DNA of 64,000 nt from an uncultured Acidobacteriota bacterium (GTDB taxonomy: Bacteria > Acidobacteriota > UBA6911 > CAINFC01), in assembly GCA_964617125.1 (NCBI GenBank), contig CAZTVS010000005.1, positions 16,529 to 80,528 of the forward strand. Reading direction: 5' to 3'. Positions 1-64,000 of the stretch are shown here, piece after piece. The position numbers and the translations under genes were made by a program. How positions within the stretch are numbered: the first letter of the stretch is position 1; every line of letters starts with the position of its first letter. The notes beneath the pieces were generated by a model. That model worked only from the letters and a program-made list of their open reading frames with translations. It had not been told where the DNA came from and made no database searches.

Positions 1-906
1 CTGGAGGACCCCCAGCTGGATCAGGGGCGTCAAGGTTTCATCAAGGCCCTCGAGGAGGAAGACCTGATCGCCGGACGCGACTACACCATGAACTACCAAT
101 GCGCCCAGGGAGACCAGACCTTACTGCCGACGATCGTACAGGGCTTTTTGACCGACCGGGTACGACTTATCGCCACGAGCACTACACCCTGCATGATCGC
201 CGCGGCCAGAGGAACCATGGACCTGTCCGAACCGCCTCCCGTAGTCATCACCATCGTTACCGCCCCGGAGGAGGTTGGCATCAAACCTGTTCCTGCCAAT
301 CTGACCGGTTTTTACAGCCCGGTCGATATGCAGGAGTTTCTCCGCGTGATAACCGGCATTCTCCCCGGACCGGTCAAACGTCTGGGATTACTCACCAATC
401 CTGCCGAGGTAAACGCGGCCCATGCCGCTGCGAAACTGGCTGCGGCCTGTGAGAAAGCCGGCATCGAACTGTTTCAGGCTCCGGTCTCATCCATCAACGA
501 TATCCGGGATGCCGCTCTCTCCCTTGCCGACAGAGGCGTTCAGGCCTTGATCGGAGCTGCCGACAACACGGTGTACAACTCCATGCCCGTCCTGTCCGGC
601 ATCGCCGAGCAGCGCCGCCTGCCGATATTCGTTTCCGAAGCGGGTGTCACCCGCATGGGAGCAGCGGTGGGTTTCGGTCTGGATTATTTCGACTGGGGCT
701 ACCAAAGCGGTACGATTGCGGCTCAGCTCCTGCGGGGAAAACCTCTCTCTGAACTCCCTCTGCGGCCATGCCTGCGCAACCGGCTGTCGATCAACGAAGA
801 GGCCTGCCAAAAACAGGGTTTGCCTCTCACGCCTGCCTTGCGGGAAAAGATACGGTCCCTGTCGGTTGGCCTGAGCGGCCAATCCGATACAGGATCCGTT
901 AAGTAA
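1..906 (+). CDS. ABC transporter substrate-binding protein (COG2984/BMP-like), 5'-partial at window edge
   Basis: The frame is open from nt 1 to the stop at 904-906. The translation resembles periplasmic binding proteins of uncharacterised ABC systems (…LLTNPAEVNAAHAAAKLAAACEKAGIEL…GAADNTVYN…). Confidence 0.65.
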   Translation: MEDPQLDQGRQGFIKALEEEDLIAGRDYTMNYQCAQGDQTLLPTIVQGFLTDRVRLIATSTTPCMIAAARGTMDLSEPPPVVITIVTAPEEVGIKPVPANLTGFYSPVDMQEFLRVITGILPGPVKRLGLLTNPAEVNAAHAAAKLAAACEKAGIELFQAPVSSINDIRDAALSLADRGVQALIGAADNTVYNSMPVLSGIAEQRRLPIFVSEAGVTRMGAAVGFGLDYFDWGYQSGTIAAQLLRGKPLSELPLRPCLRNRLSINEEACQKQGLPLTPALREKIRSLSVGLSGQSDTGSVK

Positions 907-952
907 CTTCCGGGAATTCTTTCAACGTCATACTTTTCTCAAGGTATATATT

Positions 953-1822
953 ATGAATCTGCCGAAATGTGTTGTTACTCTTTGCTTTTGCCTGACACTT
1001 TTTGCTGCCGATCCTCAGGTCATCCCTCTCTACCCAGGCCCTGCTCCGGGATCCGAATCCTGGGAATGGCCGGAAACGGAACAGTCATCCACTGACGGTA
1101 TCCGGCGTATCGCCAATGTGACCCGTCCTACCATTACCGTTTATCTTCCTGAAAAGTCCAGAGCTACCGGTACCGGGGTCGTGGTGTGTCCTGGGGGCGG
1201 CTTTCGTATCCTTGCCATCAGCCACGAAGGGGAAGATGTGGCCCGGTTCCTCAACAAACAGGGTGTTGCTGCTTTTGTTCTCAAGTATCGCGTCATGCGC
1301 ACCGGCGATGAAGCAGGAAAGGACAAAGAGGTGATGGCGCGACGCCGGGCGGAGGTGATCCCGCTGAGCATAGCCGACGGGTTGGAAGCCGTTCGTCTGG
1401 TGCGCCGCCGGGCTGCCGAATGGGGCCTGCAACACAACCGCATCGGTATTATGGGTTTTTCGGCCGGAGGTTGGGTAACCACCGCCGTTACCCTACAAGG
1501 ATCGGGGGACAGCCGGCCGGATTTTGCCGCGCCAATTTACGCTGCCATGCCGGAAAACCTGTCGGTGCCGTCGCAGCCGCCACCACTTTTTCTGGTCCAT
1601 GCCGACAATGACGTTACGGTGCGTACGGAAAAAACCAGCGTTCGTCTTTACACTGCCTGGAAACAGGCCGGGGCTTCCGCCGAGCTGCATATCTATGCCC
1701 ACGGAGGACACGGATTCGGTATGCTTAAAAAATCGCTTCCGGTCGATTCTTGGGCGGATCGTTTGCGGGACTGGATGCAATCTCTGGATCTTCTATCGCC
1801 AACACCAGGAAACAGGCCGTAG
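953..1822 (+). CDS. secreted alpha/beta-hydrolase-fold esterase/lipase
   Basis: N-terminal signal peptide. Nucleophile elbow GFSAGG and an HGGHGF motif are typical of esterases, BD-FAE-like carbohydrate esterases and prolyl oligopeptidases. Confidence 0.75.
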   Translation: MNLPKCVVTLCFCLTLFAADPQVIPLYPGPAPGSESWEWPETEQSSTDGIRRIANVTRPTITVYLPEKSRATGTGVVVCPGGGFRILAISHEGEDVARFLNKQGVAAFVLKYRVMRTGDEAGKDKEVMARRRAEVIPLSIADGLEAVRLVRRRAAEWGLQHNRIGIMGFSAGGWVTTAVTLQGSGDSRPDFAAPIYAAMPENLSVPSQPPPLFLVHADNDVTVRTEKTSVRLYTAWKQAGASAELHIYAHGGHGFGMLKKSLPVDSWADRLRDWMQSLDLLSPTPGNRP

Positions 1823-1857
1823 GCAGATCCGGGACCGCCGTTCCTGTAAGGCAGAAT

Positions 1858-4278
1858 TCAATCTTTTTTTAATAGCCAGACTTCCGCCACCTGGCATCCT
1901 CTTCCGTTTACCAGATGCCAGGTCAGTTCCAGCGTACCGGCCTGGATGGCCTGTTCGGGGATGTCGAATTCCATCGGAAGCGGATCCTCCGGTCGCGGGA
2001 TGGGTCCATGGATGGCCGTCTTACCGGCAGACAACGTCATAGTCGATTGAAAACGGCCGCTGTAAATGACCCGCAGACGATAGCGCGCCCTGCGGTCCAG
2101 GCCGTCATAGCGCATGCGCAGGGGTTCTCCGAAAAGCGTCTGCGCCTGGTCCTGCCAGGATAGCCGCCAGTCCTGATTGTCGATGAATTCCTGTTGCGAA
2201 GAGGCGGTGCCGCCGGGGTCCTCTCTCCAGGACTTCTGTCGAACCAGGTGGGGAGATCTTTCCGGATTTCCCAGATCGTCATAGAATCCGCCGGGACCCG
2301 GGTCTTCCCAACCGATGATCTGCCGTATGCGACGGGACTGCTCTGCGGGGTCGGCCAGGGCCTTTATCTCCCTCCATTGGGATTCGATCCAGTCGGCATC
2401 GCTCAAAGGGTAATCGAGGGTGTCGAGAACGGCCCCCCGCTCTACGTTTCGGGCCAAATACGGAGGCAGAACGCTCAATTGAAAACCTATACCGGCAAAG
2501 AGTTCTTTTCCCAGCTGTACGATCCTGCGGCGATACGCGCTGGTCGACAGGGTTTTCCGGGTTTGTTCGTTGATGGCCTCCATTTCCTCCAGAGCGGAGG
2601 AGATCCCTGCCGGATCGGCTGTCCGCAGTCTTTGATAGATACGGGCTTCCGCCAAAGATTCCTGTTTCGCTTTTTCCTGCACGTAAGCGTCATAACAGGC
2701 CCGGAAGAGGTACATCTGCAGCCGCCAGTTTCGGTCCCTTTCCTCAGGCCGGCGATCGGCGATGCCGGTCCAAAGGGCAAGGGTTCCGGCAATACCCTGG
2801 TTTTGCAGGATCGGACCCGTCCAGTTGTCCTCCAATCGTAACAAAGCACGGCTGGCCGGTTTGGCCTCTTCCGGGTTCAGAAATACCTTGGCATACTCCT
2901 CGAGAATCGTTTCGACAGGAGAGGTGGAGTCCCATCCCAGTGCGCTCCACACGATCTTGTTGAGGTCATCATGGATCCCTTCGGAGTATGTGATGAAACC
3001 GCAGGCAAGGTCTTTATACAGATTGTGAATATGAGCCATGGCCCGAGGCCGCGGACAGACCGGCTCCCGACCCAGGGTATGGGCAAAGGCCCGGTTCCAG
3101 TCCGGAACGGGATACTGGCTGCGCAGGCAATGCGAGATGTCGGGATAGCGCCGAATAGCGTAGCGGGCGGGAATTCTTCGGCGCAATTCCGGCAGGCTGA
3201 GTTTGGTCCAGGGTCCAAATACGATGCCTTCCAGCCAGTCCGGATGCTCCCGATGCAGGAATTCGAACAGGTATTCGTTGTGTTCCGCTTCAAAGGTCTG
3301 GTTGGAAAGCCAGAGCCTGGCGCCGGGATGGACTGAGCTTAACACTCCTGAAAGTCGCTGCAGCCAGGGCAGAAGAATTTCCGGAGGAGTGTCTCCGCCA
3401 TCCCCTCCGGGAACAAATACCGCATCCAGCCGTTTCATGCTGCGAAAGAGGGCCCGCCATCGTTCCAGCTCCCTCTCGGCGAGTTCATCGGTGCCTATTT
3501 GAGACACGTATACCGGTATCCAGCACCACACATCCAGCCCGTAAGAATCCAGCAGGGCAGACAGCCGCATATTCATGTCCCACATGGAGAGTTTCATCAG
3601 GGGTGTCCTGGGCTCCGTAGGATCCAGGGTGGGAACGAGTTCGATGGCATTGGTGCCGAAAAGAATCAGATCGCGAAGATACTGCTCGAAGGCGGATTCA
3701 TCCCAGGCGTCGTAACTATTGGGCGTACCACGATAGCCGAGCTGATGTCCCCGAATGGGGATTTCAGGTGCGGTTGCCAGAGCCATTTGTGCCGGGAAAA
3801 ACAACCCATTCATTTTCATTTCCGCCAGCCGCAGAAAACGGCCGGCGGCAAACAGGACGCCTCGTGGATCGTAGCCCAGGAGACAGATCCGGGAATTCTT
3901 TGGATCGGACCAGATGGCATACGCATCTTTTTTGTGCGGCAGAGAAAGACTGCCCGGCGGTTTTGCGTCCGAAGCGAGGCGCGCAGCCGTGGCCAGAAGG
4001 ATGAGAGGCGTCTTTTCCCGGGAGGGGAAAGATTTCTCCATGGTCAGAGCGATGTGGGTGCGTCTTTGAATTTCCTCCTGCAGCATCTGTGCCGCCTTGA
4101 CGACAATGGCATTCGATCCGTTAAAGAAAATCTTTGCCTGTGAAAGATCGATGGAAGTCCGGGAGTCGTCTCCTGCCTGCATTCCTTTAGCGAAAATATT
4201 CTGCATGGGCAAAAGGGCGAAGAGGAGGGAAAAAACCGGTACGATGGTTCTGTGGTCGGACAGGAGCAATTTTCGCAT
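1858..4278 (-). CDS. secreted glycoside hydrolase, family uncertain (possibly alpha-glucuronidase-like GH115/GH67/GH20-fold)
   Basis: 806-aa product from the ATG at 4278 (MRKLLLSDHRTIVPVFSLLFALLPMQNIFA is a signal peptide). Motifs RGHQLGYRGTPNSYDAWD and VFVPGGDGGD suggest a GH TIM-barrel. Family assignment is from memory only. Confidence 0.55.
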   Translation of the reverse strand: MRKLLLSDHRTIVPVFSLLFALLPMQNIFAKGMQAGDDSRTSIDLSQAKIFFNGSNAIVVKAAQMLQEEIQRRTHIALTMEKSFPSREKTPLILLATAARLASDAKPPGSLSLPHKKDAYAIWSDPKNSRICLLGYDPRGVLFAAGRFLRLAEMKMNGLFFPAQMALATAPEIPIRGHQLGYRGTPNSYDAWDESAFEQYLRDLILFGTNAIELVPTLDPTEPRTPLMKLSMWDMNMRLSALLDSYGLDVWCWIPVYVSQIGTDELAERELERWRALFRSMKRLDAVFVPGGDGGDTPPEILLPWLQRLSGVLSSVHPGARLWLSNQTFEAEHNEYLFEFLHREHPDWLEGIVFGPWTKLSLPELRRRIPARYAIRRYPDISHCLRSQYPVPDWNRAFAHTLGREPVCPRPRAMAHIHNLYKDLACGFITYSEGIHDDLNKIVWSALGWDSTSPVETILEEYAKVFLNPEEAKPASRALLRLEDNWTGPILQNQGIAGTLALWTGIADRRPEERDRNWRLQMYLFRACYDAYVQEKAKQESLAEARIYQRLRTADPAGISSALEEMEAINEQTRKTLSTSAYRRRIVQLGKELFAGIGFQLSVLPPYLARNVERGAVLDTLDYPLSDADWIESQWREIKALADPAEQSRRIRQIIGWEDPGPGGFYDDLGNPERSPHLVRQKSWREDPGGTASSQQEFIDNQDWRLSWQDQAQTLFGEPLRMRYDGLDRRARYRLRVIYSGRFQSTMTLSAGKTAIHGPIPRPEDPLPMEFDIPEQAIQAGTLELTWHLVNGRGCQVAEVWLLKKD

Positions 4279-4491
4279 ATTACCTTCGGCTTTAATGGTA
4301 GCGCTGCACCTCTTACGCAAACAGGTGCTCGGCGGAAATGCATGGAATCGATCGATGCAATACGGCATAAAGATACCGTGGAGACGGAAGGCTCATCAAG
4401 CCGTGAGGGAATATTGTTACAGATGGGTCTTGCCTGTCGTTCTCTTAATGAATATCATTGACCCATATCATATCTGACAAGGAAGGCATCT

Positions 4492-7400
4492 ATGCATGAC
4501 TGGAAAAAAGTGATTTCTATTGTAGCGTTTGCAATCGCCCTGATTTCGGGCCTTTCGAATTCATTGAGCTATGCTTCTTCCGGAGACGAACAGGCCGTCA
4601 TCCGGGAAACCAGAGAAGAACTGAAAACCTACCCTTTCTCCGATCCGGATCCGGTGCCCATTTTTGCCCGTTCCGGGTTATGGGGAAAGGGATCCCGGTT
4701 GTACCCCTATTCCTTTTTCTCCGGATTCAGCGACCAGGCGGAACGCCGGCCATGGTCGGTCGTCCGTCTGGAAAATCCGTATATTTCCGTTGCCGTTTTA
4801 CCTGAAGTGGGCGGCAAGGTCTGGGGAGCCACGGACAAGACATCCGGACGGGAATATCTCTACACCAACAAGGTGATGAAATTCAGGGAAATCGCCCTGC
4901 GCGGGCCCTGGACCTCCGGCGGGATCGAGTTCAACTTCGGAATCGTAGGACATTCTCCGAACACGGCCACTCCCGTGGATTACAAGATACATCAGGACCC
5001 CGACGGAGGAGTGAGTGTTACCGTGGGGGCGCTGGACCTGGTCTCCCGCACGCGCTGGAGCGTCACCGTGCGGGCGCCGAAAGACAAGGTTTACTTCGAA
5101 ACCAACGGCAACTGGTACAATCCGACACCCTTCAACCAGTCGTATTACTTCTGGTCCTGCGGCGCCATCAGGACGGCGGAAGACCTCCGTTATATCTTTC
5201 CCGGACGCTGGCAGATCGGTCACGACTACGACGTACCGTTGAAATCCTGGCCGATCGATGACCAGGGGAGAGACATCTCCCTATACCGCCTGAACAACAC
5301 GGATGGGTCCAAGAGCTACTTCACCGTGGGCGAGAAAGAGGATTTCTATGGCGCCTGGTACGAGAAGAGCAACACCGGTTTCGGTCATTGGGCCCTGTAT
5401 GACGATATGCCGGGTCGCAAGGTGTGGATTTGGGACCAGTCGCGCTCGGGCGAGATATGGGTCGATCTGCTGACGGATGCGGATGGACAGTACACCGAAC
5501 CCCAGGCGGGCAGGCTGCTCAATCAGTCCGATCACGAATTTCTATCGCCCGGCGTCACCGACCGCTGGCAGGAAATCTGGTTTCCCTACGAAGGGATCGG
5601 GCCCATGATGGCCTCTTCCCCGGCCGGCGTGCTGAATGTGGAAAACAAACCGGAATCGGTATCGGTCAGCCTCTACCCCCTGCAGGCGCTGGAAGAAGAC
5701 CTGGTCGTAATCTCGGAGGGGAAGGAAGTCTTCCGCGAACGTCTGAAACCGGCTCCCGCCAAGGCTTGGAAGAAGATCCTGCCCTGGAAACCCGCCGGCA
5801 AGGCGTTTACGATCCAGTGGGGCAAATCTCTGGTGTGGCAAAGCGATCCGGCGAAGAACGATGTCGACCGGCCCTACCGTTTCCGGGACATTACGGAAAC
5901 CACCACCGAAGGAATTTTTCTGAGTGGGATACGCCTGGAAAAAGGACGCAATTTCGAACAGGCGCTGGAAAAATATCGTGCCTGTCTGGAGAAAGAACCG
6001 GGACACGTGCGAGCCCTGGTGCGTATGGCCGAGATCCATACGCGGCGTGGAGAATATGCCAAGGCCTCCGGCTTGGCAGCCAGGGCGTTAGAAGAAGACA
6101 TGTACGACCCTGCGGCCAATTACACCTATGGTACGATCGCCCGCCGGTTGGGAAAATGGAACGATGCCAAAGAAACTCTGGGATGGGCGGCCCGATCCAT
6201 GGAGTATCGTTCCAGCGCCTATCAGCAGTTGGCCGAAATCGCCCTGCTGCAAAAGAATTTTCCCATCGCCCTGAAATATGCGGGGCAGGCGACGGATTAC
6301 AACCGCTATAACTCCGGGGCCCTGGAGATCCAGGCCCTGGCCTATCGCCGGATGGGGAAGAAGGAGGCCGCCGCCCAAATCCTGAAGCAATTGTCCGACC
6401 AGGATCCTCTCGATCATGTCGCCCGCTTTGAGGACTGGCGCCTGAAACCGACCGAGGCGAAGCAGAAGGAATTCCAGGATATGATCCGGCATGAGTTTCC
6501 TCATGAGAGCTACCTGGAAATGGCCCTGTTCTATATCCGCGTCGGAGCCGTCGAGGATGCCGTCGAACTGCTGAAGATGTCGCCGGAATATCCGACCGTT
6601 GCTTACTGGCTGGCCTTCCTGACGGCCGACAGCGCTCCCGCGGAAAGCAAGCGCTATCTGGAAACAGCCGGACGTCTTTCGCCCCGGTTGGTATTTCCTC
6701 ACCGCGAGGAGGAAATACCATTATTGGAATGGGTCCGCTCGGTTCGTCCCGACGACTGGAGACCAAACTACTATTTGGGCCTGCTCCTCTGGGGAAAAGG
6801 GCGTTTGGAGGAAGCCAAAGCCTTGCTGGCCCGCTGCGACTCATCCGATTATGCACCTCTGTTCGTGACCAGAGCCATGCTCTATCGTCAATCCGATCCG
6901 CAACGGGCTCAGGCCGACTACGAAAAGGCCTGGAAGCTGGACGGCAAGAGTTGGCGTAACTGGCATGCTCTGATCGATTTTCACATCGCTGAGAAACGGT
7001 TCGATCAGGCATTGAACCTGGCAAAAGAGGCCTCTCCTCTTTTTCCCGGACAGACTCCGATTCAGGTCGATCTGGTCAAGGCGTTGCTCAACAGCGGCAA
7101 ACCGGCCGAAGCGGCGGCAGTGCTGGATAGGATGAAGGCCTTACCGTATGAAGGGGCGGCGGACATTCATCGTCTCTTCGCACAGACCCACATGCAGGTT
7201 GGCCTGCAATCGATACGGGCGGCAGACTGGGCGGCGGCCATACGCGCCATCGAACGCTCCAAGGAGTATCCGGAAAGCCTGGGTACGGGCAAACCCTATC
7301 ACCCGGATTATCGTCCGCAGGATTACCTTTTGGGCTGGATCTATGAAAAGCAGGGACTCCGGGAAAAGGCCGAAGCGGCCTTCCGTGCGGTGCTGGACTA

Positions 7401-7554
7401 TACCGATCGGGCTCCGGCCCGCCGTAGCGCCGGCGCCGGCGCCTGGTTTGGAGCCCGGGCTCTGCAACGGGCAGGAAGGAAGGCAGAGGCTGACGAGCTC
7501 CTGAAAAAGGCCGTCCAGCCTTCGCCGGAAATCCTGGAGATAGTCAATCGCTGA
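4492..7554 (+). CDS. DUF5107-like domain protein with C-terminal TPR repeats (1020 aa)
   Basis: Signal peptide. Long N-terminal region resembling DUF5107, with multiple TPR-like helical repeats in the C-terminal half. Co-located with the GH and esterase genes. Confidence 0.65.
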   Translation: MHDWKKVISIVAFAIALISGLSNSLSYASSGDEQAVIRETREELKTYPFSDPDPVPIFARSGLWGKGSRLYPYSFFSGFSDQAERRPWSVVRLENPYISVAVLPEVGGKVWGATDKTSGREYLYTNKVMKFREIALRGPWTSGGIEFNFGIVGHSPNTATPVDYKIHQDPDGGVSVTVGALDLVSRTRWSVTVRAPKDKVYFETNGNWYNPTPFNQSYYFWSCGAIRTAEDLRYIFPGRWQIGHDYDVPLKSWPIDDQGRDISLYRLNNTDGSKSYFTVGEKEDFYGAWYEKSNTGFGHWALYDDMPGRKVWIWDQSRSGEIWVDLLTDADGQYTEPQAGRLLNQSDHEFLSPGVTDRWQEIWFPYEGIGPMMASSPAGVLNVENKPESVSVSLYPLQALEEDLVVISEGKEVFRERLKPAPAKAWKKILPWKPAGKAFTIQWGKSLVWQSDPAKNDVDRPYRFRDITETTTEGIFLSGIRLEKGRNFEQALEKYRACLEKEPGHVRALVRMAEIHTRRGEYAKASGLAARALEEDMYDPAANYTYGTIARRLGKWNDAKETLGWAARSMEYRSSAYQQLAEIALLQKNFPIALKYAGQATDYNRYNSGALEIQALAYRRMGKKEAAAQILKQLSDQDPLDHVARFEDWRLKPTEAKQKEFQDMIRHEFPHESYLEMALFYIRVGAVEDAVELLKMSPEYPTVAYWLAFLTADSAPAESKRYLETAGRLSPRLVFPHREEEIPLLEWVRSVRPDDWRPNYYLGLLLWGKGRLEEAKALLARCDSSDYAPLFVTRAMLYRQSDPQRAQADYEKAWKLDGKSWRNWHALIDFHIAEKRFDQALNLAKEASPLFPGQTPIQVDLVKALLNSGKPAEAAAVLDRMKALPYEGAADIHRLFAQTHMQVGLQSIRAADWAAAIRAIERSKEYPESLGTGKPYHPDYRPQDYLLGWIYEKQGLREKAEAAFRAVLDYTDRAPARRSAGAGAWFGARALQRAGRKAEADELLKKAVQPSPEILEIVNR

Positions 7555-7577
7555 GGAAATGGTATAAAGACGGTAAA

Positions 7578-7650
7578 TGAGCCGTGCTGGATTCGAACCA
7601 GCGACCCTCTGCTTAAAAGGCAGATGCTCTGCCACCTGAGCTAACGGCCC
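7578..7650 (-). tRNA. tRNA-Lys (anticodon UUU)
   Basis: The reverse complement folds as a cloverleaf: GGGCCGT acceptor stem, anticodon loop CTTTTAA, T-arm GGTTCGAATCC, discriminator A. CCA is not encoded. Confidence 0.85.
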
Positions 7651-7767
7651 GTAGCCGGAGAGAATAACCCGCACCGGGATGGAAAATCAAGACCGGACCA
7701 AAAAATTCCTTTTCGGGTCTTCTACTAACTTGATTGTAATCAAAAGGTTTACCCCAAACTAGGCAGA

Positions 7768-7799
7768 GGGGCAACCGCAAGGGTTGCCCCTACTCCTTT
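7768..7799. terminator. GC-rich hairpin (9-bp stem, GCAAG loop) between hcp 3' end and the tRNA; possible bidirectional terminator
   Basis: GGGGCAACC-gcaag-GGTTGCCCC is followed on the plus strand by TACTCCTTTT. It lies 18 nt downstream of the hcp stop. There is no clean U-tract on the minus strand. Confidence 0.35.
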
Positions 7800-7806
7800 T
7801 GCATAT

Positions 7807-9453
7807 TCATCCCTGGAGGATGGACTTCAGGTCCTCTTCCGCGGTTTTGATGGGTGTCAGTTGGAACTTCTCCACCAGAACGTTCAACACATTGGGCCCC
7901 ACGAAGGCAGGAAGGCTGGGCCCGATGCGTATCTTTTTAATCCCGAGATAGAGCAGAGTAAGAAGGATACACACAGCCTTCTGTTCGTACCAGCTGAGTA
8001 TGAGCGACAACGGCAAGTCGTTAACTCCACAACCGAAGGCCTTTGATAGGGCCACGGCGATCTGTATGGCGGAATAGGCATCGTTGCACTGGCCGCAGTC
8101 GAGCAGACGGGGGATTCCACCGATTTCTCCGAAATCCAGTTTGTTGAAGCGGTATTTTCCGCAGGCCAGGGTGAGAATCACGCAATCCTCAGGAACCGCC
8201 TGGGCGAATTCGGTGTAATAATTACGCCCCGACTTGGCGCCATCGCACCCGCCGATGAGGAAAAAATGTCGTATCGCTCCCGCCTTGACCGCCTCCACCA
8301 CCTTTCCCGCCACGCTCATGACGGTATTGTGGGCAAATCCGACGGTAATGTACTTCGGCTCCTCATCCTTCGTAAAACCGGGTGCCTCCAGGGCCGCACG
8401 AATGACAGAAGAAAAATCGCTATTCTCTACATGCACGACGCCCGGCCATTCCACCAGGCCGGTGGTAAAGATGCGCTGCTTATAGCCTTCGGCCGGTTTC
8501 TGTATGCAGTTGGTGGTCATCAGGATGGCCCCGGGAAACTGATCGAACTCCTTCTGCTGGTCCTGCCAGGCGCCGCCGTAGTTGCCGACCAGGTGTTTAT
8601 ATTTCTTCAATCCGGGATAGGCATTGCAGGGAAGCATCTCTCCATGGGTATAGATATGGATACCTTTTCCTTCCGTCTGCTGCAGTAACAGATCCAGGTC
8701 TTTCAGATCATGTCCTGACACCAGAATACATTTCCCCGCTACAGGCGTAATCCTGACTTGCGTGGGTTCCGGATGTCCATAGGCCTCCGTGTTGGCGGCA
8801 TCCAGCAACCCCATGACCTTGAGATTGACCTCTCCGGTCTTCATGGCCATGGACACCAGGGAATCCACATCGGTTGGATTTTCCGCCAGGTAGTTCAGCG
8901 CATGATGGAAGAAAGCAAACACCTCGTCCTCTTCCTTGCCCAAAACCATCGCATGGTCCATGTAGGCGGCCATACCTTTCAAGCCATAGAGGATCAGCTC
9001 CTGTAGGCCGGCGATATCGTCCCCCAGGGTCTGTTTCTTTTTCAGCAGTGTCAAATCTTGTCCCTGACCGGACAATCCGGAGGTGTCTGCTTCCGGCTGG
9101 AAGGTTGCCGGACCTGCCGGGCTTTGCGGCTGGATGCCCTGAGCGGCACATTGTTTTTCATAGGACCGGCGCAGTTCATTTTTCAGTGCCGCACCATGGT
9201 AAATGCGCTGCCGTATCGTCTGAGCGTCAAAATTGACATTGGTCACAGTTGTGAACAGAGCTTCAACGACAAAGCGGTCGGCTGCCGCATCCTTCATACC
9301 GGTGGAGCGCAACCTGTGGGCCCATTGGGCTACACCTTTGGTTACATACACCAGCAGGTCCTGCAACACAGCGGTTTCTTCCTCTTTGCCACAGACACCC
9401 TTCACCGTACACCCCGTCCCGCGAGCCGTCTGCTCGCATTGATAACAAAACAT
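7807..9453 (-). CDS. hcp: hydroxylamine reductase / hybrid-cluster protein
   Basis: N-terminus MFCYQCEQT…GVCGK is the hallmark of Hcp, and the product is about 550 aa. The first ATG is at 9453. The ORF track extends to an upstream GTG at 9465. Confidence 0.9.
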   Translation of the reverse strand: MFCYQCEQTARGTGCTVKGVCGKEEETAVLQDLLVYVTKGVAQWAHRLRSTGMKDAAADRFVVEALFTTVTNVNFDAQTIRQRIYHGAALKNELRRSYEKQCAAQGIQPQSPAGPATFQPEADTSGLSGQGQDLTLLKKKQTLGDDIAGLQELILYGLKGMAAYMDHAMVLGKEEDEVFAFFHHALNYLAENPTDVDSLVSMAMKTGEVNLKVMGLLDAANTEAYGHPEPTQVRITPVAGKCILVSGHDLKDLDLLLQQTEGKGIHIYTHGEMLPCNAYPGLKKYKHLVGNYGGAWQDQQKEFDQFPGAILMTTNCIQKPAEGYKQRIFTTGLVEWPGVVHVENSDFSSVIRAALEAPGFTKDEEPKYITVGFAHNTVMSVAGKVVEAVKAGAIRHFFLIGGCDGAKSGRNYYTEFAQAVPEDCVILTLACGKYRFNKLDFGEIGGIPRLLDCGQCNDAYSAIQIAVALSKAFGCGVNDLPLSLILSWYEQKAVCILLTLLYLGIKKIRIGPSLPAFVGPNVLNVLVEKFQLTPIKTAEEDLKSILQG

Positions 9454-9483
9454 ACTCATACTCACATTCCCCTTTCTTGATTT

Positions 9484-9954
9484 TTACCTTTGTAGCCGGT
9501 TTTTGTCGCTGACTTGATTCCCCTGGATTTCCGGGGCACCCTTCCGGTTTCGAGAGCTGATGGATTGCAGATTGGTCTGCTGCAGATAGTCCAGGAATTT
9601 CCGGTCCATGTCCTGAATCAGGCCGTCGAACATGCAATGGTCCCAGCCGCAGACCGGATTCTCAAAGGCACACATCGTCTGGCTCTGTTCGCCTTCAATG
9701 GCCGAGAAAATGTCGATCAGGCAAATTTCAGCGGGCGGGCGCGATAATAGAAATCCGCCTCTGGGTCCGCGCAATCCCTTCACGATTCCGCTCTTTGCCA
9801 GCCGTTGCATGACCTTGGCCAGATGAGCGCTCGAGCCCTGCAGCCGTTCCGCCAGTTGGGGAACGGTGAAAGCCATGGCCGGATTCTGCGCTAAAAGAAC
9901 ACAGGCGTGCAGACCCAAAGCCGCTCCCTCCGATATTTTTATACAAGATCCCAT
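9484..9954 (-). CDS. Rrf2-family transcriptional regulator (NsrR/IscR-like, three conserved Cys)
   Basis: N-terminal wHTH (ISEGAALGLHACVLLAQNP…PQLAERLQGSSAHLAKVMQRLAKSGIV) and C-x7-C-x5-C (CAFENPVCGWDHC). Sits 18 bp upstream of hcp, an operon-like arrangement. Confidence 0.8.
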   Translation of the reverse strand: MGSCIKISEGAALGLHACVLLAQNPAMAFTVPQLAERLQGSSAHLAKVMQRLAKSGIVKGLRGPRGGFLLSRPPAEICLIDIFSAIEGEQSQTMCAFENPVCGWDHCMFDGLIQDMDRKFLDYLQQTNLQSISSRNRKGAPEIQGNQVSDKNRLQR

Positions 9955-10034
9955 CAATCTTTCCCTAATAAAATAATCAGGTACTAGAATACCTTAATAT
10001 GATACCGTTGTCAATCGCAAAAATAGAAATTCGT

Positions 10035-10130
10035 GTAAAAAAGTCCTTGTTTTGTTTCTTTTCGATGAATCCGTATGGATTCGAAAGATGTTGCCGGCGG
10101 GACGCCGGCGCTCCCAGGGCTTTTTATCGG
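10035..10130 (+). mobile_element. degraded third copy of the 110-bp MITE-like repeat (see 40136..40245 and 41152..41261)
   Basis: Shares the core …GTTTCTTTTCG…TTGCCGGCGGGACGCCGGCGCTCCCAGG(G/A)CTTTTTA… with the other two copies. The terminal inverted repeats are decayed and no clear target duplication remains. Confidence 0.6.
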
Positions 10131-10150
10131 AGCATAAAAAATATGGGGGG

Positions 10151-10735
10151 CTATCGCAGCCAGCCTGGGGGGACGTTGTTTCTGCGGGCTTCTTCCTTCA
10201 GCCTTTCCAGGGCTTTCTTCGTTTCCTCTTCCGTCTGTTTCTGCTTTTTAATCTCTTCGATCTTATCGGAGATATTCTTGCGTATGGTTTCCCGATAAAA
10301 GCCGTCACCCTCGGCATAGAACTGATTCCACAAGGTATTCAAATTCAGTTCTTCCAAAACCCTTTTATTTTCCGCCGCCTTGGCCTCATCCAAAGCAAGC
10401 TTGTAGGCGTCGCGCCAGTATTTTTCATCCCTAACGGGTTCTTCGGGGGTTTTATCCTTCCCTTCTTCCTTGGGCTTGGCGGCTTCTCCCTCTTTATCCT
10501 TCTTTTCGGAATCCGCGGTGCTTTCTCCATAGACACCGGTACTGACCGATCCCTTCTGGTAGGATCCGAGGGTGGAATTGGAGACGACCCGTACTTTGTT
10601 CTTTATGCTGGAGCGGCGTTCCTTTTCTTCTTTGGCCAGATCGGCCAGAGATTGGCTCCATAAGAAAGGGGCCACGAACAAAAAACAGAGCGTTAGTATC
10701 ACCGAGGATCGGATGGTAAAAAACCGCACATTCAT
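10151..10735 (-). CDS. hypothetical secreted Lys/Glu-rich low-complexity protein
   Basis: ATG at 10735 gives MNVRFFTIRSSVILTLCFLFVAPFLWSQS, a signal peptide. It is followed by a highly charged K/E-rich, probably helical, region. No family recognised. Confidence 0.45.
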   Translation of the reverse strand: MNVRFFTIRSSVILTLCFLFVAPFLWSQSLADLAKEEKERRSSIKNKVRVVSNSTLGSYQKGSVSTGVYGESTADSEKKDKEGEAAKPKEEGKDKTPEEPVRDEKYWRDAYKLALDEAKAAENKRVLEELNLNTLWNQFYAEGDGFYRETIRKNISDKIEEIKKQKQTEEETKKALERLKEEARRNNVPPGWLR

Positions 10736-10823
10736 TTCCGATCTCCTCTCCTTCTTCCTTATCATAGGGTTATACATTCCATTGTACTTCTCCATCGGCG
10801 TTCTGTCAATTGGGAACGGCCCG

Positions 10824-11837
10824 TTACAGGCGGCGACCGACGATCGCGGCCACCCGGCGACAGAGTTCCATCAAATCATGAAATGCGGCAGGAGTCAGAG
10901 ATTGGGGGCCATCGCTCTTCGCCTCCTCCGGTCTGGGGTGTACCTCGATCATCAATCCGTCGGCCCCCGCAGCCACGGCGGCCAGGGCCAGCGGGGCCAC
11001 ATACTCGGCATAACCGGAGGCGTGGGAAGGATCGATAAACACCGGCAAGTGGGAGAGCTTCTTAATGACCGGGATGACGGAAATATCGAGCGTGTTGCGT
11101 GTGGCCGTTTCGAAGGTACGAATACCGCGTTCGCAGAGGATCACCCGATCGCATCCTCCATCGAGAAGATATTCCGCCGACATGAGAAGATCCTCTACCT
11201 TGGCGGCCATTCCCCTCTTCAGGAAGACCGGCTTGCCGGCGGCGGCCACATCCCGGAGCAGATCGTAATTCTGCATGTTCCTGGCCCCGATTTGCAGGAC
11301 GTCGGCATACCTGGCCACAAGTTCGATACTTCCGGGATGCATGACTTCGGTTACCACCGGGAGTCCGACCTCGTCCCCGGCCTCTTTCAACAGCTTCAAT
11401 CCCTCTTCGCCCAGGCCCTGAAAGGCATACGGCGAGCTCCTGGGCTTGAAGGCCCCTCCACGGAGGGCGTGGGCCCCGGCCGATTTCACCGCCGCCGCAC
11501 TTTCTTTCATCTGCTGTCTGCCCTCCACACTGCAGGGACCGGCGATCACTCCCAGAACATCCTCGGCCACCTCAAAACAGCCGAGGGAGAACCGTGTGGG
11601 CGAAGGATGGAATTCCCGGCTGGCCAGCTTGAAGGGCTTGAGAATCCGCACCGCATCAGCCACGCCCGGCAGCGGCAGAAACAGCTCCGGGGTCAGGTCG
11701 TGACGTCCGCTGCGGATGCCGATGATGGCCCGTTCCACGCCGCGGTCTATATGGGCCTCACACCCCGACTGTTCGATGCGTGCCACCACGGCAGCAATCT
11801 GTTCTTCGCTGGCCCCGTACTTCATCACTACAATCAT
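10824..11837 (-). CDS. 3-deoxy-7-phosphoheptulonate (DAHP) synthase, class I-beta with N-terminal regulatory domain
   Basis: KDO8P/DAHP-synthase TIM-barrel motifs (GPCSVE…, [15 protein letters not shown]) after an approximately 70-aa ferredoxin-like N-terminal domain, as in Thermotoga-type DAHPS. Confidence 0.8.
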
Positions 11838-11868
11838 GATTTGTCCCTCCGAGTTTGTTTGTTGACCC

Positions 11869-13329
11869 TTACCAGTTCAGGCGACGGCTGAGATTCCCTA
11901 ACAGGATGGTGGTCGCACATCCGATGAGGGTATGCCAGGTGTAATCGATGGTGGTAAAGAAAAGGATATAAATCATGACCGTCAATCCAAACAGGAAACC
12001 GACGAAAGCGTCCTTCTGGCGGATCCGGGGAAACAGCAGGCCGAGGAAGAAGGTCCCCAACAGCCCGCCGTAGGTGAAGGAAGCTATTTTCAGACCCAGC
12101 TCCACCACCGGATTCTTCGTATCGGCAAACAACAGGGCTCCTCCGATCAGAACGACCCCCCAAAACATGGTCAGGGCACGCGACCAGAACATTTCCGCCT
12201 TCTCGTCGAGGGATTTTCCCCGTGCCGTCCATTTGAACAGATCCATATAGGTGGAGGAGGCCAGAGAACTGATGGAAGAAGAAAGTGTCCCCATGGCCGA
12301 CGCCAGGACTCCCGCAATCAGTAAGCCGGCCAGACCTACCGGCATGTTTTCCACAATGAATTTGGGAAAGATTTCATCGGAGGATTTCAAGCCCATCTGG
12401 GGATAAGGAACGCCGTTATAAAAGGCATAGAGACAAAGTCCCAGGAAGAGGAAAAAGGCGAACTGGATCAAGATAAAGCTGGCGTCGAGCATCAAGGCCC
12501 GCTGGCTGTCCCAGCGGCTCTTGCAGCCGAGCAGACGCTGTACCAGGAGCTGATCCGTACCGTGGGAAGCCATGGTCAGGAATGTTCCGCCAAGAACCCC
12601 TCCGATCAGGGTATAAGGGGAAGACAGAAAGTCCATCAGGCTGTTCCCCCAGTTTCCGTTGATGATGTCGAGTTTATCGGCCCCGTTGACGCTGGCAAAA
12701 TGGATGACATCGGAGAACCCTCCCGGCAGGCGGTGCACAATCAGGATCATGGCCGCCACGGCTCCACTCAGATAGATGAACATCTGAACCACATCCATTG
12801 CAACCACCGCCTTCAACCCTCCCAGATAGGTATACGCCAGGGTGAAGAGACCGATGATCAGGATACTAGAGGTGTAGCTGAGACCGGTGATGATGTGCAC
12901 GGGGATGGCGGTGGCAAACAGCCTGACTCCGGAGGCCAACACGCGGGTGACAATGAATACGGTAGAGGTGAATTTGCGCAGCTCCATACCAAAGCGCTTG
13001 CCCAGAAAATCATAGGCCGTCTCCAGGTCTCCGCGATAGTATGCGGGAATAAACAGGATACTCACCAGCAGGCGTCCGATAAAGTAGCCGAAGACCAGCT
13101 GCAGAAAGTGCATATCGGTGGTGTAGGCCAGCCCGGGAATGCTGATGAATGTCAGGGCGCTGGTTTCGCTGGCGACAATAGAAAACCCTACCGACCACCA
13201 GGACATTTCCTTGCCGCCCAGAAAATAATCCCGTGAGCTTTTCTGTTTTCCGGCAATCAAGATTCCGGCAACAGTGACTCCGATGAGGTAAAGTACGACG
13301 ATTGCATAATCTATGACTGAAAAGCCCAA
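11869..13329 (-). CDS. sodium:solute symporter family transporter
   Basis: 486 aa and polytopic. The SSS N-terminal signature is present (YFLGGKEMSWWSVGFSIVASETSALTFISIPG). Confidence 0.85.
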   Translation of the reverse strand: MGFSVIDYAIVVLYLIGVTVAGILIAGKQKSSRDYFLGGKEMSWWSVGFSIVASETSALTFISIPGLAYTTDMHFLQLVFGYFIGRLLVSILFIPAYYRGDLETAYDFLGKRFGMELRKFTSTVFIVTRVLASGVRLFATAIPVHIITGLSYTSSILIIGLFTLAYTYLGGLKAVVAMDVVQMFIYLSGAVAAMILIVHRLPGGFSDVIHFASVNGADKLDIINGNWGNSLMDFLSSPYTLIGGVLGGTFLTMASHGTDQLLVQRLLGCKSRWDSQRALMLDASFILIQFAFFLFLGLCLYAFYNGVPYPQMGLKSSDEIFPKFIVENMPVGLAGLLIAGVLASAMGTLSSSISSLASSTYMDLFKWTARGKSLDEKAEMFWSRALTMFWGVVLIGGALLFADTKNPVVELGLKIASFTYGGLLGTFFLGLLFPRIRQKDAFVGFLFGLTVMIYILFFTTIDYTWHTLIGCATTILLGNLSRRLNW

Positions 13330-13434
13330 GTCTCCTCCTTATCGCTTCCTCTTTCCGTTCCTTCCGTTCTCCGCTGTCATCACCCCCTGCACGGGTATAA
13401 TTCCATTGCTTACATCGTCACGAGTGATAAGAGT

Positions 13435-13788
13435 ATGGCCGAAAACACCAATTTTTTCACCTGCAATTCCAAAGGTGGCATATCCCTGCGACTGCACATC
13501 CAACCCCGCTCCGCGAAAGACCAGATAGCCGGAACCTTCGGCGACGCCCTGAAGATACGTATCACCGCCCCTCCCGTCGAAGGAAGGGCCAATGAGCATC
13601 TGCGGCGATTTCTGGCCAAAACACTGGATGTGCGCCTGGCTCAACTCTCTCTTTCCGGAGAACAATCGCGCGAAAAAACCGTGCACATATCCGATCTCTC
13701 GCCGCTGGATCGGGAGAGAATTCTCAACTGGTGCCGCCGGCAATCAGACAGAACGGAACAGATCAAAACAGGGAAAACTGGTAACTGA
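13435..13788 (+). CDS. DUF167 / YggU-family protein (UPF0235)
   Basis: ISLRLHIQPRSAKDQIAGTFGDALKIRITAPPVEGRANEHLRRFLAKTL matches the conserved YggU core (…LKVRVTAPPVDGKAN…FLAK…). The overlapping minus-strand ORF 13339..13743 was rejected. Confidence 0.65.
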   Translation: MAENTNFFTCNSKGGISLRLHIQPRSAKDQIAGTFGDALKIRITAPPVEGRANEHLRRFLAKTLDVRLAQLSLSGEQSREKTVHISDLSPLDRERILNWCRRQSDRTEQIKTGKTGN

Positions 13789-14602
13789 CACCGAAACTTA
13801 CCCCCACGCTGGGATCATTCTCGGCCAACCCTTTCACCGCTCCCAGATCCCAGCAGATCCCTCCTGTATGAGCCCGAACCCCCAGACGAAGCAAAGACTG
13901 GACCTCAGCCCCAGGACCGTCGTCGCCGGCGCGTCCGTAGAACTCACCCACTACGTCGAGAACGCGATTGGCTTTGTAAATGCCGGCAAATCCGTACGTC
14001 ACCATGTCATGCTGGGAACTGACCGTGACCGGATTTCCCAGGATCGCCATTCCCATGTTGACCATGGCCCGCAATCGACCCAGACTCTTGGCGGCCATCA
14101 GGGTGGCATAGAAATTGGTTTCGTCGTTTCCCAGCCCTTTTTCGTTGGAAGCATTGGGCAGCTCCACGCCAAAACGAAAGGCTATGGCCGGAAACCCGAT
14201 CCGCTCTTTGACGAGGCGGAACTTGGTGGCCAGGAGGAGATCACCCACGCTCCCGGTCGAATTTCCCTGGACATCCTGATTGAAGATGGATCCACCCGGC
14301 GACAGGCGCCGGGTGATTTTCAAACGGTTCCACAGGTCGCCGGTGGCCTGAAATTCGACCGCCCCCCCAGCTCCGACATGAACCCCCATGACCCCGAACC
14401 GTGAGAGGTTCCCTTCCAGACCGGACAGGCTGAAGGTCTGACTCTGCATGCGATCCACGCCTATCTGCAGGCGCATGGTCCCAAAAGGGAGGGTTTCGGC
14501 ATCATCCGTTCGAAAGGGGCGCGGTTGCCCCTGCACCAGCGAAAGCAAAAACCACAGCAAAAATACTATCCGTATCGTCCAAGACATTCGTTTTTTAGCC
14601 AT
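13763..14602 (-). CDS. outer-membrane beta-barrel protein
   Basis: Signal peptide, alternating amphipathic beta-strand pattern and a C-terminal aromatic residue (…VSYQFSLF). Confidence 0.6.
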   Translation of the reverse strand: MAKKRMSWTIRIVFLLWFLLSLVQGQPRPFRTDDAETLPFGTMRLQIGVDRMQSQTFSLSGLEGNLSRFGVMGVHVGAGGAVEFQATGDLWNRLKITRRLSPGGSIFNQDVQGNSTGSVGDLLLATKFRLVKERIGFPAIAFRFGVELPNASNEKGLGNDETNFYATLMAAKSLGRLRAMVNMGMAILGNPVTVSSQHDMVTYGFAGIYKANRVLDVVGEFYGRAGDDGPGAEVQSLLRLGVRAHTGGICWDLGAVKGLAENDPSVGVSFGVSYQFSLF

Positions 14603-14611
14603 ACTTTTTTA

Positions 14612-16480
14612 TCAATTCGTTTTCAAGACCATTTGTTCGACAGCATAGACGCGCACCGGCCCCTGCCGGTATACCTGCACCAAGGCAGGGCAGTTATCCA
14701 GCATCTCCTTTTTCAGATTTCCCGGTTTTACTCCAAGGTATACATGCGTAATCTGCTCTTCCCGCAAAAATTGGGTAAAACGCTCGTCACAGGCGCCCAG
14801 CTGTCCGGCCTGCTTGGCCGTCCGGGCGGTGTAATCGATGTACTCCTTATTTCCTATGGCATGAAGTGGAGGAGGAGCCACACTCCATCTCCCGGTCATG
14901 GGCAGGATCCAGGCCCCACCATCGGTACCGCGGAAGGAACCCCACTCCCAGGGTGCGGTGTTGACAAGAAACCTGGCCTGTCGAGGTATTTTCCGGTCAA
15001 TCCATTGCAACGCAACCACATCCTGCTCTTCCGCCAGAATGGTTGTAGGATTGATAATCGAACTTGTCTGCCATACACCTAACAGCACCATCAGGACCAA
15101 CAATCCATAAACAACCTTATCGGCCGACTTCTCCCCCATTCGGGAAATAACCATGTCTCTTCCCCTCCATACTGTCGCTGCCGCGAGGATAGAAACAGGA
15201 AGAAAACTGACAATAGCAAAGTGGTCCGGCCGGAACGGCGATAAACGTATCCCCCAGGGCAGCACTCCCAGAAAAAGAAGAGTAGTCCATAAGGCAAACA
15301 GCCTGGTTTTTCCATTCTTCCAGGCCCATGCCAATCCTATTCCAGCCACAACCTCCAGCAGATACATTCTCCAGGGGCCCAGCAGGTACCATAAATAGCC
15401 GAGGTAATCGGGAAAATAGAGCTGATCGATGGAGTCGCCGGGAGAACTGGTACCCCACTGCACATAACTTCGGGCATAAGACCACATGCGCAAAAGCCAG
15501 GGGGTCACGAGCAGGACACCCAACAGCGGGCTGGCCAACTTCTCCAGCCAGGACAGCACATGCGTGCCCGGTTCTCTGCTTTCCCCGATAATGACATATA
15601 GGATCCACAGACCAAGGAAGAGAGCCAGAAGTACGGCAGCGAAATAATGAGTCAGTAGAATGCCAGCGGTAAACAGTGCCAGCCGGAGGAAGGTACCGGG
15701 CTGCCGGTTTCGTATCCAGCTCTGAGCCTCCGCGATGGCCAGCGGCAGCAGCACCAATCCGGCCAGCAGGGTATACCTGCCCCAGGTGGCGTAATAGGCG
15801 GGCATCTGGGTGATAAACGCCACCATCAGGGCGGCTGTAAGGGCGCGCCTTTTATCCTGCAGAAGGACTATGGTCAGGCGGTAGACGGACAGGGCAACCA
15901 TGGCGTTCAACAACTGCCCGAGCAAGAAAACCGCCTGTTCCGGAGGACAGTCGGCCAGTCCGGAGAAACAGGCACTGACGGCATGAAAGGAAAAGTGATA
16001 GTAAAAAGGGACCGGGAGATAAGGAGCCAGGTTTTCCGGCACCCCGCCGATGTCCAGGAACTTACGTGTAATCAATACATGATGGAGAGAGTCTACCCAG
16101 GCGGGTAATACCAGTTCTTTGACCTGGAAAAATCGCCACCCTATGGCCGCGATCACTCCGGCGATTCCAATCCAGAGATTGGAACGGCCTGCACGCTTGT
16201 CAAAGGGGCTTCCCAGAGAAAAACCAAGGAAGAGTATGGTCAGTACCAGAAAGGTCCCCAGAAAGGTGTAAGGAGGCGGTTCCCATGGAAGGAAGAAGAG
16301 AAGTTCGGCAATCAGAGGAATGATGGATAGGCTGAGTCCGACCGAAAGGGATATCGACTGTAAAAGATCCGGGTTTTTCCAAAAGAAAAGTCTTTGAAGC
16401 ACATATCCCGGAAGAAACAGCACAGCGAAGCCGGAGAATAACAGGCGCAGAGCGTCGAGAAAATGGATGTCCCAGTTCAT
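14612..16480 (-). CDS. polytopic integral membrane protein (622 aa); possible GT-C-type glycosyltransferase or DUF membrane protein
   Basis: At least 12 predicted TM helices in the N-terminal two-thirds and a soluble C-terminal domain. No confident family match from sequence alone. Confidence 0.55.
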   Translation of the reverse strand: MNWDIHFLDALRLLFSGFAVLFLPGYVLQRLFFWKNPDLLQSISLSVGLSLSIIPLIAELLFFLPWEPPPYTFLGTFLVLTILFLGFSLGSPFDKRAGRSNLWIGIAGVIAAIGWRFFQVKELVLPAWVDSLHHVLITRKFLDIGGVPENLAPYLPVPFYYHFSFHAVSACFSGLADCPPEQAVFLLGQLLNAMVALSVYRLTIVLLQDKRRALTAALMVAFITQMPAYYATWGRYTLLAGLVLLPLAIAEAQSWIRNRQPGTFLRLALFTAGILLTHYFAAVLLALFLGLWILYVIIGESREPGTHVLSWLEKLASPLLGVLLVTPWLLRMWSYARSYVQWGTSSPGDSIDQLYFPDYLGYLWYLLGPWRMYLLEVVAGIGLAWAWKNGKTRLFALWTTLLFLGVLPWGIRLSPFRPDHFAIVSFLPVSILAAATVWRGRDMVISRMGEKSADKVVYGLLVLMVLLGVWQTSSIINPTTILAEEQDVVALQWIDRKIPRQARFLVNTAPWEWGSFRGTDGGAWILPMTGRWSVAPPPLHAIGNKEYIDYTARTAKQAGQLGACDERFTQFLREEQITHVYLGVKPGNLKKEMLDNCPALVQVYRQGPVRVYAVEQMVLKTN

Positions 16481-16564
16481 AGATCGGTTCCCGGAGTGAA
16501 GATCGAATAGGTTGTCGCAAGGAAGAGGAGGATCTCTATTTCCTTCCCTTCCTTAGCCAGGCTA

Positions 16565-16593
16565 TTGACAATAACTTCGTTTCTTGCTAACAT
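16565..16593 (+). promoter_or_regulatory. sigma70-like promoter candidate (TTGACA-17 nt-TAACAT) upstream of rpoD
   Basis: TTGACA at 16565-16570, a 17-nt spacer and TAACAT at 16588-16593. It lies about 200 nt upstream of the rpoD start. Confidence 0.3.
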
Positions 16594-16794
16594 TTAAGGC
16601 TCTAATGAAATGATTCTCGGACTTCCCGAAAGGAAGGAATTCTTATTCCCAATGCAAGACAAGGCAATTTACAGTCCTTCCCGGTTTCTGGCCTTGTATC
16701 ATACATCCACCTCATAATCCGACACTCTGGGAACGTGAACCTTCTCCCTATACTAATAATCTATCAATAAAAAGTAAAAAGGTTGATTTTTTTC

Positions 16795-18120
<1,326 letters not shown>

Positions 18121-18209
18121 CGGGACATCCCGGCGAGAAACCTTCATTCCCGGTTCGCCATGAGGTTTCTATGTCCAACAATCCCGCGGAGCGGGAAGGC
18201 ACGCACCCC

Positions 18210-19958
18210 ATGAAACAAATGCGTATTGCTTTGGCACAATTGAATTGCACGGTCGGGGATTTCGACGGAAATCTGAAAAAGATGCTGTCATACTCTCGCC
18301 GCGCCGAGCAGCTGGGAGCCGATATGATCTGCTTCCCGGAGATGGCCATTACCGGATATCCGCCGGAAGATCTGCTGTTGCGTCCGGGTTTTATCAAGGA
18401 AAATCTGTCGACGTTGCAGCGATACGTTCAGGAAACGGAAGCCTGGAACCTGACCTCCATCGTCGGTTTCGTCGATCACCAGGGCGATATCTTCAACGCC
18501 GCCGCCGTCATTCACGGCGGATCCATCCATGGCATCTACCACAAGATGTATCTGCCCAATTATGGGGTTTTCGATGAATACCGCTACTTTCGGCCGGGTA
18601 ATTCCTGCGGCGTTTTCGAGCTGAGGGGCATTACCTTCGGACTGAGCATCTGTGAAGATATCTGGTATCCCGACGGACCGACACTGACCCAGGCCGTACA
18701 AGGACGAGCGGAGCTGGTCATCAATATATCTTCCTCTCCGTATCAGGCGGGCAAGTTCCGTCATCGGCAGCGGATGCTGGCCACCAGGGCTTCGGACAAT
18801 ACCATCCTGCTGGCTTATGTCAATCTGGTCGGGGGACAGGATGAACTGGTCTTCGACGGCGGAAGCATGGTCATCAACCAGGAGGGCGATATCCTTGCCC
18901 TTGCCTCGCAATTCCAGGAGGAACTTTTACTCGCCGATCTACCGATCGATGACGTCTTCCGGGAGCGTCTGCTGGGTCCACGACACCGTCTGGGTTCGCG
19001 CCTGCAAGCGCCGGTAGCCAAGGAGATCAAACGTGTCCCGATACCGGTTTCCGAGCAGGTCCCGCCGCCGAAACCGGAAATAGCACAAAAAGAGACGAAG
19101 TCCCTGGATGCCGAAGCGGAAATCTATGAGGCCCTGGTCTGCGGCGTTCGCGACTATGTCAACAAGAACAGTTTCGCTTCCGTGGTCATCGGCCTCAGCG
19201 GCGGCATCGATTCCGCCCTGGTGGCGTGTATCGCCACCGACGCCCTTGGACCGGACCGCGTGGTCGGCGTTTCCATGCCCTCTTCTTTTACCTCCGATGC
19301 AAGTCGCCAAGACGGCAAATTGCTGGCGGAACGGCTTGGGATCCGGTTTTTACAAATTCCTATCCATGCCGTTCTCGAGGCTTACAAATCGGCGCTGCAA
19401 CCTTCTTTTCAGGGACGAGAGGAGGACGTGACTGAAGAGAACCTGCAGGCCAGAATCCGCGGCAATTATCTCATGGCCCTTTCCAACAAATTCGGTTGGC
19501 TGGTCCTGACAACGGGAAACAAAAGCGAGATGGGGGTCGGCTATTGCACCCTGTATGGCGATATGGCCGGCGGCTTCGCGGCCCTCAAGGACGTACCCAA
19601 AACGCTGGTACAACGTCTGTCCCGCTTTCGCAATCGGCGCGACAGCGAGGGCGGACCCATTCCGGAGAACACACTGAACCGCCCACCCTCCGCCGAATTG
19701 CGACCCGGGCAAAAAGATACGGATTCGCTTCCTGATTACTCCATCCTGGATCCGATCCTCACCGCCTTTGTGGAGGATGAGAAAAGCCCGGAGGAGATCG
19801 TGCCTCTCGGCTTCGACGCCGATACGGTACGGCGCGTGGTAAAGCTGATCGACCGGAGCGAGTACAAACGACGTCAGGGTCCTCCGGGAATCAAAATCAC
19901 CTCCAGGGCTTTCGGCCGCGACCGGCGTATGCCGCTGACTTATCGATCTTCTTTTTAG
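18210..19958 (+). CDS. nadE: glutamine-dependent NAD+ synthetase (nitrilase domain plus NAD synthetase domain)
   Basis: N-terminal CN-hydrolase domain (MRIALAQLN…ICFPE…) and C-terminal PP-loop ATPase (SGGIDS). Confidence 0.9.
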   Translation: MKQMRIALAQLNCTVGDFDGNLKKMLSYSRRAEQLGADMICFPEMAITGYPPEDLLLRPGFIKENLSTLQRYVQETEAWNLTSIVGFVDHQGDIFNAAAVIHGGSIHGIYHKMYLPNYGVFDEYRYFRPGNSCGVFELRGITFGLSICEDIWYPDGPTLTQAVQGRAELVINISSSPYQAGKFRHRQRMLATRASDNTILLAYVNLVGGQDELVFDGGSMVINQEGDILALASQFQEELLLADLPIDDVFRERLLGPRHRLGSRLQAPVAKEIKRVPIPVSEQVPPPKPEIAQKETKSLDAEAEIYEALVCGVRDYVNKNSFASVVIGLSGGIDSALVACIATDALGPDRVVGVSMPSSFTSDASRQDGKLLAERLGIRFLQIPIHAVLEAYKSALQPSFQGREEDVTEENLQARIRGNYLMALSNKFGWLVLTTGNKSEMGVGYCTLYGDMAGGFAALKDVPKTLVQRLSRFRNRRDSEGGPIPENTLNRPPSAELRPGQKDTDSLPDYSILDPILTAFVEDEKSPEEIVPLGFDADTVRRVVKLIDRSEYKRRQGPPGIKITSRAFGRDRRMPLTYRSSF

Positions 19959-19970
19959 GACTGACACAAC

Positions 19971-21539
19971 ATGAATCGTGACACCTTTCTCGACATCCTT
20001 GTCCATCAACACACAACCTGGGACATTCTCATCGCCGGCGGCGGCGCCACCGGCATGGGCATCGCTCTGGACGCGGCTTCCCGAGGGTATAGCGTGGCCC
20101 TCCTGGAGCAGAACGATTTCGGCAAGGGTACCTCCAGTCGTTCCACCAAGCTGGTACATGGCGGTGTACGCTACCTGCAGCAAGGGAATGTCTCTCTGGT
20201 CATGGAGGCGCTGCGGGAAAGGGGCATCCTTTTTCAGAATGCGCCTCATCTGGTACACAACCTGCCTTTTATCGTTCCCAACTACCTTTGGTGGGAGGCG
20301 CCTTTTTATGGGATCGGACTCAAGGTATACGATCTGCTGGCGGGAAAATACGGCTTCGGCCGGTCGGAACTGTTATCGCGCGAAGAGGTGCTGGAACGCA
20401 TTCCAACGCTGGAAAAAGAGGGTTTGCGGGGTGGGGTTCTTTACTACGACGGCCAGTTCGACGACAGCCGGCTCCTGATCAACCTGGCTCAATCGGCCAC
20501 CGAGATGGGAGCCTGTTTGTTGAATTATGCGTCGGTGACCCGGTTCGTAAAAGACGGCGAGGGATTCCTGACCGGGCTGGAGTTTCGGGACGAGGAATCG
20601 GGCCAGTGCCATCTGCTCTCGGCCCGTTGTATTGTAAATGCCACTGGCCCCTTCTGCGACGATCTACGGACCAAGGACGATCCGCTCAGTACCAAACTGA
20701 TTTCTCCCAGTCAGGGAGTCCATATCGTCCTCGATCAAAATTTCCTACCTAAAAATAATGCCATCATGGTTCCTCACACCCGGGACGGTCGCGTCATGTT
20801 TGCCATTCCCTGGCACCAGCATGTGGTTGTGGGTACCACCGACACCCCGATAGACGACTTTAATCTGGAACCGAAACCCTTCGATCAGGAGATCGATTTC
20901 ATACTGGAGACCGCAGGCGGTTACCTTTCGCAAAGACCGACCCGCAAGGATATCCTGAGCGTTTTTACCGGGATACGTCCTTTGGTTAAGTCCTCCGACA
21001 GCGCCGCTACTTCCGCCCTTTCCCGTGACCACGTCCTGCAGATCTCCAAATCGGGACTGGTGACCATCACCGGCGGCAAGTGGACCACCTATCGCAAGAT
21101 GGCGGAAGATTGCATCGATCACGCCATTGTGCTGGGACGTCTGGAGGAGAGACCCTGCAAAACTCGCCAGTTGCCGATCCATGGCTATCACGCCCATGCG
21201 GAAGATTTCGGCTCCCTGGCCTGCTACGGGTCAGATGCGGAGTTTTTGCTGCAAATGATCAGGGAAAATCCGGCTTTGGGAAAACCGCTCCATCCCAGAC
21301 TGAATTTGTGCCCAGCCCAGGTTCTGTGGGCCGTCCGGGAAGAGATGGCCCGGACACTGGATGACGTACTGGCTCGTAGGACCCGCTCCCTTTTCCTGGA
21401 TGCACGTGCCACCCTGGAAGTGGCCCCGGAAGTGGCCCGCCTGATGGCCCAGGAGAGGAAACTTGATGACTCCTGGATACGGAGGCAATGGGACGATTTC
21501 CAAAAAATCGCTTCCTGCTATCTGATACAATCTTCCTGA
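19971..21539 (+). CDS. glpD: FAD-dependent glycerol-3-phosphate dehydrogenase
   Basis: DILIAGGGATGMGIALDAASRGYSVALLEQNDFGKGTSSRSTKLVHGGVRYL is a GlpA/GlpD-type FAD-binding N-terminus. Product is 522 aa. Confidence 0.85.
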   Translation: MNRDTFLDILVHQHTTWDILIAGGGATGMGIALDAASRGYSVALLEQNDFGKGTSSRSTKLVHGGVRYLQQGNVSLVMEALRERGILFQNAPHLVHNLPFIVPNYLWWEAPFYGIGLKVYDLLAGKYGFGRSELLSREEVLERIPTLEKEGLRGGVLYYDGQFDDSRLLINLAQSATEMGACLLNYASVTRFVKDGEGFLTGLEFRDEESGQCHLLSARCIVNATGPFCDDLRTKDDPLSTKLISPSQGVHIVLDQNFLPKNNAIMVPHTRDGRVMFAIPWHQHVVVGTTDTPIDDFNLEPKPFDQEIDFILETAGGYLSQRPTRKDILSVFTGIRPLVKSSDSAATSALSRDHVLQISKSGLVTITGGKWTTYRKMAEDCIDHAIVLGRLEERPCKTRQLPIHGYHAHAEDFGSLACYGSDAEFLLQMIRENPALGKPLHPRLNLCPAQVLWAVREEMARTLDDVLARRTRSLFLDARATLEVAPEVARLMAQERKLDDSWIRRQWDDFQKIASCYLIQSS

Positions 21540-21567
21540 TGACAGACCATTTGAACGGAACCGGCCT

Positions 21568-22590
21568 ATGAATACTGCATTGACGTTCGACGATGTTCTC
21601 CTGGTACCGAATTACAACCACTGGGATTCCCGGCGGCTGGTAGATATCTCCAGCACGGATAAGACCGGTCGATTCTCCCTTTCCCTCCCGGTGATGAGCG
21701 CCAATATGGACACGATCACCGAGTCGGAGATGGCCGGGTTCATGCATTGCAAAGGCGGGATTGGCGTTCTCCACCGATTTATGGATGTCACCGTCAATAT
21801 CGAGGAATTTGAAAAATGCCGCTGCCCGGTTTTTGTCTCCGTCGGTTGTTCCGAGCATGAATACGAAAGGGTAGAGGCCTTGCGCGACGCCGGTGCGGAG
21901 TATTTTTGCGTCGACGTCGCCCATGCCCATTCCAAAATTCTCGGCAAAGCCCTGAAGAACTTCCGCCAGCTTTTACCTAACGCCTTCCTTATGGCGGGAA
22001 ACGTGGCCACATATGCCGGAGCTGATTTCCTCGTATCTCTGGGCGCCGATATGGTCAAAGTGGGCATCGGCAGCGGATCGGTTTGCACCACTCGTATCAA
22101 GACCGGATTCGGCGTTCCTTCGCTGAAAGCCATCAAGGACTGCTCCCGCATCAACCGGTCGATTGTTGCCGACGGCGGCATTCGCACCAGCGGCGATGTG
22201 GTCAAGGCCCTGGCCTTCGGGGCCGATTTTGTCATGATCGGCGGAATGCTGGCCGGCACCTCCCCGACTCCGGGCAAGATCACAGTCAATTCCCAAGGCG
22301 AGAAAGTAAAACTCTATCGGGGAATGGCTTCCCGCGAAGCCCAGGAGGATTACCTCGGACCTCTGACCGGATGGAAGACGGCCGAAGGCGTTTCTTTGGA
22401 GGTCCCTTATCGCCAGGATGAAGACGACATCCTACAGGATATCGTCGGCGGGCTCCGGTCCGGTTTGACTTACGGAGGCGCCAACAGCATCAAGGAACTG
22501 CAACGCAAACTCGATTATGTCGTCATTTCCTACGCTTCCCGAATCGAAAGTTTGCCCCACAAGACCATGCAACCAGACCTAAATGGATGA
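21568..22590 (+). CDS. guaC: GMP reductase (IMPDH/GMPR family without a CBS pair)
   Basis: 340 aa. GIGSGSVCTTR with a catalytic Cys, …DGGIR…, and GADFVMIGGMLAG are all collinear with E. coli GuaC. Confidence 0.8.
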   Translation: MNTALTFDDVLLVPNYNHWDSRRLVDISSTDKTGRFSLSLPVMSANMDTITESEMAGFMHCKGGIGVLHRFMDVTVNIEEFEKCRCPVFVSVGCSEHEYERVEALRDAGAEYFCVDVAHAHSKILGKALKNFRQLLPNAFLMAGNVATYAGADFLVSLGADMVKVGIGSGSVCTTRIKTGFGVPSLKAIKDCSRINRSIVADGGIRTSGDVVKALAFGADFVMIGGMLAGTSPTPGKITVNSQGEKVKLYRGMASREAQEDYLGPLTGWKTAEGVSLEVPYRQDEDDILQDIVGGLRSGLTYGGANSIKELQRKLDYVVISYASRIESLPHKTMQPDLNG

Positions 22591-22596
22591 TCCCTT

Positions 22597-23352
22597 ATGA
22601 ATCCTTTCCTTGCAGAGCTTATCGGAACCACCATACTCGTTTTGTTCGGTAATGGAGTTGTCGCCAACGTCGTTCTGGATCGTACCAAGGGGAATAGCGG
22701 GGGATGGATTGTCATCTCCGCCGGATGGGCCTTTGGGGTCTTCACCGGTGTTTTTTGTTCCCAATCCGTCAGCGGGGCTCATCTCAATCCCGCAGTAACA
22801 CTGGCTTTGGCCCTGGCCGGGTCTTTTCCCTGGAAGGACGTGGCTACCTATCTGACCGCGCAAATGCTGGGGGGATTTCTCGGCGGTTCTCTTGTCTTCC
22901 TTTTTTACCGGGAGCACTTCCGGATTTCATCCGATGCGGACGGCAAACTGGCCTGTTTCTGCACGGCACCCAATATTCGCCATCTGCCTCAATCCTTCTT
23001 TTGTGAAATGGTCGGAACCTTTTTTCTCATTCTCCCCGTCTTTCTGATAACGTCCCCTTCCATAAAACTCTCACCGGCCCTGGGTGTGGGGAACAGCGGG
23101 GAAGTGACGATCGGACTCGGAACCATCGGCGCCCTTCCTGTTGCCCTGCTGGTTTTTGCCCTGGGACTATCCCTGGGCGGTACTACCGGGTATGCCATCA
23201 ATCCTGCCCGCGATCTCGGACCACGCCTGGCTCACGCCTTCTTGCCCATTCCGGGAAAAAGGGATGGAGACTGGGCTTATTCCTGGATACCAGTCTTTGG
23301 GCCTTTTGCGGGCGCCGTTCTGGCCACACTTCTCTACCTGTGGATCAAGTGA
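22597..23352 (+). CDS. glpF: aquaglyceroporin / MIP-family channel
   Basis: Two NPA boxes (HLNPAVT and NPARDLGPR) and six TM segments. Confidence 0.85.
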   Translation: MNPFLAELIGTTILVLFGNGVVANVVLDRTKGNSGGWIVISAGWAFGVFTGVFCSQSVSGAHLNPAVTLALALAGSFPWKDVATYLTAQMLGGFLGGSLVFLFYREHFRISSDADGKLACFCTAPNIRHLPQSFFCEMVGTFFLILPVFLITSPSIKLSPALGVGNSGEVTIGLGTIGALPVALLVFALGLSLGGTTGYAINPARDLGPRLAHAFLPIPGKRDGDWAYSWIPVFGPFAGAVLATLLYLWIK

Positions 23353-23378
23353 TTTGCTAAGGGGATAATAACGGGGGA

Positions 23379-23954
23379 TTACAGTTTTTCCAGGAAGCCG
23401 TCGACCAGGGTGTTCAGCCTCTCCCCCCCCTTTTCCTGAATTTCGGGCATCTCCTGCAGGATGCGTACGATGCTGACGATCGCCGCCCTGATATCGGGAG
23501 AGGTCAGAATACTGGGCGATTCATTTTCTCTTCTTCCCAGAGGCGAGGAGGAAAGAGAGGTGCTACGCATGGATAGCTGCAGGAGAAGATCCACGTGAGA
23601 AAACTTCCGCTGCAATTCCATGTTCTTTAGAAGTTCGCTTGGAGCGGCAAAACTCAGCACATATCGCAGCAAGGTTTCAAAATCACTATAGTCTCTTTTT
23701 AAGATTTCGAGCACCCGTTCCACTAAAACTTCCGGGGAGACGTCTTTTGTCTGAAGGGGAGAAGAAACGGGCGGCGGCGTTTTGCCTGCCGCAACGGCAT
23801 TCGGGCGACTGGATGCCGAAGTCAGGTTTCGCAGTGCTGTCTGGCCGGCTGCCGGAGGGTTGGCCTTTTTCTTCGGCCGCCGGAGAAAAAGCCAGAGAAA
23901 AAAAGCCAGAACGGCGGGTACCAGAAGAATGTAAAGCAAGTACTCATTACGCAT
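23379..23954 (-). CDS. hypothetical membrane-anchored protein
   Basis: N-terminal TM (LLYILLVPAVLAFFLWLFL) followed by a Pro/Ser-rich linker. No recognised domain. Confidence 0.45.
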   Translation of the reverse strand: MRNEYLLYILLVPAVLAFFLWLFLRRPKKKANPPAAGQTALRNLTSASSRPNAVAAGKTPPPVSSPLQTKDVSPEVLVERVLEILKRDYSDFETLLRYVLSFAAPSELLKNMELQRKFSHVDLLLQLSMRSTSLSSSPLGRRENESPSILTSPDIRAAIVSIVRILQEMPEIQEKGGERLNTLVDGFLEKL

Positions 23955-23980
23955 AGGCTAATTCTACAAATATTCAATCC

Positions 23981-24865
23981 TTAGGTACGTGTCCTCTTCC
24001 TGCTCGATGACCAAGGAAGCTGTATCTTATTCTTAAGTATACCCGCTTTTTCTTTCAATCGTTTGGTTTCGGCAATCTTGAATTCTTCGAAAGCCGGATC
24101 TCCTTTCATGGTGCCCAGCAATTCTATGGCTTTTTCGTATTTTTCCGTCGACTCCCATACATCGATCAATCCAAGCTGAGCCTGATGAATGGTCTCCTCC
24201 GAACGGGAAGATCGCACTACCTCCTGAAAAACCGGCTCCGCTTGCACCTGGTCACCTTGAAGCACATAGATACCGGCGATTTTCAACATGGCTTTTTGCC
24301 GCAGATCCGGTTCCGCATCGTCATGCGCGGCACGGCGGAATTCCTGCAAAGCCATGTCCAGCCGGTTCTTCTTCAGATAGAGAGAAGCGATTTGAAAGGA
24401 ACTCTTCTGTTGCGCACCCTTCTCCTGCTGTTCCTGACGCAAGGTAATGTATTCCGCCAGAGCCCTGTCGGGATCGCCGACATCCTGATTGTAGATGTCG
24501 GCGAGGCGTTCTCTCGCCTCCAGTCTTTTTTCCCGGGAAACCCTGCGATTGTCGATGAAAGTCCGGTACAACTCGATGGCCCGGGGTACGTTGCGTAAGT
24601 AGAAATTGTAGGTGTTGGCCGCATCCATCAAGGCCTTTTGCCGATATTCTCCATAGGGAAACTTATCCAGCAGGTGCTCCAGGACCTGTACCGCCTCCTG
24701 GTGCTTTCCCTGGAGAAGGAGTTGCTCGGCGTTATTATACAAACCCTCTTCGTTATAGCGGGCGGAAAGAAGGTAAAAGACGATCCCGGCCAGGAGAACC
24801 AGCAGCCCCAGAGAAACGCCTTGCAGGATGGTTCTACGTCGTCTCCTCGGGTTCAGGGACGGCAT
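23981..24865 (-). CDS. TPR-repeat protein, N-terminally membrane-anchored
   Basis: The start at [12 protein letters not shown]… (24865) would overlap the gyrA 3' end by about 32 nt. TM helix then several TPR-like repeats. The ORF track offers an alternative start at 24934. Confidence 0.5.
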
Positions 24866-27317
24866 CCTCGGCTTCCGCCGGGGTACTGTCGTTTTCTTGT
24901 TCTTCGAAGGCTGAAACAGCGGCCAGGTGATCATTTTCCTCCAGATTAATCAAGCGTACGCCCTGAGCGTTGCGCGTAACAGTCTCGGTGATATCGGAAG
25001 CACCCAGGCGGATTATCTTCCCTTGCTCGGTGATCATCATGACTTGAGTTTGTTCGGAAACATGGCAGACATCCACCACCTTTCCGTTACGCTCGCTGGT
25101 GTTGATATTGATGATTCCTTTTCCGCCTCTGCCCTGCCGTCGATATTCGTCCGAACTGGTTCTCTTGCCGTATCCGTTCTCGGTAACCGAGAGAAGGCTT
25201 CCGGATGTGGAAAAGGTTTCCATGGAGACCACATGATCTCCTTCTGCCAGGTCAATGCCGATGACACCACGGGCCGTACGCCCGACGCTGCGAACATCGT
25301 CTTCGGAAAAGCGTATGGCCATTCCCATTCGCGTAGCCAGAAGGACATCCTGTTTCCCGTCCGTCATCTTGATCCGTAACAGTTCGTCATCCGCATCCAC
25401 CGATATGGCCCTAATACCGCCCGCGCGCGGATTGGAAAAGGATGCTAATTCCGTTTTCTTCACGATTCCCTTTCGGGAGCACATCATCAGATACTTGCCT
25501 TCCTCGAAATCGTTGACCGAAATGATTTCCGCGATCTTTTCCCCTTTTTCGATCTGGATCAAGTTGACGATGGCCTTACCCCGGGCCTGGGCCGTGGCTT
25601 CCGGTATCTCGTACACCTTCAACCAGTAAACCCGTCCCTGATCGGTAAAGACAAGGAGATAGCTGTGATTGGTGGAAACGAAAACATTGGTAATGAAATC
25701 CTCTTCCCGAGTATTCATACCCATGCGTCCCATGCCGCCCCTCCGCTGTTTGCGGTAGGTGGTGGCGGGAGTTCTCTTGATAAAACCGGACGAACTCATG
25801 GTGATGACCACCTGATCGTTGGGAATGAGGTCGATCATCTCCAGATCGGCCTGCTGGTCTTCGATGCGGGTTTTTCGATCGTCGCCGTAAGTTTCCTTCA
25901 GCTCTTCCATCTCCGAGATGATCACCTGGTTCAATAGCGTCTCGCTGGATAAGATGGCACTCAACTGTTCAATGAGACGGAGGGTTTCGGCCAGTTCTTC
26001 CAGGATCTTATTTCTTTCCAGGCCGGTCAGGCGCTGCAGCCGCATCTCCAGGATGGCCTGGGCCTGCAATTCGGAAAATTCCAGTTCGGAAATCAATCTC
26101 GCTTTGGCCTCGGCCGTTTCCCGCGAGGACCGTATCAGACGAATGACTTCATCCAGCATGTCGAGGGCCTTTTTCAGTCCCTCCAGGATATGGGCCCGGG
26201 CTTTGGCCTTTTCCAGATCGAAAATCGTTCTTCGCCGAACCACATCGCGGCGGTGGGCTAAAAAGCAACGGAGCATGTCCGCCAAGCTCAGGATCTTCGG
26301 CTGATTGTTGACAATGGCCAGCATGATCACACCAAAGCTGGTCTGCATCGGTGTCAGCTTATACAACTTGTTGAGCACGACCTGTGCCGGATAATCGTTC
26401 TTCACCTCAACGACAATACGCATACCCTCCCGGTCCGATTCGTCGCGAAGATCGCTGATCCCTTCCAATTTTTTCTCTCGGACCAGTTCGGCGATCCGCT
26501 CGATCAGTCTGGCTTTATTTACCTGGTAGGGGATCTCCGTGATAAGGATGGCCTGCTGGTTTTTACGAATGATATCGATCTCCGCCTTGGCCCGGATTTG
26601 TATGATCCCCCGGCCTTCCGTATAGGCCGAACGGATTCCTTCCCGGCCGTAGATCGTGCCGGCCGTAGGGAAGTCCGGACCCAGGACAAACTTCATCAAG
26701 TCGGACAAAGAGGCACCCGGATTTCGAATCAAATGTATGGCCGCGTCCAAAACCTCCCGCAGGTTATGGGGAGGAATGTTGGTGGCCATCCCGACGGCGA
26801 TGCCCGAGGATCCGTTGATCAGGAGATTGGGGATCTTGGCCGGCAGGACGAGGGGTTCATCCAGAGTCCCGTCATAATTGGGAGAAAAGTCTACCGTCTT
26901 TTTCTCCAGGTCGGCCAGCATCTCTTCGGTGATCCGATCCATGCGGATCTCCGTATAACGCATGGCTGCGGGCGGATCGTCATCGATGGAACCGAAGTTC
27001 CCCTGGCCGTCGATCAGCGGATAGCGAAGGGAAAAATCCTGCACCATGCGGACAATGGCATCGTAGACGGCAGAATCTCCATGAGGATGGTACTTACCGA
27101 TGACATCACCCACGATGCGCGCCGACTTCTTGTATGCTTTATTGTGCCGGTTTCCAAGATCGTGCATGGCGTATAAAATGCGCCGATGTACGGGTTTGAG
27201 GCCGTCGCGAACGTCGGGCAAGGCCCGGCCGATGATGACCGACATGGCGTAGTCCATATAGGACTTACGCATCTCGTCCTTGATGGCGACCGATATCTGT
27301 TCCTGTGCTATTTCCAT
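24834..27317 (-). CDS. gyrA: DNA gyrase subunit A
   Basis: …[29 protein letters not shown]…AAMRYTEIR… with the active-site Tyr region and a C-terminal beta-pinwheel domain. Product is 827 aa. Confidence 0.95.
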
Positions 27318-27382
27318 AGTAATATGATTATGTATCGTCGTATAGGAAGGTTCCTGGTGAGACCCGCTTCACCCTTAAACGC

Positions 27383-29914
<2,532 letters not shown>

Positions 29915-30175
29915 CTATAGTTATAACCGAAGAATTGACAAAGAGTTATATTCAAAAAATGAGGAGAGATTATAGCATAAAAATTGCTTGAAACCAAGCA
30001 AAGAAAGCTATTCCGCGGACACAGAGGTACGCATCAACAACGGAAAAACAACAGACAATTTGCGGATAGAAACAGGGTTTAGAATGGATCCGATTTCGTG
30101 TCGATTCGAAAGGGATTGCCGGCAGGATGCCAGCGATCCCAGGATCTTTCGCGAGGCCAACCGATTTCGATTTCT

Positions 30176-31324
30176 TCAGGAGGCTTTTGCTTCTTTGGTG
30201 GAAATCACCGCCAGAACACAACGATAATCGACCACATCCTCACCCTGAGGCTGGAGAAGAACAGGATTTTCATCGTCCTTGAAGGATATGGAGACCCGAT
30301 CGGTTTTAATGACCGTGAGAAAATCAACGATGTAGGGAGCATTGAACTCCGTTTCGATACGCGGCCCGTCATACTCCACTTCCAGGCTCTCTTCCGACTC
30401 ACCATAATCGACCGAGCTGGCCCTCATCTCCAGTAAACCGGGCGATAGGCGGAACCTGACTTTCCTCATCGTCCGCTTCTCGTTGTCCGTCTCTTCCGCC
30501 AGAACGCTGGAACGGCGCAAGCTGTCCATAAACAGACCGGCGTTTGCGGTCATAACCAGATGGTTGTCCCGAGGGATGATGGTTTCGTAATTGGGGAAGG
30601 AACCGGCAATCAAACCGGATATCAATTCCCTTTCTCCCGCTCGAAAATAGACATGGCGGTCGTCCCTTCCCAGCTCGACGAATTCCTGCTGATCGATAAT
30701 ACGGGAAAGCTCATTCAAACTCCGCTGAGGAACGATGAACTTCATCTCCCGATCCGAATCTGGTTCGGGTATCGCCTCCTTCTTTTCTACCAGGACCAGG
30801 CGGTGGGCATCCGAAGTGACCATACGCAGGGACCGGTTACGGATTTCCAGCTGAGCTCCACCCAGAACAAACCGCTCGTTCTCCTGTTGCGATACGGCAA
30901 AAATGGTGCGTTGGATCATTTCCTTCAAGACATCCGCCGGTAGCTTCATGGAATAGTCGGAAAGAATATTGGGCTCGGTGAATTGTTCCCGCGGCAGGCC
31001 GGTAATGCGAAAATGAGCTTTTTCATGACGGATATCCAGGCGGCTCTCTCCCGTGGTAGAAAAGGAGATGTCCGCCTCCGGCAATAAACGGATAATATCG
31101 GATAGCTTCCTGGGAGGTATGGCAATCGACCCTTCCTTTTCGTTCCTTACCCGGCAGGAACAACGCAAGGAAATGTCTTTGCCGACGGCGATCAAATGCA
31201 GAAATCCCTTTTCTACTGTCATCAGGATATACCCTTGCGAGGTGATCAGGGGCTTTTTATCGACGACGGAGGAGACCAGACTCAACTCGTCCAGCAGGGA
31301 ACTGCGTTTTACGGTAAATTCCAT
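30176..31324 (-). CDS. dnaN: DNA polymerase III beta sliding clamp
   Basis: Three-domain clamp of about 382 aa. N-terminus MEFTVKRSSLLDELSLVSSVV. ATG at 31324; the ORF track begins at a TTG at 31330. Confidence 0.9.
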   Translation of the reverse strand: MEFTVKRSSLLDELSLVSSVVDKKPLITSQGYILMTVEKGFLHLIAVGKDISLRCSCRVRNEKEGSIAIPPRKLSDIIRLLPEADISFSTTGESRLDIRHEKAHFRITGLPREQFTEPNILSDYSMKLPADVLKEMIQRTIFAVSQQENERFVLGGAQLEIRNRSLRMVTSDAHRLVLVEKKEAIPEPDSDREMKFIVPQRSLNELSRIIDQQEFVELGRDDRHVYFRAGERELISGLIAGSFPNYETIIPRDNHLVMTANAGLFMDSLRRSSVLAEETDNEKRTMRKVRFRLSPGLLEMRASSVDYGESEESLEVEYDGPRIETEFNAPYIVDFLTVIKTDRVSISFKDDENPVLLQPQGEDVVDYRCVLAVISTKEAKAS

Positions 31325-31330
31325 GTTCAA

Positions 31331-31581
31331 ATCCTCAAACTAGAATACGAATACTAAGATTCTATTCTTTATATAAATAAAAGTAGTCGTAATAGGACCG
31401 TAGGAAACTGTGGATTTCGCCCTAAACGATAGAAGTCATATTCTTTGCTTTGCACAACGCTTCCACATACGGGTTCGATATTTTCGTGGAAAAAAGAAAT
31501 AAAGGTTCTTTTCCGCGCTTTTCCTCAGAGATTCACAATCTCTCCACAGGGGATCCAGGAGTGGTTCTGTGGAAACAAATT
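31331..31581. promoter_or_regulatory. dnaA-dnaN intergenic region with four TGTGGA-containing DnaA-box-like 9-mers; possible part of oriC
   Basis: TGTGGATTT (31409-31417) is a 7/9 match to TGTGGATAA. Three more TGTGGA cores sit within 250 bp and the region is AT-rich. Confidence 0.35.
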
Positions 31582-32910
31582 CTAACGGAATTTAGAGGAA
31601 ATCTTCAGGATCAGATCGTTGATCTCCTGGTTCTTTTTTCGATCGGTTTCTATCTTGCGAATCGAGTGCAGAACGGTCGTATGATGTTTTCCGCCGAAGG
31701 TCTTTCCGATACAGGGCAGTGAAACCTGGGCCAGCTCTTTACACAGATACATAGCGATCTGCCGGGGAACGGTGATCTCGCGAGAGTTGTTCTTGGACTT
31801 CAACACCGAGGGCTTCATACGGAAATGGTCGGCCACCGCTTTCAGAATGATTTCCGATGTCAGATTGTTTTTTCCCATCTGGACGATACCGGACAATGCC
31901 TCCTCGGTGAAGGCCAGGTCGATCTCGGAACCGCTCATCTCACTGAGGGCCATAATCCGGTTGAGAGCCGATTCCAGTGCGCGCACATGCGACTTGACCT
32001 GATGAGCTATGAAGAGCGCCACATCGTCGGCAAGGTCGACATTTTTCTCGGATGCCTTCTTCTTCAGAATGGCGAAACGGGTTTCCGTATCGGGAGGTTG
32101 GATATCGGCGATCAGGCCCCATTCGAAGCGGGAATGGAGACGTTCTTCCAGGGTTGGAATCTCCTTGGGTGGGCAGTCGCTGGTGATTACGATCTGCTTT
32201 TGCGCATCATACAGGCTGTTGAAGGTGTGGAAGAATTCTTCCTGAGTCCTCTCTTTTCCTGCCAGAAACTGAATGTCGTCCATCAGCAGGATATCGATGT
32301 TGCGGTACACCTCGCGAAAACGATAAGTCCTGTCCATCTTGATGGCGTTGATCATATCGTTGGTGAATTTTTCCGCCGGAACGTAGACCAGTTTTAAATG
32401 GGCGTTCTTGCTGAGGATGGAGTGACCGATGGCGTGCATCAGGTGAGTTTTGCCCAGGGCCGAGCTGCCGTGAATATAGAGAGGATTGTAGGCGTGAGAA
32501 GGTTGCTTGGCCACGGCGAAGGCGGCGGCATGGGCAAACTGATTGGAGTTTCCCACTACGAAGGAATCGAAAGTGTATTTGGGATTCAGGTTGATGCTGA
32601 GTCCGCTACCTTCATGAGAGGAATTCCATTTTTCGGAAAGAGAGACCTCGGAACTGCTTTCCTGTGAAGGGGTATCTTCTTCCACCACAATAAACAGCTG
32701 AAAATTGCTGAGAGAAAGATCGTTGAAAATTCCCTGCAACAAGGAGGAAAATTTTTCCAAAAAGGCGTTGCGGAAATAGGAAGTAGGAACACTTACCTTG
32801 ATGGTATTGTGATCTTGGGAGAGGAACAAAACGGGACGAAACCATGTCTGATAAACGGATTCATCGATACGCTTGTTGACTTCCTGCAGGATGATTTTCC
32901 ACAAGTCCAT
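31582..32910 (-). CDS. dnaA: chromosomal replication initiator protein DnaA
   Basis: AAA+ Walker A (GSSALGKTHL) and a C-terminal DNA-binding domain. The ATG at 32910 gives MDLWKIILQE…. The ORF track extends to a TTG at 32922. Confidence 0.95.
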   Translation of the reverse strand: MDLWKIILQEVNKRIDESVYQTWFRPVLFLSQDHNTIKVSVPTSYFRNAFLEKFSSLLQGIFNDLSLSNFQLFIVVEEDTPSQESSSEVSLSEKWNSSHEGSGLSINLNPKYTFDSFVVGNSNQFAHAAAFAVAKQPSHAYNPLYIHGSSALGKTHLMHAIGHSILSKNAHLKLVYVPAEKFTNDMINAIKMDRTYRFREVYRNIDILLMDDIQFLAGKERTQEEFFHTFNSLYDAQKQIVITSDCPPKEIPTLEERLHSRFEWGLIADIQPPDTETRFAILKKKASEKNVDLADDVALFIAHQVKSHVRALESALNRIMALSEMSGSEIDLAFTEEALSGIVQMGKNNLTSEIILKAVADHFRMKPSVLKSKNNSREITVPRQIAMYLCKELAQVSLPCIGKTFGGKHHTTVLHSIRKIETDRKKNQEINDLILKISSKFR

Positions 32911-32922
32911 AAATAATAGCAA

Positions 32923-33406
32923 GGGATGTAAGAAAATGGATTAAAATAAAACTATAAAATATAAAAGCCTTTAATAACAGCAATTTATAAGGAAAACGAC
33001 ATCTTTGAAACCGGGGTTGTGGGGAGAAATTTCCACAACCTCCGCCCACTTGTGGGAAAAAGTATCTGAAAAAAAATCATAAATCCTCACCCGGCGGAGA
33101 GGGGAGGAACAATAGCATACCGGCAGGGAACATTGCAACCGCAGAAAGGGAAAAATTTTACTAAGAAGAGGAGAAAAACACTTTGGTAAAGCAGTCCAGG
33201 AGGAAGACAAAAATGCCAGCACATTTTTTTGCATTAGAAAAGTATTGGTAAACAAGATGAAAGAGAATGTAGCACAAAGAATCCCGATCGCCAAGAGAAA
33301 AAAGAAGTATTTTTGCGGCGACGATAAGAGCGCGGGAAACGCCCTTTTTTCTGAAGGTTGGAGAGAAGAAGAAAAAAAAAAAGTTCTTTAGGAAGGGGAA
33401 AAACGA
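32923..33406. promoter_or_regulatory. AT-rich region upstream of dnaA: putative oriC / dnaA promoter region with palindromic DnaA-box-like motifs and an A11 tract
   Basis: About 480 bp and strongly AT-rich. It contains the palindrome GGTTGTGG…CCACAACC (33015-33040), which includes TGTGGAAAT (7/9 to the DnaA box). It also contains CCCACTTGTGGG (33045-33056) and a run of 11 A at about 33370-33380. Confidence 0.4.
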
Positions 33407-33901
33407 TCAGGAAAGAAAAAAGGGATGGAGTTTTTTATACGTCGAAGCCAGGTCTTCGGGTAAGACCCGGGTTTCACCGGTGACGGTCATGAAGTTGGTG
33501 TCGCCCGTCCAGCGGGGCAGCAGATGCAGATGCAGATGCCCGGCCACACCGGCCCCGGCGCAGGAACCGAGATTCATGCCGAGATTGAAGCCCTCCGGCC
33601 GGTAGGCCTGCCGCAGTGCCGTTTGCGCCCGACGGGCCAGGAATATCATCTCTGTGGACTCCTGGTCGTTTAAATCTTCCAAAAAAGGCAAATGGCGAAA
33701 AGGGACAATCATCAGATGCCCGTTGGTATAAGGATAACGATTTAAGAGGACGTAGCAATGGGTACCGCGATGGAGAACATAGGAAGTTGCATCGGCAATC
33801 GATTTGGGAAGAGTGCAGAGGAAACAATCCTCCTCCTCGGTCGAGGAGGAGGAGGGCTGGGAAACGTACTGGAATCGCCAGGGTGTCCAGAGCCTGTCCA
33901 T
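33407..33901 (-). CDS. HIT-family (histidine triad) nucleotide hydrolase/transferase
   Basis: C-terminal HxHxHxx motif (GHLHLHLLPR) and an N-terminal extension with a Cys pair. Confidence 0.7.
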   Translation of the reverse strand: MDRLWTPWRFQYVSQPSSSSTEEEDCFLCTLPKSIADATSYVLHRGTHCYVLLNRYPYTNGHLMIVPFRHLPFLEDLNDQESTEMIFLARRAQTALRQAYRPEGFNLGMNLGSCAGAGVAGHLHLHLLPRWTGDTNFMTVTGETRVLPEDLASTYKKLHPFFLS

Positions 33902-33903
33902 GG

Positions 33904-34182
33904 CTATTCTTGATTGATGAGATCTTTCAGTTCTTTTCCGGGTTTGAAAAAAGGGACCTTTTTGGGAGGGACCTGGACAACCGACCCGGTTTTCGGATTT
34001 CTCCCCTGTCGACCGCCTCGCTGGCGGATACGAAAACAGCCGAATCCGCGCAATTCGATTTTTTCCCCTTTTTTTAAAGAATCAATAATACTATCCAGAA
34101 GAATTTGCACAATCACTTCCGCATCTTTCTTCGTCAAATCGGAGCTTTTTGCCACTTCCTCAACAAGCTCAGCCTTGGTCAT
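33904..34182 (-). CDS. HU/IHF-family nucleoid-associated DNA-binding protein (IHF-beta-like)
   Basis: MTKAELVEEVAKSSDLTKKDAEVIV…RGFGCFRIRQRGGRQGRNPKTGSVVQVPPKKVPFFKPGKEL carries the RNP-x-TG arm signature. Start is the ATG at 34182. Confidence 0.8.
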   Translation of the reverse strand: MTKAELVEEVAKSSDLTKKDAEVIVQILLDSIIDSLKKGEKIELRGFGCFRIRQRGGRQGRNPKTGSVVQVPPKKVPFFKPGKELKDLINQE

Positions 34183-34186
34183 ATGT

Positions 34187-35089
34187 TTACCTCCAAATAT
34201 ATTCGAAACGTATCGTGGATTGAGACGGGTCACCGGAGAAGGGAAGAACCGAACTGGCATCATTCATCAGGATGTCCCAAATACTGGTCTTTTTCTTTTT
34301 AATGCTGACCGTCCGGGGCTCTCCGCGGATTTCCGCCAGTTTACCGGCCAGAAGGATGGCATCCTGCAGGGTGCCCAGCTCGTCGACCAGACCCTTTTGC
34401 AGCGCATCTTCGCCGGTAAAAACGCGACCGTCGGCCAGGGTCTTGACGCTCTCTACATCCATGTGCCGCCCGTCGGCGACGGCTTTGACAAACTGGAAAT
34501 AGAGGCCGTCGATCAAGCCCTGGAAATAGCGGCGTTCGTTCTCGGTAAGCGGACGAGAGGGATTTCCCGCATCTTTCATTTCGCCGCTCTTGATCACTTC
34601 GTTCTTCAGTTTGGCCCAGGCCATCAACTCACCCCAGTTGACCCATTCGGCGATTACACCGATGCTGCCGGTGATGGTAGCCGGATTGGCCACGATCTTA
34701 TCCGCGGCACAAGCAACGTAGTATCCGCCGGAGGCGGCGACGCTGCCCATGGATGCGACCACTTTTTTCCTGGTTTCCTTGCGAAAACGAAGTACTTCCG
34801 TATAGATCTCCTGAGATGCAGCAGCGCCCCCGCCCGGACTATTGATGTTCAGGACGAGGGCCTTGATCTGGGACTGTTTACGAAATGTTTTCAGCTGATC
34901 GATATATGGCTTGGCATCGTAAATGGCACCGGTGACATCGATGAGAGCCACCTGGCTGCCGCTGTTCAGAGAAAAGGACCATTCTTCATCCGACGGACCG
35001 GTCATAAGTAACGCGACCAGGCAGAGGACGAAAAACAGCAGGCAGGCACCACCGATCACCAACCATAAAAACAGCTTACTCTTATTCAT
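34187..35089 (-). CDS. sppA: signal peptide peptidase SppA (36K type)
   Basis: N-terminal TM helix, then a ClpP/crotonase fold with the catalytic Ser motif region (…ASMGSVAASGGYYVA…) and a Lys dyad. Confidence 0.85.
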   Translation of the reverse strand: MNKSKLFLWLVIGGACLLFFVLCLVALLMTGPSDEEWSFSLNSGSQVALIDVTGAIYDAKPYIDQLKTFRKQSQIKALVLNINSPGGGAAASQEIYTEVLRFRKETRKKVVASMGSVAASGGYYVACAADKIVANPATITGSIGVIAEWVNWGELMAWAKLKNEVIKSGEMKDAGNPSRPLTENERRYFQGLIDGLYFQFVKAVADGRHMDVESVKTLADGRVFTGEDALQKGLVDELGTLQDAILLAGKLAEIRGEPRTVSIKKKKTSIWDILMNDASSVLPFSGDPSQSTIRFEYIWR

Positions 35090-35151
35090 AATGTTCTATG
35101 GAAAATAGAGTCTGTTAGCGATAAAGAGAATGCACCACTCTATCGGAAATC

Positions 35152-36954
35152 CTACTCGGAATCCGAACGACGCTGGGAAAGCAGGTCCTTCAGTTGATCG
35201 CCGACCCGATCGCCCATGGTGACCGGAGCCGGTTCCGATTCGGCCAGCGCTCGAATGATGCGGGTGTCATCCTCTTTCAATGCCTTGAGGCTGAGTCCGA
35301 TCTTCTTTTCGGAAATGTTCATCTTAATGATGCGCATATCGATTTCCTGTCCGGGCTTCAGGATCTCTTCCGGCTTTTCCACGTGACGCTCATCCAGCTC
35401 GGAAACGTGACAGAGGCCCTCGATCCCTTCCGCCAACTGGACAAAGGCACCGAAATTGGTAATACGGACCACGTTGCCCTTGACCACATCTCCGATCTGA
35501 TGACGGGAGGCGAAATCTTCCCAACGATCCGGTTCCAGCTGCTTGATACCCAGAGAGATCTTCTGGCTGTCGGAGTCGATGCTCAGGATAACCGCATTGA
35601 CCGTGTCGCCCTTTTTCAGAACTTCGCTCGGATGTTTGATCCGTTTGGTCCAGGACATATCGCTGACGTGCACCAGTCCGTCGATACCTTCCTCGATCTC
35701 AACGAAGGCCCCAAACTCGGTCAGGTTGCGTACCTTGCCGGTGACCAGGGAACCGATGGCGTACTTCTCCAGAATCTGGTGCCAGGGGTTGGGTTCGGTC
35801 TGTTTGATGCCCAGGGAGATGCGGCGGTTTTCGGAATCGATTTCCAGAACCTGGGCTTCCACCTGTTCGCCCTCGTTCAGGATCTTGGAGGGGTGCTTGA
35901 TGCGCTTGTTCCAGGTCATCTCCGAAATATGGATCAGACCTTCCACTCCGGGTTCCAGCTCGACAAAGGCGCCATATTCGGTGATGTTGACGACTTTACC
36001 CGACACACGGGAATTCTTGGGGTATCTTTCGGCGGCCGTTTCCCAAGGATCCGCGCTCATCTGCTTCAGGCCGAGGGAGACACGATTTTCCGCCCGGTCG
36101 AACTTGATGACCTTGACCTTGATCTTCTCACCGATGGTCAGCTTCTCCGAAGGATGCTTTACCCTGCCGTAAGACATGTCGGTGATGTGCAGCAGCCCAT
36201 CGATGCCCCCGAGATCGATAAAGGCTCCGTACTCGGTGATGTTCTTGACTACACCTTCAATAATGCAGCCTTCGGTGAGGGTTTCCAGCGTACGCTTTTT
36301 CTCCTGCTCCAGTTCCGTTTCCAGGACAACCTTGCGGGAGAGGACAATGTTCCCGCGCCGGCGATTCACCTTGATGACCTTCATGCGGAACTCTTCGCCG
36401 CGAAGGGCATCCAGATTGCGGACAGGACGAACATCGATCTGGGAACCGGGAAGAAAAGCGCGGACGCCGATATCGACGGCCAGGCCACCTTTGATCCGTT
36501 CGATCACACGGCCGGTGATTACGGTATTGTCACGGAACGCCTTTTCGATCTCATCCCATATCTTCATCCTTTCCGCCTTCTCGCGGGAAAGGGAGATATA
36601 TCCGTTCTGGTCTTCCGTCTGTTCGAGATAGACATCGATATCCTGCCCAGGGCGAAGATCCACTTTACCGTTCTCTCCTTCGAACTCTTCAATGGGGATG
36701 ACTCCTTCCGATTTGAAGCCGATATCGACCGTGACCTTCGATTCGCTGATGTTGATCACGCGACCGCGAATGACGTCCCCTTCGGAAAACTTTTTAAAGC
36801 TTCCATAATAGTCGTCCAGCAGTTGCGCGTAATCGATATTGGTCGCGTCCTCGAACTGGATCCGCTGTTGAATCTCGTTCGAAGCCGGTTCCGGCTTGTT
36901 GGGTGAAGTACTCTCCACCGATTCCGTGTTTTTCTTTTCGTTGTTTACATCCAT
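35152..36954 (-). CDS. rpsA: 30S ribosomal protein S1
   Basis: Six tandem S1 (OB-fold) repeats. Product is 600 aa. Confidence 0.95.
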   Translation of the reverse strand: MDVNNEKKNTESVESTSPNKPEPASNEIQQRIQFEDATNIDYAQLLDDYYGSFKKFSEGDVIRGRVINISESKVTVDIGFKSEGVIPIEEFEGENGKVDLRPGQDIDVYLEQTEDQNGYISLSREKAERMKIWDEIEKAFRDNTVITGRVIERIKGGLAVDIGVRAFLPGSQIDVRPVRNLDALRGEEFRMKVIKVNRRRGNIVLSRKVVLETELEQEKKRTLETLTEGCIIEGVVKNITEYGAFIDLGGIDGLLHITDMSYGRVKHPSEKLTIGEKIKVKVIKFDRAENRVSLGLKQMSADPWETAAERYPKNSRVSGKVVNITEYGAFVELEPGVEGLIHISEMTWNKRIKHPSKILNEGEQVEAQVLEIDSENRRISLGIKQTEPNPWHQILEKYAIGSLVTGKVRNLTEFGAFVEIEEGIDGLVHVSDMSWTKRIKHPSEVLKKGDTVNAVILSIDSDSQKISLGIKQLEPDRWEDFASRHQIGDVVKGNVVRITNFGAFVQLAEGIEGLCHVSELDERHVEKPEEILKPGQEIDMRIIKMNISEKKIGLSLKALKEDDTRIIRALAESEPAPVTMGDRVGDQLKDLLSQRRSDSE

Positions 36955-37331
36955 GAATGAAGTTGCCTCCGATTTTTAAAAATTATTTCCGGATAGTCAG
37001 CCAACCGCCGGAAATTCAATCGATTATGATTGCGGTCCAAGAGAAAAAAAGAATAAAGAAAACTGTGAAAATAGCGAACCACGGAAACAGCGTTCGGTGA
37101 GAAGCCGATAGAAAGAGGATGGAAGATTCCGGCACAAAGCTCTGTGAGGAGTAGCTTCACAGACAGCACTGCCCGCGACGGGAGATCGCCGTAGCGCGTT
37201 CCCGCAACGTAAAATGAAGCTAAAGGATTTGGCAAAAAACGAGAAACCTCTTTTTTCCGAGATTTTTAAAGCACATCTTTTTATCGTGAGATCACCGGTT
37301 TGTCAAGATCCACAAAAATAAAAATTTAGGG

Positions 37332-37337
37332 TATAAT
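37332..37337 (+). promoter_or_regulatory. TATAAT -10 hexamer about 45 nt upstream of rpmE
   Basis: TATAAT is read directly from the sequence. There is no well-spaced -35 element: a TTGTCA lies 26 nt upstream. Confidence 0.25.
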
Positions 37338-37381
37338 CTTCAGTTCTGGTAAAAATTTTAATGATTTGAGGTTCTGTTTTC

Positions 37382-37585
37382 ATGAAAAAAGACATTCATC
37401 CGACCTACCATAAGGTCACGGTAACTTGTGCTTGCGGAAACCGGTTTGAGACCTGCTCTACGAAGAAAGAGATCCGTCTGGAAATCTGTTCCCAATGCCA
37501 TCCCTTCTTCACCGGAAAGCAAAAGCTGATCGACACCGCCGGAAGAATCGAAAAATTCCAGAGAAAATACGCTGCCAAGAAGTAA
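37382..37585 (+). CDS. rpmE: 50S ribosomal protein L31 (zinc-ribbon type)
   Basis: [20 protein letters not shown]…[13 protein letters not shown] with two CxxC pairs. Confidence 0.95.
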
Positions 37586-37690
37586 GCTGCAAAATTACCC
37601 ACCTACTCCTCTTTTTTCCTTGTCAGTATACCGGTAGGAAGAGTTGTAGGTGGTTTGCATCCATCCCTGGTTCTATGAGGACGAAAGGAT

Positions 37691-38764
37691 ATGCTGGCAA
37701 AACTGGAAGAAATTAGAAATACACACGAGCAGATATCCCGACAGCTGACGGATCCGGAAATCATTGCGGACCGGCAGAAATACCTGCAGTGCGTCAAGGC
37801 GCATAAAGAACTGTCGGAAATTGTCGACAAGTATCAGGAATATCAATCCCTTTGCAGCAAAATGGATGAGGCCAGGCACCTCTCGGAGGAAGAAGAGGAC
37901 CTGGAGATGAAGGAACTTGCCCTGGAAGAGCTCGGTGAGCTGGAAAAACGCAAGGTCGCCTGCGAAACCGAGCTGCGCGACCTGCTGATGCCCAAGGATC
38001 CGGAGGATTCCAAAAACGTACTGCTGGAAATCCGCGCCGGGACCGGAGGTGATGAGGCCACTCTTTTCGCCCAGGAGGTGTTCCGCATGTACAGCCGGTA
38101 TTGCGAGCGGCACAACTGGAAGATGCAGCTCACCTCGCTGCATGAAAGCGAAGTAGGCGGACTCAAGGAAGTAGTGGCCATGATCGAGGGAGAACGGGTC
38201 TACAGCCGCATGAAATACGAAAGCGGCGTGCATCGCGTGCAGCGGGTGCCCAAAACGGAGGCTTCGGGACGGGTGCACACCTCTGCCATTACCGTCGCGG
38301 TTCTGCCGGAAGCGGATGAGGTGGAGGTCAATATCGATCCCAAAGACCTGCGCATCGACACATTCTGTTCCTCGGGTCCGGGCGGCCAATCGGTCAATAC
38401 CACATACTCTGCCGTCCGCATCACCCATATACCCACGGGAACGATCGTGTCCTGTCAGGATGAAAAATCGCAAATTAAAAACAGGGCCAAAGGAATGCGG
38501 GTCCTGCGTTCCCGGCTTCTGGAAAAGGCCAAGAACGAGCAGATGGCCTCGATTTCGGAGAACCGTAGACAGATGGTCGGGACCGGCGACCGCAGCGAAA
38601 AGATACGCACCTATAATTACCCCCAGAATCGTGTCACCGACCACCGCATCGGATTGACGCTCTACCAGTTGGATGAGGTCATGGACGGCTCCATCGATGC
38701 CTTCTTCGATGCCCTGACCACTCACTATCAGGCGGAAAAACTGAAGCAGCAGTCCATAGCCTGA
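37691..38764 (+). CDS. prfA: peptide chain release factor 1
   Basis: GGQ motif ([11 protein letters not shown]). The remaining domains read as RF1-type. Confidence 0.95.
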
Positions 38765-38804
38765 AGACCTCTTCCTCCCGGGGCAAAAGCCGGTTTGTTT
38801 TTCA

Positions 38805-39719
38805 TTGAAACGGACCTTCATGGGAAAAGCAGGAGATAACCGGTTGAACTCCTTACTTGCCCGCGGGCGGGAGTTTTTGCAGCAGAAGGGTATAAGGCAA
38901 TATGGCTGGGACGCTCTCCTGCTGCTTGCCTGCGTCCTGCATAAAGAAAAAGAATATATCTTCGCCCACCCGGAAAAAATCCTGACTCCAGTCCAGGTAA
39001 AACGGTTCTGGAACTTTCTGCAGCGAAGGGTCGAAGGAATTCCTTTACAATACCTGCAGGGAGTACAGGAATTCTGGGGGCGTGACTTTCGAGTGGACTG
39101 GCGGGTACTGATACCCCGTCCGGAGACCGAACTGCTGGTGGAAAAGGCCATCGAACAAGCCGGAAGGATCCAATCGCGACGTAAACTGCCGTTCCTTTCC
39201 ATTGCCGATATCGGAACCGGATCCGGTTGCATTGCGATTACCCTGGCACTGGAAATTGAAAATTGTCGGGTGGTTGCCACCGACATCAGCGAAGAAGCCT
39301 TGCAAAGGGCCAGAAGCAATGCTCGCCGGTACGGACTGAGGTCGCCATCCCTGCGTTTCTGTTGCGGAGATGGCCTGGAACCCCTGAAAAGATTGGGTTC
39401 TACGACTCGCTGGCAAATGATCGTGAGCAATCCTCCTTACGTGGCCCGAAGGGAGGAGGCGTCGCTCGACCGAGAAGTGAAGGACCACGAACCGGAGGTC
39501 GCGCTTTTCGGAGGAGAGGATGGGCTGGAGATGATTCGAGGTCTGGTCCCTCAAGTTGAGGAATATCTTGAATCGGAGGGGGTCTTTCTCATGGAAATAG
39601 GATATGGTCAGGAAAGCCAAGTGAAGGACCTGTTCTGCAGCAAGAAGTGGAAGTCGGTACGCTTCTGGCCGGACTGCCGTGGAATCCCACGATGTCTGCA
39701 GGCTGAGAAATACGGCTAA
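38805..39719 (+). CDS. prmC: release-factor glutamine N5-methyltransferase PrmC/HemK
   Basis: SAM motif I (DIGTGSGCIAI) and the NPPY catalytic motif. Confidence 0.85.
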   Translation: MKRTFMGKAGDNRLNSLLARGREFLQQKGIRQYGWDALLLLACVLHKEKEYIFAHPEKILTPVQVKRFWNFLQRRVEGIPLQYLQGVQEFWGRDFRVDWRVLIPRPETELLVEKAIEQAGRIQSRRKLPFLSIADIGTGSGCIAITLALEIENCRVVATDISEEALQRARSNARRYGLRSPSLRFCCGDGLEPLKRLGSTTRWQMIVSNPPYVARREEASLDREVKDHEPEVALFGGEDGLEMIRGLVPQVEEYLESEGVFLMEIGYGQESQVKDLFCSKKWKSVRFWPDCRGIPRCLQAEKYG

Positions 39720-39761
39720 TAGTACACATATCCACACATACAAAACCAAGGAGAAGAAGCT

Positions 39762-40106
39762 ATGAGCGATTGCCTTTTTTGCAGGATCATAGAAAAAGAG
39801 ATTCCGGCAAAAACGGTTTATGAAGATCAGGATACTTTGGTCTTCGAGGACATCCATCCGCAAGCCCCGGTTCACTGTCTTGTCATTCCCAAAAAACACA
39901 TCCCTTCCATCAACAGCCTCACGGAAGAGGATAGCGCCTTGTTGGCAAAGGTCATGCAGACGGCAAGAAAAACCGCCATGGACAAAGGCATCGACAAATC
40001 GGGATACCGTATGGTGATCAATACCAACGCCCAGGCCGGGCAGACCGTTTTTCACCTGCATGTACATCTGCTGGGTGGTCGGAACATGAATTGGCCGCCG
40101 GGATAG
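39762..40106 (+). CDS. HIT-family protein (Hint-like)
   Basis: CLFCRI…HCLVIPKKH…HLHVHLLGG is the classic Hint signature. Confidence 0.85.
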   Translation: MSDCLFCRIIEKEIPAKTVYEDQDTLVFEDIHPQAPVHCLVIPKKHIPSINSLTEEDSALLAKVMQTARKTAMDKGIDKSGYRMVINTNAQAGQTVFHLHVHLLGGRNMNWPPG

Positions 40107-40135
40107 AAAACAATTGGAAAAACCGATTCAGGGAT

Positions 40136-40245
40136 GACGAAGCGGTAAAAAGTCCTGGGAGCGCCGGCGTCCCGCCGGCAAAAGCAATGGAATCAACACG
40201 AGATTTGCGAAAAGAAACGGAACAAAGACTTTTTGCCGCTTCGTC
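40136..40245 (-). mobile_element. 110-bp MITE-like element (copy B) with 21-bp TIRs and 6-bp flanking direct repeat AGGGAT
   Basis: The left end GACGAAGCGGTAAAAAGTC is the reverse complement of the right end GACTTTTTGCCGCTTCGTC. The internal hairpin is GCCGGCGGGACGCCGGC. AGGGAT occurs at 40130-40135 and again at 40246-40251. Confidence 0.75.
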
Positions 40246-40534
40246 AGGGATGGTGCAGGCGGACGATGGTTGCGCCCCAGTGTCCCCTCTCCGGGGGCGC
40301 TTCATAATAATCGGCAACCATGTCCAACCGGGACAAAACCTTCCATACGAGGGAACGCAATACTCCTGTGCCCTTGCCGTGGATGATACGGACTTCCGGG
40401 ATATTCCGGCGGCGGCATTCCAGCAGATATTCCTCTACCAAGGAGGCAACTTCCCCGGGCTGAAAGGTATGCAGATCCAGAGAATCGCCAATGGGCACGA
40501 CTACGGCCGCATCTTCCCTGCTTTCCGGATTCAT
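40244..40534 (-). CDS. small Smr-domain protein (standalone Smr/MutS2-C-like nuclease domain)
   Basis: …LDLHTFQPGEVASLVEEYLLECRRRNIPEVRIIHGKGTGVLRSLVWKVLS… is the Smr signature. The ATG at 40534 immediately follows the stop of the upstream gene (TAAcATG). The stop codon straddles the repeat-element/TSD junction. The ORF track offers an alternative start at 40588. Confidence 0.65.
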   Translation of the reverse strand: MNPESREDAAVVVPIGDSLDLHTFQPGEVASLVEEYLLECRRRNIPEVRIIHGKGTGVLRSLVWKVLSRLDMVADYYEAPPERGHWGATIVRLHHP

Positions 40535-40535
40535 G

Positions 40536-41072
40536 TTAAAAGGAGCTCTTTTTCCCTCCACAGAGAACAATGAGGCGGCGCAGCGCATTGATTAAGCGTT
40601 GCCCGTCATCCCCTTCCGGACGGATGACGATATCCAGATGATCCTTTTTGATGGATCCGTTCAGGGTGACCGCCGGATTACGATTGGTTGCCTGGATGAT
40701 CAGGGTTCGTTCCCGGCCAAGAGAGAGGGGATCTCCGGGCATCACCCTGAGCTCGATCTGTTCCGGATCCAGGACGTTCAGGGGGGCCGTCCACTGGAAT
40801 TTTTTCTCCGTCAGTGCCCCGGGATTACGTCGGTGGGTTACGTTGATGGTGCAATTCTCGATGGAAACGGCCACTGTCGCATCATAATACGATACGGTAG
40901 AAATGATTTGCGGATTCCATTGAGCGTTCAGGCTGTTCACCAGAAAATCGATCGTCTCCTTCTGTGAAGGTTCGGTGGAGGCCTGATCACCGTGATGGCA
41001 GGCCGGAGAAGCCATAAGGAGAAGAGAGAAGAGGAGGGACATCCTCAGGGATACGTTTTTTAGCGCGAACAT
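40536..41072 (-). CDS. hypothetical secreted protein (co-cistronic with the Smr gene)
   Basis: The ATG at 41072 is preceded by GAGG. A signal peptide (…SLLFSLLLMASPA) is followed by an approximately 150-aa domain with no recognised family. The ORF track begins at a TTG at 41117. Confidence 0.5.
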   Translation of the reverse strand: MFALKNVSLRMSLLFSLLLMASPACHHGDQASTEPSQKETIDFLVNSLNAQWNPQIISTVSYYDATVAVSIENCTINVTHRRNPGALTEKKFQWTAPLNVLDPEQIELRVMPGDPLSLGRERTLIIQATNRNPAVTLNGSIKKDHLDIVIRPEGDDGQRLINALRRLIVLCGGKKSSF

Positions 41073-41151
41073 AGCATTACCTCTGAGAAAGAAGAGAAAA
41101 CGAATAAGAAAAACCAATCATCCTCGCGATAAATCGATAACTGGTATTCAT

Positions 41152-41261
41152 GACGGCCCGGCAAAAAGTCTTTATTCCGTTTCTTTTCGTAAATTCCGTG
41201 TTGATTCCATTGTTTTTGCCGGCGGGACGCCGGCGCTCCCAGGACTTTTTACCGGGCCGTC
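41152..41261 (+). mobile_element. 110-bp MITE-like element (copy C) with 21-bp TIRs and 6-bp flanking direct repeat ATTCAT
   Basis: The left end GACGGCCCGGCAAAAAGTC is the reverse complement of the right end GACTTTTTACCGGGCCGTC. ATTCAT occurs at 41146-41151 and 41262-41267. The internal 70 bp are about 95% identical to the reverse complement of copy B. Confidence 0.75.
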
Positions 41262-41302
41262 ATTCATTATAATCACTTCAATACGAAAGCGTAAGGCAGA
41301 GA

Positions 41303-42592
41303 GTGGAAGAATTTAAAGATCGCCGCCTTTTGTTGTTCTTGCTGGCGGTAAATACGGTCAATTTTTACGATCGGCAGCTGCTGGGAGCCGTCACCGAGCC
41401 GATACGCCGGGAGTGGCTCTTAAGCGATCTCCAGATAGGATTTTTGAGTACGGCCTTTACTCTTCTCTATGCCGGTGCCGGAATCCCGTTAGGCAGAATG
41501 GCCGATACTCGATCTGGAAAAACGGTACTGCAGCTGGGACTGCTCGTATGGAGCCTGCTGACCGGGCTTTGCAGTTTTGCCTGGAACTACTGGTCACTTT
41601 TCCTACTCCGCATTGGAGTCGGAATAGGGGAGGCGTGTTGTGCCCCGACGGCGATCAGCATCATTGGGAAAAGATTCCCTGTTACCGGACGTTCTGCAGC
41701 GACATCTCTTTTCATGATGGGGCTGCCGCTTGGTTCTGCCTTGAGTTATTCCCTGGGCGGATATCTTTCCCACGAATACGGCTGGCGCTGGGCCTTCCTG
41801 ACTGCCGGCTTGGCTGGAATCCTGCTGGCTGTCATCGGAAGGTATGGGATCGAGTTTGCCGAGGAAAGAAAAACAACCGTACCGCAACACGAAAGAGAAA
41901 AACAACGGAGCGGATTTCCTCTTTTATTGTCAATCCTGAGAGTCCCAGGCTTTTTCTGGATCATTCTTTCCGGGGCGCTGCATAACTTTAACCTGTATGC
42001 CGTCAGTGCCTTTCTTCCTTCTTTTCTGGTTCGCTACCACAGGATGGACATTGCAAACGCCGGCTTTACCTCCGGGATTGCTTACGCCCTGTTGGGCGGA
42101 ATCGGCATGATCCTGGGCGGATTTATGGGAGATCGCTTCCGCCCCGGAAAACATTTGCCACGGAACAGATTAATGCTGGTGTTTCTTACCATGATTCCAA
42201 CCACACCCTTGTGTTTTCTTGCCCTGTCTTACCCCCAGGGGGATGTGGTTCCATTCGCGCTCGCTTTCGGGGCTGCCGCCATGCTGATGTACGTTTATTA
42301 TCCGGTCACCTACGCCGCCATCCAGGATGTAAGCCCGAAGGAGTCACAGGCCACGGCGATGTCGATCTACCTGGCGGTCATGTATTTTTTAGGCGCCTCC
42401 TTGGGTCCGTCCGTTTTCGGAGGTCTGAGCGACTATTTCCAGAAAAGAATAGGCAGCCAATCAGGTTTGGCCATCGATAGGAATTGGGTAGAAGGGGAAG
42501 GCCTGCGTCAGGCAATGTTCCTCATACCGGTTCTTACCATGGCCGTTGCACTGACAAGTCTTATTGCCGCAAACCGGGTGCGGAAAAACTGA
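41303..42592 (+). CDS. MFS transporter
   Basis: GTG start. 12 TM helices and the MFS motif A region (GRMADTRSGK). Confidence 0.85.
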   Translation: MEEFKDRRLLLFLLAVNTVNFYDRQLLGAVTEPIRREWLLSDLQIGFLSTAFTLLYAGAGIPLGRMADTRSGKTVLQLGLLVWSLLTGLCSFAWNYWSLFLLRIGVGIGEACCAPTAISIIGKRFPVTGRSAATSLFMMGLPLGSALSYSLGGYLSHEYGWRWAFLTAGLAGILLAVIGRYGIEFAEERKTTVPQHEREKQRSGFPLLLSILRVPGFFWIILSGALHNFNLYAVSAFLPSFLVRYHRMDIANAGFTSGIAYALLGGIGMILGGFMGDRFRPGKHLPRNRLMLVFLTMIPTTPLCFLALSYPQGDVVPFALAFGAAAMLMYVYYPVTYAAIQDVSPKESQATAMSIYLAVMYFLGASLGPSVFGGLSDYFQKRIGSQSGLAIDRNWVEGEGLRQAMFLIPVLTMAVALTSLIAANRVRKN

Positions 42593-42702
42593 CAACCAGG
42601 CTAATTATGAAATTCAGCCCCGGCGCACTTGATTTGCCGGCTAAGTTGAATTAAGATTACCAGTTCCTGGAAATTCTTAGATAAATTGGAGTTAAAGAGA
42701 AA

Positions 42703-42843
42703 ATGAAAAGAACGTTTCAACCGAATAACCATAAGAAGCTGAAGACACATGGTTTTCGCTCACGTATGAGTACCAAACAAGGCAGAGATGTACTGAAAAG
42801 GCGCAGAGCCAAGGGCCGGCATCGGTTAACGGTGAGTGGATAA
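42703..42843 (+). CDS. rpmH: 50S ribosomal protein L34
   Basis: [46 protein letters not shown], 46 aa. It is below the ORF-track length cutoff and was found by direct translation. Confidence 0.9.
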
Positions 42844-43264
42844 ACAGAGCGAACGATTCCCAAGGAATCGAAGGATAAGAAAATCCTGTCAATACGATGT
42901 TATCTACAAGGAAGGGCTCAAGGTTCAATCCGGATATTTTGCCTTATACGGAATGTGGAACGGCGAGGGCTTTCATCGGCTGGGAATGACTGTTTCCCGC
43001 AAAGTGGGTAATGCCGTAACCAGGAACAGAATTAAAAGATGGGTTCGGGAGATCTTTCGGAAAAAATTCGGGAGAGATCTCGAACCGATGGATTTGGTAC
43101 TGAACGCCAAGAAGGCCATCGTACAATGCAACTACCATCAACTGGAAGAGGAGTTGGTTCAGGGATCCATTCGTTTGCATCGCAATCTTAAGAAACGGAA
43201 CCTTAGAGAAGAAACCTCCGAGAGTGATAAGACAGCTCCTTGTCCTGATACTGAAAATTTATAA
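42836..43264 (+). CDS. rnpA: ribonuclease P protein component
   Basis: The GTG start overlaps the rpmH end. The conserved region is …[26 protein letters not shown]…. Confidence 0.85.
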
Positions 43265-43436
43265 ACGGTTTCTGTCACCGTTTCTACCCAAAGCATGCCG
43301 CTTTTACCCCACCTGTTCCGAGTACATGATGGAAGCGCTTCAAAAGCACGGATTGAGGCGAGGATTGTTACTCGGAACGCTAAGACTGGCAAAGTGCCAT
43401 CCGTTTCACCCCGGGGGATATGATCCCGTTCCATAA
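43224..43436 (+). CDS. yidD: membrane protein insertion efficiency factor YidD
   Basis: …[31 protein letters not shown]… is the YidD signature. Confidence 0.9.
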   Translation: MIRQLLVLILKIYKRFLSPFLPKACRFYPTCSEYMMEALQKHGLRRGLLLGTLRLAKCHPFHPGGYDPVP

Positions 43437-43451
43437 GAGGTCAGCATCGAT

Positions 43452-45128
43452 ATGCAGCAAGAACACAGACTCGTCCTAGCACTCGCCTTGTCCGCTCTGG
43501 TTTTGTTCCTGGCCAGAATGTACATGACACCCGAACCCCAGAGTGTGCCGGAACCTGTCAAAAAGGAAGAAATCTCCAAAGAAACGGCATCTATCGAAAG
43601 GCCGGTTGTAGCTGCGGAAAAAGCAAAAGAGAGCGGGAGTTCCGGTCCGGAATCTCCGACACCCGTCGCGGCCACGCAGGCCCCGGAAAGGACCATCGCG
43701 ATTCAGGATCCCAAATACCGGATCGTATTACAGAGTCATGGGGCGAGGATCGAGAGCTGGAAATACAAAGAGAGATCCGGAAACGAAATGGAACTCGTCC
43801 TGCAGGACAAACCGAAAGATCTCTACGGACCCCTGGCCGTTATCGGTGGCGACGCGTCCGTCCAAGACAAGATAAACAATGCGATCTACGAAATCAGGGT
43901 GGTAGGACAGCAGGGAGATTCTCTGAAGACCCCGGTGGAACTGGAGTGTTTCTACCAGGAGGGTCCGTTAAAAATCAGTAAGAAAATGGGATTTGCCGAG
44001 TCCTCCTTTGTCGTGGAAACGATCACGGAAGTGGAGTATCAGGGAAAACGGCTGGAAGGACTGAAGTTACGTATTGGTCCGGCGATGGGCGCCTTTGATA
44101 CCCTGTTGAACAAAGCGACCTGGGACACTCAGGGTCTGGCGTATTATAGCAACGGCTCTCTGAACAAACTGCAATACAGCGCGATCGAAACGGAACAGAC
44201 GATGGAGGGAAGTATTCCCTGGGCCGGAATCCAGGACCAGTACTTCGCCATGCTGGCTATATCTCCGGAAGGGAAAAGCCTTCATGGAGGAAAGATCCTA
44301 TCCTGGAAGTATAAAGGCAAGGACATACAGGAGAAGGAGACCGAGTTTAACGTCGGGGCCATCGACATACCGCTTTTTCAGGGAGAAAAGCAAAGGATCT
44401 ATTTCGGTCCCAAGGAAGACCAACAGCTGAAAAGCATCCATCCTGCTCTGGACCAGGTCATAGACTACGGGTGGTTCCGCATCCTGGTGGAGCCGATGCT
44501 CTACGCCTTGCGCTGGATCCATTCTCTCACCCCCAATTACGGGGTGGCTATCATCATCATGACCTTTCTGATCACACTGGTCCTGTTCCCCTTACGCTTT
44601 AAGCAGATCATCTCCATGAAGAAGATGCAGAAAATTCAACCGCAGATGAAAGCGATTCAGGAACGATACAAAAAGGCTAAGAGCAGTGCGGAAGACAGAC
44701 AGAAGATGAATACGGAGATGATGGCTCTTTACAAGCAACACGGGGTCAACCCGGTGGGAGGGTGTCTGCCGCTGCTGATTCAATTTCCTTTCCTCATCGC
44801 CGTCTACAACCTGGTGGGAAATCACTTCAACCTCAGAGGAGCTCCCTTCCTTTTGTGGATACAGAACCTGGCTGCCCCCGATCCCTATTATGTGACCCCG
44901 ATCGTCATGGGCATCACCATGTTTCTCTCGATGAAACTGACCACACCGCCGACGGCAGGCGATCCTATGCAGAACAAGATGATGGCCTGGATGATGCCGG
45001 GTATGATGACATTTTTCTTTTTGGGAATGTCCGCAGGATTGAATGTCTATTTCCTATTCAGTAATATTTTCAGCATCGCCCTGCAAAAGGCGGCCGAACG
45101 ATACATTCCGGCTCTGAAAAATGCATGA
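43452..45128 (+). CDS. yidC: membrane protein insertase YidC
   Basis: N-terminal TM, a periplasmic domain, and a conserved C-terminal five-TM core (…YGVAIIIMTFLITLVLFPL…NPVGGCLPLLIQFPF…). Confidence 0.95.
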   Translation: MQQEHRLVLALALSALVLFLARMYMTPEPQSVPEPVKKEEISKETASIERPVVAAEKAKESGSSGPESPTPVAATQAPERTIAIQDPKYRIVLQSHGARIESWKYKERSGNEMELVLQDKPKDLYGPLAVIGGDASVQDKINNAIYEIRVVGQQGDSLKTPVELECFYQEGPLKISKKMGFAESSFVVETITEVEYQGKRLEGLKLRIGPAMGAFDTLLNKATWDTQGLAYYSNGSLNKLQYSAIETEQTMEGSIPWAGIQDQYFAMLAISPEGKSLHGGKILSWKYKGKDIQEKETEFNVGAIDIPLFQGEKQRIYFGPKEDQQLKSIHPALDQVIDYGWFRILVEPMLYALRWIHSLTPNYGVAIIIMTFLITLVLFPLRFKQIISMKKMQKIQPQMKAIQERYKKAKSSAEDRQKMNTEMMALYKQHGVNPVGGCLPLLIQFPFLIAVYNLVGNHFNLRGAPFLLWIQNLAAPDPYYVTPIVMGITMFLSMKLTTPPTAGDPMQNKMMAWMMPGMMTFFFLGMSAGLNVYFLFSNIFSIALQKAAERYIPALKNA

Positions 45129-45165
45129 AGCAACAACCAAGGACCGATAGCATACGGGTGGAAAA

Positions 45166-45615
45166 GTGAACAATCAACTGGAAGAAATCAAGAAAACAAC
45201 CGAACATCTCTGTCGTTGCATGAAATTCCATGTGGAGGTGGAGTGCGCGCCACAGGAAGAAGGAATACTTGTTAGTTTTAAGGGAAAAGATGCGGAATTC
45301 CTCCTGCTGAAAAACGGAGAGGTATTGAACGCTATGGAATACATCCTGAACCGTATCTTCTCCGAGAAACTGACCAAAGAGAACAAGATTGTCACCGACA
45401 GCCAGAATTTCCGGAAATTCCGGAATGACGAACTGAAGATGATCGCGCAAAAGGCCTCGGAAAAGGTCATGCAGTATGGATCCTCCGTGCAGCTGCAGGC
45501 CATGCCGCCTCACGAAAGAAGGATCATCCATATGGCCTTGAAAGAAAATAGCAAGGTGAAAACCATCAGTGAGGGGGAGGGAGAGGACCGGAAAGTGATC
45601 ATTGAACCGGCTTAA
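45166..45615 (+). CDS. Jag/KhpB-like RNA-binding protein (KH plus R3H domains)
   Basis: GTG start. A C-terminal R3H-like region (…MPPHERRIIHMALKE…). The position after yidC is the conserved synteny. Confidence 0.75.
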   Translation: MNNQLEEIKKTTEHLCRCMKFHVEVECAPQEEGILVSFKGKDAEFLLLKNGEVLNAMEYILNRIFSEKLTKENKIVTDSQNFRKFRNDELKMIAQKASEKVMQYGSSVQLQAMPPHERRIIHMALKENSKVKTISEGEGEDRKVIIEPA

Positions 45616-45642
45616 AGGGAAGTTCTTTACCGCACGCGGGGC

Positions 45643-46041
45643 TCAGGGCAAAAAGGAGCGAAGATAGGATAAAAAGGCCGAATCCGCCTCAGGAAAGGCA
45701 TAATCGGACAATTGTGCGGAGGTAACCCAACGAAAATCATTACACTGGAGAAGTTGCGGTTCTCCCTGCAAACGAACACACTTATAAAAATGGAGGATGA
45801 CACGAAAATCCTCATAGTCGTGGGAAATGGAAGAGATTCGGTTTCCCACGGAAATCTCCAATCCCAGTTCTTCCAGAATCTCACGATGAAGGCACTCCGC
45901 ATGACTCTCGCCCGGATGACACTTACCCCCGGGAAACTCCCACAGCAGAGAACAGTGTGCCTGCGCCAATCGTTGCGTAATCAGAAAACGGCCATCCTCA
46001 AACAGGACGGCCGCGCAAACCTCTACAGATTTCTTCGTCAT
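45643..46041 (-). CDS. Nudix hydrolase (MutT-like 8-oxo-dGTP/CTP pyrophosphohydrolase)
   Basis: Nudix box GGKCHPGESHAECLHREILEELGL. Confidence 0.8.
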   Translation of the reverse strand: MTKKSVEVCAAVLFEDGRFLITQRLAQAHCSLLWEFPGGKCHPGESHAECLHREILEELGLEISVGNRISSISHDYEDFRVILHFYKCVRLQGEPQLLQCNDFRWVTSAQLSDYAFPEADSAFLSYLRSFLP

Positions 46042-46118
46042 ATCGGTTCCCGTCTTTTGTTGCTGCCGACTCCATCATAATGGAAAGTAAAAAGAAATAC
46101 AAAGAAGGCAGATAGGAT

Positions 46119-47492
46119 ATGTTGACGGCCGAGGACACGATTGTGGCCATCGCCACTCCGATGGGAAAAGGCGCCATCAGCATGCTTCGCATCAGTGGAA
46201 GCAAAGCTCTGACCATTGCCGGCGAGTTATTCCAAAGCCAATCGACAGACCGAGAAATACGACCGTTTTTTCCTCACGTAGGAAAATTCTACGATCGCAA
46301 CCATCGCATGCTGGACCAGGTCGTGCTCCTGTACTACCAAAAACCAAAATCCTATACCGGCGAAGACCTGGTGGAGATATGCTGTCATGGGAGTCCGGTA
46401 GTGGCCGCGGAAATTCTCTCGGAGATACAGAAGCAGGGGGCACGCTGTGCCGATCCGGGAGAGTTTAGTCTACGGGCCTTTCTGAATGGGAAGATGGACC
46501 TGACCCAGGCCGAGAGTATACATCAGCTGATCGAAGCACAAACACTGAGGCAGGCGCAGATCGCCGTTACACAGATCGACGGGAGATTAACCGAAACCAT
46601 CGGGAAGATCAAAGAAGCGCTCCTGAAAATCATGGTGGATATGGAGACAGCCCTGGAATTCGAGGAACACGCAGCGCAAAAGGATGCGATGTATGAAACA
46701 GGCGTGCGGCAGATCGAGGAGGAATTGAATCGTCTGGTAAAGTGTTTTGCACAAGGGAACATACTACGAACCGGCAAAAAAATTGCCATCATCGGACGGC
46801 CAAACGTAGGAAAATCGAGTTTATTCAATCAGATAGTGAAGAAAGAAAGAGCTATTGTATATCACCTTCCCGGAACGACGCGCGATAGTATCCATGAAAC
46901 GGTAGAGATGAAGGGTGTACCCGTAACTATAATGGATACAGCGGGATGGAGAGCGACTCGAAACAGGGTGGAACAACAAGGGGTTGAGAGGAGTGCAAGG
47001 GCCATAGAAGAAGCGGATATGGTTCTCCTGGTGATCGACATGGAAAAAGGTGCTTCCAGGACGGAAGCGATGCTAAGGAACAAGGTACTGGCTTTGAACA
47101 AGGACATGATTGTGATTTGGAATAAGATCGATCGCTGTCCCCAGGATGCCAGAAGCCGGGGCAAATCGGACGCATGGGAAGACACCTGTTACCTTTCCGC
47201 CAAAAAGGGAACTGGTATAGATAGTCTGATTACGACCATAGAAAAAAAGATCCTGCCGGAGGAGAGGGGAACGGAGGAGACCATCCTGGTGGGAATACGG
47301 TATCAGGATTGTCTGGAAAGATGCCTGCTTCGTTTGCGAGATGCCGAGGAAAAAATCCGCTACCGCTATTCGGAAGAGTATGTCCTGGCCGATCTGAATG
47401 ACTCTCTGAAAATCCTGGGTGAGATTACCGGAGAGACGGTCACAGAAGAGATATTAGGCAGAATTTTCTCCAAATTCTGTATAGGAAAATAG
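46119..47492 (+). CDS. mnmE: tRNA modification GTPase MnmE
   Basis: N-terminal THF-binding domain, G-domain motifs (GRPNVGKSS, DTAG, NKID) and the C-terminal CIGK. Confidence 0.95.
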   Translation: MLTAEDTIVAIATPMGKGAISMLRISGSKALTIAGELFQSQSTDREIRPFFPHVGKFYDRNHRMLDQVVLLYYQKPKSYTGEDLVEICCHGSPVVAAEILSEIQKQGARCADPGEFSLRAFLNGKMDLTQAESIHQLIEAQTLRQAQIAVTQIDGRLTETIGKIKEALLKIMVDMETALEFEEHAAQKDAMYETGVRQIEEELNRLVKCFAQGNILRTGKKIAIIGRPNVGKSSLFNQIVKKERAIVYHLPGTTRDSIHETVEMKGVPVTIMDTAGWRATRNRVEQQGVERSARAIEEADMVLLVIDMEKGASRTEAMLRNKVLALNKDMIVIWNKIDRCPQDARSRGKSDAWEDTCYLSAKKGTGIDSLITTIEKKILPEERGTEETILVGIRYQDCLERCLLRLRDAEEKIRYRYSEEYVLADLNDSLKILGEITGETVTEEILGRIFSKFCIGK

Positions 47493-47493
47493 G

Positions 47494-49380
47494 GTGTCCA
47501 TAAGAAAAGATCAGTCGGAAGGTGCCTACGAGGTGATCGTTATCGGTGCAGGTCATGCCGGATGCGAGGCTGCCATGGCTGCGGCCAAGACCGGCTGTAA
47601 GACTGCTTTGATCACGATGAATCTCGATCTGATGGCTCAGATGTCGTGCAATCCATCGATCGGTGGGATAGGAAAAGGACACCTGGTATGTGAGATCGAC
47701 GCATTGGGAGGCGTCATGGCGGAGGTGGCCGACAGTGCGGCAATTCAATACCGATTGTTGAATAAGAGCCGGGGACCTGCCGTACAGGCCACACGAATCC
47801 AGGCTGATAAATCGATCTATCGGGCGAGAATGAAACAGCGGCTGGAGAAGGAGGAAAATCTCTTTCTCCTCCAGGGAGAAGTGGTAGACCTGGAAATGGA
47901 AGACGGGAGAGTTACCGGGGTGGAACTGCATGATACCAGGAAAATTCATGCCAGGGCGGTGGTTTTGACTGCCGGAACTTTTCTCAATGGCCTGGTACAT
48001 ATTGGAGAGATGCAGTTTCCAGCGGGAAGATCAGGGGAACCGGCCAGCATCAGGTTATCGCAAAGGCTGAAACAGGTCGGTCTGCAACCGGTCAGATTGA
48101 AAACGGGAACACCGGCAAGGATCGATGGGCGGACCATCGACAGGACGAAAATGGAAATTCAGCATGGAGACGAAAAGCCGGTCTTCTTTTCCAGACGAAC
48201 CAAGGAATGCAGCTTGACCCAGATCCCTTGCTTTCTGACCTATACCAATCAGGAGGTACACAGGATCATACGGGAGAATTTGCACCGCTCGGCCCTATAT
48301 GGTGGTCGGATCGTAGGCATTGGTCCCCGCTATTGCCCCTCCATCGAAGACAAGATTGTGAAATTCCCGGAAAAAGAGAGGCATCAGATCTTCATCGAAC
48401 CGGAAGGACTGACAACCAATGAGGTATATGTAAACGGTCTGTCCACAAGCCTGCCGATCGAGATCCAGGAGAGAATGATACACTCTGTACCCGGTCTGGA
48501 AAGGGCTGTAATCATACGCCCGGCCTACGCCATTGAGTACGATTTTTATCAGCCGAACGAGCTGAAGCTCTCTCTGGAGACAAATCGGATTCAGGGACTA
48601 TTCCACGCGGGACAGGTAAACGGAACAACCGGTTATGAAGAGGCGGCCGCTCAGGGATTGATCGCAGGGATCAATGCAGCCAGATTCAGCAGAAATCAGG
48701 AACCGTATATTCCGGACAGGGAAAACAGCTATATTGGTATTATGCTGCACGATATTACCGGAAAAGGTATCGACGAGCCTTACCGTATGTTCACCTCGAG
48801 ATCGGAATACCGACTGATCATGCGCACGGACAATGCGGATATCAGGCTTTCGGGGGACGCCCATAGGTTAGGTATGATCGGAGCCTCCGAGATAGAAAAA
48901 GTAGAAGAAAAAAAGAAAAAGATAGAACGCTGGAAGGAGCTGCTGAGAACGACACGCGGCAAACAGCTGCTGGAAATACCGGATGTGCAAATTAGCTGGC
49001 CGGAAGGCATATTGCAGCAAAACCTAATGGAAATATTAAAAAGGCCGGAAATACGCATCGAGAATATGTATCCCTTTCTAAAAAGGAACGAGGGGAAAGA
49101 GGATCTGGATGAAGAGACACTCAAGATCGTCGAGATAGAGGTAAAGTACGAAGGGTATGTGGCTAGGCAGGGAAAAGAGGCGGAAAAAAGTAGAAAAATG
49201 CGGGGAATGAACCTGCCGGCAGATATGGACTATGCCAGGATGGATGGTTTATCCAGAGAGATACGGGAAAAACTGGAACGACGGAAGCCGGCCAATCTGA
49301 AGGAGGCCAGCGAAATTCCCGGCGTTACTCCGGCAGCGATCATGATTCTGAGAATTTATCTGGAAATGAGGAAGAAGTGA
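47494..49380 (+). CDS. mnmG: tRNA uridine-5-carboxymethylaminomethyl modification enzyme MnmG (GidA)
   Basis: FAD-binding motif VIVIGAGHAGCEAA. Product is 628 aa. Confidence 0.95.
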   Translation: MSIRKDQSEGAYEVIVIGAGHAGCEAAMAAAKTGCKTALITMNLDLMAQMSCNPSIGGIGKGHLVCEIDALGGVMAEVADSAAIQYRLLNKSRGPAVQATRIQADKSIYRARMKQRLEKEENLFLLQGEVVDLEMEDGRVTGVELHDTRKIHARAVVLTAGTFLNGLVHIGEMQFPAGRSGEPASIRLSQRLKQVGLQPVRLKTGTPARIDGRTIDRTKMEIQHGDEKPVFFSRRTKECSLTQIPCFLTYTNQEVHRIIRENLHRSALYGGRIVGIGPRYCPSIEDKIVKFPEKERHQIFIEPEGLTTNEVYVNGLSTSLPIEIQERMIHSVPGLERAVIIRPAYAIEYDFYQPNELKLSLETNRIQGLFHAGQVNGTTGYEEAAAQGLIAGINAARFSRNQEPYIPDRENSYIGIMLHDITGKGIDEPYRMFTSRSEYRLIMRTDNADIRLSGDAHRLGMIGASEIEKVEEKKKKIERWKELLRTTRGKQLLEIPDVQISWPEGILQQNLMEILKRPEIRIENMYPFLKRNEGKEDLDEETLKIVEIEVKYEGYVARQGKEAEKSRKMRGMNLPADMDYARMDGLSREIREKLERRKPANLKEASEIPGVTPAAIMILRIYLEMRKK

Positions 49381-50021
49381 GCGAGCTGGAAAACATCCTT
49401 AAAGAGGAGGCCAAAAAGATCCCTTTGCCATTACCCGATGGAATTGTCCATAAAATTGTTCGCTACGACAATTTATTGCAGGAATGGAACCAGAGGATCA
49501 ATCTTACGGGATTGAACGATGCCAAAGAAAGAATCATTTGGCTTTACCTGGAATCGTTGTGGGCTGCCTCCCATCTGCAGAAAATAGATCACATCCTCGA
49601 TATAGGAGCGGGATGCGGATTTCCCGGAATGGCCATCCAGTGGTGGCATGATTGCCGGTTAACCATGCTGGAATCCAGAAAAAAGAAATGTGACTTTTTG
49701 CAGGAGGCCATATCTTGCTGCGATATGAGCGGGAGTGAGGTGAAAAACGTTCGATACGAAGGCGATCTTCCTATGCCGCTCAAGGAGAGGGGAGCGGAGA
49801 AGCTACTTTTTTGTTGGCGGGCCGTAAGCCTGGGTACAAAGACGATTCAAAGGATGGCGGGAAGCATGAGAAAAGGGGATGAACTGCTATGTTTTTTCGG
49901 AAGAGAGAGCAAGGATTTCCCGATCGTCGAAAAAAGTCCATTTCTTAAGGTAAAACTAAAAAAAGAATTTCCATTATCAAAGCAAAGATATATACTTCAG
50001 ATGATGAAATGTTCCACGTGA
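49377..50021 (+). CDS. rsmG: 16S rRNA (guanine527-N7)-methyltransferase RsmG (GidB)
   Basis: GTG start overlapping the mnmG stop. SAM motif DIGAGCGFPG. Confidence 0.85.
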   Translation: MSELENILKEEAKKIPLPLPDGIVHKIVRYDNLLQEWNQRINLTGLNDAKERIIWLYLESLWAASHLQKIDHILDIGAGCGFPGMAIQWWHDCRLTMLESRKKKCDFLQEAISCCDMSGSEVKNVRYEGDLPMPLKERGAEKLLFCWRAVSLGTKTIQRMAGSMRKGDELLCFFGRESKDFPIVEKSPFLKVKLKKEFPLSKQRYILQMMKCST

Positions 50022-50114
50022 AACAGAGGAAAGAAAAATTGGTTATACTGTTGTTCCACGTGAAACATTCTTGCCAACTCGTTTTCATATTTCAATAATT
50101 CAGGGTTTTGGGTT

Positions 50115-50891
50115 ATGTGCAAAATATATGCAATTGCCAATCAGAAGGGTGGAGTGGGAAAGACGACCACAACCATCAACCTGGGAGCGGCTTTGGCCTC
50201 GGGGGATCACAGTGTGTTGCTGGTCGATACGGATGCACAGGCCAATTGCAGTAGCGGATTAGGCTACAGGAGGACAGGTTCGCAGCCTACTTTATATGAT
50301 CTTCTATTGGACGGGACCTCTGCCAAAGATGTCATCCTGGATACCGATCTTCCCCGTTTGAAGCTTTTACCCTCGGATAAACGGCTGGCGGGAGCCGCGG
50401 TGGAGCTGATGCATGTGGAAGAGCGCGAATTTGTTCTGCGTCAAATTCTGAATGGCCTCCGGGACCAGTTTGAATTCATCCTGATCGATTGCCCCCCGGC
50501 CCTCAATATCCTGACGATCAATGCACTGGTGGCGGCAGACGGGGTTCTGGTTCCGATTCAAAGCGAGTACATGGCCCTGGAGGGCGTCTCCGATCTTCTC
50601 GATACGGTGGAAAGGGTCAGGCGAAGGTTCAATACCGGTCTGAAAATTTCCGGTATCGTTGCTACCATGTATGATGAGCGAACGAATTTATCCAATCAGA
50701 TACTCCAGGAGCTGGAGAAACACTTCTCCTCCAAGCTTTTCAAGACGATCATTCCCAGAAATATTCGTCTGGCCGAAGCCCCCAGCTTTGGCAAGCCGGT
50801 AATTCTTTACGATATTCGCTCCAAGGGCGCAGAATCTTATATCAATTTAGCCAAGGAAATGCTGACTCATGAAAAAAAGAGTATTGGGTAG
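50115..50891 (+). CDS. parA: chromosome partitioning ATPase ParA/Soj
   Basis: Deviant Walker A motif KGGVGKTTT. Confidence 0.9.
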   Translation: MCKIYAIANQKGGVGKTTTTINLGAALASGDHSVLLVDTDAQANCSSGLGYRRTGSQPTLYDLLLDGTSAKDVILDTDLPRLKLLPSDKRLAGAAVELMHVEEREFVLRQILNGLRDQFEFILIDCPPALNILTINALVAADGVLVPIQSEYMALEGVSDLLDTVERVRRRFNTGLKISGIVATMYDERTNLSNQILQELEKHFSSKLFKTIIPRNIRLAEAPSFGKPVILYDIRSKGAESYINLAKEMLTHEKKSIG

Positions 50892-51726
50892 GGGACTCGA
50901 TGCCCTGATTCCGGATAGCGATCCTCGCGACGATTCTCCGGAGAAACTGAAAGAGATCGATCTGGATTTGATCGATCCTAATCCGGTTCAGCCCCGGACC
51001 AGAGGCAATTATGGCGATCTGGATGGATTGGTCACATCGATTAAGGAGAGTGGTGTCATCCAGCCGATTCTGGTCCGTAAGATCGGGTCCCGTTATCAAT
51101 TGATTGCCGGGGAAAGAAGATGGACAGCCGCCCAACGGGCCGGCCTGCTGAGAATACCGGCGGTGGTGAAGGAGGTCCCCGACAATCACCTCCTGGAAAT
51201 CGCCTTGGTGGAGAATATCCAACGTCAGGAATTGACGTGCATCGAAGAGGCCTCGGCTTACAGGCAATTAATGGACGAATTGAAGCTGACACAGGAAGAG
51301 GTTGCGGCCAAGGTGGGGAAGGACCGGGCAACGGTGGCTAATATGCTGAGGCTGCTGAAGCTGCCCGATGTCATTCAGGATATGATCCAGGAGGGCAAGC
51401 TGGCCATGGGACATGCCCGTCCTCTGCTCTCCCTGGAATCGAAGACACAGCAGATCAAACTGGCGGAAGAAGCCATCCGTCATGGCCTATCTGCCAGGGC
51501 GGTGGAATCGAAGGTGAATTTGCTGTTAAAGACTATATCTGGAGAACAGGGTGGCAGGAAGAAGAAGGCAAGCGATGCGAATATCGCAGCCGCCATCGAA
51601 GACCTGCGAAAACATTTGGGAACCAAGGTGGAAATGACCGGGTATAAGAAAAAAGGAAAAATCATCCTGCATTATTTTTCGGAAGATGAGTTGGAACGCT
51701 TGTTTGATCAATTGATGGGTCGTTGA
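50869..51726 (+). CDS. parB: chromosome partitioning protein ParB/Spo0J
   Basis: ParB box (IAGERRWTAAQ) and HTH. Confidence 0.9.
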   Translation: MKKRVLGRGLDALIPDSDPRDDSPEKLKEIDLDLIDPNPVQPRTRGNYGDLDGLVTSIKESGVIQPILVRKIGSRYQLIAGERRWTAAQRAGLLRIPAVVKEVPDNHLLEIALVENIQRQELTCIEEASAYRQLMDELKLTQEEVAAKVGKDRATVANMLRLLKLPDVIQDMIQEGKLAMGHARPLLSLESKTQQIKLAEEAIRHGLSARAVESKVNLLLKTISGEQGGRKKKASDANIAAAIEDLRKHLGTKVEMTGYKKKGKIILHYFSEDELERLFDQLMGR

Positions 51727-51776
51727 CGGGTCTTATATGTATCGGGATTATTTCAAGAAAGGTAAGGAACCAAGCC

Positions 51777-52199
51777 ATGCTTATTAAAGGAAAACAGGGA
51801 GACTTGGAAGGATTTTTAGGTCCGAACACAAACTTGAAAGGCGAGCTTCGATTCAAGGAATTTCTACGCATCGACGGCAAGTTCGACGGAATTGTGGAGA
51901 GTGGAGGGACCCTTCAGGTAGGGGAAACCGGACATCTGACCGCCAAGATCAATTCAAAAAACGTGGAAATATCAGGCAAAGTGGAGGGAACCCTGAGAGC
52001 GAGCGGAATGGTCTCCATACTGCATCAGGGGAGGGTGATCGGCGATATCACCACGCCCATCCTGATCGTGGAAGAGGGTGCCCTCCTGGATGGAAAATGC
52101 AACATGCTCAACGTCAAGGAGAACCTGGCCAAGGGCAATCAGGATACTCTGGGTGGAGGAAAGGTTCTGACTTCCCGGCCGGATGAGATCAAAAAATGA
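51777..52199 (+). CDS. bactofilin-family cytoskeletal protein
   Basis: The ATG at 51777 gives MLIKGKQGDLEG…. The DUF583 beta-helix repeat pattern is present (…GELRFKEFLRIDGKFDGIVESGGTLQVGETGHLTAKI…VEISGKVEGTLRASGMVSI…). The ORF track offers an upstream start at 51723. Confidence 0.75.
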   Translation: MLIKGKQGDLEGFLGPNTNLKGELRFKEFLRIDGKFDGIVESGGTLQVGETGHLTAKINSKNVEISGKVEGTLRASGMVSILHQGRVIGDITTPILIVEEGALLDGKCNMLNVKENLAKGNQDTLGGGKVLTSRPDEIKK

Positions 52200-52303
52200 T
52201 GTGCGGTGGATAGGAAAACGGAAGTTTCTCTGTTTTCTTCTTCTACCAGTTTTCTTTTATATCTTTTATATATATTTTTTTTCTTATAGTTATAGGTATT
52301 TAG

Positions 52304-54319
52304 ATGGAATTGTTGCAATCGGAGAAGGTGGATGGTTTGCATTTGCTTACGGAATTTCCCCACCCTTCTTTGGAAGACTGGAGAGAGCTGGTTCGAGCGG
52401 AATCAAAAGGGGACATGATCGAGAAGAGGCTGATAGGCTCGACATGGGAGGGTATCGAACTCCAGCCCATTTACGGGACCTGGTGCGATCGGCCGAGGGA
52501 AAAGGGGGACACTTTCCCCGGTTCTTTTCCTTACCGTCGCGGTACATCGAAGCTTGGTTATCATGATAGATCGTGGGATGTTCTGCAGCAGGTCTATAGT
52601 GAAAATACCGAAGAATTGGCCGATTCCCTGAGCAAGGCAGGCGGGAATGGAGTGACCGGTCTGTATCTGCAGTGCGGAGAACAGGGACAAAAAGAGGAGA
52701 GGCTGAACCGTAATTGCGAATCGGAATGGAAGCGGACCGGAGGCTCCATCTTTTCGGTAAACAATTTCCGTTCGCTCTGCAATAGTGCCGTGGATGCGGA
52801 CCTGGGGCTTTTCTTCTCCCCCCAGTCCGTTTCGCTTCCACTGGCCGCCTCCCTGATTGCCGCTCTCCCGGAAGATGAAAAACATGTGATGCCCCTTCGC
52901 GGGTCTCTATCTCTGGACCCGCTGGGTCAGCTGGCCGGCGGGAGGGATTTACCCTGTTCTCTTCCGGCCGTGTATGATCAGTTGGCCTCTCTTCTCGGAA
53001 AGGCTGCTGCCATAGCTCCTTCTCTGAAAGTGCTTTGCTCCGATTCCGTACCTTATCACGAGAGCGGAGGACATGCGGTCCAGGAATTGGGATTTGCTTT
53101 GGCGACAGCGCTCGATTATCTACGGGAGATGGCTGCTCGTGGTATTTCTTTGGATACGGCTGCCTCGCATCTGATGTTCTCCTATGCCATCGGTCCTTTG
53201 TTTTTTATGGAGGTGGCTAAATTCCGGGCGGCACGCACTCTCTGGGCCAAGGTCGTACGGGCCGCCGGAGCGGGCCTCGAATCGGGAAAGGCGGATATCC
53301 TGGCCCGGACTTCCCGGCGTAATCGCACATCCTGCGGCGTGCATAATAACATTCTTCGCGGCACGGTGGAGGCTTTTGCCGCCATCGTCGGGGGGGTGAA
53401 TCATATGCTGGTAGGCGGTTTCGACGAGACAAACGGGACATCCGGCGATTTTGCCGCCGGCATCGCCCGGAACACGCAGTTGATCCTGCGTGAGGAGAGC
53501 CATCTCGATCATGTCACCGATCCTGCCGGCGGGTCCTGGTATGTGGAATCGCTTACCGATGAATTGGCCAGGAAGGCCTGGAAGCTGTTTCAGCTGATCG
53601 AAGAAGAAGGGGGGATGTATTCGGCCCTGCAGAAAGGGATCCCTCAGAAGATGATCGCGGAGACGGCCTCGCAAAGGAAGGCCGCCATGGGAAAACGGCG
53701 TGAGGTGCTGGTTGGTGTCTCCCGCTATTGCCAGGAAACGGAAACAAGGGTATCGGAGAACCTTTCTCCATCCCGGACAGAGGAACAAAAGGATTTTGCA
53801 CGGCAAGCCGACTCTGCCGTAAACCAGCCGACTACCCGCCTCGATGAGGTGTTGGTACCCTTGCGCCTGGCCGAACCGTTTGAAAACCTGCGCCTGGCCA
53901 TGGACCGATTCCGGCAGAAGGAGGGGAAGGAGCCCCAGGTCCTTTTGGCTTGTTTCGGATCATTCGATACCTATAAACCTCGTATGGAATTTTCCCGGGA
54001 ATTCTTTTCCCTGGCAGGATTTTCTGTCAAAGCTGGCGAAGGTTGTTCCGACACCGAGGAGGCTGCCCGTCGGCTTTCGCAAGAGGCGGCGGCCCTGATT
54101 GTCCTCTGCTCTTCGGATGACCTCTATCCGCATTGGGTTCCCGCCTTTACCGCAAAATGGAAATCGCTAAAACCGGACATTCCGGTACTATTGGCCGGAT
54201 ATCCTCAGGATCACCTGGAGGCGTTTCGTTCCTCCGGAGTGGACGACTTTATCCATATCCGTTCGAACGTATTGGAAACTCTAACCGTCTGGATGAAGAA
54301 ACTGGGGATTCTGGCATGA
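52304..54319 (+). CDS. mutA: methylmalonyl-CoA mutase small (beta) subunit
   Basis: 671 aa with an MCM-like fold but no B12-binding DxHxxG. Its stop overlaps the mutB start (ATGA). Confidence 0.8.
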
Positions 54320-56472
54320 GCATTTTTCCTGATTTTACCAAGATTGCCTATGACGACATCTCCGCTCCTGAACCGGATAAGGGCATTGGAGATGACTGCT
54401 CCAACCAGTCAGAAGATCGTCTGCTATGGCGTACGATGGAACGAATTCCCGTGAAGCCGTTCTACACGGAAAAGGACAGAGAGGGTCTGGAGCATATCGG
54501 TTATCTGCCCGGAATACCACCTTATCTTCGTGGACCTTATGCCACCATGTATGTCGTCCGTCCCTGGACGGTTCGTCAGTATGCAGGTTTCTCCACGGCG
54601 GAGGAGAGCAACGCCTTCTATCGCAGGAATCTGGCTGCCGGACAAAAAGGACTTTCGATCGCCTTTGACCTTGCCACACATCGCGGTTACGACAGTGATC
54701 ATCCCCGGGTTGTCGGCGATGTCGGCAAGGCTGGAGTAGCCGTAGATTCTCTATTGGATATGAAGGTTCTCTTTCAGGACATCCCTCTGGATAAGATGTC
54801 CGTTTCCATGACCATGAACGGCGCCGTTCTGCCCATCATGGCATTCTATATCGTTGCCGCGGAAGAGCAGGGTGTACGATTGGAGCAGCTTTCCGGGACC
54901 ATTCAGAACGATATCCTCAAGGAATACATGGTCCGCAATACCTATATCTATCCTCCGGAACCCTCCATGCGGATTATTGGGGACATCTTCGCCTATACCT
55001 CGCGCCATATGCCCAAGTTCAACTGCATCAGCATCTCCGGCTATCACATGCAGGAGGCCGGCGCCACAGCCGATCTGGAATTAGGCTATACCTTGGCCGA
55101 CGGTCTGGAATATATAAGGACCGGCGTGAAGGCCGGGCTGGATATCGATTCCTTTGCCCCCAGGCTCTCCTTCTTCTGGGCCATCGGCATGAACTATTTC
55201 ATGGAGATTGCCAAGATGCGCGCAGCCCGGGTGCTCTGGGCCAGGATGGTCAAAGGCTTCCAGCCGAAAAATCCGAAATCCATGGCGCTACGGACCCATT
55301 GCCAGACCTCGGGATGGAGCCTTACGGAACAGGATCCCTATAACAATGTCGTGCGTACCTGTATCGAAGCCATGGCTGCGGCCATGGGTCATACCCAGTC
55401 GCTGCATACCAATTCGCTGGATGAGGCCATCGCCCTGCCGACCGATTTCTCCGCCCGTATCGCCCGCAATACCCAGCTCTTGTTACAGGAAGAAACCGGC
55501 CTGTGCAAGGTGATCGATCCCTGGGGCGGTTCGTATTATGTGGAAAGCCTGACCGGTTCGCTTATGCAGTCGGCCTGGAAACATATCCAGGAGATCGAAT
55601 CCATGGGCGGCATGACCCTGGCCATTTGCGCCGGGGTGCCCAAGCTCAGGATTGAAGAAGCGGCGGCACGGCGCCAGGCGGCGATCGATTCCGGGAACGA
55701 AACCATCGTCGGGATGAATCGATATCGTATGGGGCAACAGGCGACCATGGAAATACTGGAAGTGGACAATGCCCAGGTGCGGGAGACCCAGATTTGCCGA
55801 CTGCAGCAGCTGCGTCGGGAACGCCAGGAATCGCGCGTCCGGGAGGCGCTGTCGGCCATCACCCGATGTGCCGAAGGAGACGGCAATCTGCTGCAAGCGG
55901 CGGTGGACGCAGCCAGGGCCCGGGCAACCTTAGGGGAGATATCGGATGCCATGGAAAAGGTTTTTGGAAGATATCGTGCCGAGATACACTCCGTATCCGG
56001 CGTATACCATGAAGAGTATGGCCGTCAGGAGGAGATGCAGGAAATACGGAACCTGACCGATGAATTCGAACATCGCGAAGGACGGCGTCCCCGTATCCTG
56101 GTGGCAAAGATGGGCCAGGATGGGCACGACCGTGGTGCCAAGGTGATTGCCACGGCTTTTGCCGACATGGGATTCGATGTGGATGTGGGGCCTCTATTCC
56201 AGACACCGGAGGAAACGGCCCGGCAGGCAGTGGAAAACGATGTGCATCTGGTAGGGATCAGCTCCCTGGCCGGCGGGCATAAAACGCTCCTGCCGCAGCT
56301 CGCGGAGGAACTGTGCCGACTGGGGCGCGAAGATATCCTGCTGGTGGCAGGCGGGGTAATTCCGGCTCAGGATTACGATTACCTTTTGTCCCATGGGGCG
56401 GCGGCTATCTTTGGCCCGGGCACGCCGATTCCCAAGGCTGCCCGGGAGATTCTCCATCGACTTATGGATTGA
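54316..56472 (+). CDS. mutB: methylmalonyl-CoA mutase large (alpha) subunit, B12-dependent
   Basis: TIM-barrel substrate domain (…[51 protein letters not shown]…) and a C-terminal cobalamin domain with GQDGHDRG. Confidence 0.95.
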
Positions 56473-56490
56473 TCCGGCCGGTATCCCGGT

Positions 56491-57513
56491 ATGTCGCGAA
56501 AGCATCTATCCGCAGATGAGTATGTCCAGGGGGTTCTGGAGGGCAATCGTACCATCCTGGCCCGGGCCATCACCTTGATGGAAAGTAATTCAGTAAAGCA
56601 CCGGGATATGGCCCAGGGGGTCCTGCGCCGGCTGCTGCCGCATACCGGCCGTTCGTTCCGCATCGGGGTGACCGGTGCCCCCGGAGTGGGAAAGAGCACC
56701 TTCATCGAAACCTTCGGATGTTTCCTTCTGGAAAAAGGGCGCAAGGTGGCGGTCCTGGCGGTGGATCCCTCCAGTACCCTGAGTAAGGGGAGCATTCTCG
56801 GAGATAAGACCCGCATGGAACGGCTTTCCCGGTCCGAAGCGGCCTATATACGTCCGTCACCCTCGGGCGGATCCCTCGGCGGTGTGGGGCGCAAAAGCCG
56901 GGAGACGATCCTGGTATGTGAGGCCGCCGGTTTCGATACCATCCTTCTGGAAACGGTCGGTGTAGGACAAAGCGAAACCATGGTTCGAGCCATGACCGAT
57001 TTCTTCCTTCTGCTCCTGCTGCCGTCGGCCGGGGACGAAATCCAGGGAATCAAGCGCGGGATCATGGAGTATACAGATATGCTTCTTGTCAACAAGGCGG
57101 ATGGAGACTGGGTGGAAAAAGCCACCCAGTCAGCCGCCGAATATGCCAGGGCACTGCACTATTTCCAGGGAGCGACGGAAGGGTGGAGCGCTCGGGTGCT
57201 TACCTGCTCTGCCTCCACCGGAAAGGGAATGTCGGAGATATGGTCTTCGATGGAGGAATTCCTTGGCTCGATGACCGATTCCGGTGTTCTACAGCAGCGA
57301 AGAAGGGAGCAGTCGATCTCCTGGATGCACAACCTGCTGCAGGAACATCTGCATACCCACTTTTATCATCATCCCAAGGTGACCCATATCCTGCCTTCGC
57401 TGGAAAAGTCGGTGCTGGCAGGTACTTTGACGCCGACACAGGCCGCATGTATGTTATTGGAAGCCGCTCATTTTCCTTCCATGGAAAGGGAAAAATCCGC
57501 GGTGACTTCCTAG
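56491..57513 (+). CDS. meaB: methylmalonyl-CoA mutase-associated GTPase MeaB (ArgK)
   Basis: P-loop GVTGAPGVGKST, and the G3 and G4 motifs (ETVGVGQSE, NKADG). Confidence 0.9.
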   Translation: MSRKHLSADEYVQGVLEGNRTILARAITLMESNSVKHRDMAQGVLRRLLPHTGRSFRIGVTGAPGVGKSTFIETFGCFLLEKGRKVAVLAVDPSSTLSKGSILGDKTRMERLSRSEAAYIRPSPSGGSLGGVGRKSRETILVCEAAGFDTILLETVGVGQSETMVRAMTDFFLLLLLPSAGDEIQGIKRGIMEYTDMLLVNKADGDWVEKATQSAAEYARALHYFQGATEGWSARVLTCSASTGKGMSEIWSSMEEFLGSMTDSGVLQQRRREQSISWMHNLLQEHLHTHFYHHPKVTHILPSLEKSVLAGTLTPTQAACMLLEAAHFPSMEREKSAVTS

Positions 57514-57557
57514 GAGTGGTCATGTGTTACCGTTCGTGAGATGGAGGGCCTTGAGCG

Positions 57558-58472
57558 ATGAACACCTCGATAGAAGCCTTTCTTACCCACCTTCAGTACG
57601 AACGACAGTTCTCGGATCACACCCTTCTGGGCTATCGCAACGATCTCCGGCAGTTCTACGATTTCCTGAAAAAGATCGCACGGGACCAGCCGGTCCCTTC
57701 CTGGAAGGAGGTGGATCATTACACCATACGCGAATATCTGGCGGATCTCTATGCCCGCGGTATCTGTAAAACCTCGATAGGAAGAAAAATTTCTTCCCTG
57801 CGCTCCTTTTTCACTTATTTGCAGCGGATGGGAGCGGTGGAAACGAATCCGGCAAAACTGGTCTCCTCGCCGCGTAAGGAGAAAAAACTGCCGGAGTATC
57901 TTACCGAAGATTATGCCGCCATGCTGGTGAGCAGTCCGGATGATGCCCTTTTCCCCGGAGCGCGGGACCGGGCCCTGCTGGAGCTTTTATATGCCAGCGG
58001 CATACGGGTCAGCGAGTTGGTAGGTCTGAACTGGGACGATCTTCTGCTGGCGGAACAGACCATCCTGGTACGTGGAAAAGGGAAGAAAGAGCGTATGGTC
58101 CCTTTCGGCAGGAAGGCGAAAGAAGCCCTGGAGAAGTATGGCCGAGCACGTTCGGAGTATTTCAGTAAAAAACCGGGAGCTACCGGCTGGAACCCGAAAG
58201 CGGTATTTCTGAATCTTCGTGGAGGCAGGCTCACGGCCCGGTCGGTGCGGCGTATCCTGAATATCCATGTGAATCGCTGCAGCCGGCAGATGCATGTCTA
58301 TCCGCACATGCTGCGCCATTCCTTCGCCACCCACCTTCTGAATGCCGGTGCCGATCTGCGCATGATCCAGGAACTGCTGGGTCATGAGAGCATCTCCACC
58401 ACCCAGAAATATACCCATGTATCCTTGCAGCAGCTGATGGCCGTCTATCAGAAAGCCCACCCCAAAGCCTGA
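57558..58472 (+). CDS. xerC: tyrosine recombinase XerC/XerD (chromosome dimer resolution)
   Basis: An N-terminal core-binding domain (…FLTHLQYERQFSDHTLLGYRNDLRQF…) and the catalytic R…HxxR…Y region (HMLRHSFATHLL…GHESISTTQKYTHV) are collinear with XerC. Confidence 0.85.
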   Translation: MNTSIEAFLTHLQYERQFSDHTLLGYRNDLRQFYDFLKKIARDQPVPSWKEVDHYTIREYLADLYARGICKTSIGRKISSLRSFFTYLQRMGAVETNPAKLVSSPRKEKKLPEYLTEDYAAMLVSSPDDALFPGARDRALLELLYASGIRVSELVGLNWDDLLLAEQTILVRGKGKKERMVPFGRKAKEALEKYGRARSEYFSKKPGATGWNPKAVFLNLRGGRLTARSVRRILNIHVNRCSRQMHVYPHMLRHSFATHLLNAGADLRMIQELLGHESISTTQKYTHVSLQQLMAVYQKAHPKA

Positions 58473-58584
58473 AGTAAGAATGGGGAACCTCCCCCCGGCT
58501 GAACCGTTTAACCCCAGAGAAACTAAGATTCTGGAAGGAATACGAGAAATTGCATTGAGTGGGGTGGTGGGTTATAGTGATAGG

Positions 58585-59223
58585 ATGTCTTTAGTAAAGG
58601 TATGGAAGGAAAGGCATAATCGGATAACAGCCGGGCGGAGACGGTATTTTTGCCTAGGCTTGATCCTGATGGGAATGATACTGCCCGGATGTACGAAACG
58701 GGTACTTACCCGAGGAGAAGCCCGCGACGCCCTGGTGCAGATACCCGGACTTCCTCTTCCTAAAGACAACGTTCTGATACAAAAGGTGAGCCAGCTGGAT
58801 AACACCCATGCCGTAGTGGAAGCGGATCTGACGGTCGCTTTTCAGATGGAGAGAATTGGAAACCGGTGGATAGCGAGTCAGATGCGTTTGGATAAGGGTA
58901 AATGGGTTAAAGTGGAGGATCTGCAACAGGACATAGAAAAATCCCGAAGGACCCAGACCGTTCACGATTTGCATCTGGTAGCCCTGGCACTGGAGCGTTA
59001 TCGAAACCAGAAGGGGGATTATCCGGAAACATGTCCGATTCTCCAGCTGACCAATACCCTTTTTCCGCATTATCTATCGCGCATGGTCTTTCGCGATGCC
59101 TGGGACAACGATTTTATCTATCGGCGGGAGAATCCCCGGCAATTTCAGCTCCTCTCCTGTGGTCCCGACGGCAAAAGCGATTCCCCTGACGATTTTCAGG
59201 TGGGGAACACCCAGCCGCAATAA
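58585..59223 (+). CDS. putative lipoprotein with C-terminal type-II-secretion GspG-like (pseudopilin) globular domain, no prepilin leader
   Basis: The C-terminus …DAWDNDFIYRRENPRQFQLLSCGPDGKSDSPDDF… matches the T2SS-G domain. The ATG at 58585 gives a signal peptide ending LPGC. The ORF track starts at 58480. Confidence 0.5.
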   Translation: MSLVKVWKERHNRITAGRRRYFCLGLILMGMILPGCTKRVLTRGEARDALVQIPGLPLPKDNVLIQKVSQLDNTHAVVEADLTVAFQMERIGNRWIASQMRLDKGKWVKVEDLQQDIEKSRRTQTVHDLHLVALALERYRNQKGDYPETCPILQLTNTLFPHYLSRMVFRDAWDNDFIYRRENPRQFQLLSCGPDGKSDSPDDFQVGNTQPQ

Positions 59224-59229
59224 GGCTTT

Positions 59230-60123
59230 ATGATAAAACTGCAAATTCTACGGATCGGATTTCTGCTGCTGACTATCCTGGTGTATCCACCGCTCTTTCT
59301 TTCCTGCAGCCAGGAAGGAAAGCCCGGCGCGGCAGGTTCTGCCTTGGCCGAGGGGCAGGGCATCGCCTGGATCACCCAATACCAGCAGGCTCTGGAAATA
59401 GCCGGGAAAGAGAACAAACCCATCCTGCTCGATCTATATACCGATTGGTGCGGCTGGTGTAAGAAGATGGATGCCGGTACCTTCACCGATCCGCAGGTAA
59501 TCGAGTTCAGCCGCCGCATGGTTTTTTTAAAATTGAACGCAGAGACAGAGAAAGATGGGATTGCCTTGCAGCAGAAGTTTGAGATCGCCTCTTTCCCCAC
59601 GACCCTGGTTATGGATTCGGGAGGAGAGGAGATCGACCGTGTACCGGGTTACCTGACGGCGGAAGAGTTTGTGAGTTCTGTCGAAGAAATTCTCAAGCAA
59701 AAGGATGCCCTGGCGGAATTGGCAAAACAGGAAGCGAATAACAGCGACGATCTGCAAACCCAGTATGACCTGGGAAAACGATATTACCAAAAAAGAAATT
59801 ACAAACAGGCCAAAGTACGCTTTGACCGCATCATCGTCAAAGACCGGGAGAACCGATCCGGTCTGGTGGGAGATGCACATTTCTATAAGGGTCTTTGCAG
59901 CGCCCATATGAATCAGATGGATGAGGCCATCGCCCTTCTGCGGCAGGCGCATAAATCCTATCCCAAGAGCAAACACGCACCGGATGCCGAACTGGTCCAT
60001 GCTGAGATTCTGATGAAAACCCAGCGCACCGGAGAAGCCAGGAAGATTTTCCAGGAGTTTTTAAAAAAGCATCCTGAACATCGGATGGCGGAACAAGTAC
60101 GACAGTTGATGGCCGACTTATAA
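59230..60123 (+). CDS. thioredoxin-fold (WCGWC) lipoprotein with C-terminal TPR repeats
   Basis: Signal peptide with LSC lipobox, thioredoxin-like motif LDLYTDWCGWCKKMD, and a C-terminal TPR. Confidence 0.65.
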   Translation: MIKLQILRIGFLLLTILVYPPLFLSCSQEGKPGAAGSALAEGQGIAWITQYQQALEIAGKENKPILLDLYTDWCGWCKKMDAGTFTDPQVIEFSRRMVFLKLNAETEKDGIALQQKFEIASFPTTLVMDSGGEEIDRVPGYLTAEEFVSSVEEILKQKDALAELAKQEANNSDDLQTQYDLGKRYYQKRNYKQAKVRFDRIIVKDRENRSGLVGDAHFYKGLCSAHMNQMDEAIALLRQAHKSYPKSKHAPDAELVHAEILMKTQRTGEARKIFQEFLKKHPEHRMAEQVRQLMADL

Positions 60124-60139
60124 TCGAACGAGAGATGGT

Positions 60140-61189
60140 ATGCAAAAACGACTCCTGAGGCGATGGCTCTTTCACGGAACTCTTGTCGGCCTGTTTTGCT
60201 TTTCGTTTGCATGGTCGCAGGTTACTCCCTCGGAGAAAAAAGCGAGCCAGTCTGCTCCTTCCACTACCCTGCCACAACCGACACCTGCGGCCTCCGAGGC
60301 CCAGCCCGGATTCAAGATCGGTGTGGAAGTCAATATGGTAAGTCTTCCGGTAAGCGCCCGATTGGCATCCGGCGGATTCGCCAAGGGCATTCCCCAGGAA
60401 GCATTCCACGTGTATGAAGACGGAATGGAACAGGAGATTGTTATGTTCCAGCAGGAATCCGTGCCGGTGCATGTGGTGCTGATGATCGATTGCAGCGGTA
60501 GTGTACAGACGGAATGGAGGCCGATCAAACATGCCGCCCGGCGTTTTGCCGAAGCGCTGACCAAAGAGGACCGTCTTTCGGTGATAGCCTTCAACACGCA
60601 AACGAAATTGGTGGTGGATTGGACGGAGGACGGTGCGGCCCTGACGGACAAGGCCCTAAATCGTATCCTTCCCAAAGGCAATACCGCCCTTTTCGATGCC
60701 TTGTATGTGGTTTTTGACGATCTCTTTAAGGGAGTGACGGGAAAAAAAGCGGTCATCCTGCTTACCGACGGCTTCGATAACAACAGCCAGGTCACCTATG
60801 AACAGGCACTGGACCTGGCGACGCGTTCGGAAGCCCTCATCTATGTGGTGAGTAAAACCCAGGCCCTGCGCAATACCCTGGAATTTTACCAGAGCCAGTA
60901 CGGCAATATGAATCTCGATCCCATGGATTTCGCCGCCGCCGATTCGATGCTCAAACACCTGACGTTCCAGACCGGCGGCCGGGTTCTTTATCCCGGCACC
61001 TTCGGAGAGCTGGGCAATGTCTATCTGGAAGTGGCCCAGGAGCTGGCCAATCAATATGCGGTCGGTTACGTTCCCTACAATGCCTTGAAAGACGGCAAAT
61101 ATCGCAATGTACGAGTCACCGTGGACCGGGCGGAGGTACGTATTTCCACCCGCCCTGGTTATTATGCCCCGCTGGGGAAAGGGAAATAA
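60140..61189 (+). CDS. secreted von Willebrand factor A (VWA) domain protein
   Basis: Signal peptide and a VWA MIDAS motif (DCSGS…T…D). Confidence 0.7.
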   Translation: MQKRLLRRWLFHGTLVGLFCFSFAWSQVTPSEKKASQSAPSTTLPQPTPAASEAQPGFKIGVEVNMVSLPVSARLASGGFAKGIPQEAFHVYEDGMEQEIVMFQQESVPVHVVLMIDCSGSVQTEWRPIKHAARRFAEALTKEDRLSVIAFNTQTKLVVDWTEDGAALTDKALNRILPKGNTALFDALYVVFDDLFKGVTGKKAVILLTDGFDNNSQVTYEQALDLATRSEALIYVVSKTQALRNTLEFYQSQYGNMNLDPMDFAAADSMLKHLTFQTGGRVLYPGTFGELGNVYLEVAQELANQYAVGYVPYNALKDGKYRNVRVTVDRAEVRISTRPGYYAPLGKGK

Positions 61190-61219
61190 TTTCCTATACG
61201 GTGTGGAAGGAAAGGAAAC

Positions 61220-62983
61220 ATGCTTTCTGGCAAAAAAAATGCTCTCATCCTCCTGTTTCTTTGCTGGTTGGTTGGCGATCGCCTGGAAGCCGGTATCTCC
61301 CGGGAGATCCAGCAGGAATACCGCCAGCGCTACGAAGGCAGGGCCCTCTTTCTGGGAATTCCCGTCCATGGCGTCCGCACGGTCGTTGCCGTACGCAGCG
61401 GCGGGGCTACGCCGGAAAGGTCCCTGGAGCCGCTGCGTTTCAAGGTGGGAGAACAGGTCCGGATTCAATCCCTGTCCTTCGGCGACACGGAAATCCGGTT
61501 CAAAATCTCTTCCGTCGAAGGAGGCCAAGCATCCGAATTGGTATTCCGCTTTTCTGCTTCCCTGGAGGAGGAGTTCAGTTCCCGGTCGCAATTCGAATCC
61601 TCTCTGCAGACCGCCTTTTCCGAAGGTCGACGCTACAGCGATCTGGACCAGAGCAAGAAGGACTATATCCGCAACCAGTTGCAGCAAACCATCCAGGACA
61701 TGATGAACGGGACCACGGCCGACCGGGATTTTGTGATGAATGCCCTGGCCGAGTCCCTGCCGGCCTATCAGACGGCGGTCAATGAACTGAAGAACCTGCG
61801 AGGCAATGTCAAAGATCTGAGTTACAAGCTGTCCGGCGAGCAGACCAAATCGCGTCAGCTGGAATCGAAGCTGGTCGACCAGACCAGTGAACTGAACCGC
61901 CTGCGCAGCATGTCGGACTCGCTGAAAAGCGATCTGACGGCGGTCAACGCCTCCAGCAGCAGCGCCAACACCGAACTACGACAATTACGTCAGGAACAGA
62001 CGGAGATCACCGCTTCCGTGCGTCGTCTGCAGAAAGGTCTGAACCTGCCGGCAGACGCCTCCAAATCCTTGTCCAGGCAAGTGGAAGATCTGATGGTCGC
62101 CGCTTTGAAGAATAAAGGTCAGGGGGACCAGACCAGCAACCGCTTGAAGACTTCCGAACTGGAACTGGAAAAAAAGAAATCGGATCTGCAGGCACAGCTC
62201 AAAGCCAACGATCAGCTCACTTCCGAAAATGCCCGGCTGCAGGAGAACATCAAACTCCTCTCTTCTCGCGGAGATCAGCTGGGCCAGCGCTACCTCTCCC
62301 TGCAGAAGGAAAAAGTGCAGCTGGAGAATTTCGTCCGGGCCGTACAAGCCCTGCGTTCGCGGATTGTGGCGGAAAAGGTGGAGAAGAACCGTGTTTTCCG
62401 CACCACCGAACTGCTTCTCCGCGATACCCAGGTGGCCGTATTGGAAACGGAGTATCCCACCCATCTGGGAGTGGGGGACCGAGGAGACATACGTATACGG
62501 TTTACCTCGGCCTCCATCAATTATGTCAAATTGACCGAAGAAGAGAAGCGGATTTTAAGCTCCCTCGGCGATAAACTGATCGTTCGTTGCGAATTGCGTG
62601 ACCTGGGAGACGGTGCCCGGGTGGTATCCGGTACCAAAGAACTCACCCAGACGGTGCCCGAGCGGTCTTCCGGAGAGTGGAGCTGGACCCTGGAAAGTGC
62701 ACGGATAGCCGATTTCAATCCTGTACTGCTCACCTCCCTGGTCAATGCCAGCCGGGATTCCGTGCCTGTCGTGCACAACCAGCTGCGGGTGGAATCGATG
62801 AACCTGGCGCGTAGGATACGCAATTTTTTGTCTCCGATTCCTTTAGGCATAGGAGCCGTCATGGGCATGGTGCTTTTTGCCTCCATACAGGCGCTGCGCC
62901 GTTTCGGCGGAAGGCGACGGCGCAGACCCCTGGGCCGGTCCTCCCCGCATGCACCTGCCGGTCGGGAACGCATTGAATTGTAG
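61220..62983 (+). CDS. signal-peptide-bearing long coiled-coil protein with C-terminal TM anchor and Arg-rich tail
   Basis: N-terminal signal peptide. About 350 aa of heptad-like Q/L/E/K-rich sequence, a C-terminal TM (IPLGIGAVMGMVLFASIQAL), then RRFGGRRRRRPLGR. Confidence 0.55.
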   Translation: MLSGKKNALILLFLCWLVGDRLEAGISREIQQEYRQRYEGRALFLGIPVHGVRTVVAVRSGGATPERSLEPLRFKVGEQVRIQSLSFGDTEIRFKISSVEGGQASELVFRFSASLEEEFSSRSQFESSLQTAFSEGRRYSDLDQSKKDYIRNQLQQTIQDMMNGTTADRDFVMNALAESLPAYQTAVNELKNLRGNVKDLSYKLSGEQTKSRQLESKLVDQTSELNRLRSMSDSLKSDLTAVNASSSSANTELRQLRQEQTEITASVRRLQKGLNLPADASKSLSRQVEDLMVAALKNKGQGDQTSNRLKTSELELEKKKSDLQAQLKANDQLTSENARLQENIKLLSSRGDQLGQRYLSLQKEKVQLENFVRAVQALRSRIVAEKVEKNRVFRTTELLLRDTQVAVLETEYPTHLGVGDRGDIRIRFTSASINYVKLTEEEKRILSSLGDKLIVRCELRDLGDGARVVSGTKELTQTVPERSSGEWSWTLESARIADFNPVLLTSLVNASRDSVPVVHNQLRVESMNLARRIRNFLSPIPLGIGAVMGMVLFASIQALRRFGGRRRRRPLGRSSPHAPAGRERIEL

Positions 62984-63043
62984 TCAACCGCCATCGGCAA
63001 CGTTTGCAAGGCACCGCTCTTCCGGCAGAACGACGAACCTTAC

Positions 63044-63070
63044 GCAGGTCTTTCCTGCCGGTTGTTTTTT
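63044..63070 (+). terminator. rho-independent terminator candidate downstream of the coiled-coil gene
   Basis: GCAGG-tcttt-CCTGC stem-loop followed by CGGTTGTTTTTT. Confidence 0.45.
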
Positions 63071-63116
63071 CCCTGTCCCTTAGGATATCATAGCCCAAAC
63101 AGGAAAGGATTTCGCT

Positions 63117-64000
63117 ATGGCTGGGGAGAGTAAGCGTAGATTTCTGGAAGCTATCCATCATCGGGAGAGTCCCTTGCCCGTAGATTTTGGTGCCACGACG
63201 GTAACGGGAATACATGTCTCCTGCGTGGCTGCCTTGCGCGATCACTATGGTCTGGAGCGGCGCCTGGTCAAAGTACACGAGCCCTACCAGATGCTGGGAC
63301 TCATCGATGAGGATCTGAAACAAGCCCTGGGGATCGATGTGGAAGGAGTCTTTGCCCCCCGGACCATGTTTGGTTTTGCCAATCAGAATTGGAAAGAATG
63401 GAGGATGCCCGACGGGCTGGAAGTCCTGGTTTCCGGTGAATTCCGAACCACTGTCGATGCCCGGGGAGACATCCTGATTTATCCCGAAGGAGACCTCTCC
63501 GCCCCTGCCAGCGCCAGGATGCCAACAGACGGGTATTTCTTCGACAGCATCATTCGCCAGGGTCCAATCGACGAAGATCATTTGCATCCGGAAGATAACC
63601 TGGAGGAATTCCAACCGATCACCGACGCCGATCTCGCTTATTTCCGCCAGGCCGTGACAGAGGCTGCTTCCACCGGGAGAGGCGTCATCGCCAATTTCGG
63701 AGGGACCGCCTTCGGCGATATCGCCCTGGTTCCTGCACCCTTTCTCAAATATCCCCGCGGGATTCGCGATGTCGCCGAATGGTACATGGCCACCCGCAGC
63801 CGGCGTGACTATATACACCGCATTTTCGCGCGTCAATGTGAAATCGCCCTCTCCAATCTGGAACGGATCTTCCAGGTGGTCGGGAACCAGGTCGATGCCG
63901 TTTTCCTCTGCGGGACCGATTTTGGCACGCAGAAATCGACTTTCTGTTCTCTGGAGGCCTTTACCGATCTTTATTTTCCCTATTATCGCAGCCTCAACCG
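63117..64000 (+). CDS. uroporphyrinogen-decarboxylase (URO-D) family protein, 3'-partial
   Basis: The frame is open from the ATG at 63117 to the window end. The N-terminus …FLEAIHHRESPLPVDFGATTVTGIHVSCVAALRDHYGL… resembles MtaA/CmuA-type URO-D-like methyltransferases. It is absent from the ORF track because no stop falls inside the window. Confidence 0.55.
   Translation, partial: MAGESKRRFLEAIHHRESPLPVDFGATTVTGIHVSCVAALRDHYGLERRLVKVHEPYQMLGLIDEDLKQALGIDVEGVFAPRTMFGFANQNWKEWRMPDGLEVLVSGEFRTTVDARGDILIYPEGDLSAPASARMPTDGYFFDSIIRQGPIDEDHLHPEDNLEEFQPITDADLAYFRQAVTEAASTGRGVIANFGGTAFGDIALVPAPFLKYPRGIRDVAEWYMATRSRRDYIHRIFARQCEIALSNLERIFQVVGNQVDAVFLCGTDFGTQKSTFCSLEAFTDLYFPYYRSLN

Follow-up and report, generated by a model that had tools for sequence, protein, structure and literature searches.

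The 64,000-nucleotide stretch of DNA analyzed here (the window) contains two independent, recent insertions of a non-autonomous DNA transposon, a reading to which we assign a probability of about 0.93. The 110-bp element is a new family of a well-known kind, the MITE, and the case is an unusually clean one, with boundaries, 6-bp target-site duplication, and empty sites all resolved to the base. The host affiliates with Acidobacteriota as an uncultured, deep-branching lineage; the window is its chromosomal origin region (gyrA, gyrB, dnaN, dnaA ... rnpA, yidC, trmE, gidA, parAB), and the best named relatives of its GyrB are Acidobacteriota, at 58-60% identity. The MITE itself is ordinary biology. 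The less ordinary part, and the wider interest of the finding, is a short REP-like module embedded in the element and found across several phyla.

The two intact copies, B and C (Table 1), had been described in an earlier reading made from the sequence alone (the sequence-only reading) as both 110 bp long, with a near-identical core, 21-bp terminal inverted repeats, and a distinct perfect 6-bp repeat at each site. These features were borne out: identity is ~95% over the central 96 nt, the inverted repeats measure 19-21 bp, and the repeats AGGGAT (B) and ATTCAT (C) are exact at both sites. The copies are mutually inverted (C is the reverse complement of B) and, with their flanks, align over 118 nt at 89% complementarity. 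B has terminal inverted repeats of 20 nt (40135-40154 / 40227-40246) and C of 21 nt (41150-41170 / 41243-41263), with 95% complementarity between the arms in both, and a complementary triplet inside them differs between the copies (AAG/CTT in B, GCC/GGC in C). The unit starts with GACG and finishes with CGTC, and its inverted-repeat consensus is GACGAAGCGGYAAAAAGTC ... GACTTTTTRCCGCTTCGTC. It lacks coding capacity, its open frames being read-through frames that are called as spurious ORFs. At random window positions, hexamers 110 bp apart match perfectly (6/6) in 0.027% of cases (2.7e-4) and at 5/6 or better in 0.49% (4.9e-3), so the flanking hexamers of B and C are not due to chance.

Table 1. 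Coordinates of the element copies and their parts, counted from the first letter of the window.
Feature	Position	Strand	Remarks
Copy A, degenerate relative	10038-10130	-	Decayed arms, intact module (10091-10118), different middle section; 82% to C
Copy D, old divergent relative	module 30116-30143	-	dnaN-gyrB spacer
Copy B	40136-40245	+	Intact 110-bp MITE; 21-nt spacer between convergent HIT and Smr genes
Copy B left target-site duplication, AGGGAT	40130-40135	.	Same as 40246-40251; single AGGGAT in sister L110
Copy B right target-site duplication, AGGGAT	40246-40251	.	
Copy B left terminal inverted repeat, GACGAAGCGGTAAAAAGTC	40136-40154	+	Pairs with 40227-40245, also in the predicted fold
Copy B right terminal inverted repeat, GACTTTTTGCCGCTTCGTC	40227-40245	+	
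Copy B REP-like module	40154-40181	+	Head CCTGGGAGC, hairpin GCCGGCG-TCC-CGCCGGC (40163-40179), then AA
Copy C	41152-41261	-	Intact 110-bp MITE; 114-nt divergent spacer between lipoprotein-like gene and MFS transporter gene
Copy C target-site duplication, ATTCAT	41146-41151	.	Same as 41262-41267; single ATTCAT in L110
Copy C second target-site duplication, ATTCAT	41262-41267	.	Abuts TATAAT hexamer
Copy C REP-like module	41216-41243	-	

Two family-specific DNA scans of the JGI metagenome contigs returned no copies. The element was translated in its open frames instead, and a search with these spurious-ORF proteins gave four matches, all in JGI sample 3300022666, which also holds a 99.8%-identical version of the window locus (L103). 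Contigs L106-L109, from the same organism as the window, carry one full-length 110-bp copy each, with partial copies besides. Read in the orientation of B, the flanks in this set are AATACT|AATACT, AGTAAT|AGTAAT, AGGAAT|AGGATT, and AGGAAT|AAGAAT. A 6-bp flank repeat of copy-specific sequence is present at 6/6 full-length copies, perfect at four (AGGGAT for B, ATGAAT for C, AATACT, and AGTAAT in the orientation of B) and with one mismatch at two. Two checks proposed in the sequence-only reading, for more copies elsewhere and for duplicated 6-mers at other insertions, were thereby answered in the positive, with four full-length copies plus partials on other contigs of the same organism and a different hexamer at each insertion. 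The duplicated hexamers are A/T-rich and alike (about A-R-K-R-A-T, then GAT in three of the six); because they differ between copies far more than the ~5% divergence of the element, the shared pattern is a target preference and not element sequence. The family was retrieved only from the window organism and close relatives (JGI sample 3300022666, Logan runs, and contig L098).

Across seven aligned copies, mean column identity is 94% and 88.7% of outer-stem cells are paired. The variable part of the arms is positions 5-7, which read AAG/CTT in four copies and a compensated GCC/GGC in C. The L108 copy combines AAG with a non-complementary GAC, and in L098 (one 1.7-kb contig) a GAC right arm faces a degenerate left arm. 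In L108, the pattern resembles the outcome of recombination between subfamilies; variation at these positions is unusual for ends bound by a transposase. Copy B recurs in two independent assemblies (L103 and L104). In L103, a deletion of 31 nt (window 41148-41178) has removed one arm of copy C together with part of its duplication, and the copy has two other changes besides, whereas the surrounding 3.7 kb differs from the window at only five positions, indicating that the elements decay faster than their context.

The insertions can be dated against a sister lineage. The nearest MFS ortholog outside the strain is only about 50% identical, and close relatives were reached through non-identical Logan members of the 90%-identity clusters of three window proteins. 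Through a variant of the HIT protein (P0132), five contigs (L110-L114) were identified that share synteny with window positions 34773-45230 at 91-95% nucleotide identity. In 5/5 of these sister contigs, 21 nt separate the HIT and Smr genes and 114 nt separate the lipoprotein and MFS genes, against 137 nt and 230 nt, respectively, in the window; the difference is 116 at both sites, or 110+6. The sister sequence is ...CCATTC AGGGAT GGTGCAGG... at the B site and ...ACTGGT ATTCAT TATAATC... at the C site, with a single hexamer in each case, and blastn breakpoints against the sister fall at window 40136/40244 for B and 41151/41262 for C. These precise empty sites show that a 110-bp unit that duplicates 6 bp of target inserted separately at B and at C. 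The sequence-only reading had proposed looking for empty sites in close relatives and had taken the repeats for the footprint of transposition as opposed to a REP or a terminator; the 116-bp difference in each of the five contigs and the copy-specific duplications uphold that view and speak against a local duplication as well. Insertion into pre-existing GACGnnnCGG...CCGnnnCGTC hairpins was considered and rejected, as no empty hairpin of this form occurs in the window and the real empty sites are hairpin-free.

Both insertions are younger than the 5-9% divergence between the window and sister lineages, and since the insertions are recent, the family could serve as a strain marker. At the site of copy D, sister contig L116 carries a strongly diverged relative, in which CGGCAAAAAGT...ACTTCTTGCC arms are retained but enclose a different hairpin. 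No intact module was found across the ~20 kb over which the sister is syntenic; in a more distant relative (L119, 75% GyrB identity), 22.5 kb of the same region contains neither module nor element. The family seems to be confined to the species-level lineage of the window and its sister, with A and D as old, decayed copies and B and C as recent ones.

Copy B inserted within the Smr stop codon. The present stop codon, TGA on the minus strand, consists of the element's last two bases, TC (40244-40245), and the first base, A, of the right-hand duplication (40246), which on that strand is the hexamer's last base and supplies the T; the element's terminal GA replaces the original flank GA, leaving the Smr protein unchanged. 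The duplication of copy C abuts a TATAAT hexamer that lies upstream of the MFS gene, 30 nt from its start codon. Since B rebuilds a stop codon and C splits a 114-nt divergent promoter region, possible effects on the neighboring genes can be put to the test.

The sequence-only reading had noted that no transposase gene lies in the window. This agrees with Pfam scans of 28 long ORFs and with annotation of the remaining region via syntenic contigs, in which only housekeeping genes and one recombinase, of the XerC/D type (304 aa, 57558-58472), were identified. The 64-kb window contains neither a DDE nor an HUH transposase, the other copy-bearing contigs (L106-L109) gave no transposase of any kind, and an autonomous element whose inverted repeats match was seen in neither the window nor those contigs. 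The fixed 6-bp duplication and the defined inverted repeats point to a transposase that makes 6-bp staggered cuts, and because the unit encodes nothing, this enzyme must act in trans on the inverted repeats. Its class, judged from the 6-bp duplication, would most likely be DDE, with the gene presumably elsewhere in the genome. The host genome should thus encode an active transposase that recognizes matching ends.

Other origins for the 110-bp units were weighed against transposition. The units could be structured RNAs or regulatory elements selected primarily by the host (a 3'-end stabilizer, RNase III site, or terminator), with spread being secondary. As a transcript, or as single-stranded DNA, the complete unit is predicted to form a 20-bp stem around the module hairpin. 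The predicted structure is very stable (folding energies of -49 and -52 kcal/mol; z-scores of -4.9 and -6.0), and the interior is predicted to be unstructured, which counts against this reading. Copy C carries three compensatory stem changes, but stem complementarity is broken in L108 and an arm of C has been lost in a near-identical strain. Copies A, B, and D start 20-30 nt past the stop codon of a gene in the same orientation and, in a tally of gene tables, 8/10 family copies are oriented as their flanking genes; this 8:2 split is suggestive but not significant (one-sided binomial p about 0.055), and modules keep no consistent orientation to genes from one genome to another. A strand-specific argument for an RNA stem, based on a G·U pair, was dropped: B and C both have T:G, but among more copies T:G, C:G, and C:A all occur. 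A simple scan for promoters and terminators detected no such site inside either unit, no Rfam family matches, and B and C are absent from both the sister lineage and the more distant relative. Primary selection of the unit as a structured RNA or regulatory element is unlikely.

We consider it very improbable that the units are REP/REPIN-type repeats mobilized as single-stranded hairpins by a RAYT-like HUH tyrosine transposase, and this reading is disfavored. HUH/Y1 transposition of IS200/IS605 and REP elements is not known to produce a target duplication, and the units have 6-bp duplications at 6/6 full-length copies and precise empty sites for B and C. The embedded module does have REP architecture, with a conserved head and a covarying hairpin, and its inverted doublets in other phyla, with heads outward and 4-69 nt between them, lack flank duplications, as REPINs do; each 110-bp unit, however, has one module and no doublet, and no ORF with HUH and Y..NP motifs was present in the fetched loci. 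The GACG...CGTC ends of the unit recall the CGTC-tagged REPs of PMC3733652, in which an unpaired CGTC stands beside an 8-9 bp stem with A-T at the first two positions, a 4-5 nt loop, and a CCA tail. Assignment of the unit to that class was rejected because its CGTC/GACG is not an unpaired tag but is paired at the base of the stem (20 bp; 19-21 bp as measured), which encloses ~70 nt.

The inverted arrangement of B and C, which bracket two genes, also raised the question of a single composite or invertible segment carrying the Smr and lipoprotein-like genes, with 894 bp between inverted 118-nt arms. The target duplications of the two copies differ, and the sister has both genes in place without either element, so the genes were not brought by the elements. 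A composite segment is refuted as the origin of the arrangement, and we give it almost no weight. Recombination between B and C, inverting the intervening segment, is possible.

The REP-like module abuts the left inverted repeat of the element and is 26-28 nt long, with the form CCTGGGAGC-GCCGGCG-TCC-CGCCGGC-AA. The sequence-only reading missed this GC-rich hairpin as a cross-phylum module. A search with a slightly degenerate 28-mer, at one genome per species, returned at least 102 stretches. Among the matches listed are Acidobacteriota/Thermoanaerobaculia, Verrucomicrobiota, Planctomycetota, and Alpha-, Beta-, and Gammaproteobacteria, including complete chromosomes, as well as some contigs in MAGs of other phyla whose binning is doubtful. 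Variants were collected allowing up to five mismatches, so that they are unbiased by the search pattern. They share a sequence-conserved head (CTGGGAGCGC) and a 7-bp GC stem with a TCY loop, and the stem covaries (GCCGCCA/TGGCGGC, GCAGGCG/CGCCTGC, and GCCAGCG/CGCTGGC), with the closing pair seen as G-C, A-T, T-A, and C-G. Elsewhere the module occurs mostly as inverted doublets with heads outward (38/42 adjacent inverted pairs, with 4-69 nt spacers). The doublets have sharp boundaries, CCTGGG...CCCAGG, beyond which no consistent flank repeats are seen. In the alphaproteobacterial chromosome OZ241369.1, the module lies within a different composite repeat present in dozens of copies. Outside that chromosome, heuristic gene calls place modules between convergent genes 12 times and between divergent genes 2 times, and module orientation relative to genes is contradictory between genomes. 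The single long inverted module pair (L065) brackets a housekeeping gene.

Roughly 100 module loci, covering ~8 kb around a limited sample of copies, were inspected for a recurrent neighboring protein family, and only spurious ORFs clustered; no ORF with HUH and Y..NP motifs was found in the same loci. Rfam gave no match at the gathering threshold for the whole window or at E<=10 for the B-C region. Among 18 other loci scanned at the gathering threshold, a hit of the plant family MIR169_6 to a bacterial doublet was dismissed as a borderline false positive on a hairpin. Plasmid and phage collections had no match, and the searchable literature contained no element or module sequence save in a coincidental Drosophila primer. 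The description of the family as undescribed in the sequence-only reading is consistent with the lack of an Rfam match and of any paper containing the sequence.

Almost base-for-base conservation over several phyla, at high copy number, with a covarying stem and no known partner protein, is unexpected for REP-type repeats. We tentatively suggest that the module may be an undescribed REP-like element of very wide distribution, and that the MITE, as a staggered-cut transposon, would have captured one and would now be spreading it. If so, the module's near-identity across phyla would reflect recognition by a conserved, horizontally shared enzyme or host factor, or else repeated horizontal spread. 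Carriage as the cargo of a duplication-making transposon would offer a testable explanation for the spread of REP-like repeats that have no dedicated transposase, and a concrete route by which such "orphan" repeats could multiply.

Compared with known systems, the 110-bp unit is a bacterial MITE by every testable criterion: size, absence of coding capacity, inverted repeats, a duplication of constant length and variable sequence, dispersed copies, and empty sites. It resembles RUP of Streptococcus pneumoniae, Nezha of cyanobacteria, and the Tn3-derived TIMEs in being small and non-coding, with inverted repeats and a fixed-length duplication, and in having dispersed intergenic copies whose presence varies between close relatives and whose mobilization is presumed to occur in trans. 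Its sequence is unrelated to that of any described MITE family found. RUP, Nezha, and the Tn3-derived TIMEs make TA or 5-bp duplications, whereas the unit duplicates 6 bp with an A-R-K-R-A-T preference and carries an internal REP-like module common to several phyla.

The architecture had also been likened, in the sequence-only reading, to Correia and ERIC elements. The comparison holds as a general analogy: the Correia (NEMIS) elements of Neisseria and the ERIC elements of Enterobacteriaceae are likewise ~100-150 bp, form long hairpins through terminal inverted repeats, and are frequently co-transcribed with neighboring genes. It does not extend to membership, given the absence of sequence similarity and the different host phylum. 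Correia elements have a TA duplication, specific 26-bp inverted repeats, and an IHF site, whereas the 110-bp unit duplicates 6 bp and ends in GACG...CGTC.

The module, in turn, is close to REP/REPIN sequences (Di Nocera et al. 2013, PMC3733652; Bertels and Rainey) in its single-stranded head and short, GC-rich, covarying hairpin, and in being high-copy, intergenic, and mostly arranged in other genomes as inverted doublets without target duplication that favor convergent over divergent gene pairs. Its head, CTGGGAGCGC, sets it apart from the GTAG- and CGTC-tagged REPs of PMC3733652. No RAYT association was seen for the module in the small sample of loci inspected, and a RAYT-type partner may yet exist. 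REP families are usually lineage-specific, whereas the module is nearly identical across at least four phyla. Finally, in contrast to a REPIN, the module of the window is single and travels as the cargo of a MITE that makes target duplications.

The window covers the chromosomal origin region (see table). Copy B, one of its two intact elements, was inserted within the stop codon of Smr, and the TGA was rebuilt from one base of the duplicated target and the terminal GA of the element, so the Smr C-terminus is the same as in the sister lineage. The other intact element, copy C, was altered in a 99.8%-identical assembly of the locus (L103). There, 31 nt are missing (window 41148-41178 versus L103 1794/1795), a loss that removes one arm together with some of the duplication; two A's have been gained and one module base has changed. 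This is the sole indel across 3.7 kb. Another contig of the same organism, L108, carries a chimeric full-length copy whose arms are not complementary because the left is of the AAG type and the right of the GAC type. A second, partial copy on L108 has the left arm GACAACCCGGTAAAAAGTC and an interior resembling degenerate copies A and D, with an internal duplication. Both adjoin a lanthipeptide cluster containing a LanM-like gene and Nif11-type leader genes.

The dnaN-gyrB spacer acts as a fast-evolving hairpin slot. In the window it holds a degenerate element with a module. In the sister lineage (L116), recognisable element arms enclose a different hairpin, which has an 11-bp stem. In L119, which is more distantly related, the spacer contains an ordinary GC hairpin with a T-rich tract after it. 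Spacer sequence on the flanks of the slot is >90% conserved between the window and the sister.

Among the matches listed from the species-representative genome collection, the only window-family copy was on L098 (CAZNGQ010000386.1; 1673 bp, GC 56%), a contig placed in an Oscillospiraceae bin. Genes next to the copy encode repeats of the thrombospondin-type-1 and fibronectin-III-like kinds. The contig was probably assigned to the wrong bin.

The module inside the element spans 26-28 nt and comprises CCTGGGAGC, GCCGGCG-TCC-CGCCGGC and AA. Its head is conserved in sequence and its stem covaries. Searches of Rfam and the searchable literature returned no family for the module and no mention of it. 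One bacterial module doublet (L026 4999-5081) reached 54.2 bits with the plant microRNA family MIR169_6 (RF04244), whose gathering score is 54; this is a false positive of the long-hairpin kind that passes the threshold set by Rfam itself. The window module is matched nearly base-for-base by repeats that are high-copy in Acidobacteriota, Verrucomicrobiota, Planctomycetota and Proteobacteria (window and loci L001-L102); in those phyla, inverted doublets lacking target duplication predominate. In the Alphaproteobacterial chromosome OZ241369.1 (2.76 Mb), the module belongs to a composite repeat that occurs dozens of times. Besides the module, this repeat contains another hairpin (ACGGGCCGCAAGGCCCGT), segments of the CACCGCCAGGCACC type, and short tandem units resembling CACTAGCCACTGGCCACCGGCCAC that are arranged in runs.

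Positions of the features discussed (window coordinates unless a locus is named)
Feature	Position	Strand
Origin region	24834-32922 and 42836-51726	
gyrA, gyrB, dnaN, dnaA	origin region	minus
rnpA, yidD, yidC, R3H/Jag gene, trmE, gidA, rsmG, parA, parB	origin region	plus
XerC/D-type recombinase	57558-58472	
Smr stop codon/copy B insertion point	40244-40251	
Module, copy A	10091-10118	
Module, copy B	40154-40181	
Module, copy C	41216-41243	
Module, copy D	30116-30143	
dnaN-gyrB spacer	29837-30175; L116 2118-2483; L119 9703-10000	
Two copies (one full-length, one partial)	L108 4333-4372 and 4986-5095	
Composite repeat, OZ241369.1	L001, L013, L042, L045, L049, L080 and about 25 others

Follow-up and report, generated by a model that had tools for sequence, protein, structure and literature searches.

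Mirrored base changes in the terminal arms of a 112-bp MITE: probable concerted evolution of transposon ends

The locus and its repeats

The window (the whole 64-kb stretch of DNA that was analysed) holds two full copies, B and C, of a 112-bp repeat together with two relics, and nine more members, copies or relics, were recovered from further contigs of the same population. B and C represent a single repeat in opposite orientations: they are 89% complementary over 118 nt and, when aligned, 94.8% identical over 96 nt. In both, the two terminal arms are 20 bp long, counting the TG/CA tips, and are 95% complementary to one another. The limits of the copies, their arms, their flanking duplications and their inner REP-like units are collected in Table 1. 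The only open frames in the element are spurious ORFs that run over the repeat. As to the neighbouring genes, the TGA of the B right arm, read on the minus strand, is the stop codon of Smr; copy C sits between divergent genes; and the shorter of the two relics lies 25 nt past the dnaN stop.

Table 1. Positions of the repeat copies and of their parts in the window
Feature	Positions	Strand	Evidence
Copy A, of the A/F subfamily and diverged; REP unit intact, outer arms decayed and non-complementary	10037..10132	-	77.6 bits
Relic fragment without arms; some interior sequence and a degenerate REP unit	30093..30151	-	
Copy B, complete 112-bp MITE, TGAC…GTCA ends	40135..40246	+	nhmmer 116.6 bits
Target-site duplication of B, GGGA, 4 bp	left 40131..40134, right 40247-40250	.	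flank comparison
B left arm, TGACGAAGCGGTAAAAAGTC: tip TGAC, block GAAGCG, inner box G-T-AAAAAGTC	40135..40154	+	
REP-like unit in B, head CTGGGAGC and hairpin GCCGGCG-TCC-CGCCGGC	40155..40179	+	
B right arm, GACTTTTTGCCGCTTCGTCA	40227..40246	+	
Copy C, complete 112-bp MITE, orientation opposite to B	41151..41262	-	nhmmer 118.7 bits
Target-site duplication of C, TTCA on the + strand (TGAA in element orientation)	41147..41150 and 41263-41266	.	
C right arm, GACTTTTTGCCGGGCCGTCA (minus strand); + strand TGACGGCCCGGCAAAAAGTC	41151..41170	-	
REP-like unit in C	41218..41242	-	
C left arm, TGACGGCCCGGTAAAAAGTC, element orientation	41243..41262	-	

The arms of B and C differ in three adjacent bases, AAG in B (40140-40142) and GCC in C (41255-41257), and in each copy the partner arm mirrors the triplet exactly: in B with CTT at 40239-40241, and in C with GCC on the + strand at 41156-41158, which is GGC in element orientation. 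The first-pass annotation of this DNA had pointed to this mirroring of three substitutions, correctly, and was also right that the inner hairpin is retained; as GCCGGCG-TCC-CGCCGGC, with 7 bp, it is present in A, B and C. The "perfect 19-21-bp outer stem" that it described is in fact a 20-bp stem with one T·G mismatch at arm position 12, identical in the two copies. Because about 7% of positions differ between the 72-nt interiors of B and C, and the estimated probability of three independent complementary partner hits is P ~1e-5, the mirrored triplet is not a product of chance.

The repeats are transposon insertions

B and C are insertions of a 112-bp non-autonomous transposon (MITE). The copies terminate in 5'-TG…CA-3', and perfect 4-bp target-site duplications (TSDs) flank five of the eight full local copies (B GGGA, C TGAA, F GTCA, G GTAA and J GGAA). 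The arm frame TGAC-N6-G-Y-AAAAAGTC is found at 75 metagenome loci. From environmental metagenomes a set of 61 distinct elements with this common frame was assembled, and at least 22 families with unrelated interiors have the common arm layout; when the 4-bp flanks of 60 elements were compared, they were identical in 30, against a shuffled mean of 1.7 and a maximum of 8. The TSDs and the TG…CA tips together identify the elements as transposase substrates, and the mover is presumably an unseen DDE-type transposase supplied in trans. Among about 200 fetched loci no autonomous element with matching ends and no transposase gene was found. Paired arms in these loci lie at most about 310 bp apart, neighbouring separate elements excepted; of four wider arm pairs, two were inspected and enclose ORFs that look host-like, and two span adjacent known copies. 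Searches of a plasmid collection, and of the literature for the arm and REP strings, returned nothing relevant.

The combination of TG…CA termini with 4-bp duplications is that of the IS407 group, and by tip and duplication length the IS3 family, IS407 group, may be the nearest known system; since the same combination occurs in other DDE families too, this assignment is only a lead. A 6-bp duplication with GAC…GTC ends (locally A-NNNN-T) was considered for the insertion limits, but the metagenome elements show a 4-bp duplication and TGAC…GTCA ends. An integron attC site was also considered and rejected, as the repeats have neither R''/R' core sites nor a cassette context.

In many respects the family resembles the known bacterial MITEs that descend from DDE insertion sequences, such as those of the Correia, ERIC/IRU and RUP type, which are likewise about 100-130 bp long, non-coding, bounded by terminal inverted repeats with TG…CA tips and short TSDs, present in many intergenic copies, and able to fold into long hairpins. 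It differs from them in that no parent IS has been found, in that the local family contains a REP unit, and in that neighbouring copies pile up, with a spacer of only ATTCC(T) between them. The layout of the arm is also unusual when set beside these MITEs, since a hypervariable 6-nt block lies between two invariant boxes. The arm thus has three parts, the invariant tip TGAC, the hypervariable block, and the invariant inner box G-Y-AAAAAGTC, and nucleotide diversity (π) is 0 in the tip, 0.018 in the inner box, 0.26-0.29 in the N6 block and 0.088 in the unpaired interior. The mirrored AAG/GCC triplet falls inside the N6 block. The position-12 pair exists among the copies in all four states (T/C, C/T, T/T and C/C), and the metagenome families tend to have their own block sequence in both arms.

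Local copies and their decay

Eight full copies (B, C, D, F, G, H, I and J) and five relics or decayed copies were collected from the window and six contigs, in two samples. The full copies fall into three arm lineages, NCC/NCC (C and F), AAG/AAG (B, G, H and I) and mixed AAG/NCC (D and J), and their interiors form the haplotype groups {B,G}, {C,D,J} and {H,I}. D and J have the same mixed arrangement on different contigs. The contigs that carry D, J, H and I were built from short metagenome reads, and H and I have one flank in common; this leaves a residual chance of assembly chimeras, though D and J agree independently. Copy B is concordant between the window and locus L119, and is also present in JGI metagenome 3300022666; a scan with a junction 23-mer of a metagenome collection that evidently lacks this dataset gave no matches. 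The organism itself occurs in 3300022666 and in SRR6476076.

Once inserted, copies decay freely, through single uncompensated transitions and through loss or deletion of arms. The arms are degraded in copy A, in the relic near dnaN and at loci L200 and L201, and one arm is missing from the L119 variant of copy C.

Pairing between the arms

In the local family 94% of cells are paired. The outcome that the first-pass annotation named as refuting its reading, uncompensated mismatches in additional copies, is nevertheless largely what is seen: the arms are perfect in only one of the eight full copies, have one mismatch in five, and have four or five in the remaining two (D 4, J 5), while the non-consensus cells of the outer helix include 12 that are unpaired against six that are compensated and two that are wobble pairs. 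The same looseness is seen more widely. Of the 366 cells that make up the variable block in the 61 distinct metagenome elements, 119 are non-Watson-Crick; if G·T is accepted as a pair and duplicate arm rows are collapsed, 76 of 288 block cells (26%) across the superfamily are unpaired. Sublineages with three or four block mismatches are found inserted at more than one locus, and some of these insertions have TSDs of their own.

Covariation between the arms is above the controls, significantly in the superfamily and in one family, and suggestively in the local copies. For the superfamily the value is 0.167, compared with 0.081±0.007 after shuffling and no more than 0.065 in slid controls; double-changed cells number 72, against 29.5±5.3 in the shuffles, and mean block mismatches are 1.95, against 3.09 with random partners. 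In the 126-nt family, 29 mirrored changes are seen where 6.5 are expected, and this excess is absent from the 112-nt metagenome family (16 versus 20.9). The local copies, which provide six distinct arm pairs, give a covariation of 0.090 (control 0.052±0.012) and 12 mirrored changes versus 5.2 (P≈0.065). Two mirrored copies are not sufficient to infer selection on a stem, because the ends of transposons co-vary for other reasons and because one template switch can mirror several bases at once.

Origin of the mirrored changes

Taken together, these findings make it fairly likely that the mirrored triplet reflects concerted evolution of transposon ends, rather than selection by the host for a hairpin in RNA or DNA. 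Given the unmatched ends of the other copies and the fast-changing block in which the triplet lies, the mirroring is best viewed as an ordinary feature of a transposon and not as evidence of a functional RNA hairpin. The first-pass annotation had proposed selection, or repair, on a long hairpin, and it is borne out in part: the mirroring is non-random, the arms co-vary above the controls, and repair, in the form of arm-to-arm copying on a fold-back, is the option that we prefer. Selection on an RNA or DNA hairpin is not supported.

Insertion by a DDE-type transposase acting in trans would proceed through staggered cuts and would produce the TSDs. If the arms are organised like IS3-type ends, the tip would serve as cleavage domain and the transposase would bind to the inner box; cleavage and protein-binding domains are separate in IS ends (PMC3299598). 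The variable block may then be a weakly constrained spacer in which several bases can change together. If the element folds back during replication, copying from arm to arm would make the two blocks alike, and the copying step may be template switching in a quasi-palindrome, whereby a multi-base 'compensatory' change could arise in a single event. Lineage sorting may add to this effect, with descendants coming only from those masters that are still transposing.

Template switching has been shown to homogenise the arms of inverted repeats and to yield multi-base compensatory changes (PMC8794818, PMC8604942, PMC7202029). The process fits both the homogenisation of the arms and the change of adjacent bases in both of them, and could also invert the spacer relative to the arms; it is, however, a general mutational process and not an element family. 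Judged from the pattern of changes, arm-to-arm template switching is probably the source of the mirrored multi-base change. Any copying tract must have been short, since the T·G mismatch at position 12 survives in both B and C. Arm-to-arm copying alone does not account for the threefold higher diversity of the block relative to the interior.

A second reading takes the block to be a site that is read by the transposase, with AAG-type and NCC-type elements served by two related transposases, or by one that is evolving, so that both ends of an active element must match in their variant. In IS families, as a rule, the two terminal repeats within an element are alike while those of its relatives differ, so protein-recognised terminal inverted repeats can give mirrored changes; the contention in the first-pass annotation that such repeats would not predict them is therefore wrong in principle, the more so as these elements bear the TSDs and TG…CA tips of transposase substrates. 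That rule, the same tips and duplications, and the tendency of the metagenome families to have their own block in both arms all speak for two specificities. However, no part of the element is as diverse as the block, whose π exceeds that of the interior threefold, and a determinant of specificity would not be expected to vary so within one genome; in addition, mixed AAG/NCC copies occur at two loci, and sublineages with three or four inter-arm mismatches have spread. On balance we consider this reading unlikely, though it retains some weight.

It is also conceivable, if rather improbable, that a base-pairing-dependent copying step within the transposition cycle of the superfamily keeps the 6-nt block in register between the arms. 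A candidate for such a step would be the palindrome created where the two ends meet in a circular or fold-back intermediate. If this were true, a TG…CA element that forms TSDs would read part of its ends as structure rather than as sequence, and each lineage would possess a private 'arm code'.

The REP unit and hairpin-based alternatives

The unit within the local element, CCTGGGAGC followed by GCCGGCG-TCY-CGCCGGC, was found at at least 118 loci in several phyla by a genome scan with its inner 23-mer; among the matches listed in that scan (at least 118 loci), the B/C-type element is absent. The unit forms inverted doublets in many genomes, and in MAG L034 its exact sequence stands on both sides of a RAYT gene (NF047646, 109.7 bits). 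In this association, and in the build of the unit (a conserved head and a GC-rich 7-bp hairpin), the inner unit is like REPINs and the REP-RAYT system. Compensatory changes across REPIN hairpins have been reported to be common (Bertels & Rainey 2011, PMC3116915), REP dimers are known within longer palindromes (Di Nocera et al. 2013, PMC3733652), and the same literature also describes G·T pairs in REPs and REPINs.

These likenesses favour a reading in which the hairpin in single-stranded DNA is itself the substrate of a REPIN/RAYT-like (HUH tyrosine transposase) system, with pairing selected when the element replicates, as do strong predicted ssDNA folds in B, C, F, G, H and I (z -4.4 to -7.3; -29.2 and -29.1 kcal/mol for B and C, respectively). 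We nevertheless regard it as improbable. The 112-bp element differs from REPINs in that it has a single REP unit and not an inverted doublet, its long stem being made by arms that are unrelated to REP, and most metagenome families that share these arms are devoid of REP units. The copies stand between 4-bp duplications of variable sequence, contrary to what is expected of REPIN or IS200/IS605-type elements; to our knowledge, insertion of the IS200/IS605 and RAYT types does not make TSDs. Furthermore, lineages with unpaired blocks have propagated, and no RAYT-like ORF was seen by motif scan in the window or in contigs L119-L124 of this population. CGTC-tagged REPs were considered as an identity for the GACG…CGTC arms and rejected: those have stems of 8-9 bp and an unpaired CGTC tag (PMC3733652), but in the present arms this tetranucleotide takes part in pairing and makes up the transposon tip.

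Host selection on an RNA is unlikely, and that the element is a stabilising or terminating 3' UTR hairpin, or a small RNA, with its pairing under purifying selection, is highly improbable. Such a role would accord with the strong predicted RNA hairpins (-49.1 kcal/mol for B and -52.3 for C; z -4.5 and -5.6), with the position-12 mismatch, which is G·U in B and C, and with the placement of the copies, since in six of the seven that are placeable the REP-forward strand has the sense orientation of the genes next to it. The wobble polarity is inconsistent, however: the strand on which single mismatches read as G·T in B and C is opposite to that in F, G and H. Transition mismatches are only mildly enriched (83:36, versus 1.5:1 in random pairings) and inconsistent in strand, and a strand-specific G·U signal was rejected. 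Also against an RNA are the position of C between divergent genes, the decay and loss of arms without compensation, and the unrelated interiors of the families that share the arms. No Rfam family matches at the gathering score in the window, and only chance-level hits are seen around the elements up to E = 10. A promoter and terminator scan found no consensus promoter or terminator within the elements, and an intrinsic terminator was rejected because the inner hairpin is followed by A's rather than a T-tract.

Finally, it is scarcely credible that the arms are not coupled at all, B and C stemming from two masters with chance-symmetric arms or being mosaics of assembly or recombination, for although the arm types partly agree with the grouping of interior haplotypes, the repeat is a point at which contigs fork and the local permutation test gives only P≈0.065, symmetric masters would need an explanation of their own, the mirrored excess in the superfamily is above both shuffled and slid controls, and the window and L119 agree for B.

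Implications for annotation and survey

Three features of these elements may merit a survey: the layout of tip, hypervariable block and box across at least 22 families with unrelated interiors, the strictness of mirroring in the block, which varies from family to family, and the presence of a REP unit with an identical 23-mer across several phyla. In annotation, the repeats should be masked as MITEs and not entered as RNA genes. They break metagenome assemblies, and contigs fork at the 112-bp repeat; they also create spurious short ORFs, and it was through such ORFs, called over the repeat, that the extra copies were located.

Matched ends of copies B and C

Copies B and C are one repeat in inverted orientation, and a repeat finder gives arms of 118 nt with 89% complementarity and, inside each copy, terminal arms of 20-21 nt that are 95% complementary; by BLAST the copies are 94.8% identical across 96 nt. 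B ends in TGACGAAGCGGTAAAAAGTC … GACTTTTTGCCGCTTCGTCA and C, on the minus strand, in TGACGGCCCGGTAAAAAGTC … GACTTTTTGCCGGGCCGTCA. As the first-pass annotation had noticed, three adjacent arm differences (AAG in B, GCC in C) are mirrored exactly in the partner arm. Since ~7% of positions differ between the B and C interiors, three exactly mirrored changes by independent hits are very unlikely (probability ~1e-5 by our estimate). The outer stems, which that annotation had called perfect, are not strictly so, because both copies carry a T·G mismatch at arm position 12. The inner GC-rich hairpin (GCCGGCG-TCC-CGCCGGC) is indeed kept, in B, in C, and also in the diverged copy A. Folding of B and C is strong as RNA (z -4.5 and -5.6) and likewise as ssDNA.

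Element type and insertion sites

Both copies have 5'-TG…CA-3' termini and lie between 4-bp direct repeats, within the oriC region. C has a divergent ORF on one side and a gene for an MFS transporter on the other. B lies between convergent HIT and Smr genes, with its insertion point exactly at the Smr stop codon (minus strand …CCC|TGA); because the TGAC tip of the element restores TGA, the Smr-domain protein is unaltered. By the criteria examined the element is a MITE (a small non-autonomous transposon), with one exception: a parent IS with these ends was not found. Unlike a REPIN, it is not a doublet of the palindromic repeat called REP, and it has target-site duplications (TSDs).

Positions of the elements and associated features. 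Arm position 1 is the T of TGAC; mismatches are scored over the 19 positions that follow this terminal T/A.
Feature	Contig	Coordinates	TSD	Arm mismatches
Copy B	window	40135-40246 (+)	GGGA, 40131-40134 + 40247-40250	1 (position 12)
Copy C	window	41151-41262 (-)	TTCA, 41147-41150 + 41263-41266	1 (position 12)
Copy D	L121			4 (GAAGCG vs GGTCCG)
Copy F	L121			1 (position 5)
Copy G	L122			1 (position 10)
Copy H	L123			1
Copy I	L124			0
Copy J	L124	9389-9498		5 (GAAGCC vs GACCCG)
Nearly full copy	L201	490-596
Relic	L200
Relic (copy A)	window	10037-10132
Relic	window	30093-30151
Smr stop codon/B junction	window	40244-40250
23-mer units	window	40155-40179, 41218-41242, 10093-10111
Assembly stop	L120	contig end (= window 40163)
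Assembly fork	L123 vs L124	8021-8184 vs 1-164
Loss in C	window vs L119	41148-41178 vs 1794/1795
Stacked elements	L124	165-444, 9075-9503
Stacked elements	L123	8186-8210
Stacked elements	L121	4977-4988
Element E	L121	4826-4984
Lanthipeptide genes	L121	606-4307

Other copies in the same population

DNA-level scans of the sequence collections did not reach this organism, and additional copies were therefore located through spurious ORFs of 39-76 aa that gene callers had set over the repeat (P0001-P0004, P0007-P0009); the contigs carrying them were then searched with a profile. The local family comprises eight complete copies, one that is nearly complete, and relics. Perfect 4-bp duplications, all different (GGGA, TGAA, GTCA, GTAA, GGAA), flank five of the eight full copies. 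Short-read assemblies stop or fork within the repeat; H and I have one flank in common, and thus represent an assembly fork rather than independent copies. In the JGI contig L119, from the same locus and population (99.8-99.9% identical), 31 bp of C are missing, including one whole arm, the REP head has an A in place of a T, and two T's are added; the contig shows either a true variant within the population or an artefact of assembling the hairpin.

Six of the seven placeable copies (B, C, D, G, H, and J, with F the exception) are oriented so that their REP-forward strand is sense for the neighbouring genes, a weak hint of orientation bias (~P=0.06). Genes for a LanM-like lanthipeptide synthetase (DUF4135 plus LANC_like) and for a Nif11-type precursor are found on the contig of D, E, and F; the Nif11 gene starts 21 nt downstream of copy F.

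Variability and pairing of the arms

Each arm has three parts: the TGAC tip, a 6-nt block, and an inner box (AAAAAGTC). Nucleotide diversity is 0 in the TGAC/GTCA tips, 0.018 in the inner box, 0.075 in the REP unit, 0.088 in the remaining interior, and 0.26-0.29 in the 6-nt block, so the mirrored triplet falls where the element varies most and not in a conserved stem. In the 8-copy alignment 94% of cells are paired, five pairs show double-sided changes, and covariation is 0.090 vs 0.052±0.012 in shuffles; among outer-helix cells that depart from the consensus, 12 are unpaired vs 6 compensated and 2 wobble. All four states of the position-12 pair are found among the copies. By their interiors the copies group as {B,G}, {C,D,J}, and {H,I}, with F nearest to C, D, and J. 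Their arms form three lineages: F and C have NCC/NCC, D and J a mixed AAG/NCC, and B, G, H, and I AAG/AAG. The identical mixed arrangement in D and J, two copies on separate short-read contigs, suggests that both copies are genuine and that an element whose blocks did not match could still move.

A metagenome superfamily with the same arms

Scanning metagenomes for this arm frame, with the block left free (TGACNNNNNNGYAAAAAGTC-N60-90-GACTTTTTRCNNNNNNGTCA), yielded 75 loci, representing 61 distinct elements of 100-128 bp that fall, by their unrelated interiors, into at least 22 groups. They share the frame TGAC-N6-G-Y-AAAAAGTC and 4-bp TSDs; an autonomous partner with this frame was not seen in these metagenome contigs (L125-L199). 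In 30 of 60 elements the two 4-bp flanks are the same, vs 1.7 expected; this confirms that the target site is duplicated and that the element runs from TGAC to GTCA. A description of the arms by sequence was not found in the searchable literature, and the superfamily may be unnamed so far; the kind of element to which it belongs is already familiar.

Block cells in these elements (n=366) comprise 247 Watson-Crick pairs, 83 transition mismatches, and 36 transversions, with a mean of 1.95 mismatches per element vs 3.09 with random partners. In the structure count, double-changed cells number 72 vs 29.5±5.3 and covariation is 0.167 vs 0.081 (slid controls ≤0.065); even so, of the 288 cells in the block 76 do not pair. 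Exactly mirrored differences are in clear excess in the 126-nt family (29 vs 6.5, P=0.013), intermediate in the local family (12 vs 5.2, P≈0.065), and without excess in the 112-nt metagenome family (16 vs 20.9), in which asymmetric arms prevail: AATCTC/GGTTTC, with three transitions, is found five times, and TCATTC/AAGCTC, with two transversions among its changes, is found on four contigs, two with clear TSDs of their own. Taken together, the families with asymmetric arms and the excess of mirrored changes indicate that block pairing is not needed for spread, yet the arms are not independent.

Arm-frame elements, including 275-bp and 309-bp foldbacks (M, M2) and solo arms, are also stacked head to tail with only ATTCC(T) between them, which suggests that they insert beside ends already present or strongly prefer certain targets (A-GKMA-T at the local sites). 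Element E, a different palindrome with arms TGATGACCTCGCAAAAAGTC, adjoins copy D; its interior holds two inverted GTAG-type hairpins (GTAGTTCCGCC-TTTA-GGCGG and GTAGTTCCGCG-TTTA-CGCGG) that differ by one compensated C/G pair.

Origin of the mirrored changes

What is established in these elements is transposon ends with TSDs, a three-part arm with a hypervariable block, arms that are correlated but often mismatched, and inserted copies that decay freely. IS3-type ends have separate cleavage and binding domains (PMC3299598); by analogy, the tip may serve as a cleavage domain and the inner box as a binding domain, and the 6-nt block would be a loosely constrained spacer. Multi-base mirrored changes could then arise by template switching from arm to arm in a fold-back, a process that homogenises inverted-repeat arms and yields multi-base compensatory changes in a single step (PMC8794818, PMC8604942, PMC7202029). 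By itself this mechanism does not account for the excess diversity of the block.

A less likely rival to template switching is the existence of two transposase specificities, and a very unlikely one is that the arms are not coupled at all. Another is a REPIN-like element read by its structure: compensatory changes across the hairpin arms of small bacterial repeats have been described for REPINs (PMC3116915), as have alternative complementary stem residues and G·T pairs for REPs (PMC3733652), but TSDs are present here and lineages with asymmetric arms have spread. Against a functional RNA stand the lack of an Rfam match, a wobble polarity that varies between copies, interiors that are unrelated between families, and decay without compensation. 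The mirrored pattern is real, whereas the selection on a long hairpin that the first-pass annotation favoured is not established; the outcome named there beforehand as evidence against such selection, extra copies with uncompensated arm mismatches at the frequency seen elsewhere in the element, is largely what was found.

The inner REP unit

The inner unit is a REP. Its 23-mer, GGGAGCGCCGGCGTCCCGCCGGC, matches >118 genome loci in several phyla; among the matches listed (which include L001-L118), it is unchanged in Acidobacteriota, Verrucomicrobiota, Planctomycetota, Alpha- and Gammaproteobacteria, and others, and units are often multi-copy and often form inverted doublets with compensated stem variants. 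One REP unit this identical across phyla is unusual, and MAG mis-binning could inflate the spread. Clusters of units lie on both sides of a gene in L034 that scores 109.7 bits (cut-off 80) on the NCBIfam model for the REP-associated tyrosine transposase (RAYT); a second RAYT, in L067, has no exact unit within 400 nt, the units of that locus lying ~0.5 kb or further downstream. The REP is missing from most families that share these arms, and it is therefore a passenger or a module in the MITEs of the local family. Copy J and the L201 copy have a compensated REP hairpin, GCCGGCA-TCT-TGCCGGC (closing G-C to A-T), and that of copy D has an uncompensated A·C at the stem base.

Follow-up and report, generated by a model that had tools for sequence, protein, structure and literature searches.

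Two probably independent insertions of a 112-nt MITE flank an orphan protein gene and a minimal Smr gene in an uncultured Acidobacteriota bacterium

Bacterial MITEs are about 100-200 bp long and mostly intergenic, lying near or overlapping the ends of genes (PMC2229807). The element described here resembles the known families Correia/NEMIS, ERIC/IRU, RUP and YPAL (PMC2229807) in that it is non-coding, possesses terminal inverted repeats and a target site duplication (TSD), would be transcribed as one long end-to-end stem-loop, and has both filled and empty sites among related strains. On the other hand, its termini (TGACG...CGTCA) are unrelated to those of the families named, its duplication is of 4 bp (or 6 bp) and not TA, and, unlike the known MITE families, it has a REP-type hairpin in its interior, one from a separate repeat family associated with RAYTs. 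A second comparison is with the REP, REPIN and BIME repeats and their RAYT genes (PMC3733652, PMC2817692). ORFs that flank palindromic repeats frequently take their stop codons from the repeat termini (PMC3733652), and translation can be down-regulated by REPs lying fewer than 16 nt away from a stop codon (PMC12306157). Like REPs, the internal core of our element is palindromic, short and GC-rich and has a conserved tail, and in metagenomes it is found mainly as inverted doublets, including doublets that bracket Y1 (IS200-like) genes. In contrast to them, the element itself contains only one core, between 20-bp arms that are its own and unrelated, and is flanked by a target duplication; moreover, the head of the core has neither a GTAG nor a CGTC tag, and no RAYT gene is present in the window (the whole 64-kb stretch of DNA analysed here).

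Between two inverted copies of this element, designated B and C, lies a pair of genes on the minus strand, the second of which (40244..40534) encodes a minimal Smr-domain protein. The original prediction of a 97-aa standalone Smr protein was right as to the domain (PF01713, E 5.4e-22; 78.2 bits against a cut-off of 25.7), with both the DxH motif (LDLHT) and the HGKG loop (HGKGTG) present, although the protein is 96 aa long; the motif and SmrB definitions follow bioRxiv 10.1101/2021.08.16.456513. A longer version of 114 aa, starting at an upstream ATG, was ruled out, with gene callers and the 70%-identical homologue P0003 supporting 96 aa. The nearest solved structure is the Smr domain of MutS2 (2zqe, E 1.8e-9), and by its sequence the protein most likely acts as an RNA/DNA nicking endonuclease of the MutS2/SmrB superfamily, having in common with E. 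coli SmrB and MutS2 the PF01713 domain, the catalytic DxH motif and the HGxG loop. However, it consists of little more than the domain plus 18 residues, with no MutS2 ATPase/clamp part and no KOW domain. In SmrB an N-terminal extension with a '--xxxa' helix hooks uS2 (bioRxiv 10.1101/2021.08.16.456513); with only 18 residues ahead of its domain, the window protein does not have this hook. Its scores with the NCBIfam models of SmrA, SmrB and MutS2 fall well short of the cut-offs, and it was rejected both as SmrB (NF003432, 27 bits versus a cut-off of 128) and as MutS2 (a match limited to positions 713-790 of TIGR01069, 61 bits versus 400).

The first gene (40536..41072, minus strand) encodes a protein of 178 aa and has a GAGG ribosome-binding site 9 nt upstream of its ATG. 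This partner protein possesses a hydrophobic, signal-peptide-like N-terminus with a Cys right after it (..SPAC, then HHG), after which come a domain rich in beta structure and, at the C-terminus, a conserved helix that ends in ..LxxLIxLCGGKxxxF. The two genes meet at a TAA stop, a single C and the Smr ATG (TAAcATG), and the predicted coupling of the pair was borne out by gene calls made independently on metagenome contigs, which returned products of 178 and 96 aa placed 1 nt apart. Both genes are under purifying selection (dN/dS of 0.13 for the partner, window versus L001, and of 0.09 for Smr, window versus L134), and the composition of the pair is without anomaly. No Pfam, PADLOC or NCBIfam match was obtained for the partner, nor any significant Foldseek match in the PDB. 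A PH-like fold, which comprises a seven-stranded beta-sandwich and a C-terminal helix cap, was considered as a candidate for the partner. Homologues were few: a word-indexed search gave 1 match and an exhaustive HMMER search 4, a profile search added P0126 and P0127, and the profile found no match in the species-genome collection. Two of the four HMMER matches, P0124 (TRAM repeats) and P0125, are probably due to repeats or low information content. On this sequence evidence the partner is a member of a tiny orphan family.

The pair is flanked by a convergent HIT-family gene (39762..40106, plus strand; Pfam HIT E 2.5e-29, also matched in NCBIfam) and a divergent MFS transporter gene (41303..42592, plus strand; Pfam MFS_1 E 6e-52), with prfA-prmC and rpmH-rnpA-yidC close by. 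Copy B of the element (40135..40246, minus strand; 112 nt, TGACGAAGCGG...CCGCTTCGTCA) is located between the convergent 3' ends of the HIT and Smr genes and is inverted with respect to copy C (41151..41262, plus strand; 112 nt, TGACGGCCCGG...CCGGGCCGTCA), which occupies the intergenic region between the divergent 5' ends of the partner and MFS genes, upstream of both, at 78 nt from the partner ATG and 40 nt from the MFS GTG. An inverted, near-identical MITE pair about 0.9 kb apart had been predicted, and is indeed present: the repeat arms (40134-40251 and 41146-41263) are 118 nt long, 89% complementary and separated by 894 nt, and the two copies have an identical run of 41 nt in common. A third copy, A (about 10038..10130, plus strand), is intergenic, has decayed outer arms and is 82% identical to copy C over 93 nt. 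Both the 20-nt terminus and the 19-nt core are matched 3 times in the 64-kb window, where shuffles expect 0.01. The element, with termini TGACGNNNCGGYAAAAAGTC...GACTTTTTRCCGNNNCGTCA, has the attributes of a MITE, being small (112 nt), non-coding and present in three copies in 64 kb, and having in B and C terminal inverted repeats of 20-21 bp that are 95% complementary. No match was found in Rfam.

When folded, B and C each pair end to end into a stem of 20-21 bp, with energies of -46 to -52 kcal/mol and z-scores of -5.0 to -6.5, the fold of copy A being weaker (z -1.9 and -3.1). Variants in the arms are copy-specific (AAG/CTT in B, GCC/GGC in C): the two arms of a copy carry matching variants, in the window as well as in the metagenome contigs L002, L003, L004 and L136. 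Since the three differences between the arms of B and C (arm positions 6-8) are complementary from one arm to the other, base pairing has been kept within the arms. Such covariation is not what a simple transposase-binding-site model predicts, and hints that the hairpin itself matters.

The history of the locus can be read from metagenome contigs, the two empty alleles (L134 and L001) being short contigs from different samples and from approximately 96%-identical strains. Samples with filled alleles are JGI 3300022666, SRR6476076 and SRR10083296. Copy B is absent from L134, in which the distance between the Smr and HIT stops is 21 nt, versus 137 nt in the window, and the target occurs once (...TTCA GGGA TGGTG...). 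Copy C is absent from L001, whose empty site reads GGTATTCATTATAAT, with a single TTCA (GGTA TTCA TTATAAT). Comparison of filled and empty sites gives a TSD of GGGA for copy B (left 40131..40134, right 40247-40250; from the sequence and L134) and of TTCA for copy C (left 41147..41150, right 41263-41266; from L001), so that each insertion brought the same net gain of 116 nt (112 plus the 4-bp duplication). Alternative 6-bp registers, AGGGAT for copy B and ATTCAT for copy C, fit equally well. In L002 and L003 copy C is present with a 31-nt deletion at its partner-side end (41148-41178), and gene order and orientation in L001, L002 and L134 are as in the window. Since each copy is singly missing from a strain in which the genes are in place, B and C are two independent insertions around an operon that was already there. 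The suggested comparison of related loci has yielded a presence/absence polymorphism for each copy, and neither absence of the gene pair nor its opposite orientation in L001, L002 or L134. A PrmC search of the species-genome collection returned nothing closer than 42% identity.

The TGA with which the element opens on the minus strand is the stop codon of the Smr gene (40246..40244; TCA on the plus strand). This applies to the 4-bp register; in the 6-bp register the T is contributed by the duplication and the GA by the element, which matches the original description of a TGA formed across element end and TSD. The accompanying claim, that the pre-insertion sequence restores the same stop, is borne out directly by L134, which reads ...CAC CAT CCC TGA AGG... 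and encodes the same His-His-Pro-stop end. Copy B did therefore insert precisely at the end of the Smr gene with the stop preserved, as comparison of L134 with the window shows, and the Smr protein is unchanged because the element starts with TGA and is followed by the duplicated target and then the old TGA.

We thus consider it very probable that an older, vertically inherited partner-Smr operon was followed by two independent insertions of a 112-nt non-autonomous element in the window lineage. The operon would encode first an orphan protein destined for export and second a minimal Smr nuclease, from ORFs that are presumably translationally coupled, between the HIT and MFS genes. Copy B would have entered the 21-nt spacer between the convergent 3' ends, landing between CCC and TGA, and selection probably removed insertions that altered either convergent ORF; copy C would have entered the 114-nt divergent promoter region. 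The Smr mRNA produced after insertion is expected to contain a 21-bp stem beginning at the U of the stop codon, and such a stem could make the 3' end more stable, slow down termination, or both, for which E. coli REPs within 15 nt of a stop provide a precedent. A perfect TATAAT (41268-41273) lies beside copy C, which may now part it from its former upstream sequence. When the filled and empty alleles were scanned for promoters and terminators, nothing scored above shuffles.

Beyond the insertions lies the question of why the two genes stand together. A secreted protein paired with Smr had been described as not a characterised arrangement, which stands, yet the pairing is not a general one, since distant homologues of either gene are unpaired: no Smr gene lies next to the full-length distant partner homologues P0123, P0126 and P0127 within their contigs, and in the readable contexts of Smr homologues at 55-62% identity other genes are upstream (a chorismate-binding enzyme, a cytochrome-like protein and an unassigned ORF overlapping the Smr start) with no partner homologue. 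It had been anticipated that the pairing would prove incidental if the secreted ORF were not conserved beside Smr elsewhere and the locus showed no polymorphism. The partner is indeed not found next to distant Smr homologues, but a purely incidental pairing sits poorly with a sister lineage in which four separate assemblies contain a short C-terminal version of the partner (69-75 aa) overlapping the Smr start (ATGA); it is 60% identical over the C-terminal 70 residues and begins at the position of window M111. Since a signal peptide is missing from this version, it is not secretion that has been conserved. From these sequence contexts the pairing appears to be neither general nor purely incidental.

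It is conceivable, though rather unlikely, that the upstream protein, or if not all of it then the ~70 C-terminal residues containing the LCGGK helix, functions as a dedicated partner of Smr (an adaptor, inhibitor or localiser, for example), which would constitute a new two-gene module. The tight coupling of the ORFs, the overlapping short version in the sister lineage and the purifying selection on both genes are in keeping with this, as is the upstream ORF of P0003 (taken by position only), which ends on the start codon of its 70%-identical Smr gene. However, the lineages concerned are close enough for plain inherited synteny, and the distant homologues on both sides, the partners with no Smr in their contigs and the 55-62% Smr proteins with unrelated upstream genes, speak against it. 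In addition, the window partner has a signal peptide and is thus expected outside the cytoplasm, whereas Smr has none, and neither PADLOC nor NCBIfam recognises the partner.

A narrower proposal, which we regard as very unlikely, is that the ~70-residue C-terminal module (..PGDPL...LIxLCGGKxxxF) is a cytoplasmic regulator or antitoxin-like partner of stand-alone Smr, that an internal start at Met111 may be used here, and that output is also modulated by the transposon hairpin on the Smr stop. The short form of the sister lineage is laid out like a type II toxin-antitoxin pair, in which a small cytoplasmic antitoxin gene overlaps the toxin gene; the window partner differs in its signal peptide and has no PADLOC match. 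If true, the C-terminal module and Smr would form a new two-gene Smr module.

As to the element, a reading that we find quite improbable is that it derives from a REP and is mobilised in single-stranded hairpin form by a tyrosine (HUH) transposase of the RAYT type, and is not a DDE-type MITE. Its appeal lies in the internal core, found in copy C at 41216..41243 (plus strand; TTGCCGGCGGGACGCCGGCGCTCCCAGG, hairpin GCCGGCG-GGA-CGCCGGC) and as the same core in copies B (40154-40181, minus strand) and A (10091-10118, plus strand). More than 120 metagenome contigs contain a repeat identical to the 28-nt core; this repeat occurs as inverted doublets in 68 of 112 unique matches (median spacer 26 nt), and doublets lie on both sides of IS200-like Y1 transposase ORFs in L127 and L070 (PF01797, E 1.5e-10 and 2.8e-9). 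The very stable end-to-end stem and the three covarying arm positions also fit such a mechanism. A further locus with two inverted cores around a gene, L028, was rejected as a transposase locus, the gene being a methylmalonyl-CoA-mutase-like ORF. No Rfam match was found for ten core-doublet loci, no description of the core sequence in a literature search, and only one chance match, with no hairpin, in viral contigs scanned for the arm-core junction. Transposition of the IS200/IS605 (HUH) type is not known to make a target duplication. At B and C the 4-bp direct repeats differ from each other and are single in the empty alleles, which marks them as true target duplications and speaks against an IS200/IS605-type insertion for both full copies. 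Against the RAYT mechanism are also the single core of the window element, the 64-kb window devoid of a RAYT gene, and the window-type arms, which occur in none of the fetched metagenome core loci. Since there are only three copies and no autonomous parent IS was found (the element termini have no further match in the 64-kb window), the chemistry of transposition is read here from the TSD alone.

That the inverted copies and the enclosed genes belong together, whether as a composite transposon by which the Smr pair arrived or as an invertible expression switch, is extremely improbable: the copies 894 nt apart with their 41-nt identical run would be enough for rare RecA-dependent inversion, and Logan contigs break at both copies (L004, L136), as at any repeat, but each copy has its own TSD, the sequence outside the pair is GGGA next to the HIT gene and TTCA next to the MFS gene, B is missing from one and C from another ~96% strain in which the genes stay, no recombinase gene is found among the neighbours, and no assembly has the opposite orientation. 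The MITE-defined cassette of the original prediction is accordingly not supported, there having been no composite transposition because the outer flanks differ and each copy has its own duplication. Of its suggestion that the repeats are substrates for inversion, the principle survives on the strength of the shared run; in the window genome no inversion has taken place, since both TSDs and both copy-specific arm pairs are intact, and they are likewise un-recombined in L002. The single orientation seen in the window, L001, L002 and L134 refers to consensus contigs, from which minor isomers could escape.

The preferred reading, an older operon that later received two independent insertions, makes the apparent cassette an accident, and the insertion on a stop codon a tolerated, ordinary outcome of mobile-element activity such as has been described before for both REPs and MITEs. 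The locus is a clean natural case of a recently active MITE, with an empty site available for either copy and from a lineage without a close sequenced genome, and it connects this MITE to a REP/RAYT repeat family that is very widespread in soil and peat. It also offers a small, testable lead, namely that a minimal Smr nuclease may travel with a 70-residue module of an orphan family.

Between a HIT-family gene (39762-40106, plus strand) and an MFS transporter gene (41303-42592, plus strand), two minus-strand genes follow one another: the partner gene (41072..40536, 178 aa, its GAGG ribosome-binding site lying 9 nt upstream) and the Smr gene (40534..40244, 96 aa). The partner TAA stop is followed by a single C and then by the Smr ATG. 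The tight coupling of the two genes between the inverted element copies B and C, as described in the original prediction, was confirmed by independent gene calls, since separate metagenome contigs also yield products of 178 and 96 aa positioned 1 nt apart. The standalone Smr domain named there is likewise present (PF01713, 78 bits, E 5e-22), in a protein of 96 rather than 97 aa that is a plain Smr domain plus just 18 residues. Both defining features of active Smr nucleases, the DxH motif (LDLHT) and the HGKG loop, are present (bioRxiv 10.1101/2021.08.16.456513); the protein scores far under the NCBIfam cut-offs of SmrA, SmrB and MutS2, and differs from SmrB in having no N-terminal hook. Smr proteins of 90-105 aa are common (1447 matches, many in Desulfobacterota-type MAGs). 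The partner begins with a hydrophobic stretch, MFALKNVSLRMSLLFSLLLMASPAC, followed by HHG, and had zero matches in Pfam, NCBIfam and PADLOC.

The pair sits in the gene order prfA, prmC, HIT, [pair], MFS, rnpA, yidC, jag, mnmE, mnmG, rsmG, parA, and tests for a compositional anomaly of the two genes found none. Against strains of ~96% identity the partner shows 16 synonymous and 7 non-synonymous differences (dN/dS 0.13) and the Smr gene 13 and 4 (dN/dS 0.09), ratios that indicate purifying selection on both. A collection of 185,579 species genomes contained no species- or genus-level relative of the organism, the best match to its PrmC (prmC, 38844-39719) being 42% in Acidobacteriaceae MAGs. 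At gathering threshold, Rfam matched the window in one place only, a tRNA gene at 7578-7650 (minus strand).

Copies B (40135-40246) and C (41151-41262; 78 nt from the partner ATG and 40 nt from the MFS GTG, upstream of both) are each 112 nt long, lie inverted relative to one another with 894 nt in between, and are 89% alike across 118 nt; copy A (about 10038-10130) is more decayed. The window contains three occurrences each of a 20-nt terminus and a 19-nt internal core, versus 0.01 expected by chance. Both B and C possess 20-21-bp terminal inverted repeats, and folding gives each full copy an end-to-end stem of about -46 to -52 kcal/mol (z -5.0 to -6.5). The arms read TGACG-AAG-CGG / CCG-CTT-CGTCA in B (variant bases 40140-40142 with 40239-40241, AAG/CTT) and TGACG-GCC-CGG / CCG-GGC-CGTCA in C (41156-41158 with 41255-41257, GCC/GGC), such that the three differences are complementary and the stem is kept in both copies. 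Such complementary variation, seen here between two copies, would not be expected of arms that serve only as transposase-binding sites. Judged by the usual criteria (PMC2229807) the element is a MITE: it is small, has terminal inverted repeats and a target duplication, occurs in several copies and is polymorphic between filled and empty sites. We found no parent IS in the 64-kb window, and no Rfam family matched either the element or ten loci with doublets of its core.

In minus-strand reading the end of the Smr ORF is ...CAC CAT CCC TGA CGA AGC GG, where copy B provides the TGA with its first three bases, so that the stop codon does sit on the element junction as predicted, and past the far end of the copy the strand continues TCCC TGA ATC. 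The reconstructed pre-insertion sequence with the same His-His-Pro-stop was seen directly in L134, a Logan contig from a ~96% strain lacking copy B, where Smr ends ...CAC CAT CCC TGA AGG... and the Smr-to-HIT stop distance is 21 nt versus 137 nt in the window. The gain of 116 nt equals the 112-nt element plus a 4-bp duplication (GGGA, plus strand). Copy C is in turn absent from L001, a contig from a ~95% strain spanning the partner gene and the MFS start, which reads GGTA TTCA TTATAAT where the window reads GGTA TTCA [112 nt] TTCA TTATAAT, again a gain of 116 nt including a 4-bp duplication (TTCA). At both sites an A precedes the duplication and a T comes after, and a 110-nt element flanked by a 6-bp duplication (AGGGAT, ATTCAT) is an equally good reading. 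A third copy-C allele, in L002 (a JGI contig 99.8% identical to the window, around 9388) and L003 (a Logan contig), has 31 nt deleted (41148-41178), which takes out the partner-side arm and one duplication copy; its T-run is longer by two T, its core has one T changed to A, and it is an immobilised copy. Public data thus contain site C in three states: empty, full and truncated. Across the strains compared, copies B and C were each found present or absent and copy C also truncated, and the genes have one orientation in the window, L001, L002 and L134.

These alleles bear on the proposal that the inverted pair B-C brackets the two genes as an invertible cassette, which they do not support. Each copy has its own duplication, with GGGA at one outer end of the pair and TTCA at the other, and B and C are each singly absent from a strain in which both genes occupy the same place and orientation; the genes are consequently older than both insertions, and the element pair is not their carrier. 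Recombination between B and C would yield chimeric arms and split duplications, neither of which was seen: the window and every arm-reaching contig (L002, L003, L004, L136) show a matched arm pair specific to each copy, indicating that the window and L002, the only two assemblies to span both filled junctions, are un-inverted as consensus contigs, which would not show minor isomers. B and C have in common an identical run of 41 nt, through which a rare RecA-dependent inversion may occur. What is seen is an older operon flanked by a recently active MITE that inserted twice, each time independently. The same picture of a gene between two inverted repeats is found in L028, an unrelated metagenome contig in which two inverted copies of a related element with the core (1032-1059, plus; 2887-2914, minus) bracket one methylmalonyl-CoA-mutase-like gene, and which suggests that intergenic insertion commonly leaves genes bracketed in this way.

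The core of the element is a 28-nt sequence, TTGCCGGCGGGACGCCGGCGCNCCCAGG, comprising a 7-bp GC hairpin and a tail, located at 41216-41243 (plus) in C, 40154-40181 (minus) in B and 10091-10118 (plus) in A. It is not specific to this organism: exact copies occur in at least 120 metagenome stretches (loci L011-L130) from soil, rhizosphere and peat. Among the matches listed, the loci have unrelated flanks and a GC content of 42-72%, and 68 of the 112 unique cases are inverted doublets of the core (median spacer 26 nt), as in REPINs. In two contigs, L127 (about 749-1620) and L070 (about 8250-9309), core doublets bracket on both sides an IS200-like Y1 (HUH) transposase gene (PF01797, E 1.5e-10 and 2.8e-9; HUH motif MPNHIHALIE). 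REPs bracketing their own RAYT transposase genes are a described layout (PMC3733652, PMC2817692), and this REPtron-like arrangement identifies the core as the repeat of a RAYT family. The core sequence had no match in the literature searched, and the 64-kb window contains no RAYT-like transposase gene. The element in the window, with one core placed directly inside an arm, with unrelated arms of its own and with a duplication, is therefore read here as a MITE carrying a REP unit.

In homology searches the partner is nearly an orphan: a word-indexed search returned one cluster, HMMER run exhaustively against 1.84 billion representatives four matches, a profile search five, and the 185,579 species genomes none. 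The credible relatives are P0123, P0126 and P0127 (27-38% identity, 139-160 aa), which share the hydrophobic N-terminus, and the P0122 cluster, which does not; common to all is a C-terminal ..HLIxLCGGKxxxF. No Smr gene is present on the contigs of the distant partner homologues. Conversely, the readable loci of Smr homologues at 55-62% identity had no partner HMM match, the upstream gene being a chorismate-binding enzyme, a cytochrome-like protein or a further ORF overlapping the Smr start. With homologues unlinked on both sides, the pairing is not a property of either family. One sister lineage keeps it, with the C-terminal part of the partner: in contig L010 a 75-78-aa ORF (188-424), 60% identical to partner residues 109-178, overlaps the start of an Smr gene (424-564) by ATGA. 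This short version (P0122, P0128-P0130; 69-75 aa) was called in four separate assemblies on contigs of at most 6.3 kb, begins where the window protein has Met111 and lacks a signal peptide; the upstream DNA in L010 is 35% GC and shows no trace of the N-terminal half. For P0003, an Smr protein 70% identical, an upstream ORF likewise ends on the start codon. Where anything is kept next to Smr, it is the C-terminal ~70 residues and not secretion. The sister-lineage linkage may simply reflect synteny that related lineages inherited, and a real functional link between Smr and the partner seems improbable; overall the link is weak, not nil.

The insertions themselves may have altered expression. A perfect TATAAT (41268-41273) lies two bases past the duplication on the right of copy C, with the MFS start codon 30 nt downstream, and ATTATAAT reads TATAAT on the opposite strand too. 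Consensus scans found no full promoter in the filled or the empty allele. The insertion of copy C replaced the -35 region of any promoter using this TATAAT and, as the copy directly adjoins this TATAAT, we infer that at least one promoter context must have changed. Copy B, for its part, would add a 21-bp stem to the Smr mRNA and to a HIT read-through transcript; in the predicted fold, pairing in this stem starts at the U of the Smr UGA. Stop codons provided by the ends of palindromic repeats are on record (PMC3733652), and REPs of E. coli less than 16 nt from a stop codon lower translation by ribosome stalling (PMC12306157). By analogy, with the stem placed on the stop itself, it is plausible that Smr output differs between the filled and empty alleles.

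What the first reader, a model, noticed from the sequence alone, without database searches (positions are those of the whole stretch)
58480..62983. Four-gene envelope cluster downstream of xerC: pseudopilin-like lipoprotein, thioredoxin-TPR lipoprotein, VWA protein, long coiled-coil membrane protein
Four consecutive same-strand genes encode exported proteins with interaction-type domains (GspG-like, thioredoxin plus TPR, VWA/MIDAS, coiled coil). The intergenic gaps are 6-30 bp and a terminator follows the last gene. No ATPase, secretin or MoxR partner is present. The combination recalls Bat (VWA/TPR) aerotolerance operons and pilus-like periplasmic scaffolds, but matches neither. This is a candidate uncharacterised periplasmic assembly.
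Basis: inference. Interest (0 to 1): 0.5.

Follow-up and report, generated by a model that had tools for sequence, protein, structure and literature searches.

The report
Two unrelated envelope gene pairs, adjacent
The four exported-protein genes are real and tightly packed, but in related Acidobacteriota they separate into two independently inherited units, so this looks like a recent juxtaposition of ordinary uncharacterised envelope genes, not a four-part machine.

Summary
Four same-strand ORFs follow xerC, with gaps of 6, 16 and 30 bp. A weak terminator-like hairpin follows. The 64-kb window holds no secretin, T2SS ATPase, MoxR, DUF58 or DsbD.

- **g1+g2:** a g1-family gene lies directly upstream of g2 in 6 of 7 informative contexts (g2 identity 34-56%). 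Three of these are a stand-alone recG | pair | ribA operon. VWA follows g2 in none of 5 contexts.
- **g3:** a widespread, highly conserved acidobacterial singleton with unrelated neighbours at 66%, 55% and 51% identity.
- **g4:** lineage-restricted. It follows g3 only here, in a 95-97% identical sister, and in one 66-76% identical lineage where ksgA, not g1-g2, precedes g3.

The best reading is a lineage-specific juxtaposition of two modules. One is a periplasmic DsbDγ-like Trx-TPR lipoprotein with a non-polymerising pseudopilin-fold partner. The other is a MIDAS ligand-binding protein with a clade-specific membrane tether. The functions are inferred. Interest is low to moderate, and the conserved g1-g2 pair is the only part worth following up.

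The parts
57558..58472 (+). xerC tyrosine recombinase. Upstream neighbour, not part of the modules.
   Evidence: TIGR02224, 354 bits against a cutoff of 335; Phage_integrase, 150 bits. It is not adjacent to g1-g2 or g3-g4 in any other lineage examined.
58585..59223 (+). g1: lipoprotein with an N-terminal beta domain and a GspG-type pseudopilin head domain, without the prepilin N-terminus. The longest ORF starts at 58480; the likely start is M36 at 58585.
59230..60123 (+). g2: lipoprotein with a DsbD-gamma-like thioredoxin domain (WCGWC) and a CpoB/BamD-like TPR domain.
   Evidence: Pfam and NCBIfam hits. The closest PDB sequences are the DsbD C-terminal domains and 2kuc. DWCG[WY]C, KLNAE and the cis-Pro P123 are invariant in 16 full-length homologues. 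A g1-family gene lies directly upstream in 6 of 7 informative contexts.
60140..61189 (+). g3: secreted VWA protein with a complete MIDAS motif, a member of TIGR03436 (acidobacterial VWFA family).
   Evidence: TIGR03436, 191.5 bits against 81.25. 522 homologues, mostly about 50% identical and named Acidobacteriota where a name is given. MIDAS residues are invariant. Neighbours are unrelated in L092, L005 and L007.
61220..62983 (+). g4: signal peptide, N-terminal beta domain, long helical/coiled-coil region, C-terminal mixed domain, one TM helix and an Arg-rich tail. Lineage-restricted.
   Evidence: No Pfam family; only coiled-coil-type hits to SMC/Rad50/LmuB. Hydrophobic segments. Heptad signal. 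AF2 secondary structure at pLDDT 44.7. Homologues seen only at 97% and 66% identity, always directly after g3.
63022..63070 (+). Terminator-like hairpin plus U-tract between g4 and the downstream corrinoid methyltransferase operon.
   Evidence: Consensus scan and fold. Folding energy is not better than shuffles (z = -0.28).

Best explanation
The row of four genes is a lineage-specific juxtaposition, probably co-transcribed here, of two separately inherited envelope modules. It is not one dedicated machine.

**Module A (g1+g2)** is a two-gene operon conserved across Acidobacteriota.
- g2 is a membrane-tethered periplasmic thiol-disulfide oxidoreductase. Its redox-active CxxC thioredoxin domain is closest to the DsbD gamma domain. 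A CpoB/BamD-like TPR domain would hold a partner or client.
- g1 is a lipoprotein whose C-terminal half is a GspG-type pseudopilin head. It retains the acidic 'SxGPDGxxGTxDDI' loop that binds calcium in GspG.
- g1 lacks the prepilin signal and the hydrophobic helix needed for filament assembly, so it cannot polymerise. It most likely acts as the fixed partner or adaptor of g2.
- Inferred: g2 receives electrons from a DsbD/CcdA encoded elsewhere and keeps envelope clients reduced.

**Module B** is g3, a secreted MIDAS-bearing VWA protein of the acidobacterial TIGR03436 family. This family is a conserved stand-alone gene in most Acidobacteriota and presumably binds an acidic ligand through its metal site. 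In this narrow clade g3 has acquired g4, a bitopic inner-membrane coiled-coil protein. Inferred: g4 tethers or organises g3 at the membrane.

Shown: the domain content, the folds of g1, the conserved motifs, and the pattern of gene-pair conservation. Inferred: every biochemical role and any physical contact.
For: Decoupling of the four genes:
- L003/L004 (g3 76%, g4 66% identical) read ksgA-g3-g4-UROD. No g1 or g2 lies within 8 kb upstream.
- L008, an uncultured Acidobacteria MAG, has g3-g4.
- L092 (g3 66%) reads moeA-moaC-VWA-DAO. L005 (55%) and L007 (51%) have g3 alone.

g1-g2 pairing:
- A T2SSG-domain gene of 181-210 aa lies directly upstream of g2 homologues in P0124/P0402 (55%), L093 (56%; g1-family HMM 190 bits), P0131 (39%), L091 (39%) and L009 (34%; 1-nt overlap).
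- The gene after g2 is convergent ribA, a BlaI-like gene or a beta-lactamase, never VWA.
- None of 80 metagenome loci holding thioredoxin-domain relatives carries g3 or g4.

Folds and motifs.

Absence of T2SS, MoxR and DsbD genes in the window.
Against: - In this genome and its 95-97% identical sister the four genes are 6-30 bp apart with no room for internal promoters. They are probably one transcript, which could reflect a real, newly evolved functional link.
- The g1-g2 pairing is not universal. L010 (g2 40% identical) has a PIN/antitoxin pair upstream.
- Only about seven independent contexts were seen.
- The contigs of the 55% lineage all end just after g2, so what follows there is unknown.
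- Outside the signal peptide g1 has no conserved cysteine, so it is not an obvious redox substrate.
- No interaction prediction could be run.
- The g4 model is low confidence.
Confidence: 0.72

Rival explanations
1. The four products form one previously undescribed periplasmic assembly: a pseudopilin-like scaffold, a redox/TPR adaptor, a VWA adhesion module and a coiled-coil membrane strut.
For: All four genes are on the same strand with 6-30 bp gaps, and all products are exported. The arrangement appears to be kept in the 95-97% identical sister contig of 14.6 kb, which carries g2, g3 and g4 relatives.
Against: The four genes are not co-conserved beyond the sister. g3-g4 occurs without g1-g2 in L003, L004 and L008. 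g1-g2 occurs without g3-g4 in five or more lineages. g3 occurs alone in three.
Confidence: 0.1
2. A divergent Bat-type (VWA/TPR) aerotolerance operon.
For: A VWA protein and a TPR protein are adjacent. There are weak hits to the Leptospira BatA and BatC models.
Against: BatA_Lepto scores 20 bits against 380 and BatC_Lepto 16.7 against 175. g3 has no TM helix. No MoxR ATPase or DUF58 is present among the main ORFs of the 64 kb that were scanned. The TPR gene and the VWA gene segregate independently in relatives.
Confidence: 0.03
3. g1 is a component or remnant of a type II secretion or type IV pilus system, and the cluster is an accessory pilus-like scaffold.
Against: None of 76 family members has a class III (prepilin) signal motif. 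Most have a lipobox Cys instead. A globular beta domain takes the place of the polymerisation helix. TIGR01710 is far below its cutoff. No GspD/E/F or PilB/C/Q genes lie in the window or in any of the g1-g2 contexts.
Confidence: 0.05
4. The four are functionally unrelated single genes that happen to be packed together, and even the g1-g2 and g3-g4 pairings carry no functional meaning.
For: g3 is usually a singleton. g4 is confined to close relatives, where shared synteny is expected anyway: the downstream URO-D/corrinoid genes are also syntenic in L003. L010 lacks g1 upstream of g2.
Against: g1-g2 adjacency persists down to 34% g2 identity, in at least three different flanking contexts, with overlapping or closely spaced genes of 1-nt overlap to 32-bp gaps. 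That is hard to explain without selection.
Confidence: 0.1

Closest known systems
GspG/EpsG/PulG major pseudopilin of the type II secretion system
   Different: g1 has no prepilin-peptidase site and no hydrophobic alpha1-N helix. It has a lipoprotein signal and an extra N-terminal beta domain. No T2SS genes are nearby. It scores below the TIGR01710 cutoff.
DsbD gamma domain and other membrane-tethered periplasmic thioredoxins (TlpA/ResA/DsbH type)
   Same: The g2 thioredoxin domain is closest to DsbD C-terminal domains in the PDB (E about 1e-14). It has an invariant CxxC and cis-Pro and is periplasmic.
   Different: g2 has no DsbD alpha or beta domains (NF001419 scores 72 bits against 330). 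It is fused to a TPR domain and lipid-anchored. Its electron donor and clients are unknown.
CnoX (YbbN) chaperedoxin: thioredoxin plus TPR
   Same: Same two-domain order, Trx then TPR. A JGI annotation of homologues reads 'thioredoxin-like negative regulator of GroEL'. PF14561 (TPR_20) scores 24.6 bits, just under its cutoff of 25.
   Different: CnoX is cytoplasmic. g2 has a signal peptide and lipobox, and a DsbD-gamma-like rather than CnoX-like thioredoxin domain.
Bat (Bacteroides aerotolerance) operon: BatA-E with MoxR and DUF58
   Same: VWA and TPR proteins of the envelope are encoded side by side.
   Different: There is no MoxR or DUF58. The VWA protein has no TM anchor. The Bat models score far below their cutoffs. 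The VWA and TPR genes are not co-inherited.
TIGR03436 'VWFA-related acidobacterial domain' family
   Same: g3 is a full-length member (191.5 bits) with all MIDAS residues.
   Different: Nothing distinguishes g3 itself. The family has no characterised function: no paper in the searched library mentions TIGR03436. The g4 partner is specific to this clade.

Membership tests
T2SS major pseudopilin GspG (TIGR01710 / PF08334) | Pfam T2SSG domain above its gathering score | tested here: met
   33.9 bits against 21, residues 150-237
T2SS major pseudopilin GspG (TIGR01710 / PF08334) | Equivalog model TIGR01710 above its trusted cutoff | tested here: not met
   34.8 bits against 88.85
T2SS major pseudopilin GspG (TIGR01710 / PF08334) | Class III signal peptide (G|F-T-L-x-E) and hydrophobic alpha1-N helix | tested here: not met
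   The motif is absent in g1 and in all 76 aligned relatives. Cys occupies the lipobox column in 48 of 76.
T2SS major pseudopilin GspG (TIGR01710 / PF08334) | GspG head fold | tested here: met
T2SS major pseudopilin GspG (TIGR01710 / PF08334) | Encoded with the T2SS machinery (GspD/E/F) | tested here: not met
   None in the 64-kb window or in the six g1-g2 contexts
Bat aerotolerance operon | BatA/BatB-type membrane-anchored VWA protein | tested here: not met
   NF047508 scores 20 bits against 380. No TM segment in g3.
Bat aerotolerance operon | BatC-type TPR protein | tested here: not met
   NF047507 scores 16.7 bits against 175
Bat aerotolerance operon | Linked MoxR AAA+ ATPase and DUF58 | tested here: not met
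   Absent from the main ORFs of the window that were scanned with Pfam, and from L001 downstream
TIGR03436 acidobacterial VWFA family | Model score above cutoff over the full length | tested here: met
   191.5 bits against 81.25, profile positions 3-324 of 324
TIGR03436 acidobacterial VWFA family | Intact MIDAS motif (DxSxS...T...D) | tested here: met
   D117, S119, S121, T182 and D210 are invariant in 24 sequences
DsbD (full-length thiol:disulfide interchange protein) | Alpha, beta (membrane) and gamma domains; model NF001419 | tested here: not met
   72.3 bits against 330. Only the gamma-like region aligns, profile positions 446-572.
Redox-active thioredoxin fold | CxxC active site and cis-Pro | tested here: met
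   WCGWC in g2. C74, C77 and P123 are invariant in 16 homologues.
CnoX/YbbN chaperedoxin | Cytoplasmic thioredoxin plus YbbN-type TPR (PF14561) | tested here: not met
   PF14561 scores 24.6 bits against 25. g2 has a signal peptide and lipobox, so it is extracytoplasmic.
Four-gene co-conserved operon (the finding's own claim) | All four genes adjacent in related genomes | tested here: not met
   Seen only in this lineage and its 95-97% identical sister. The genes are decoupled in every other lineage examined.

The most novel reading that the evidence does not exclude
The g1-g2 pair is an undescribed periplasmic redox module found across Acidobacteriota. In it, a pseudopilin head domain has been turned from a fibre subunit into a lipid-anchored, non-polymerising partner or client adaptor of a DsbD-gamma-like thioredoxin-TPR lipoprotein. 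In this one clade the pair has additionally been wired into the same transcript as a MIDAS-VWA protein and its coiled-coil membrane tether, which would hint that the VWA protein is one of its clients.
Probability: 0.25. Interest if true: 0.5.

Novelty: new variant of a known kind. Interest (0 to 1): 0.27.

Why it matters
As posed, it matters little. The cluster is not a conserved system, and three of the four proteins belong to recognisable domain families.

The useful by-products are these:
- **A sizeable uncharacterised family.** It has 473 representatives at 50% clustering. These are lipoproteins carrying a GspG-type pseudopilin head without the pilin N-terminus, so the pilin fold is being used outside fibres.
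- **A recurrent pairing.** That family repeatedly sits next to a CxxC thioredoxin-TPR lipoprotein. This gives a concrete, testable candidate for envelope redox maintenance in Acidobacteriota, a phylum whose envelope biology is poorly known.
- **An annotation fix.** Public annotation truncates g1 at M64 and so hides its signal peptide.

Tried and rejected
- **g1, word-indexed search:** found only itself. The exhaustive search was needed.
- **g4, genome scan:** gave one locus. The first metagenome scan gave none, so the distribution of g4 is known only from three lineages.
- **g1-family alignment as a scan query:** too diverse to use.
- **Second metagenome scan, with the g2 alignment:** returned mostly thioredoxin-only proteins. 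Only about eight were full length, and none had g1-family, g3 or g4 genes.
- **AF2 of g4 with five sequences:** pLDDT 44.7. It was therefore not used for fold search.
- **PADLOC:** only coiled-coil-type hits of g4 to LmuB and JetC. These were rejected as compositional.
- **Literature searches** (TIGR03436; Acidobacteria + VWFA; PF08334; pseudopilin-like lipoprotein; periplasmic Trx-TPR lipoprotein): nothing relevant.
- **Rfam and tRNA scans:** no regulatory RNA near the cluster.
- **GC and GC3 per gene:** g1-g2 are slightly lower (0.51) than g3-g4 (0.55-0.57), but within the range of neighbouring core genes. This is not evidence of transfer.
- **Interaction prediction:** a linker-fusion AF2 model of g1+g2 was considered and dropped.
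Full report
**1. What is in the sequence**

Four + strand ORFs lie at 58480-59223 (g1), 59230-60123 (g2), 60140-61189 (g3) and 61220-62983 (g4). They are separated by 6, 16 and 30 bp.

Upstream are the methylmalonyl-CoA mutase small and large subunits, meaB, and a bona fide xerC (TIGR02224, 354 bits against a cutoff of 335). Downstream, after a 133-bp gap, a corrinoid methyltransferase operon begins. It encodes a URO-D/MtaA-like protein, a B12-binding protein, S-methyl_trans, DUF1638 and RACo.

The gap contains a hairpin at 63022-63061 followed by a U-tract. The region folds no better than shuffled sequence (z = -0.28), so 'terminator-like' is all that can be said.

**2. The four proteins**

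- **g1** matches Pfam T2SSG above its gathering score (33.9 bits against 21) over residues 150-237. It is far below the GspG equivalog cutoff (34.8 bits against 88.85).
- **g2** has a thioredoxin domain with WCGWC, followed by TPR repeats. Its best NCBIfam matches are the DsbD C-terminal region and YbgF/CpoB, both well below their full-length cutoffs. The closest solved sequences are DsbD gamma domains (E about 1e-14).
- **g3** is a full-length member of TIGR03436 (191.5 bits against 81.25). It has DCSGS at residue 117. Across 24 homologues, D117, S119, S121, T182 and D210 are invariant, so the MIDAS motif is complete.
- **g4** has no Pfam family.
  - It has an N-terminal hydrophobic segment and one TM segment near residues 535-560, followed by an Arg-rich tail.
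  - It has long helices at about 122-390 in a low-confidence AF2 model (pLDDT 44.7).
  - It has heptad periodicity above shuffles over about residues 150-295.
  - Its hits to SMC, Rad50, LmuB and JetC are coiled-coil composition only.

Pfam scans of the main ORFs across the 64 kb found no secretin, T2SS/T4P ATPase or platform, MoxR, DUF58, or DsbD/CcdA.

One correction concerns g1. It most likely starts at M36 (58585), giving 212 aa. That start puts its Cys in the family's lipobox column (48 of 76 members have Cys there) and matches the 190-215 aa length of relatives. Public gene calls start at M64 and remove the signal peptide.

**3. g1 belongs to a real, uncharacterised family**

The word-indexed search found only g1 itself. 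An exhaustive phmmer search of 1.84 billion cluster representatives found 473 relatives at E <= 1e-3 and 119 at E <= 1e-10. Most are 190-215 aa and match end to end.

The alignment shows three parts:
- a signal peptide, usually ending in Cys;
- an N-terminal beta domain with conserved W95, R101 and W107;
- a C-terminal region with invariant D171, G193, D195 and D202, and nearly invariant W173, S191 and D203. This is the 'D-W-...-S-x-G-P-D-G-x-x-G-T-x-D-D-I' signature of GspG.

None of 76 members has a prepilin cleavage motif.

So 'pseudopilin-like lipoprotein' is correct. Without the hydrophobic alpha1-N helix, however, g1 cannot be a fibre subunit. That last point follows from established pilin biology.

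**4. The co-conservation test**

g3 homologues:
- The 76%-identical relative (L003/L004, with g4 66% identical) reads prismane-Rrf2-...-purA-trx-ksgA-g3-g4-UROD-B12-MT. It has no g1-family or g2-family gene within 8 kb upstream.
- The only species-representative genome with a g4 relative is an uncultured Acidobacteria MAG with the same g3-g4 pair.
- At 66% identity (L092) g3 sits between moaC and a DAO oxidoreductase gene. At 55% (L005) and 51% (L007) it also stands alone with unrelated neighbours.

g2 homologues: a T2SSG-domain gene of 181-210 aa lies immediately upstream in each of the following.
- P0124/P0402 (55%), after a HEAT/3-keto-disaccharide-hydrolase gene.
- L093 (56%), where the upstream ORF scores 190 bits on the g1-family HMM and the downstream gene is a convergent BlaI-like gene.
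- P0131, L091 and L009 (39%, 39% and 34%). All three share the context recG(-) | pair(+) | ribA(-), and in L009 the two genes overlap by 1 nt.

L090 (42%) has a convergent beta-lactamase gene after g2. L010 (40%) is the one exception, with a PIN/antitoxin pair upstream. More distant Trx-TPR proteins (L017) and 70-odd thioredoxin-only relatives have no g1-family neighbour, and none has g3 or g4.

Tally:
- g1-g2 adjacency: 6 of 7 informative contexts outside this lineage.
- VWA after g2: 0 of 5.
- g4 after g3: only in the closest clade.

**5. Interpretation**

The cluster is a recent juxtaposition of two modules.

Module A (g1+g2) behaves as an autonomous, translationally coupled two-gene operon that has been inherited across Acidobacteriota. 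Named members include 'Candidatus Aminicenantes' and 'Acidobacteriota' MAGs. My best mechanistic guess has three parts:
- g2 is a lipid-anchored periplasmic thiol reductase of the DsbD-gamma/TlpA kind, fed by a DsbD/CcdA encoded elsewhere.
- Its TPR domain holds a partner.
- g1 is that fixed partner or adaptor.

Outside the signal peptide g1 has no conserved cysteine, so it is unlikely to be the redox substrate.

Module B is g3, a highly conserved acidobacterial MIDAS protein (mean column identity 58%). It normally acts alone. In this clade it has gained a bitopic coiled-coil neighbour that could tether it to the inner membrane.

All functional statements are inference. What is shown is the domain content, the folds, the motifs and the synteny.

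**6. Comparison with known systems**

- **Not a Bat operon.** The Bat models score far below their cutoffs, there is no MoxR or DUF58, the VWA protein has no TM anchor, and the VWA and TPR genes are not co-inherited.
- **Not a pseudopilus.** There is no class III signal and no T2SS machinery.
- **g2 versus CnoX.** g2 resembles CnoX in domain order only, and it is extracytoplasmic.
- **g3.** It is an ordinary TIGR03436 member. No paper in the searched library mentions that family, or a pseudopilin-fold lipoprotein paired with a thioredoxin.

**7. Verdict**

Novelty is a new variant of known kinds. The undescribed element is the conserved pairing of a non-polymerising GspG-fold lipoprotein with a Trx-TPR lipoprotein.

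Interest is low to moderate (0.27). Nothing here is very surprising to a specialist, and function remains untested. The g1-g2 pair is nonetheless a clean, testable lead for envelope redox biology in Acidobacteriota.

Noticed in passing
window 24834-52199: The window spans the chromosomal origin neighbourhood. gyrA, gyrB, dnaN and dnaA lie on the - strand (24834-32922). yidC, mnmE, mnmG, rsmG, parA, parB and a bactofilin gene lie on the + strand (43452-52199). The four-gene cluster is therefore about 26-30 kb from dnaA, in core chromosome.
   Followed up: partly
window 58480-58669: Public gene calls start g1 at M64 (184 aa), which deletes its signal peptide and lipobox. Family alignment supports M36 at 58585. 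A 222-aa call exists in a sister strain.
   Followed up: yes
window 63117-64000 and L001 6033-12139: Directly downstream is a corrinoid-dependent methyltransferase operon: URO-D/MtaA-like, B12-binding protein, S-methyl_trans, DUF1638, a second URO-D, and a RACo-type reductive activase. A similar block follows g4 in L003, though its first gene is only 43% identical.
   Followed up: no
window 7807-9957 versus L003 1478-3714: A hybrid-cluster protein (Prismane) plus Rrf2 regulator pair lies 50 kb from g3 in the window. In the 76%-identical relative it lies a few kb upstream of ksgA-g3-g4, which shows rearrangement between these lineages.
   Followed up: no
contigs carrying P0124 and P0402 (no DNA held): At least four independently assembled contigs of the 55% g2 lineage end within about 100 bp after g2. 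This suggests a repeat or variable element immediately downstream.
   Followed up: no
hits P0258, P0259, P0271, P0274, P0277 and others: About 300-aa members of the g1 family match the query in two stretches. They appear to be tandem duplications or extended versions of the beta-domain plus pseudopilin-head unit.
   Followed up: no
window 1858-4368 (-) and 14612-16480 (-): Two large ORFs (836 aa and 622 aa) have no Pfam match at E <= 1e-5. A 1020-aa DUF5107+TPR protein lies at 4492-7554.
   Followed up: no
L009 4047-4613, L091 23-613, and the P0131 contig: An ECF-type sigma factor gene (Sigma70_r2) is syntenic two genes away from the recG | g1-g2 | ribA locus in three lineages. Any regulatory link is untested.
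   Followed up: no
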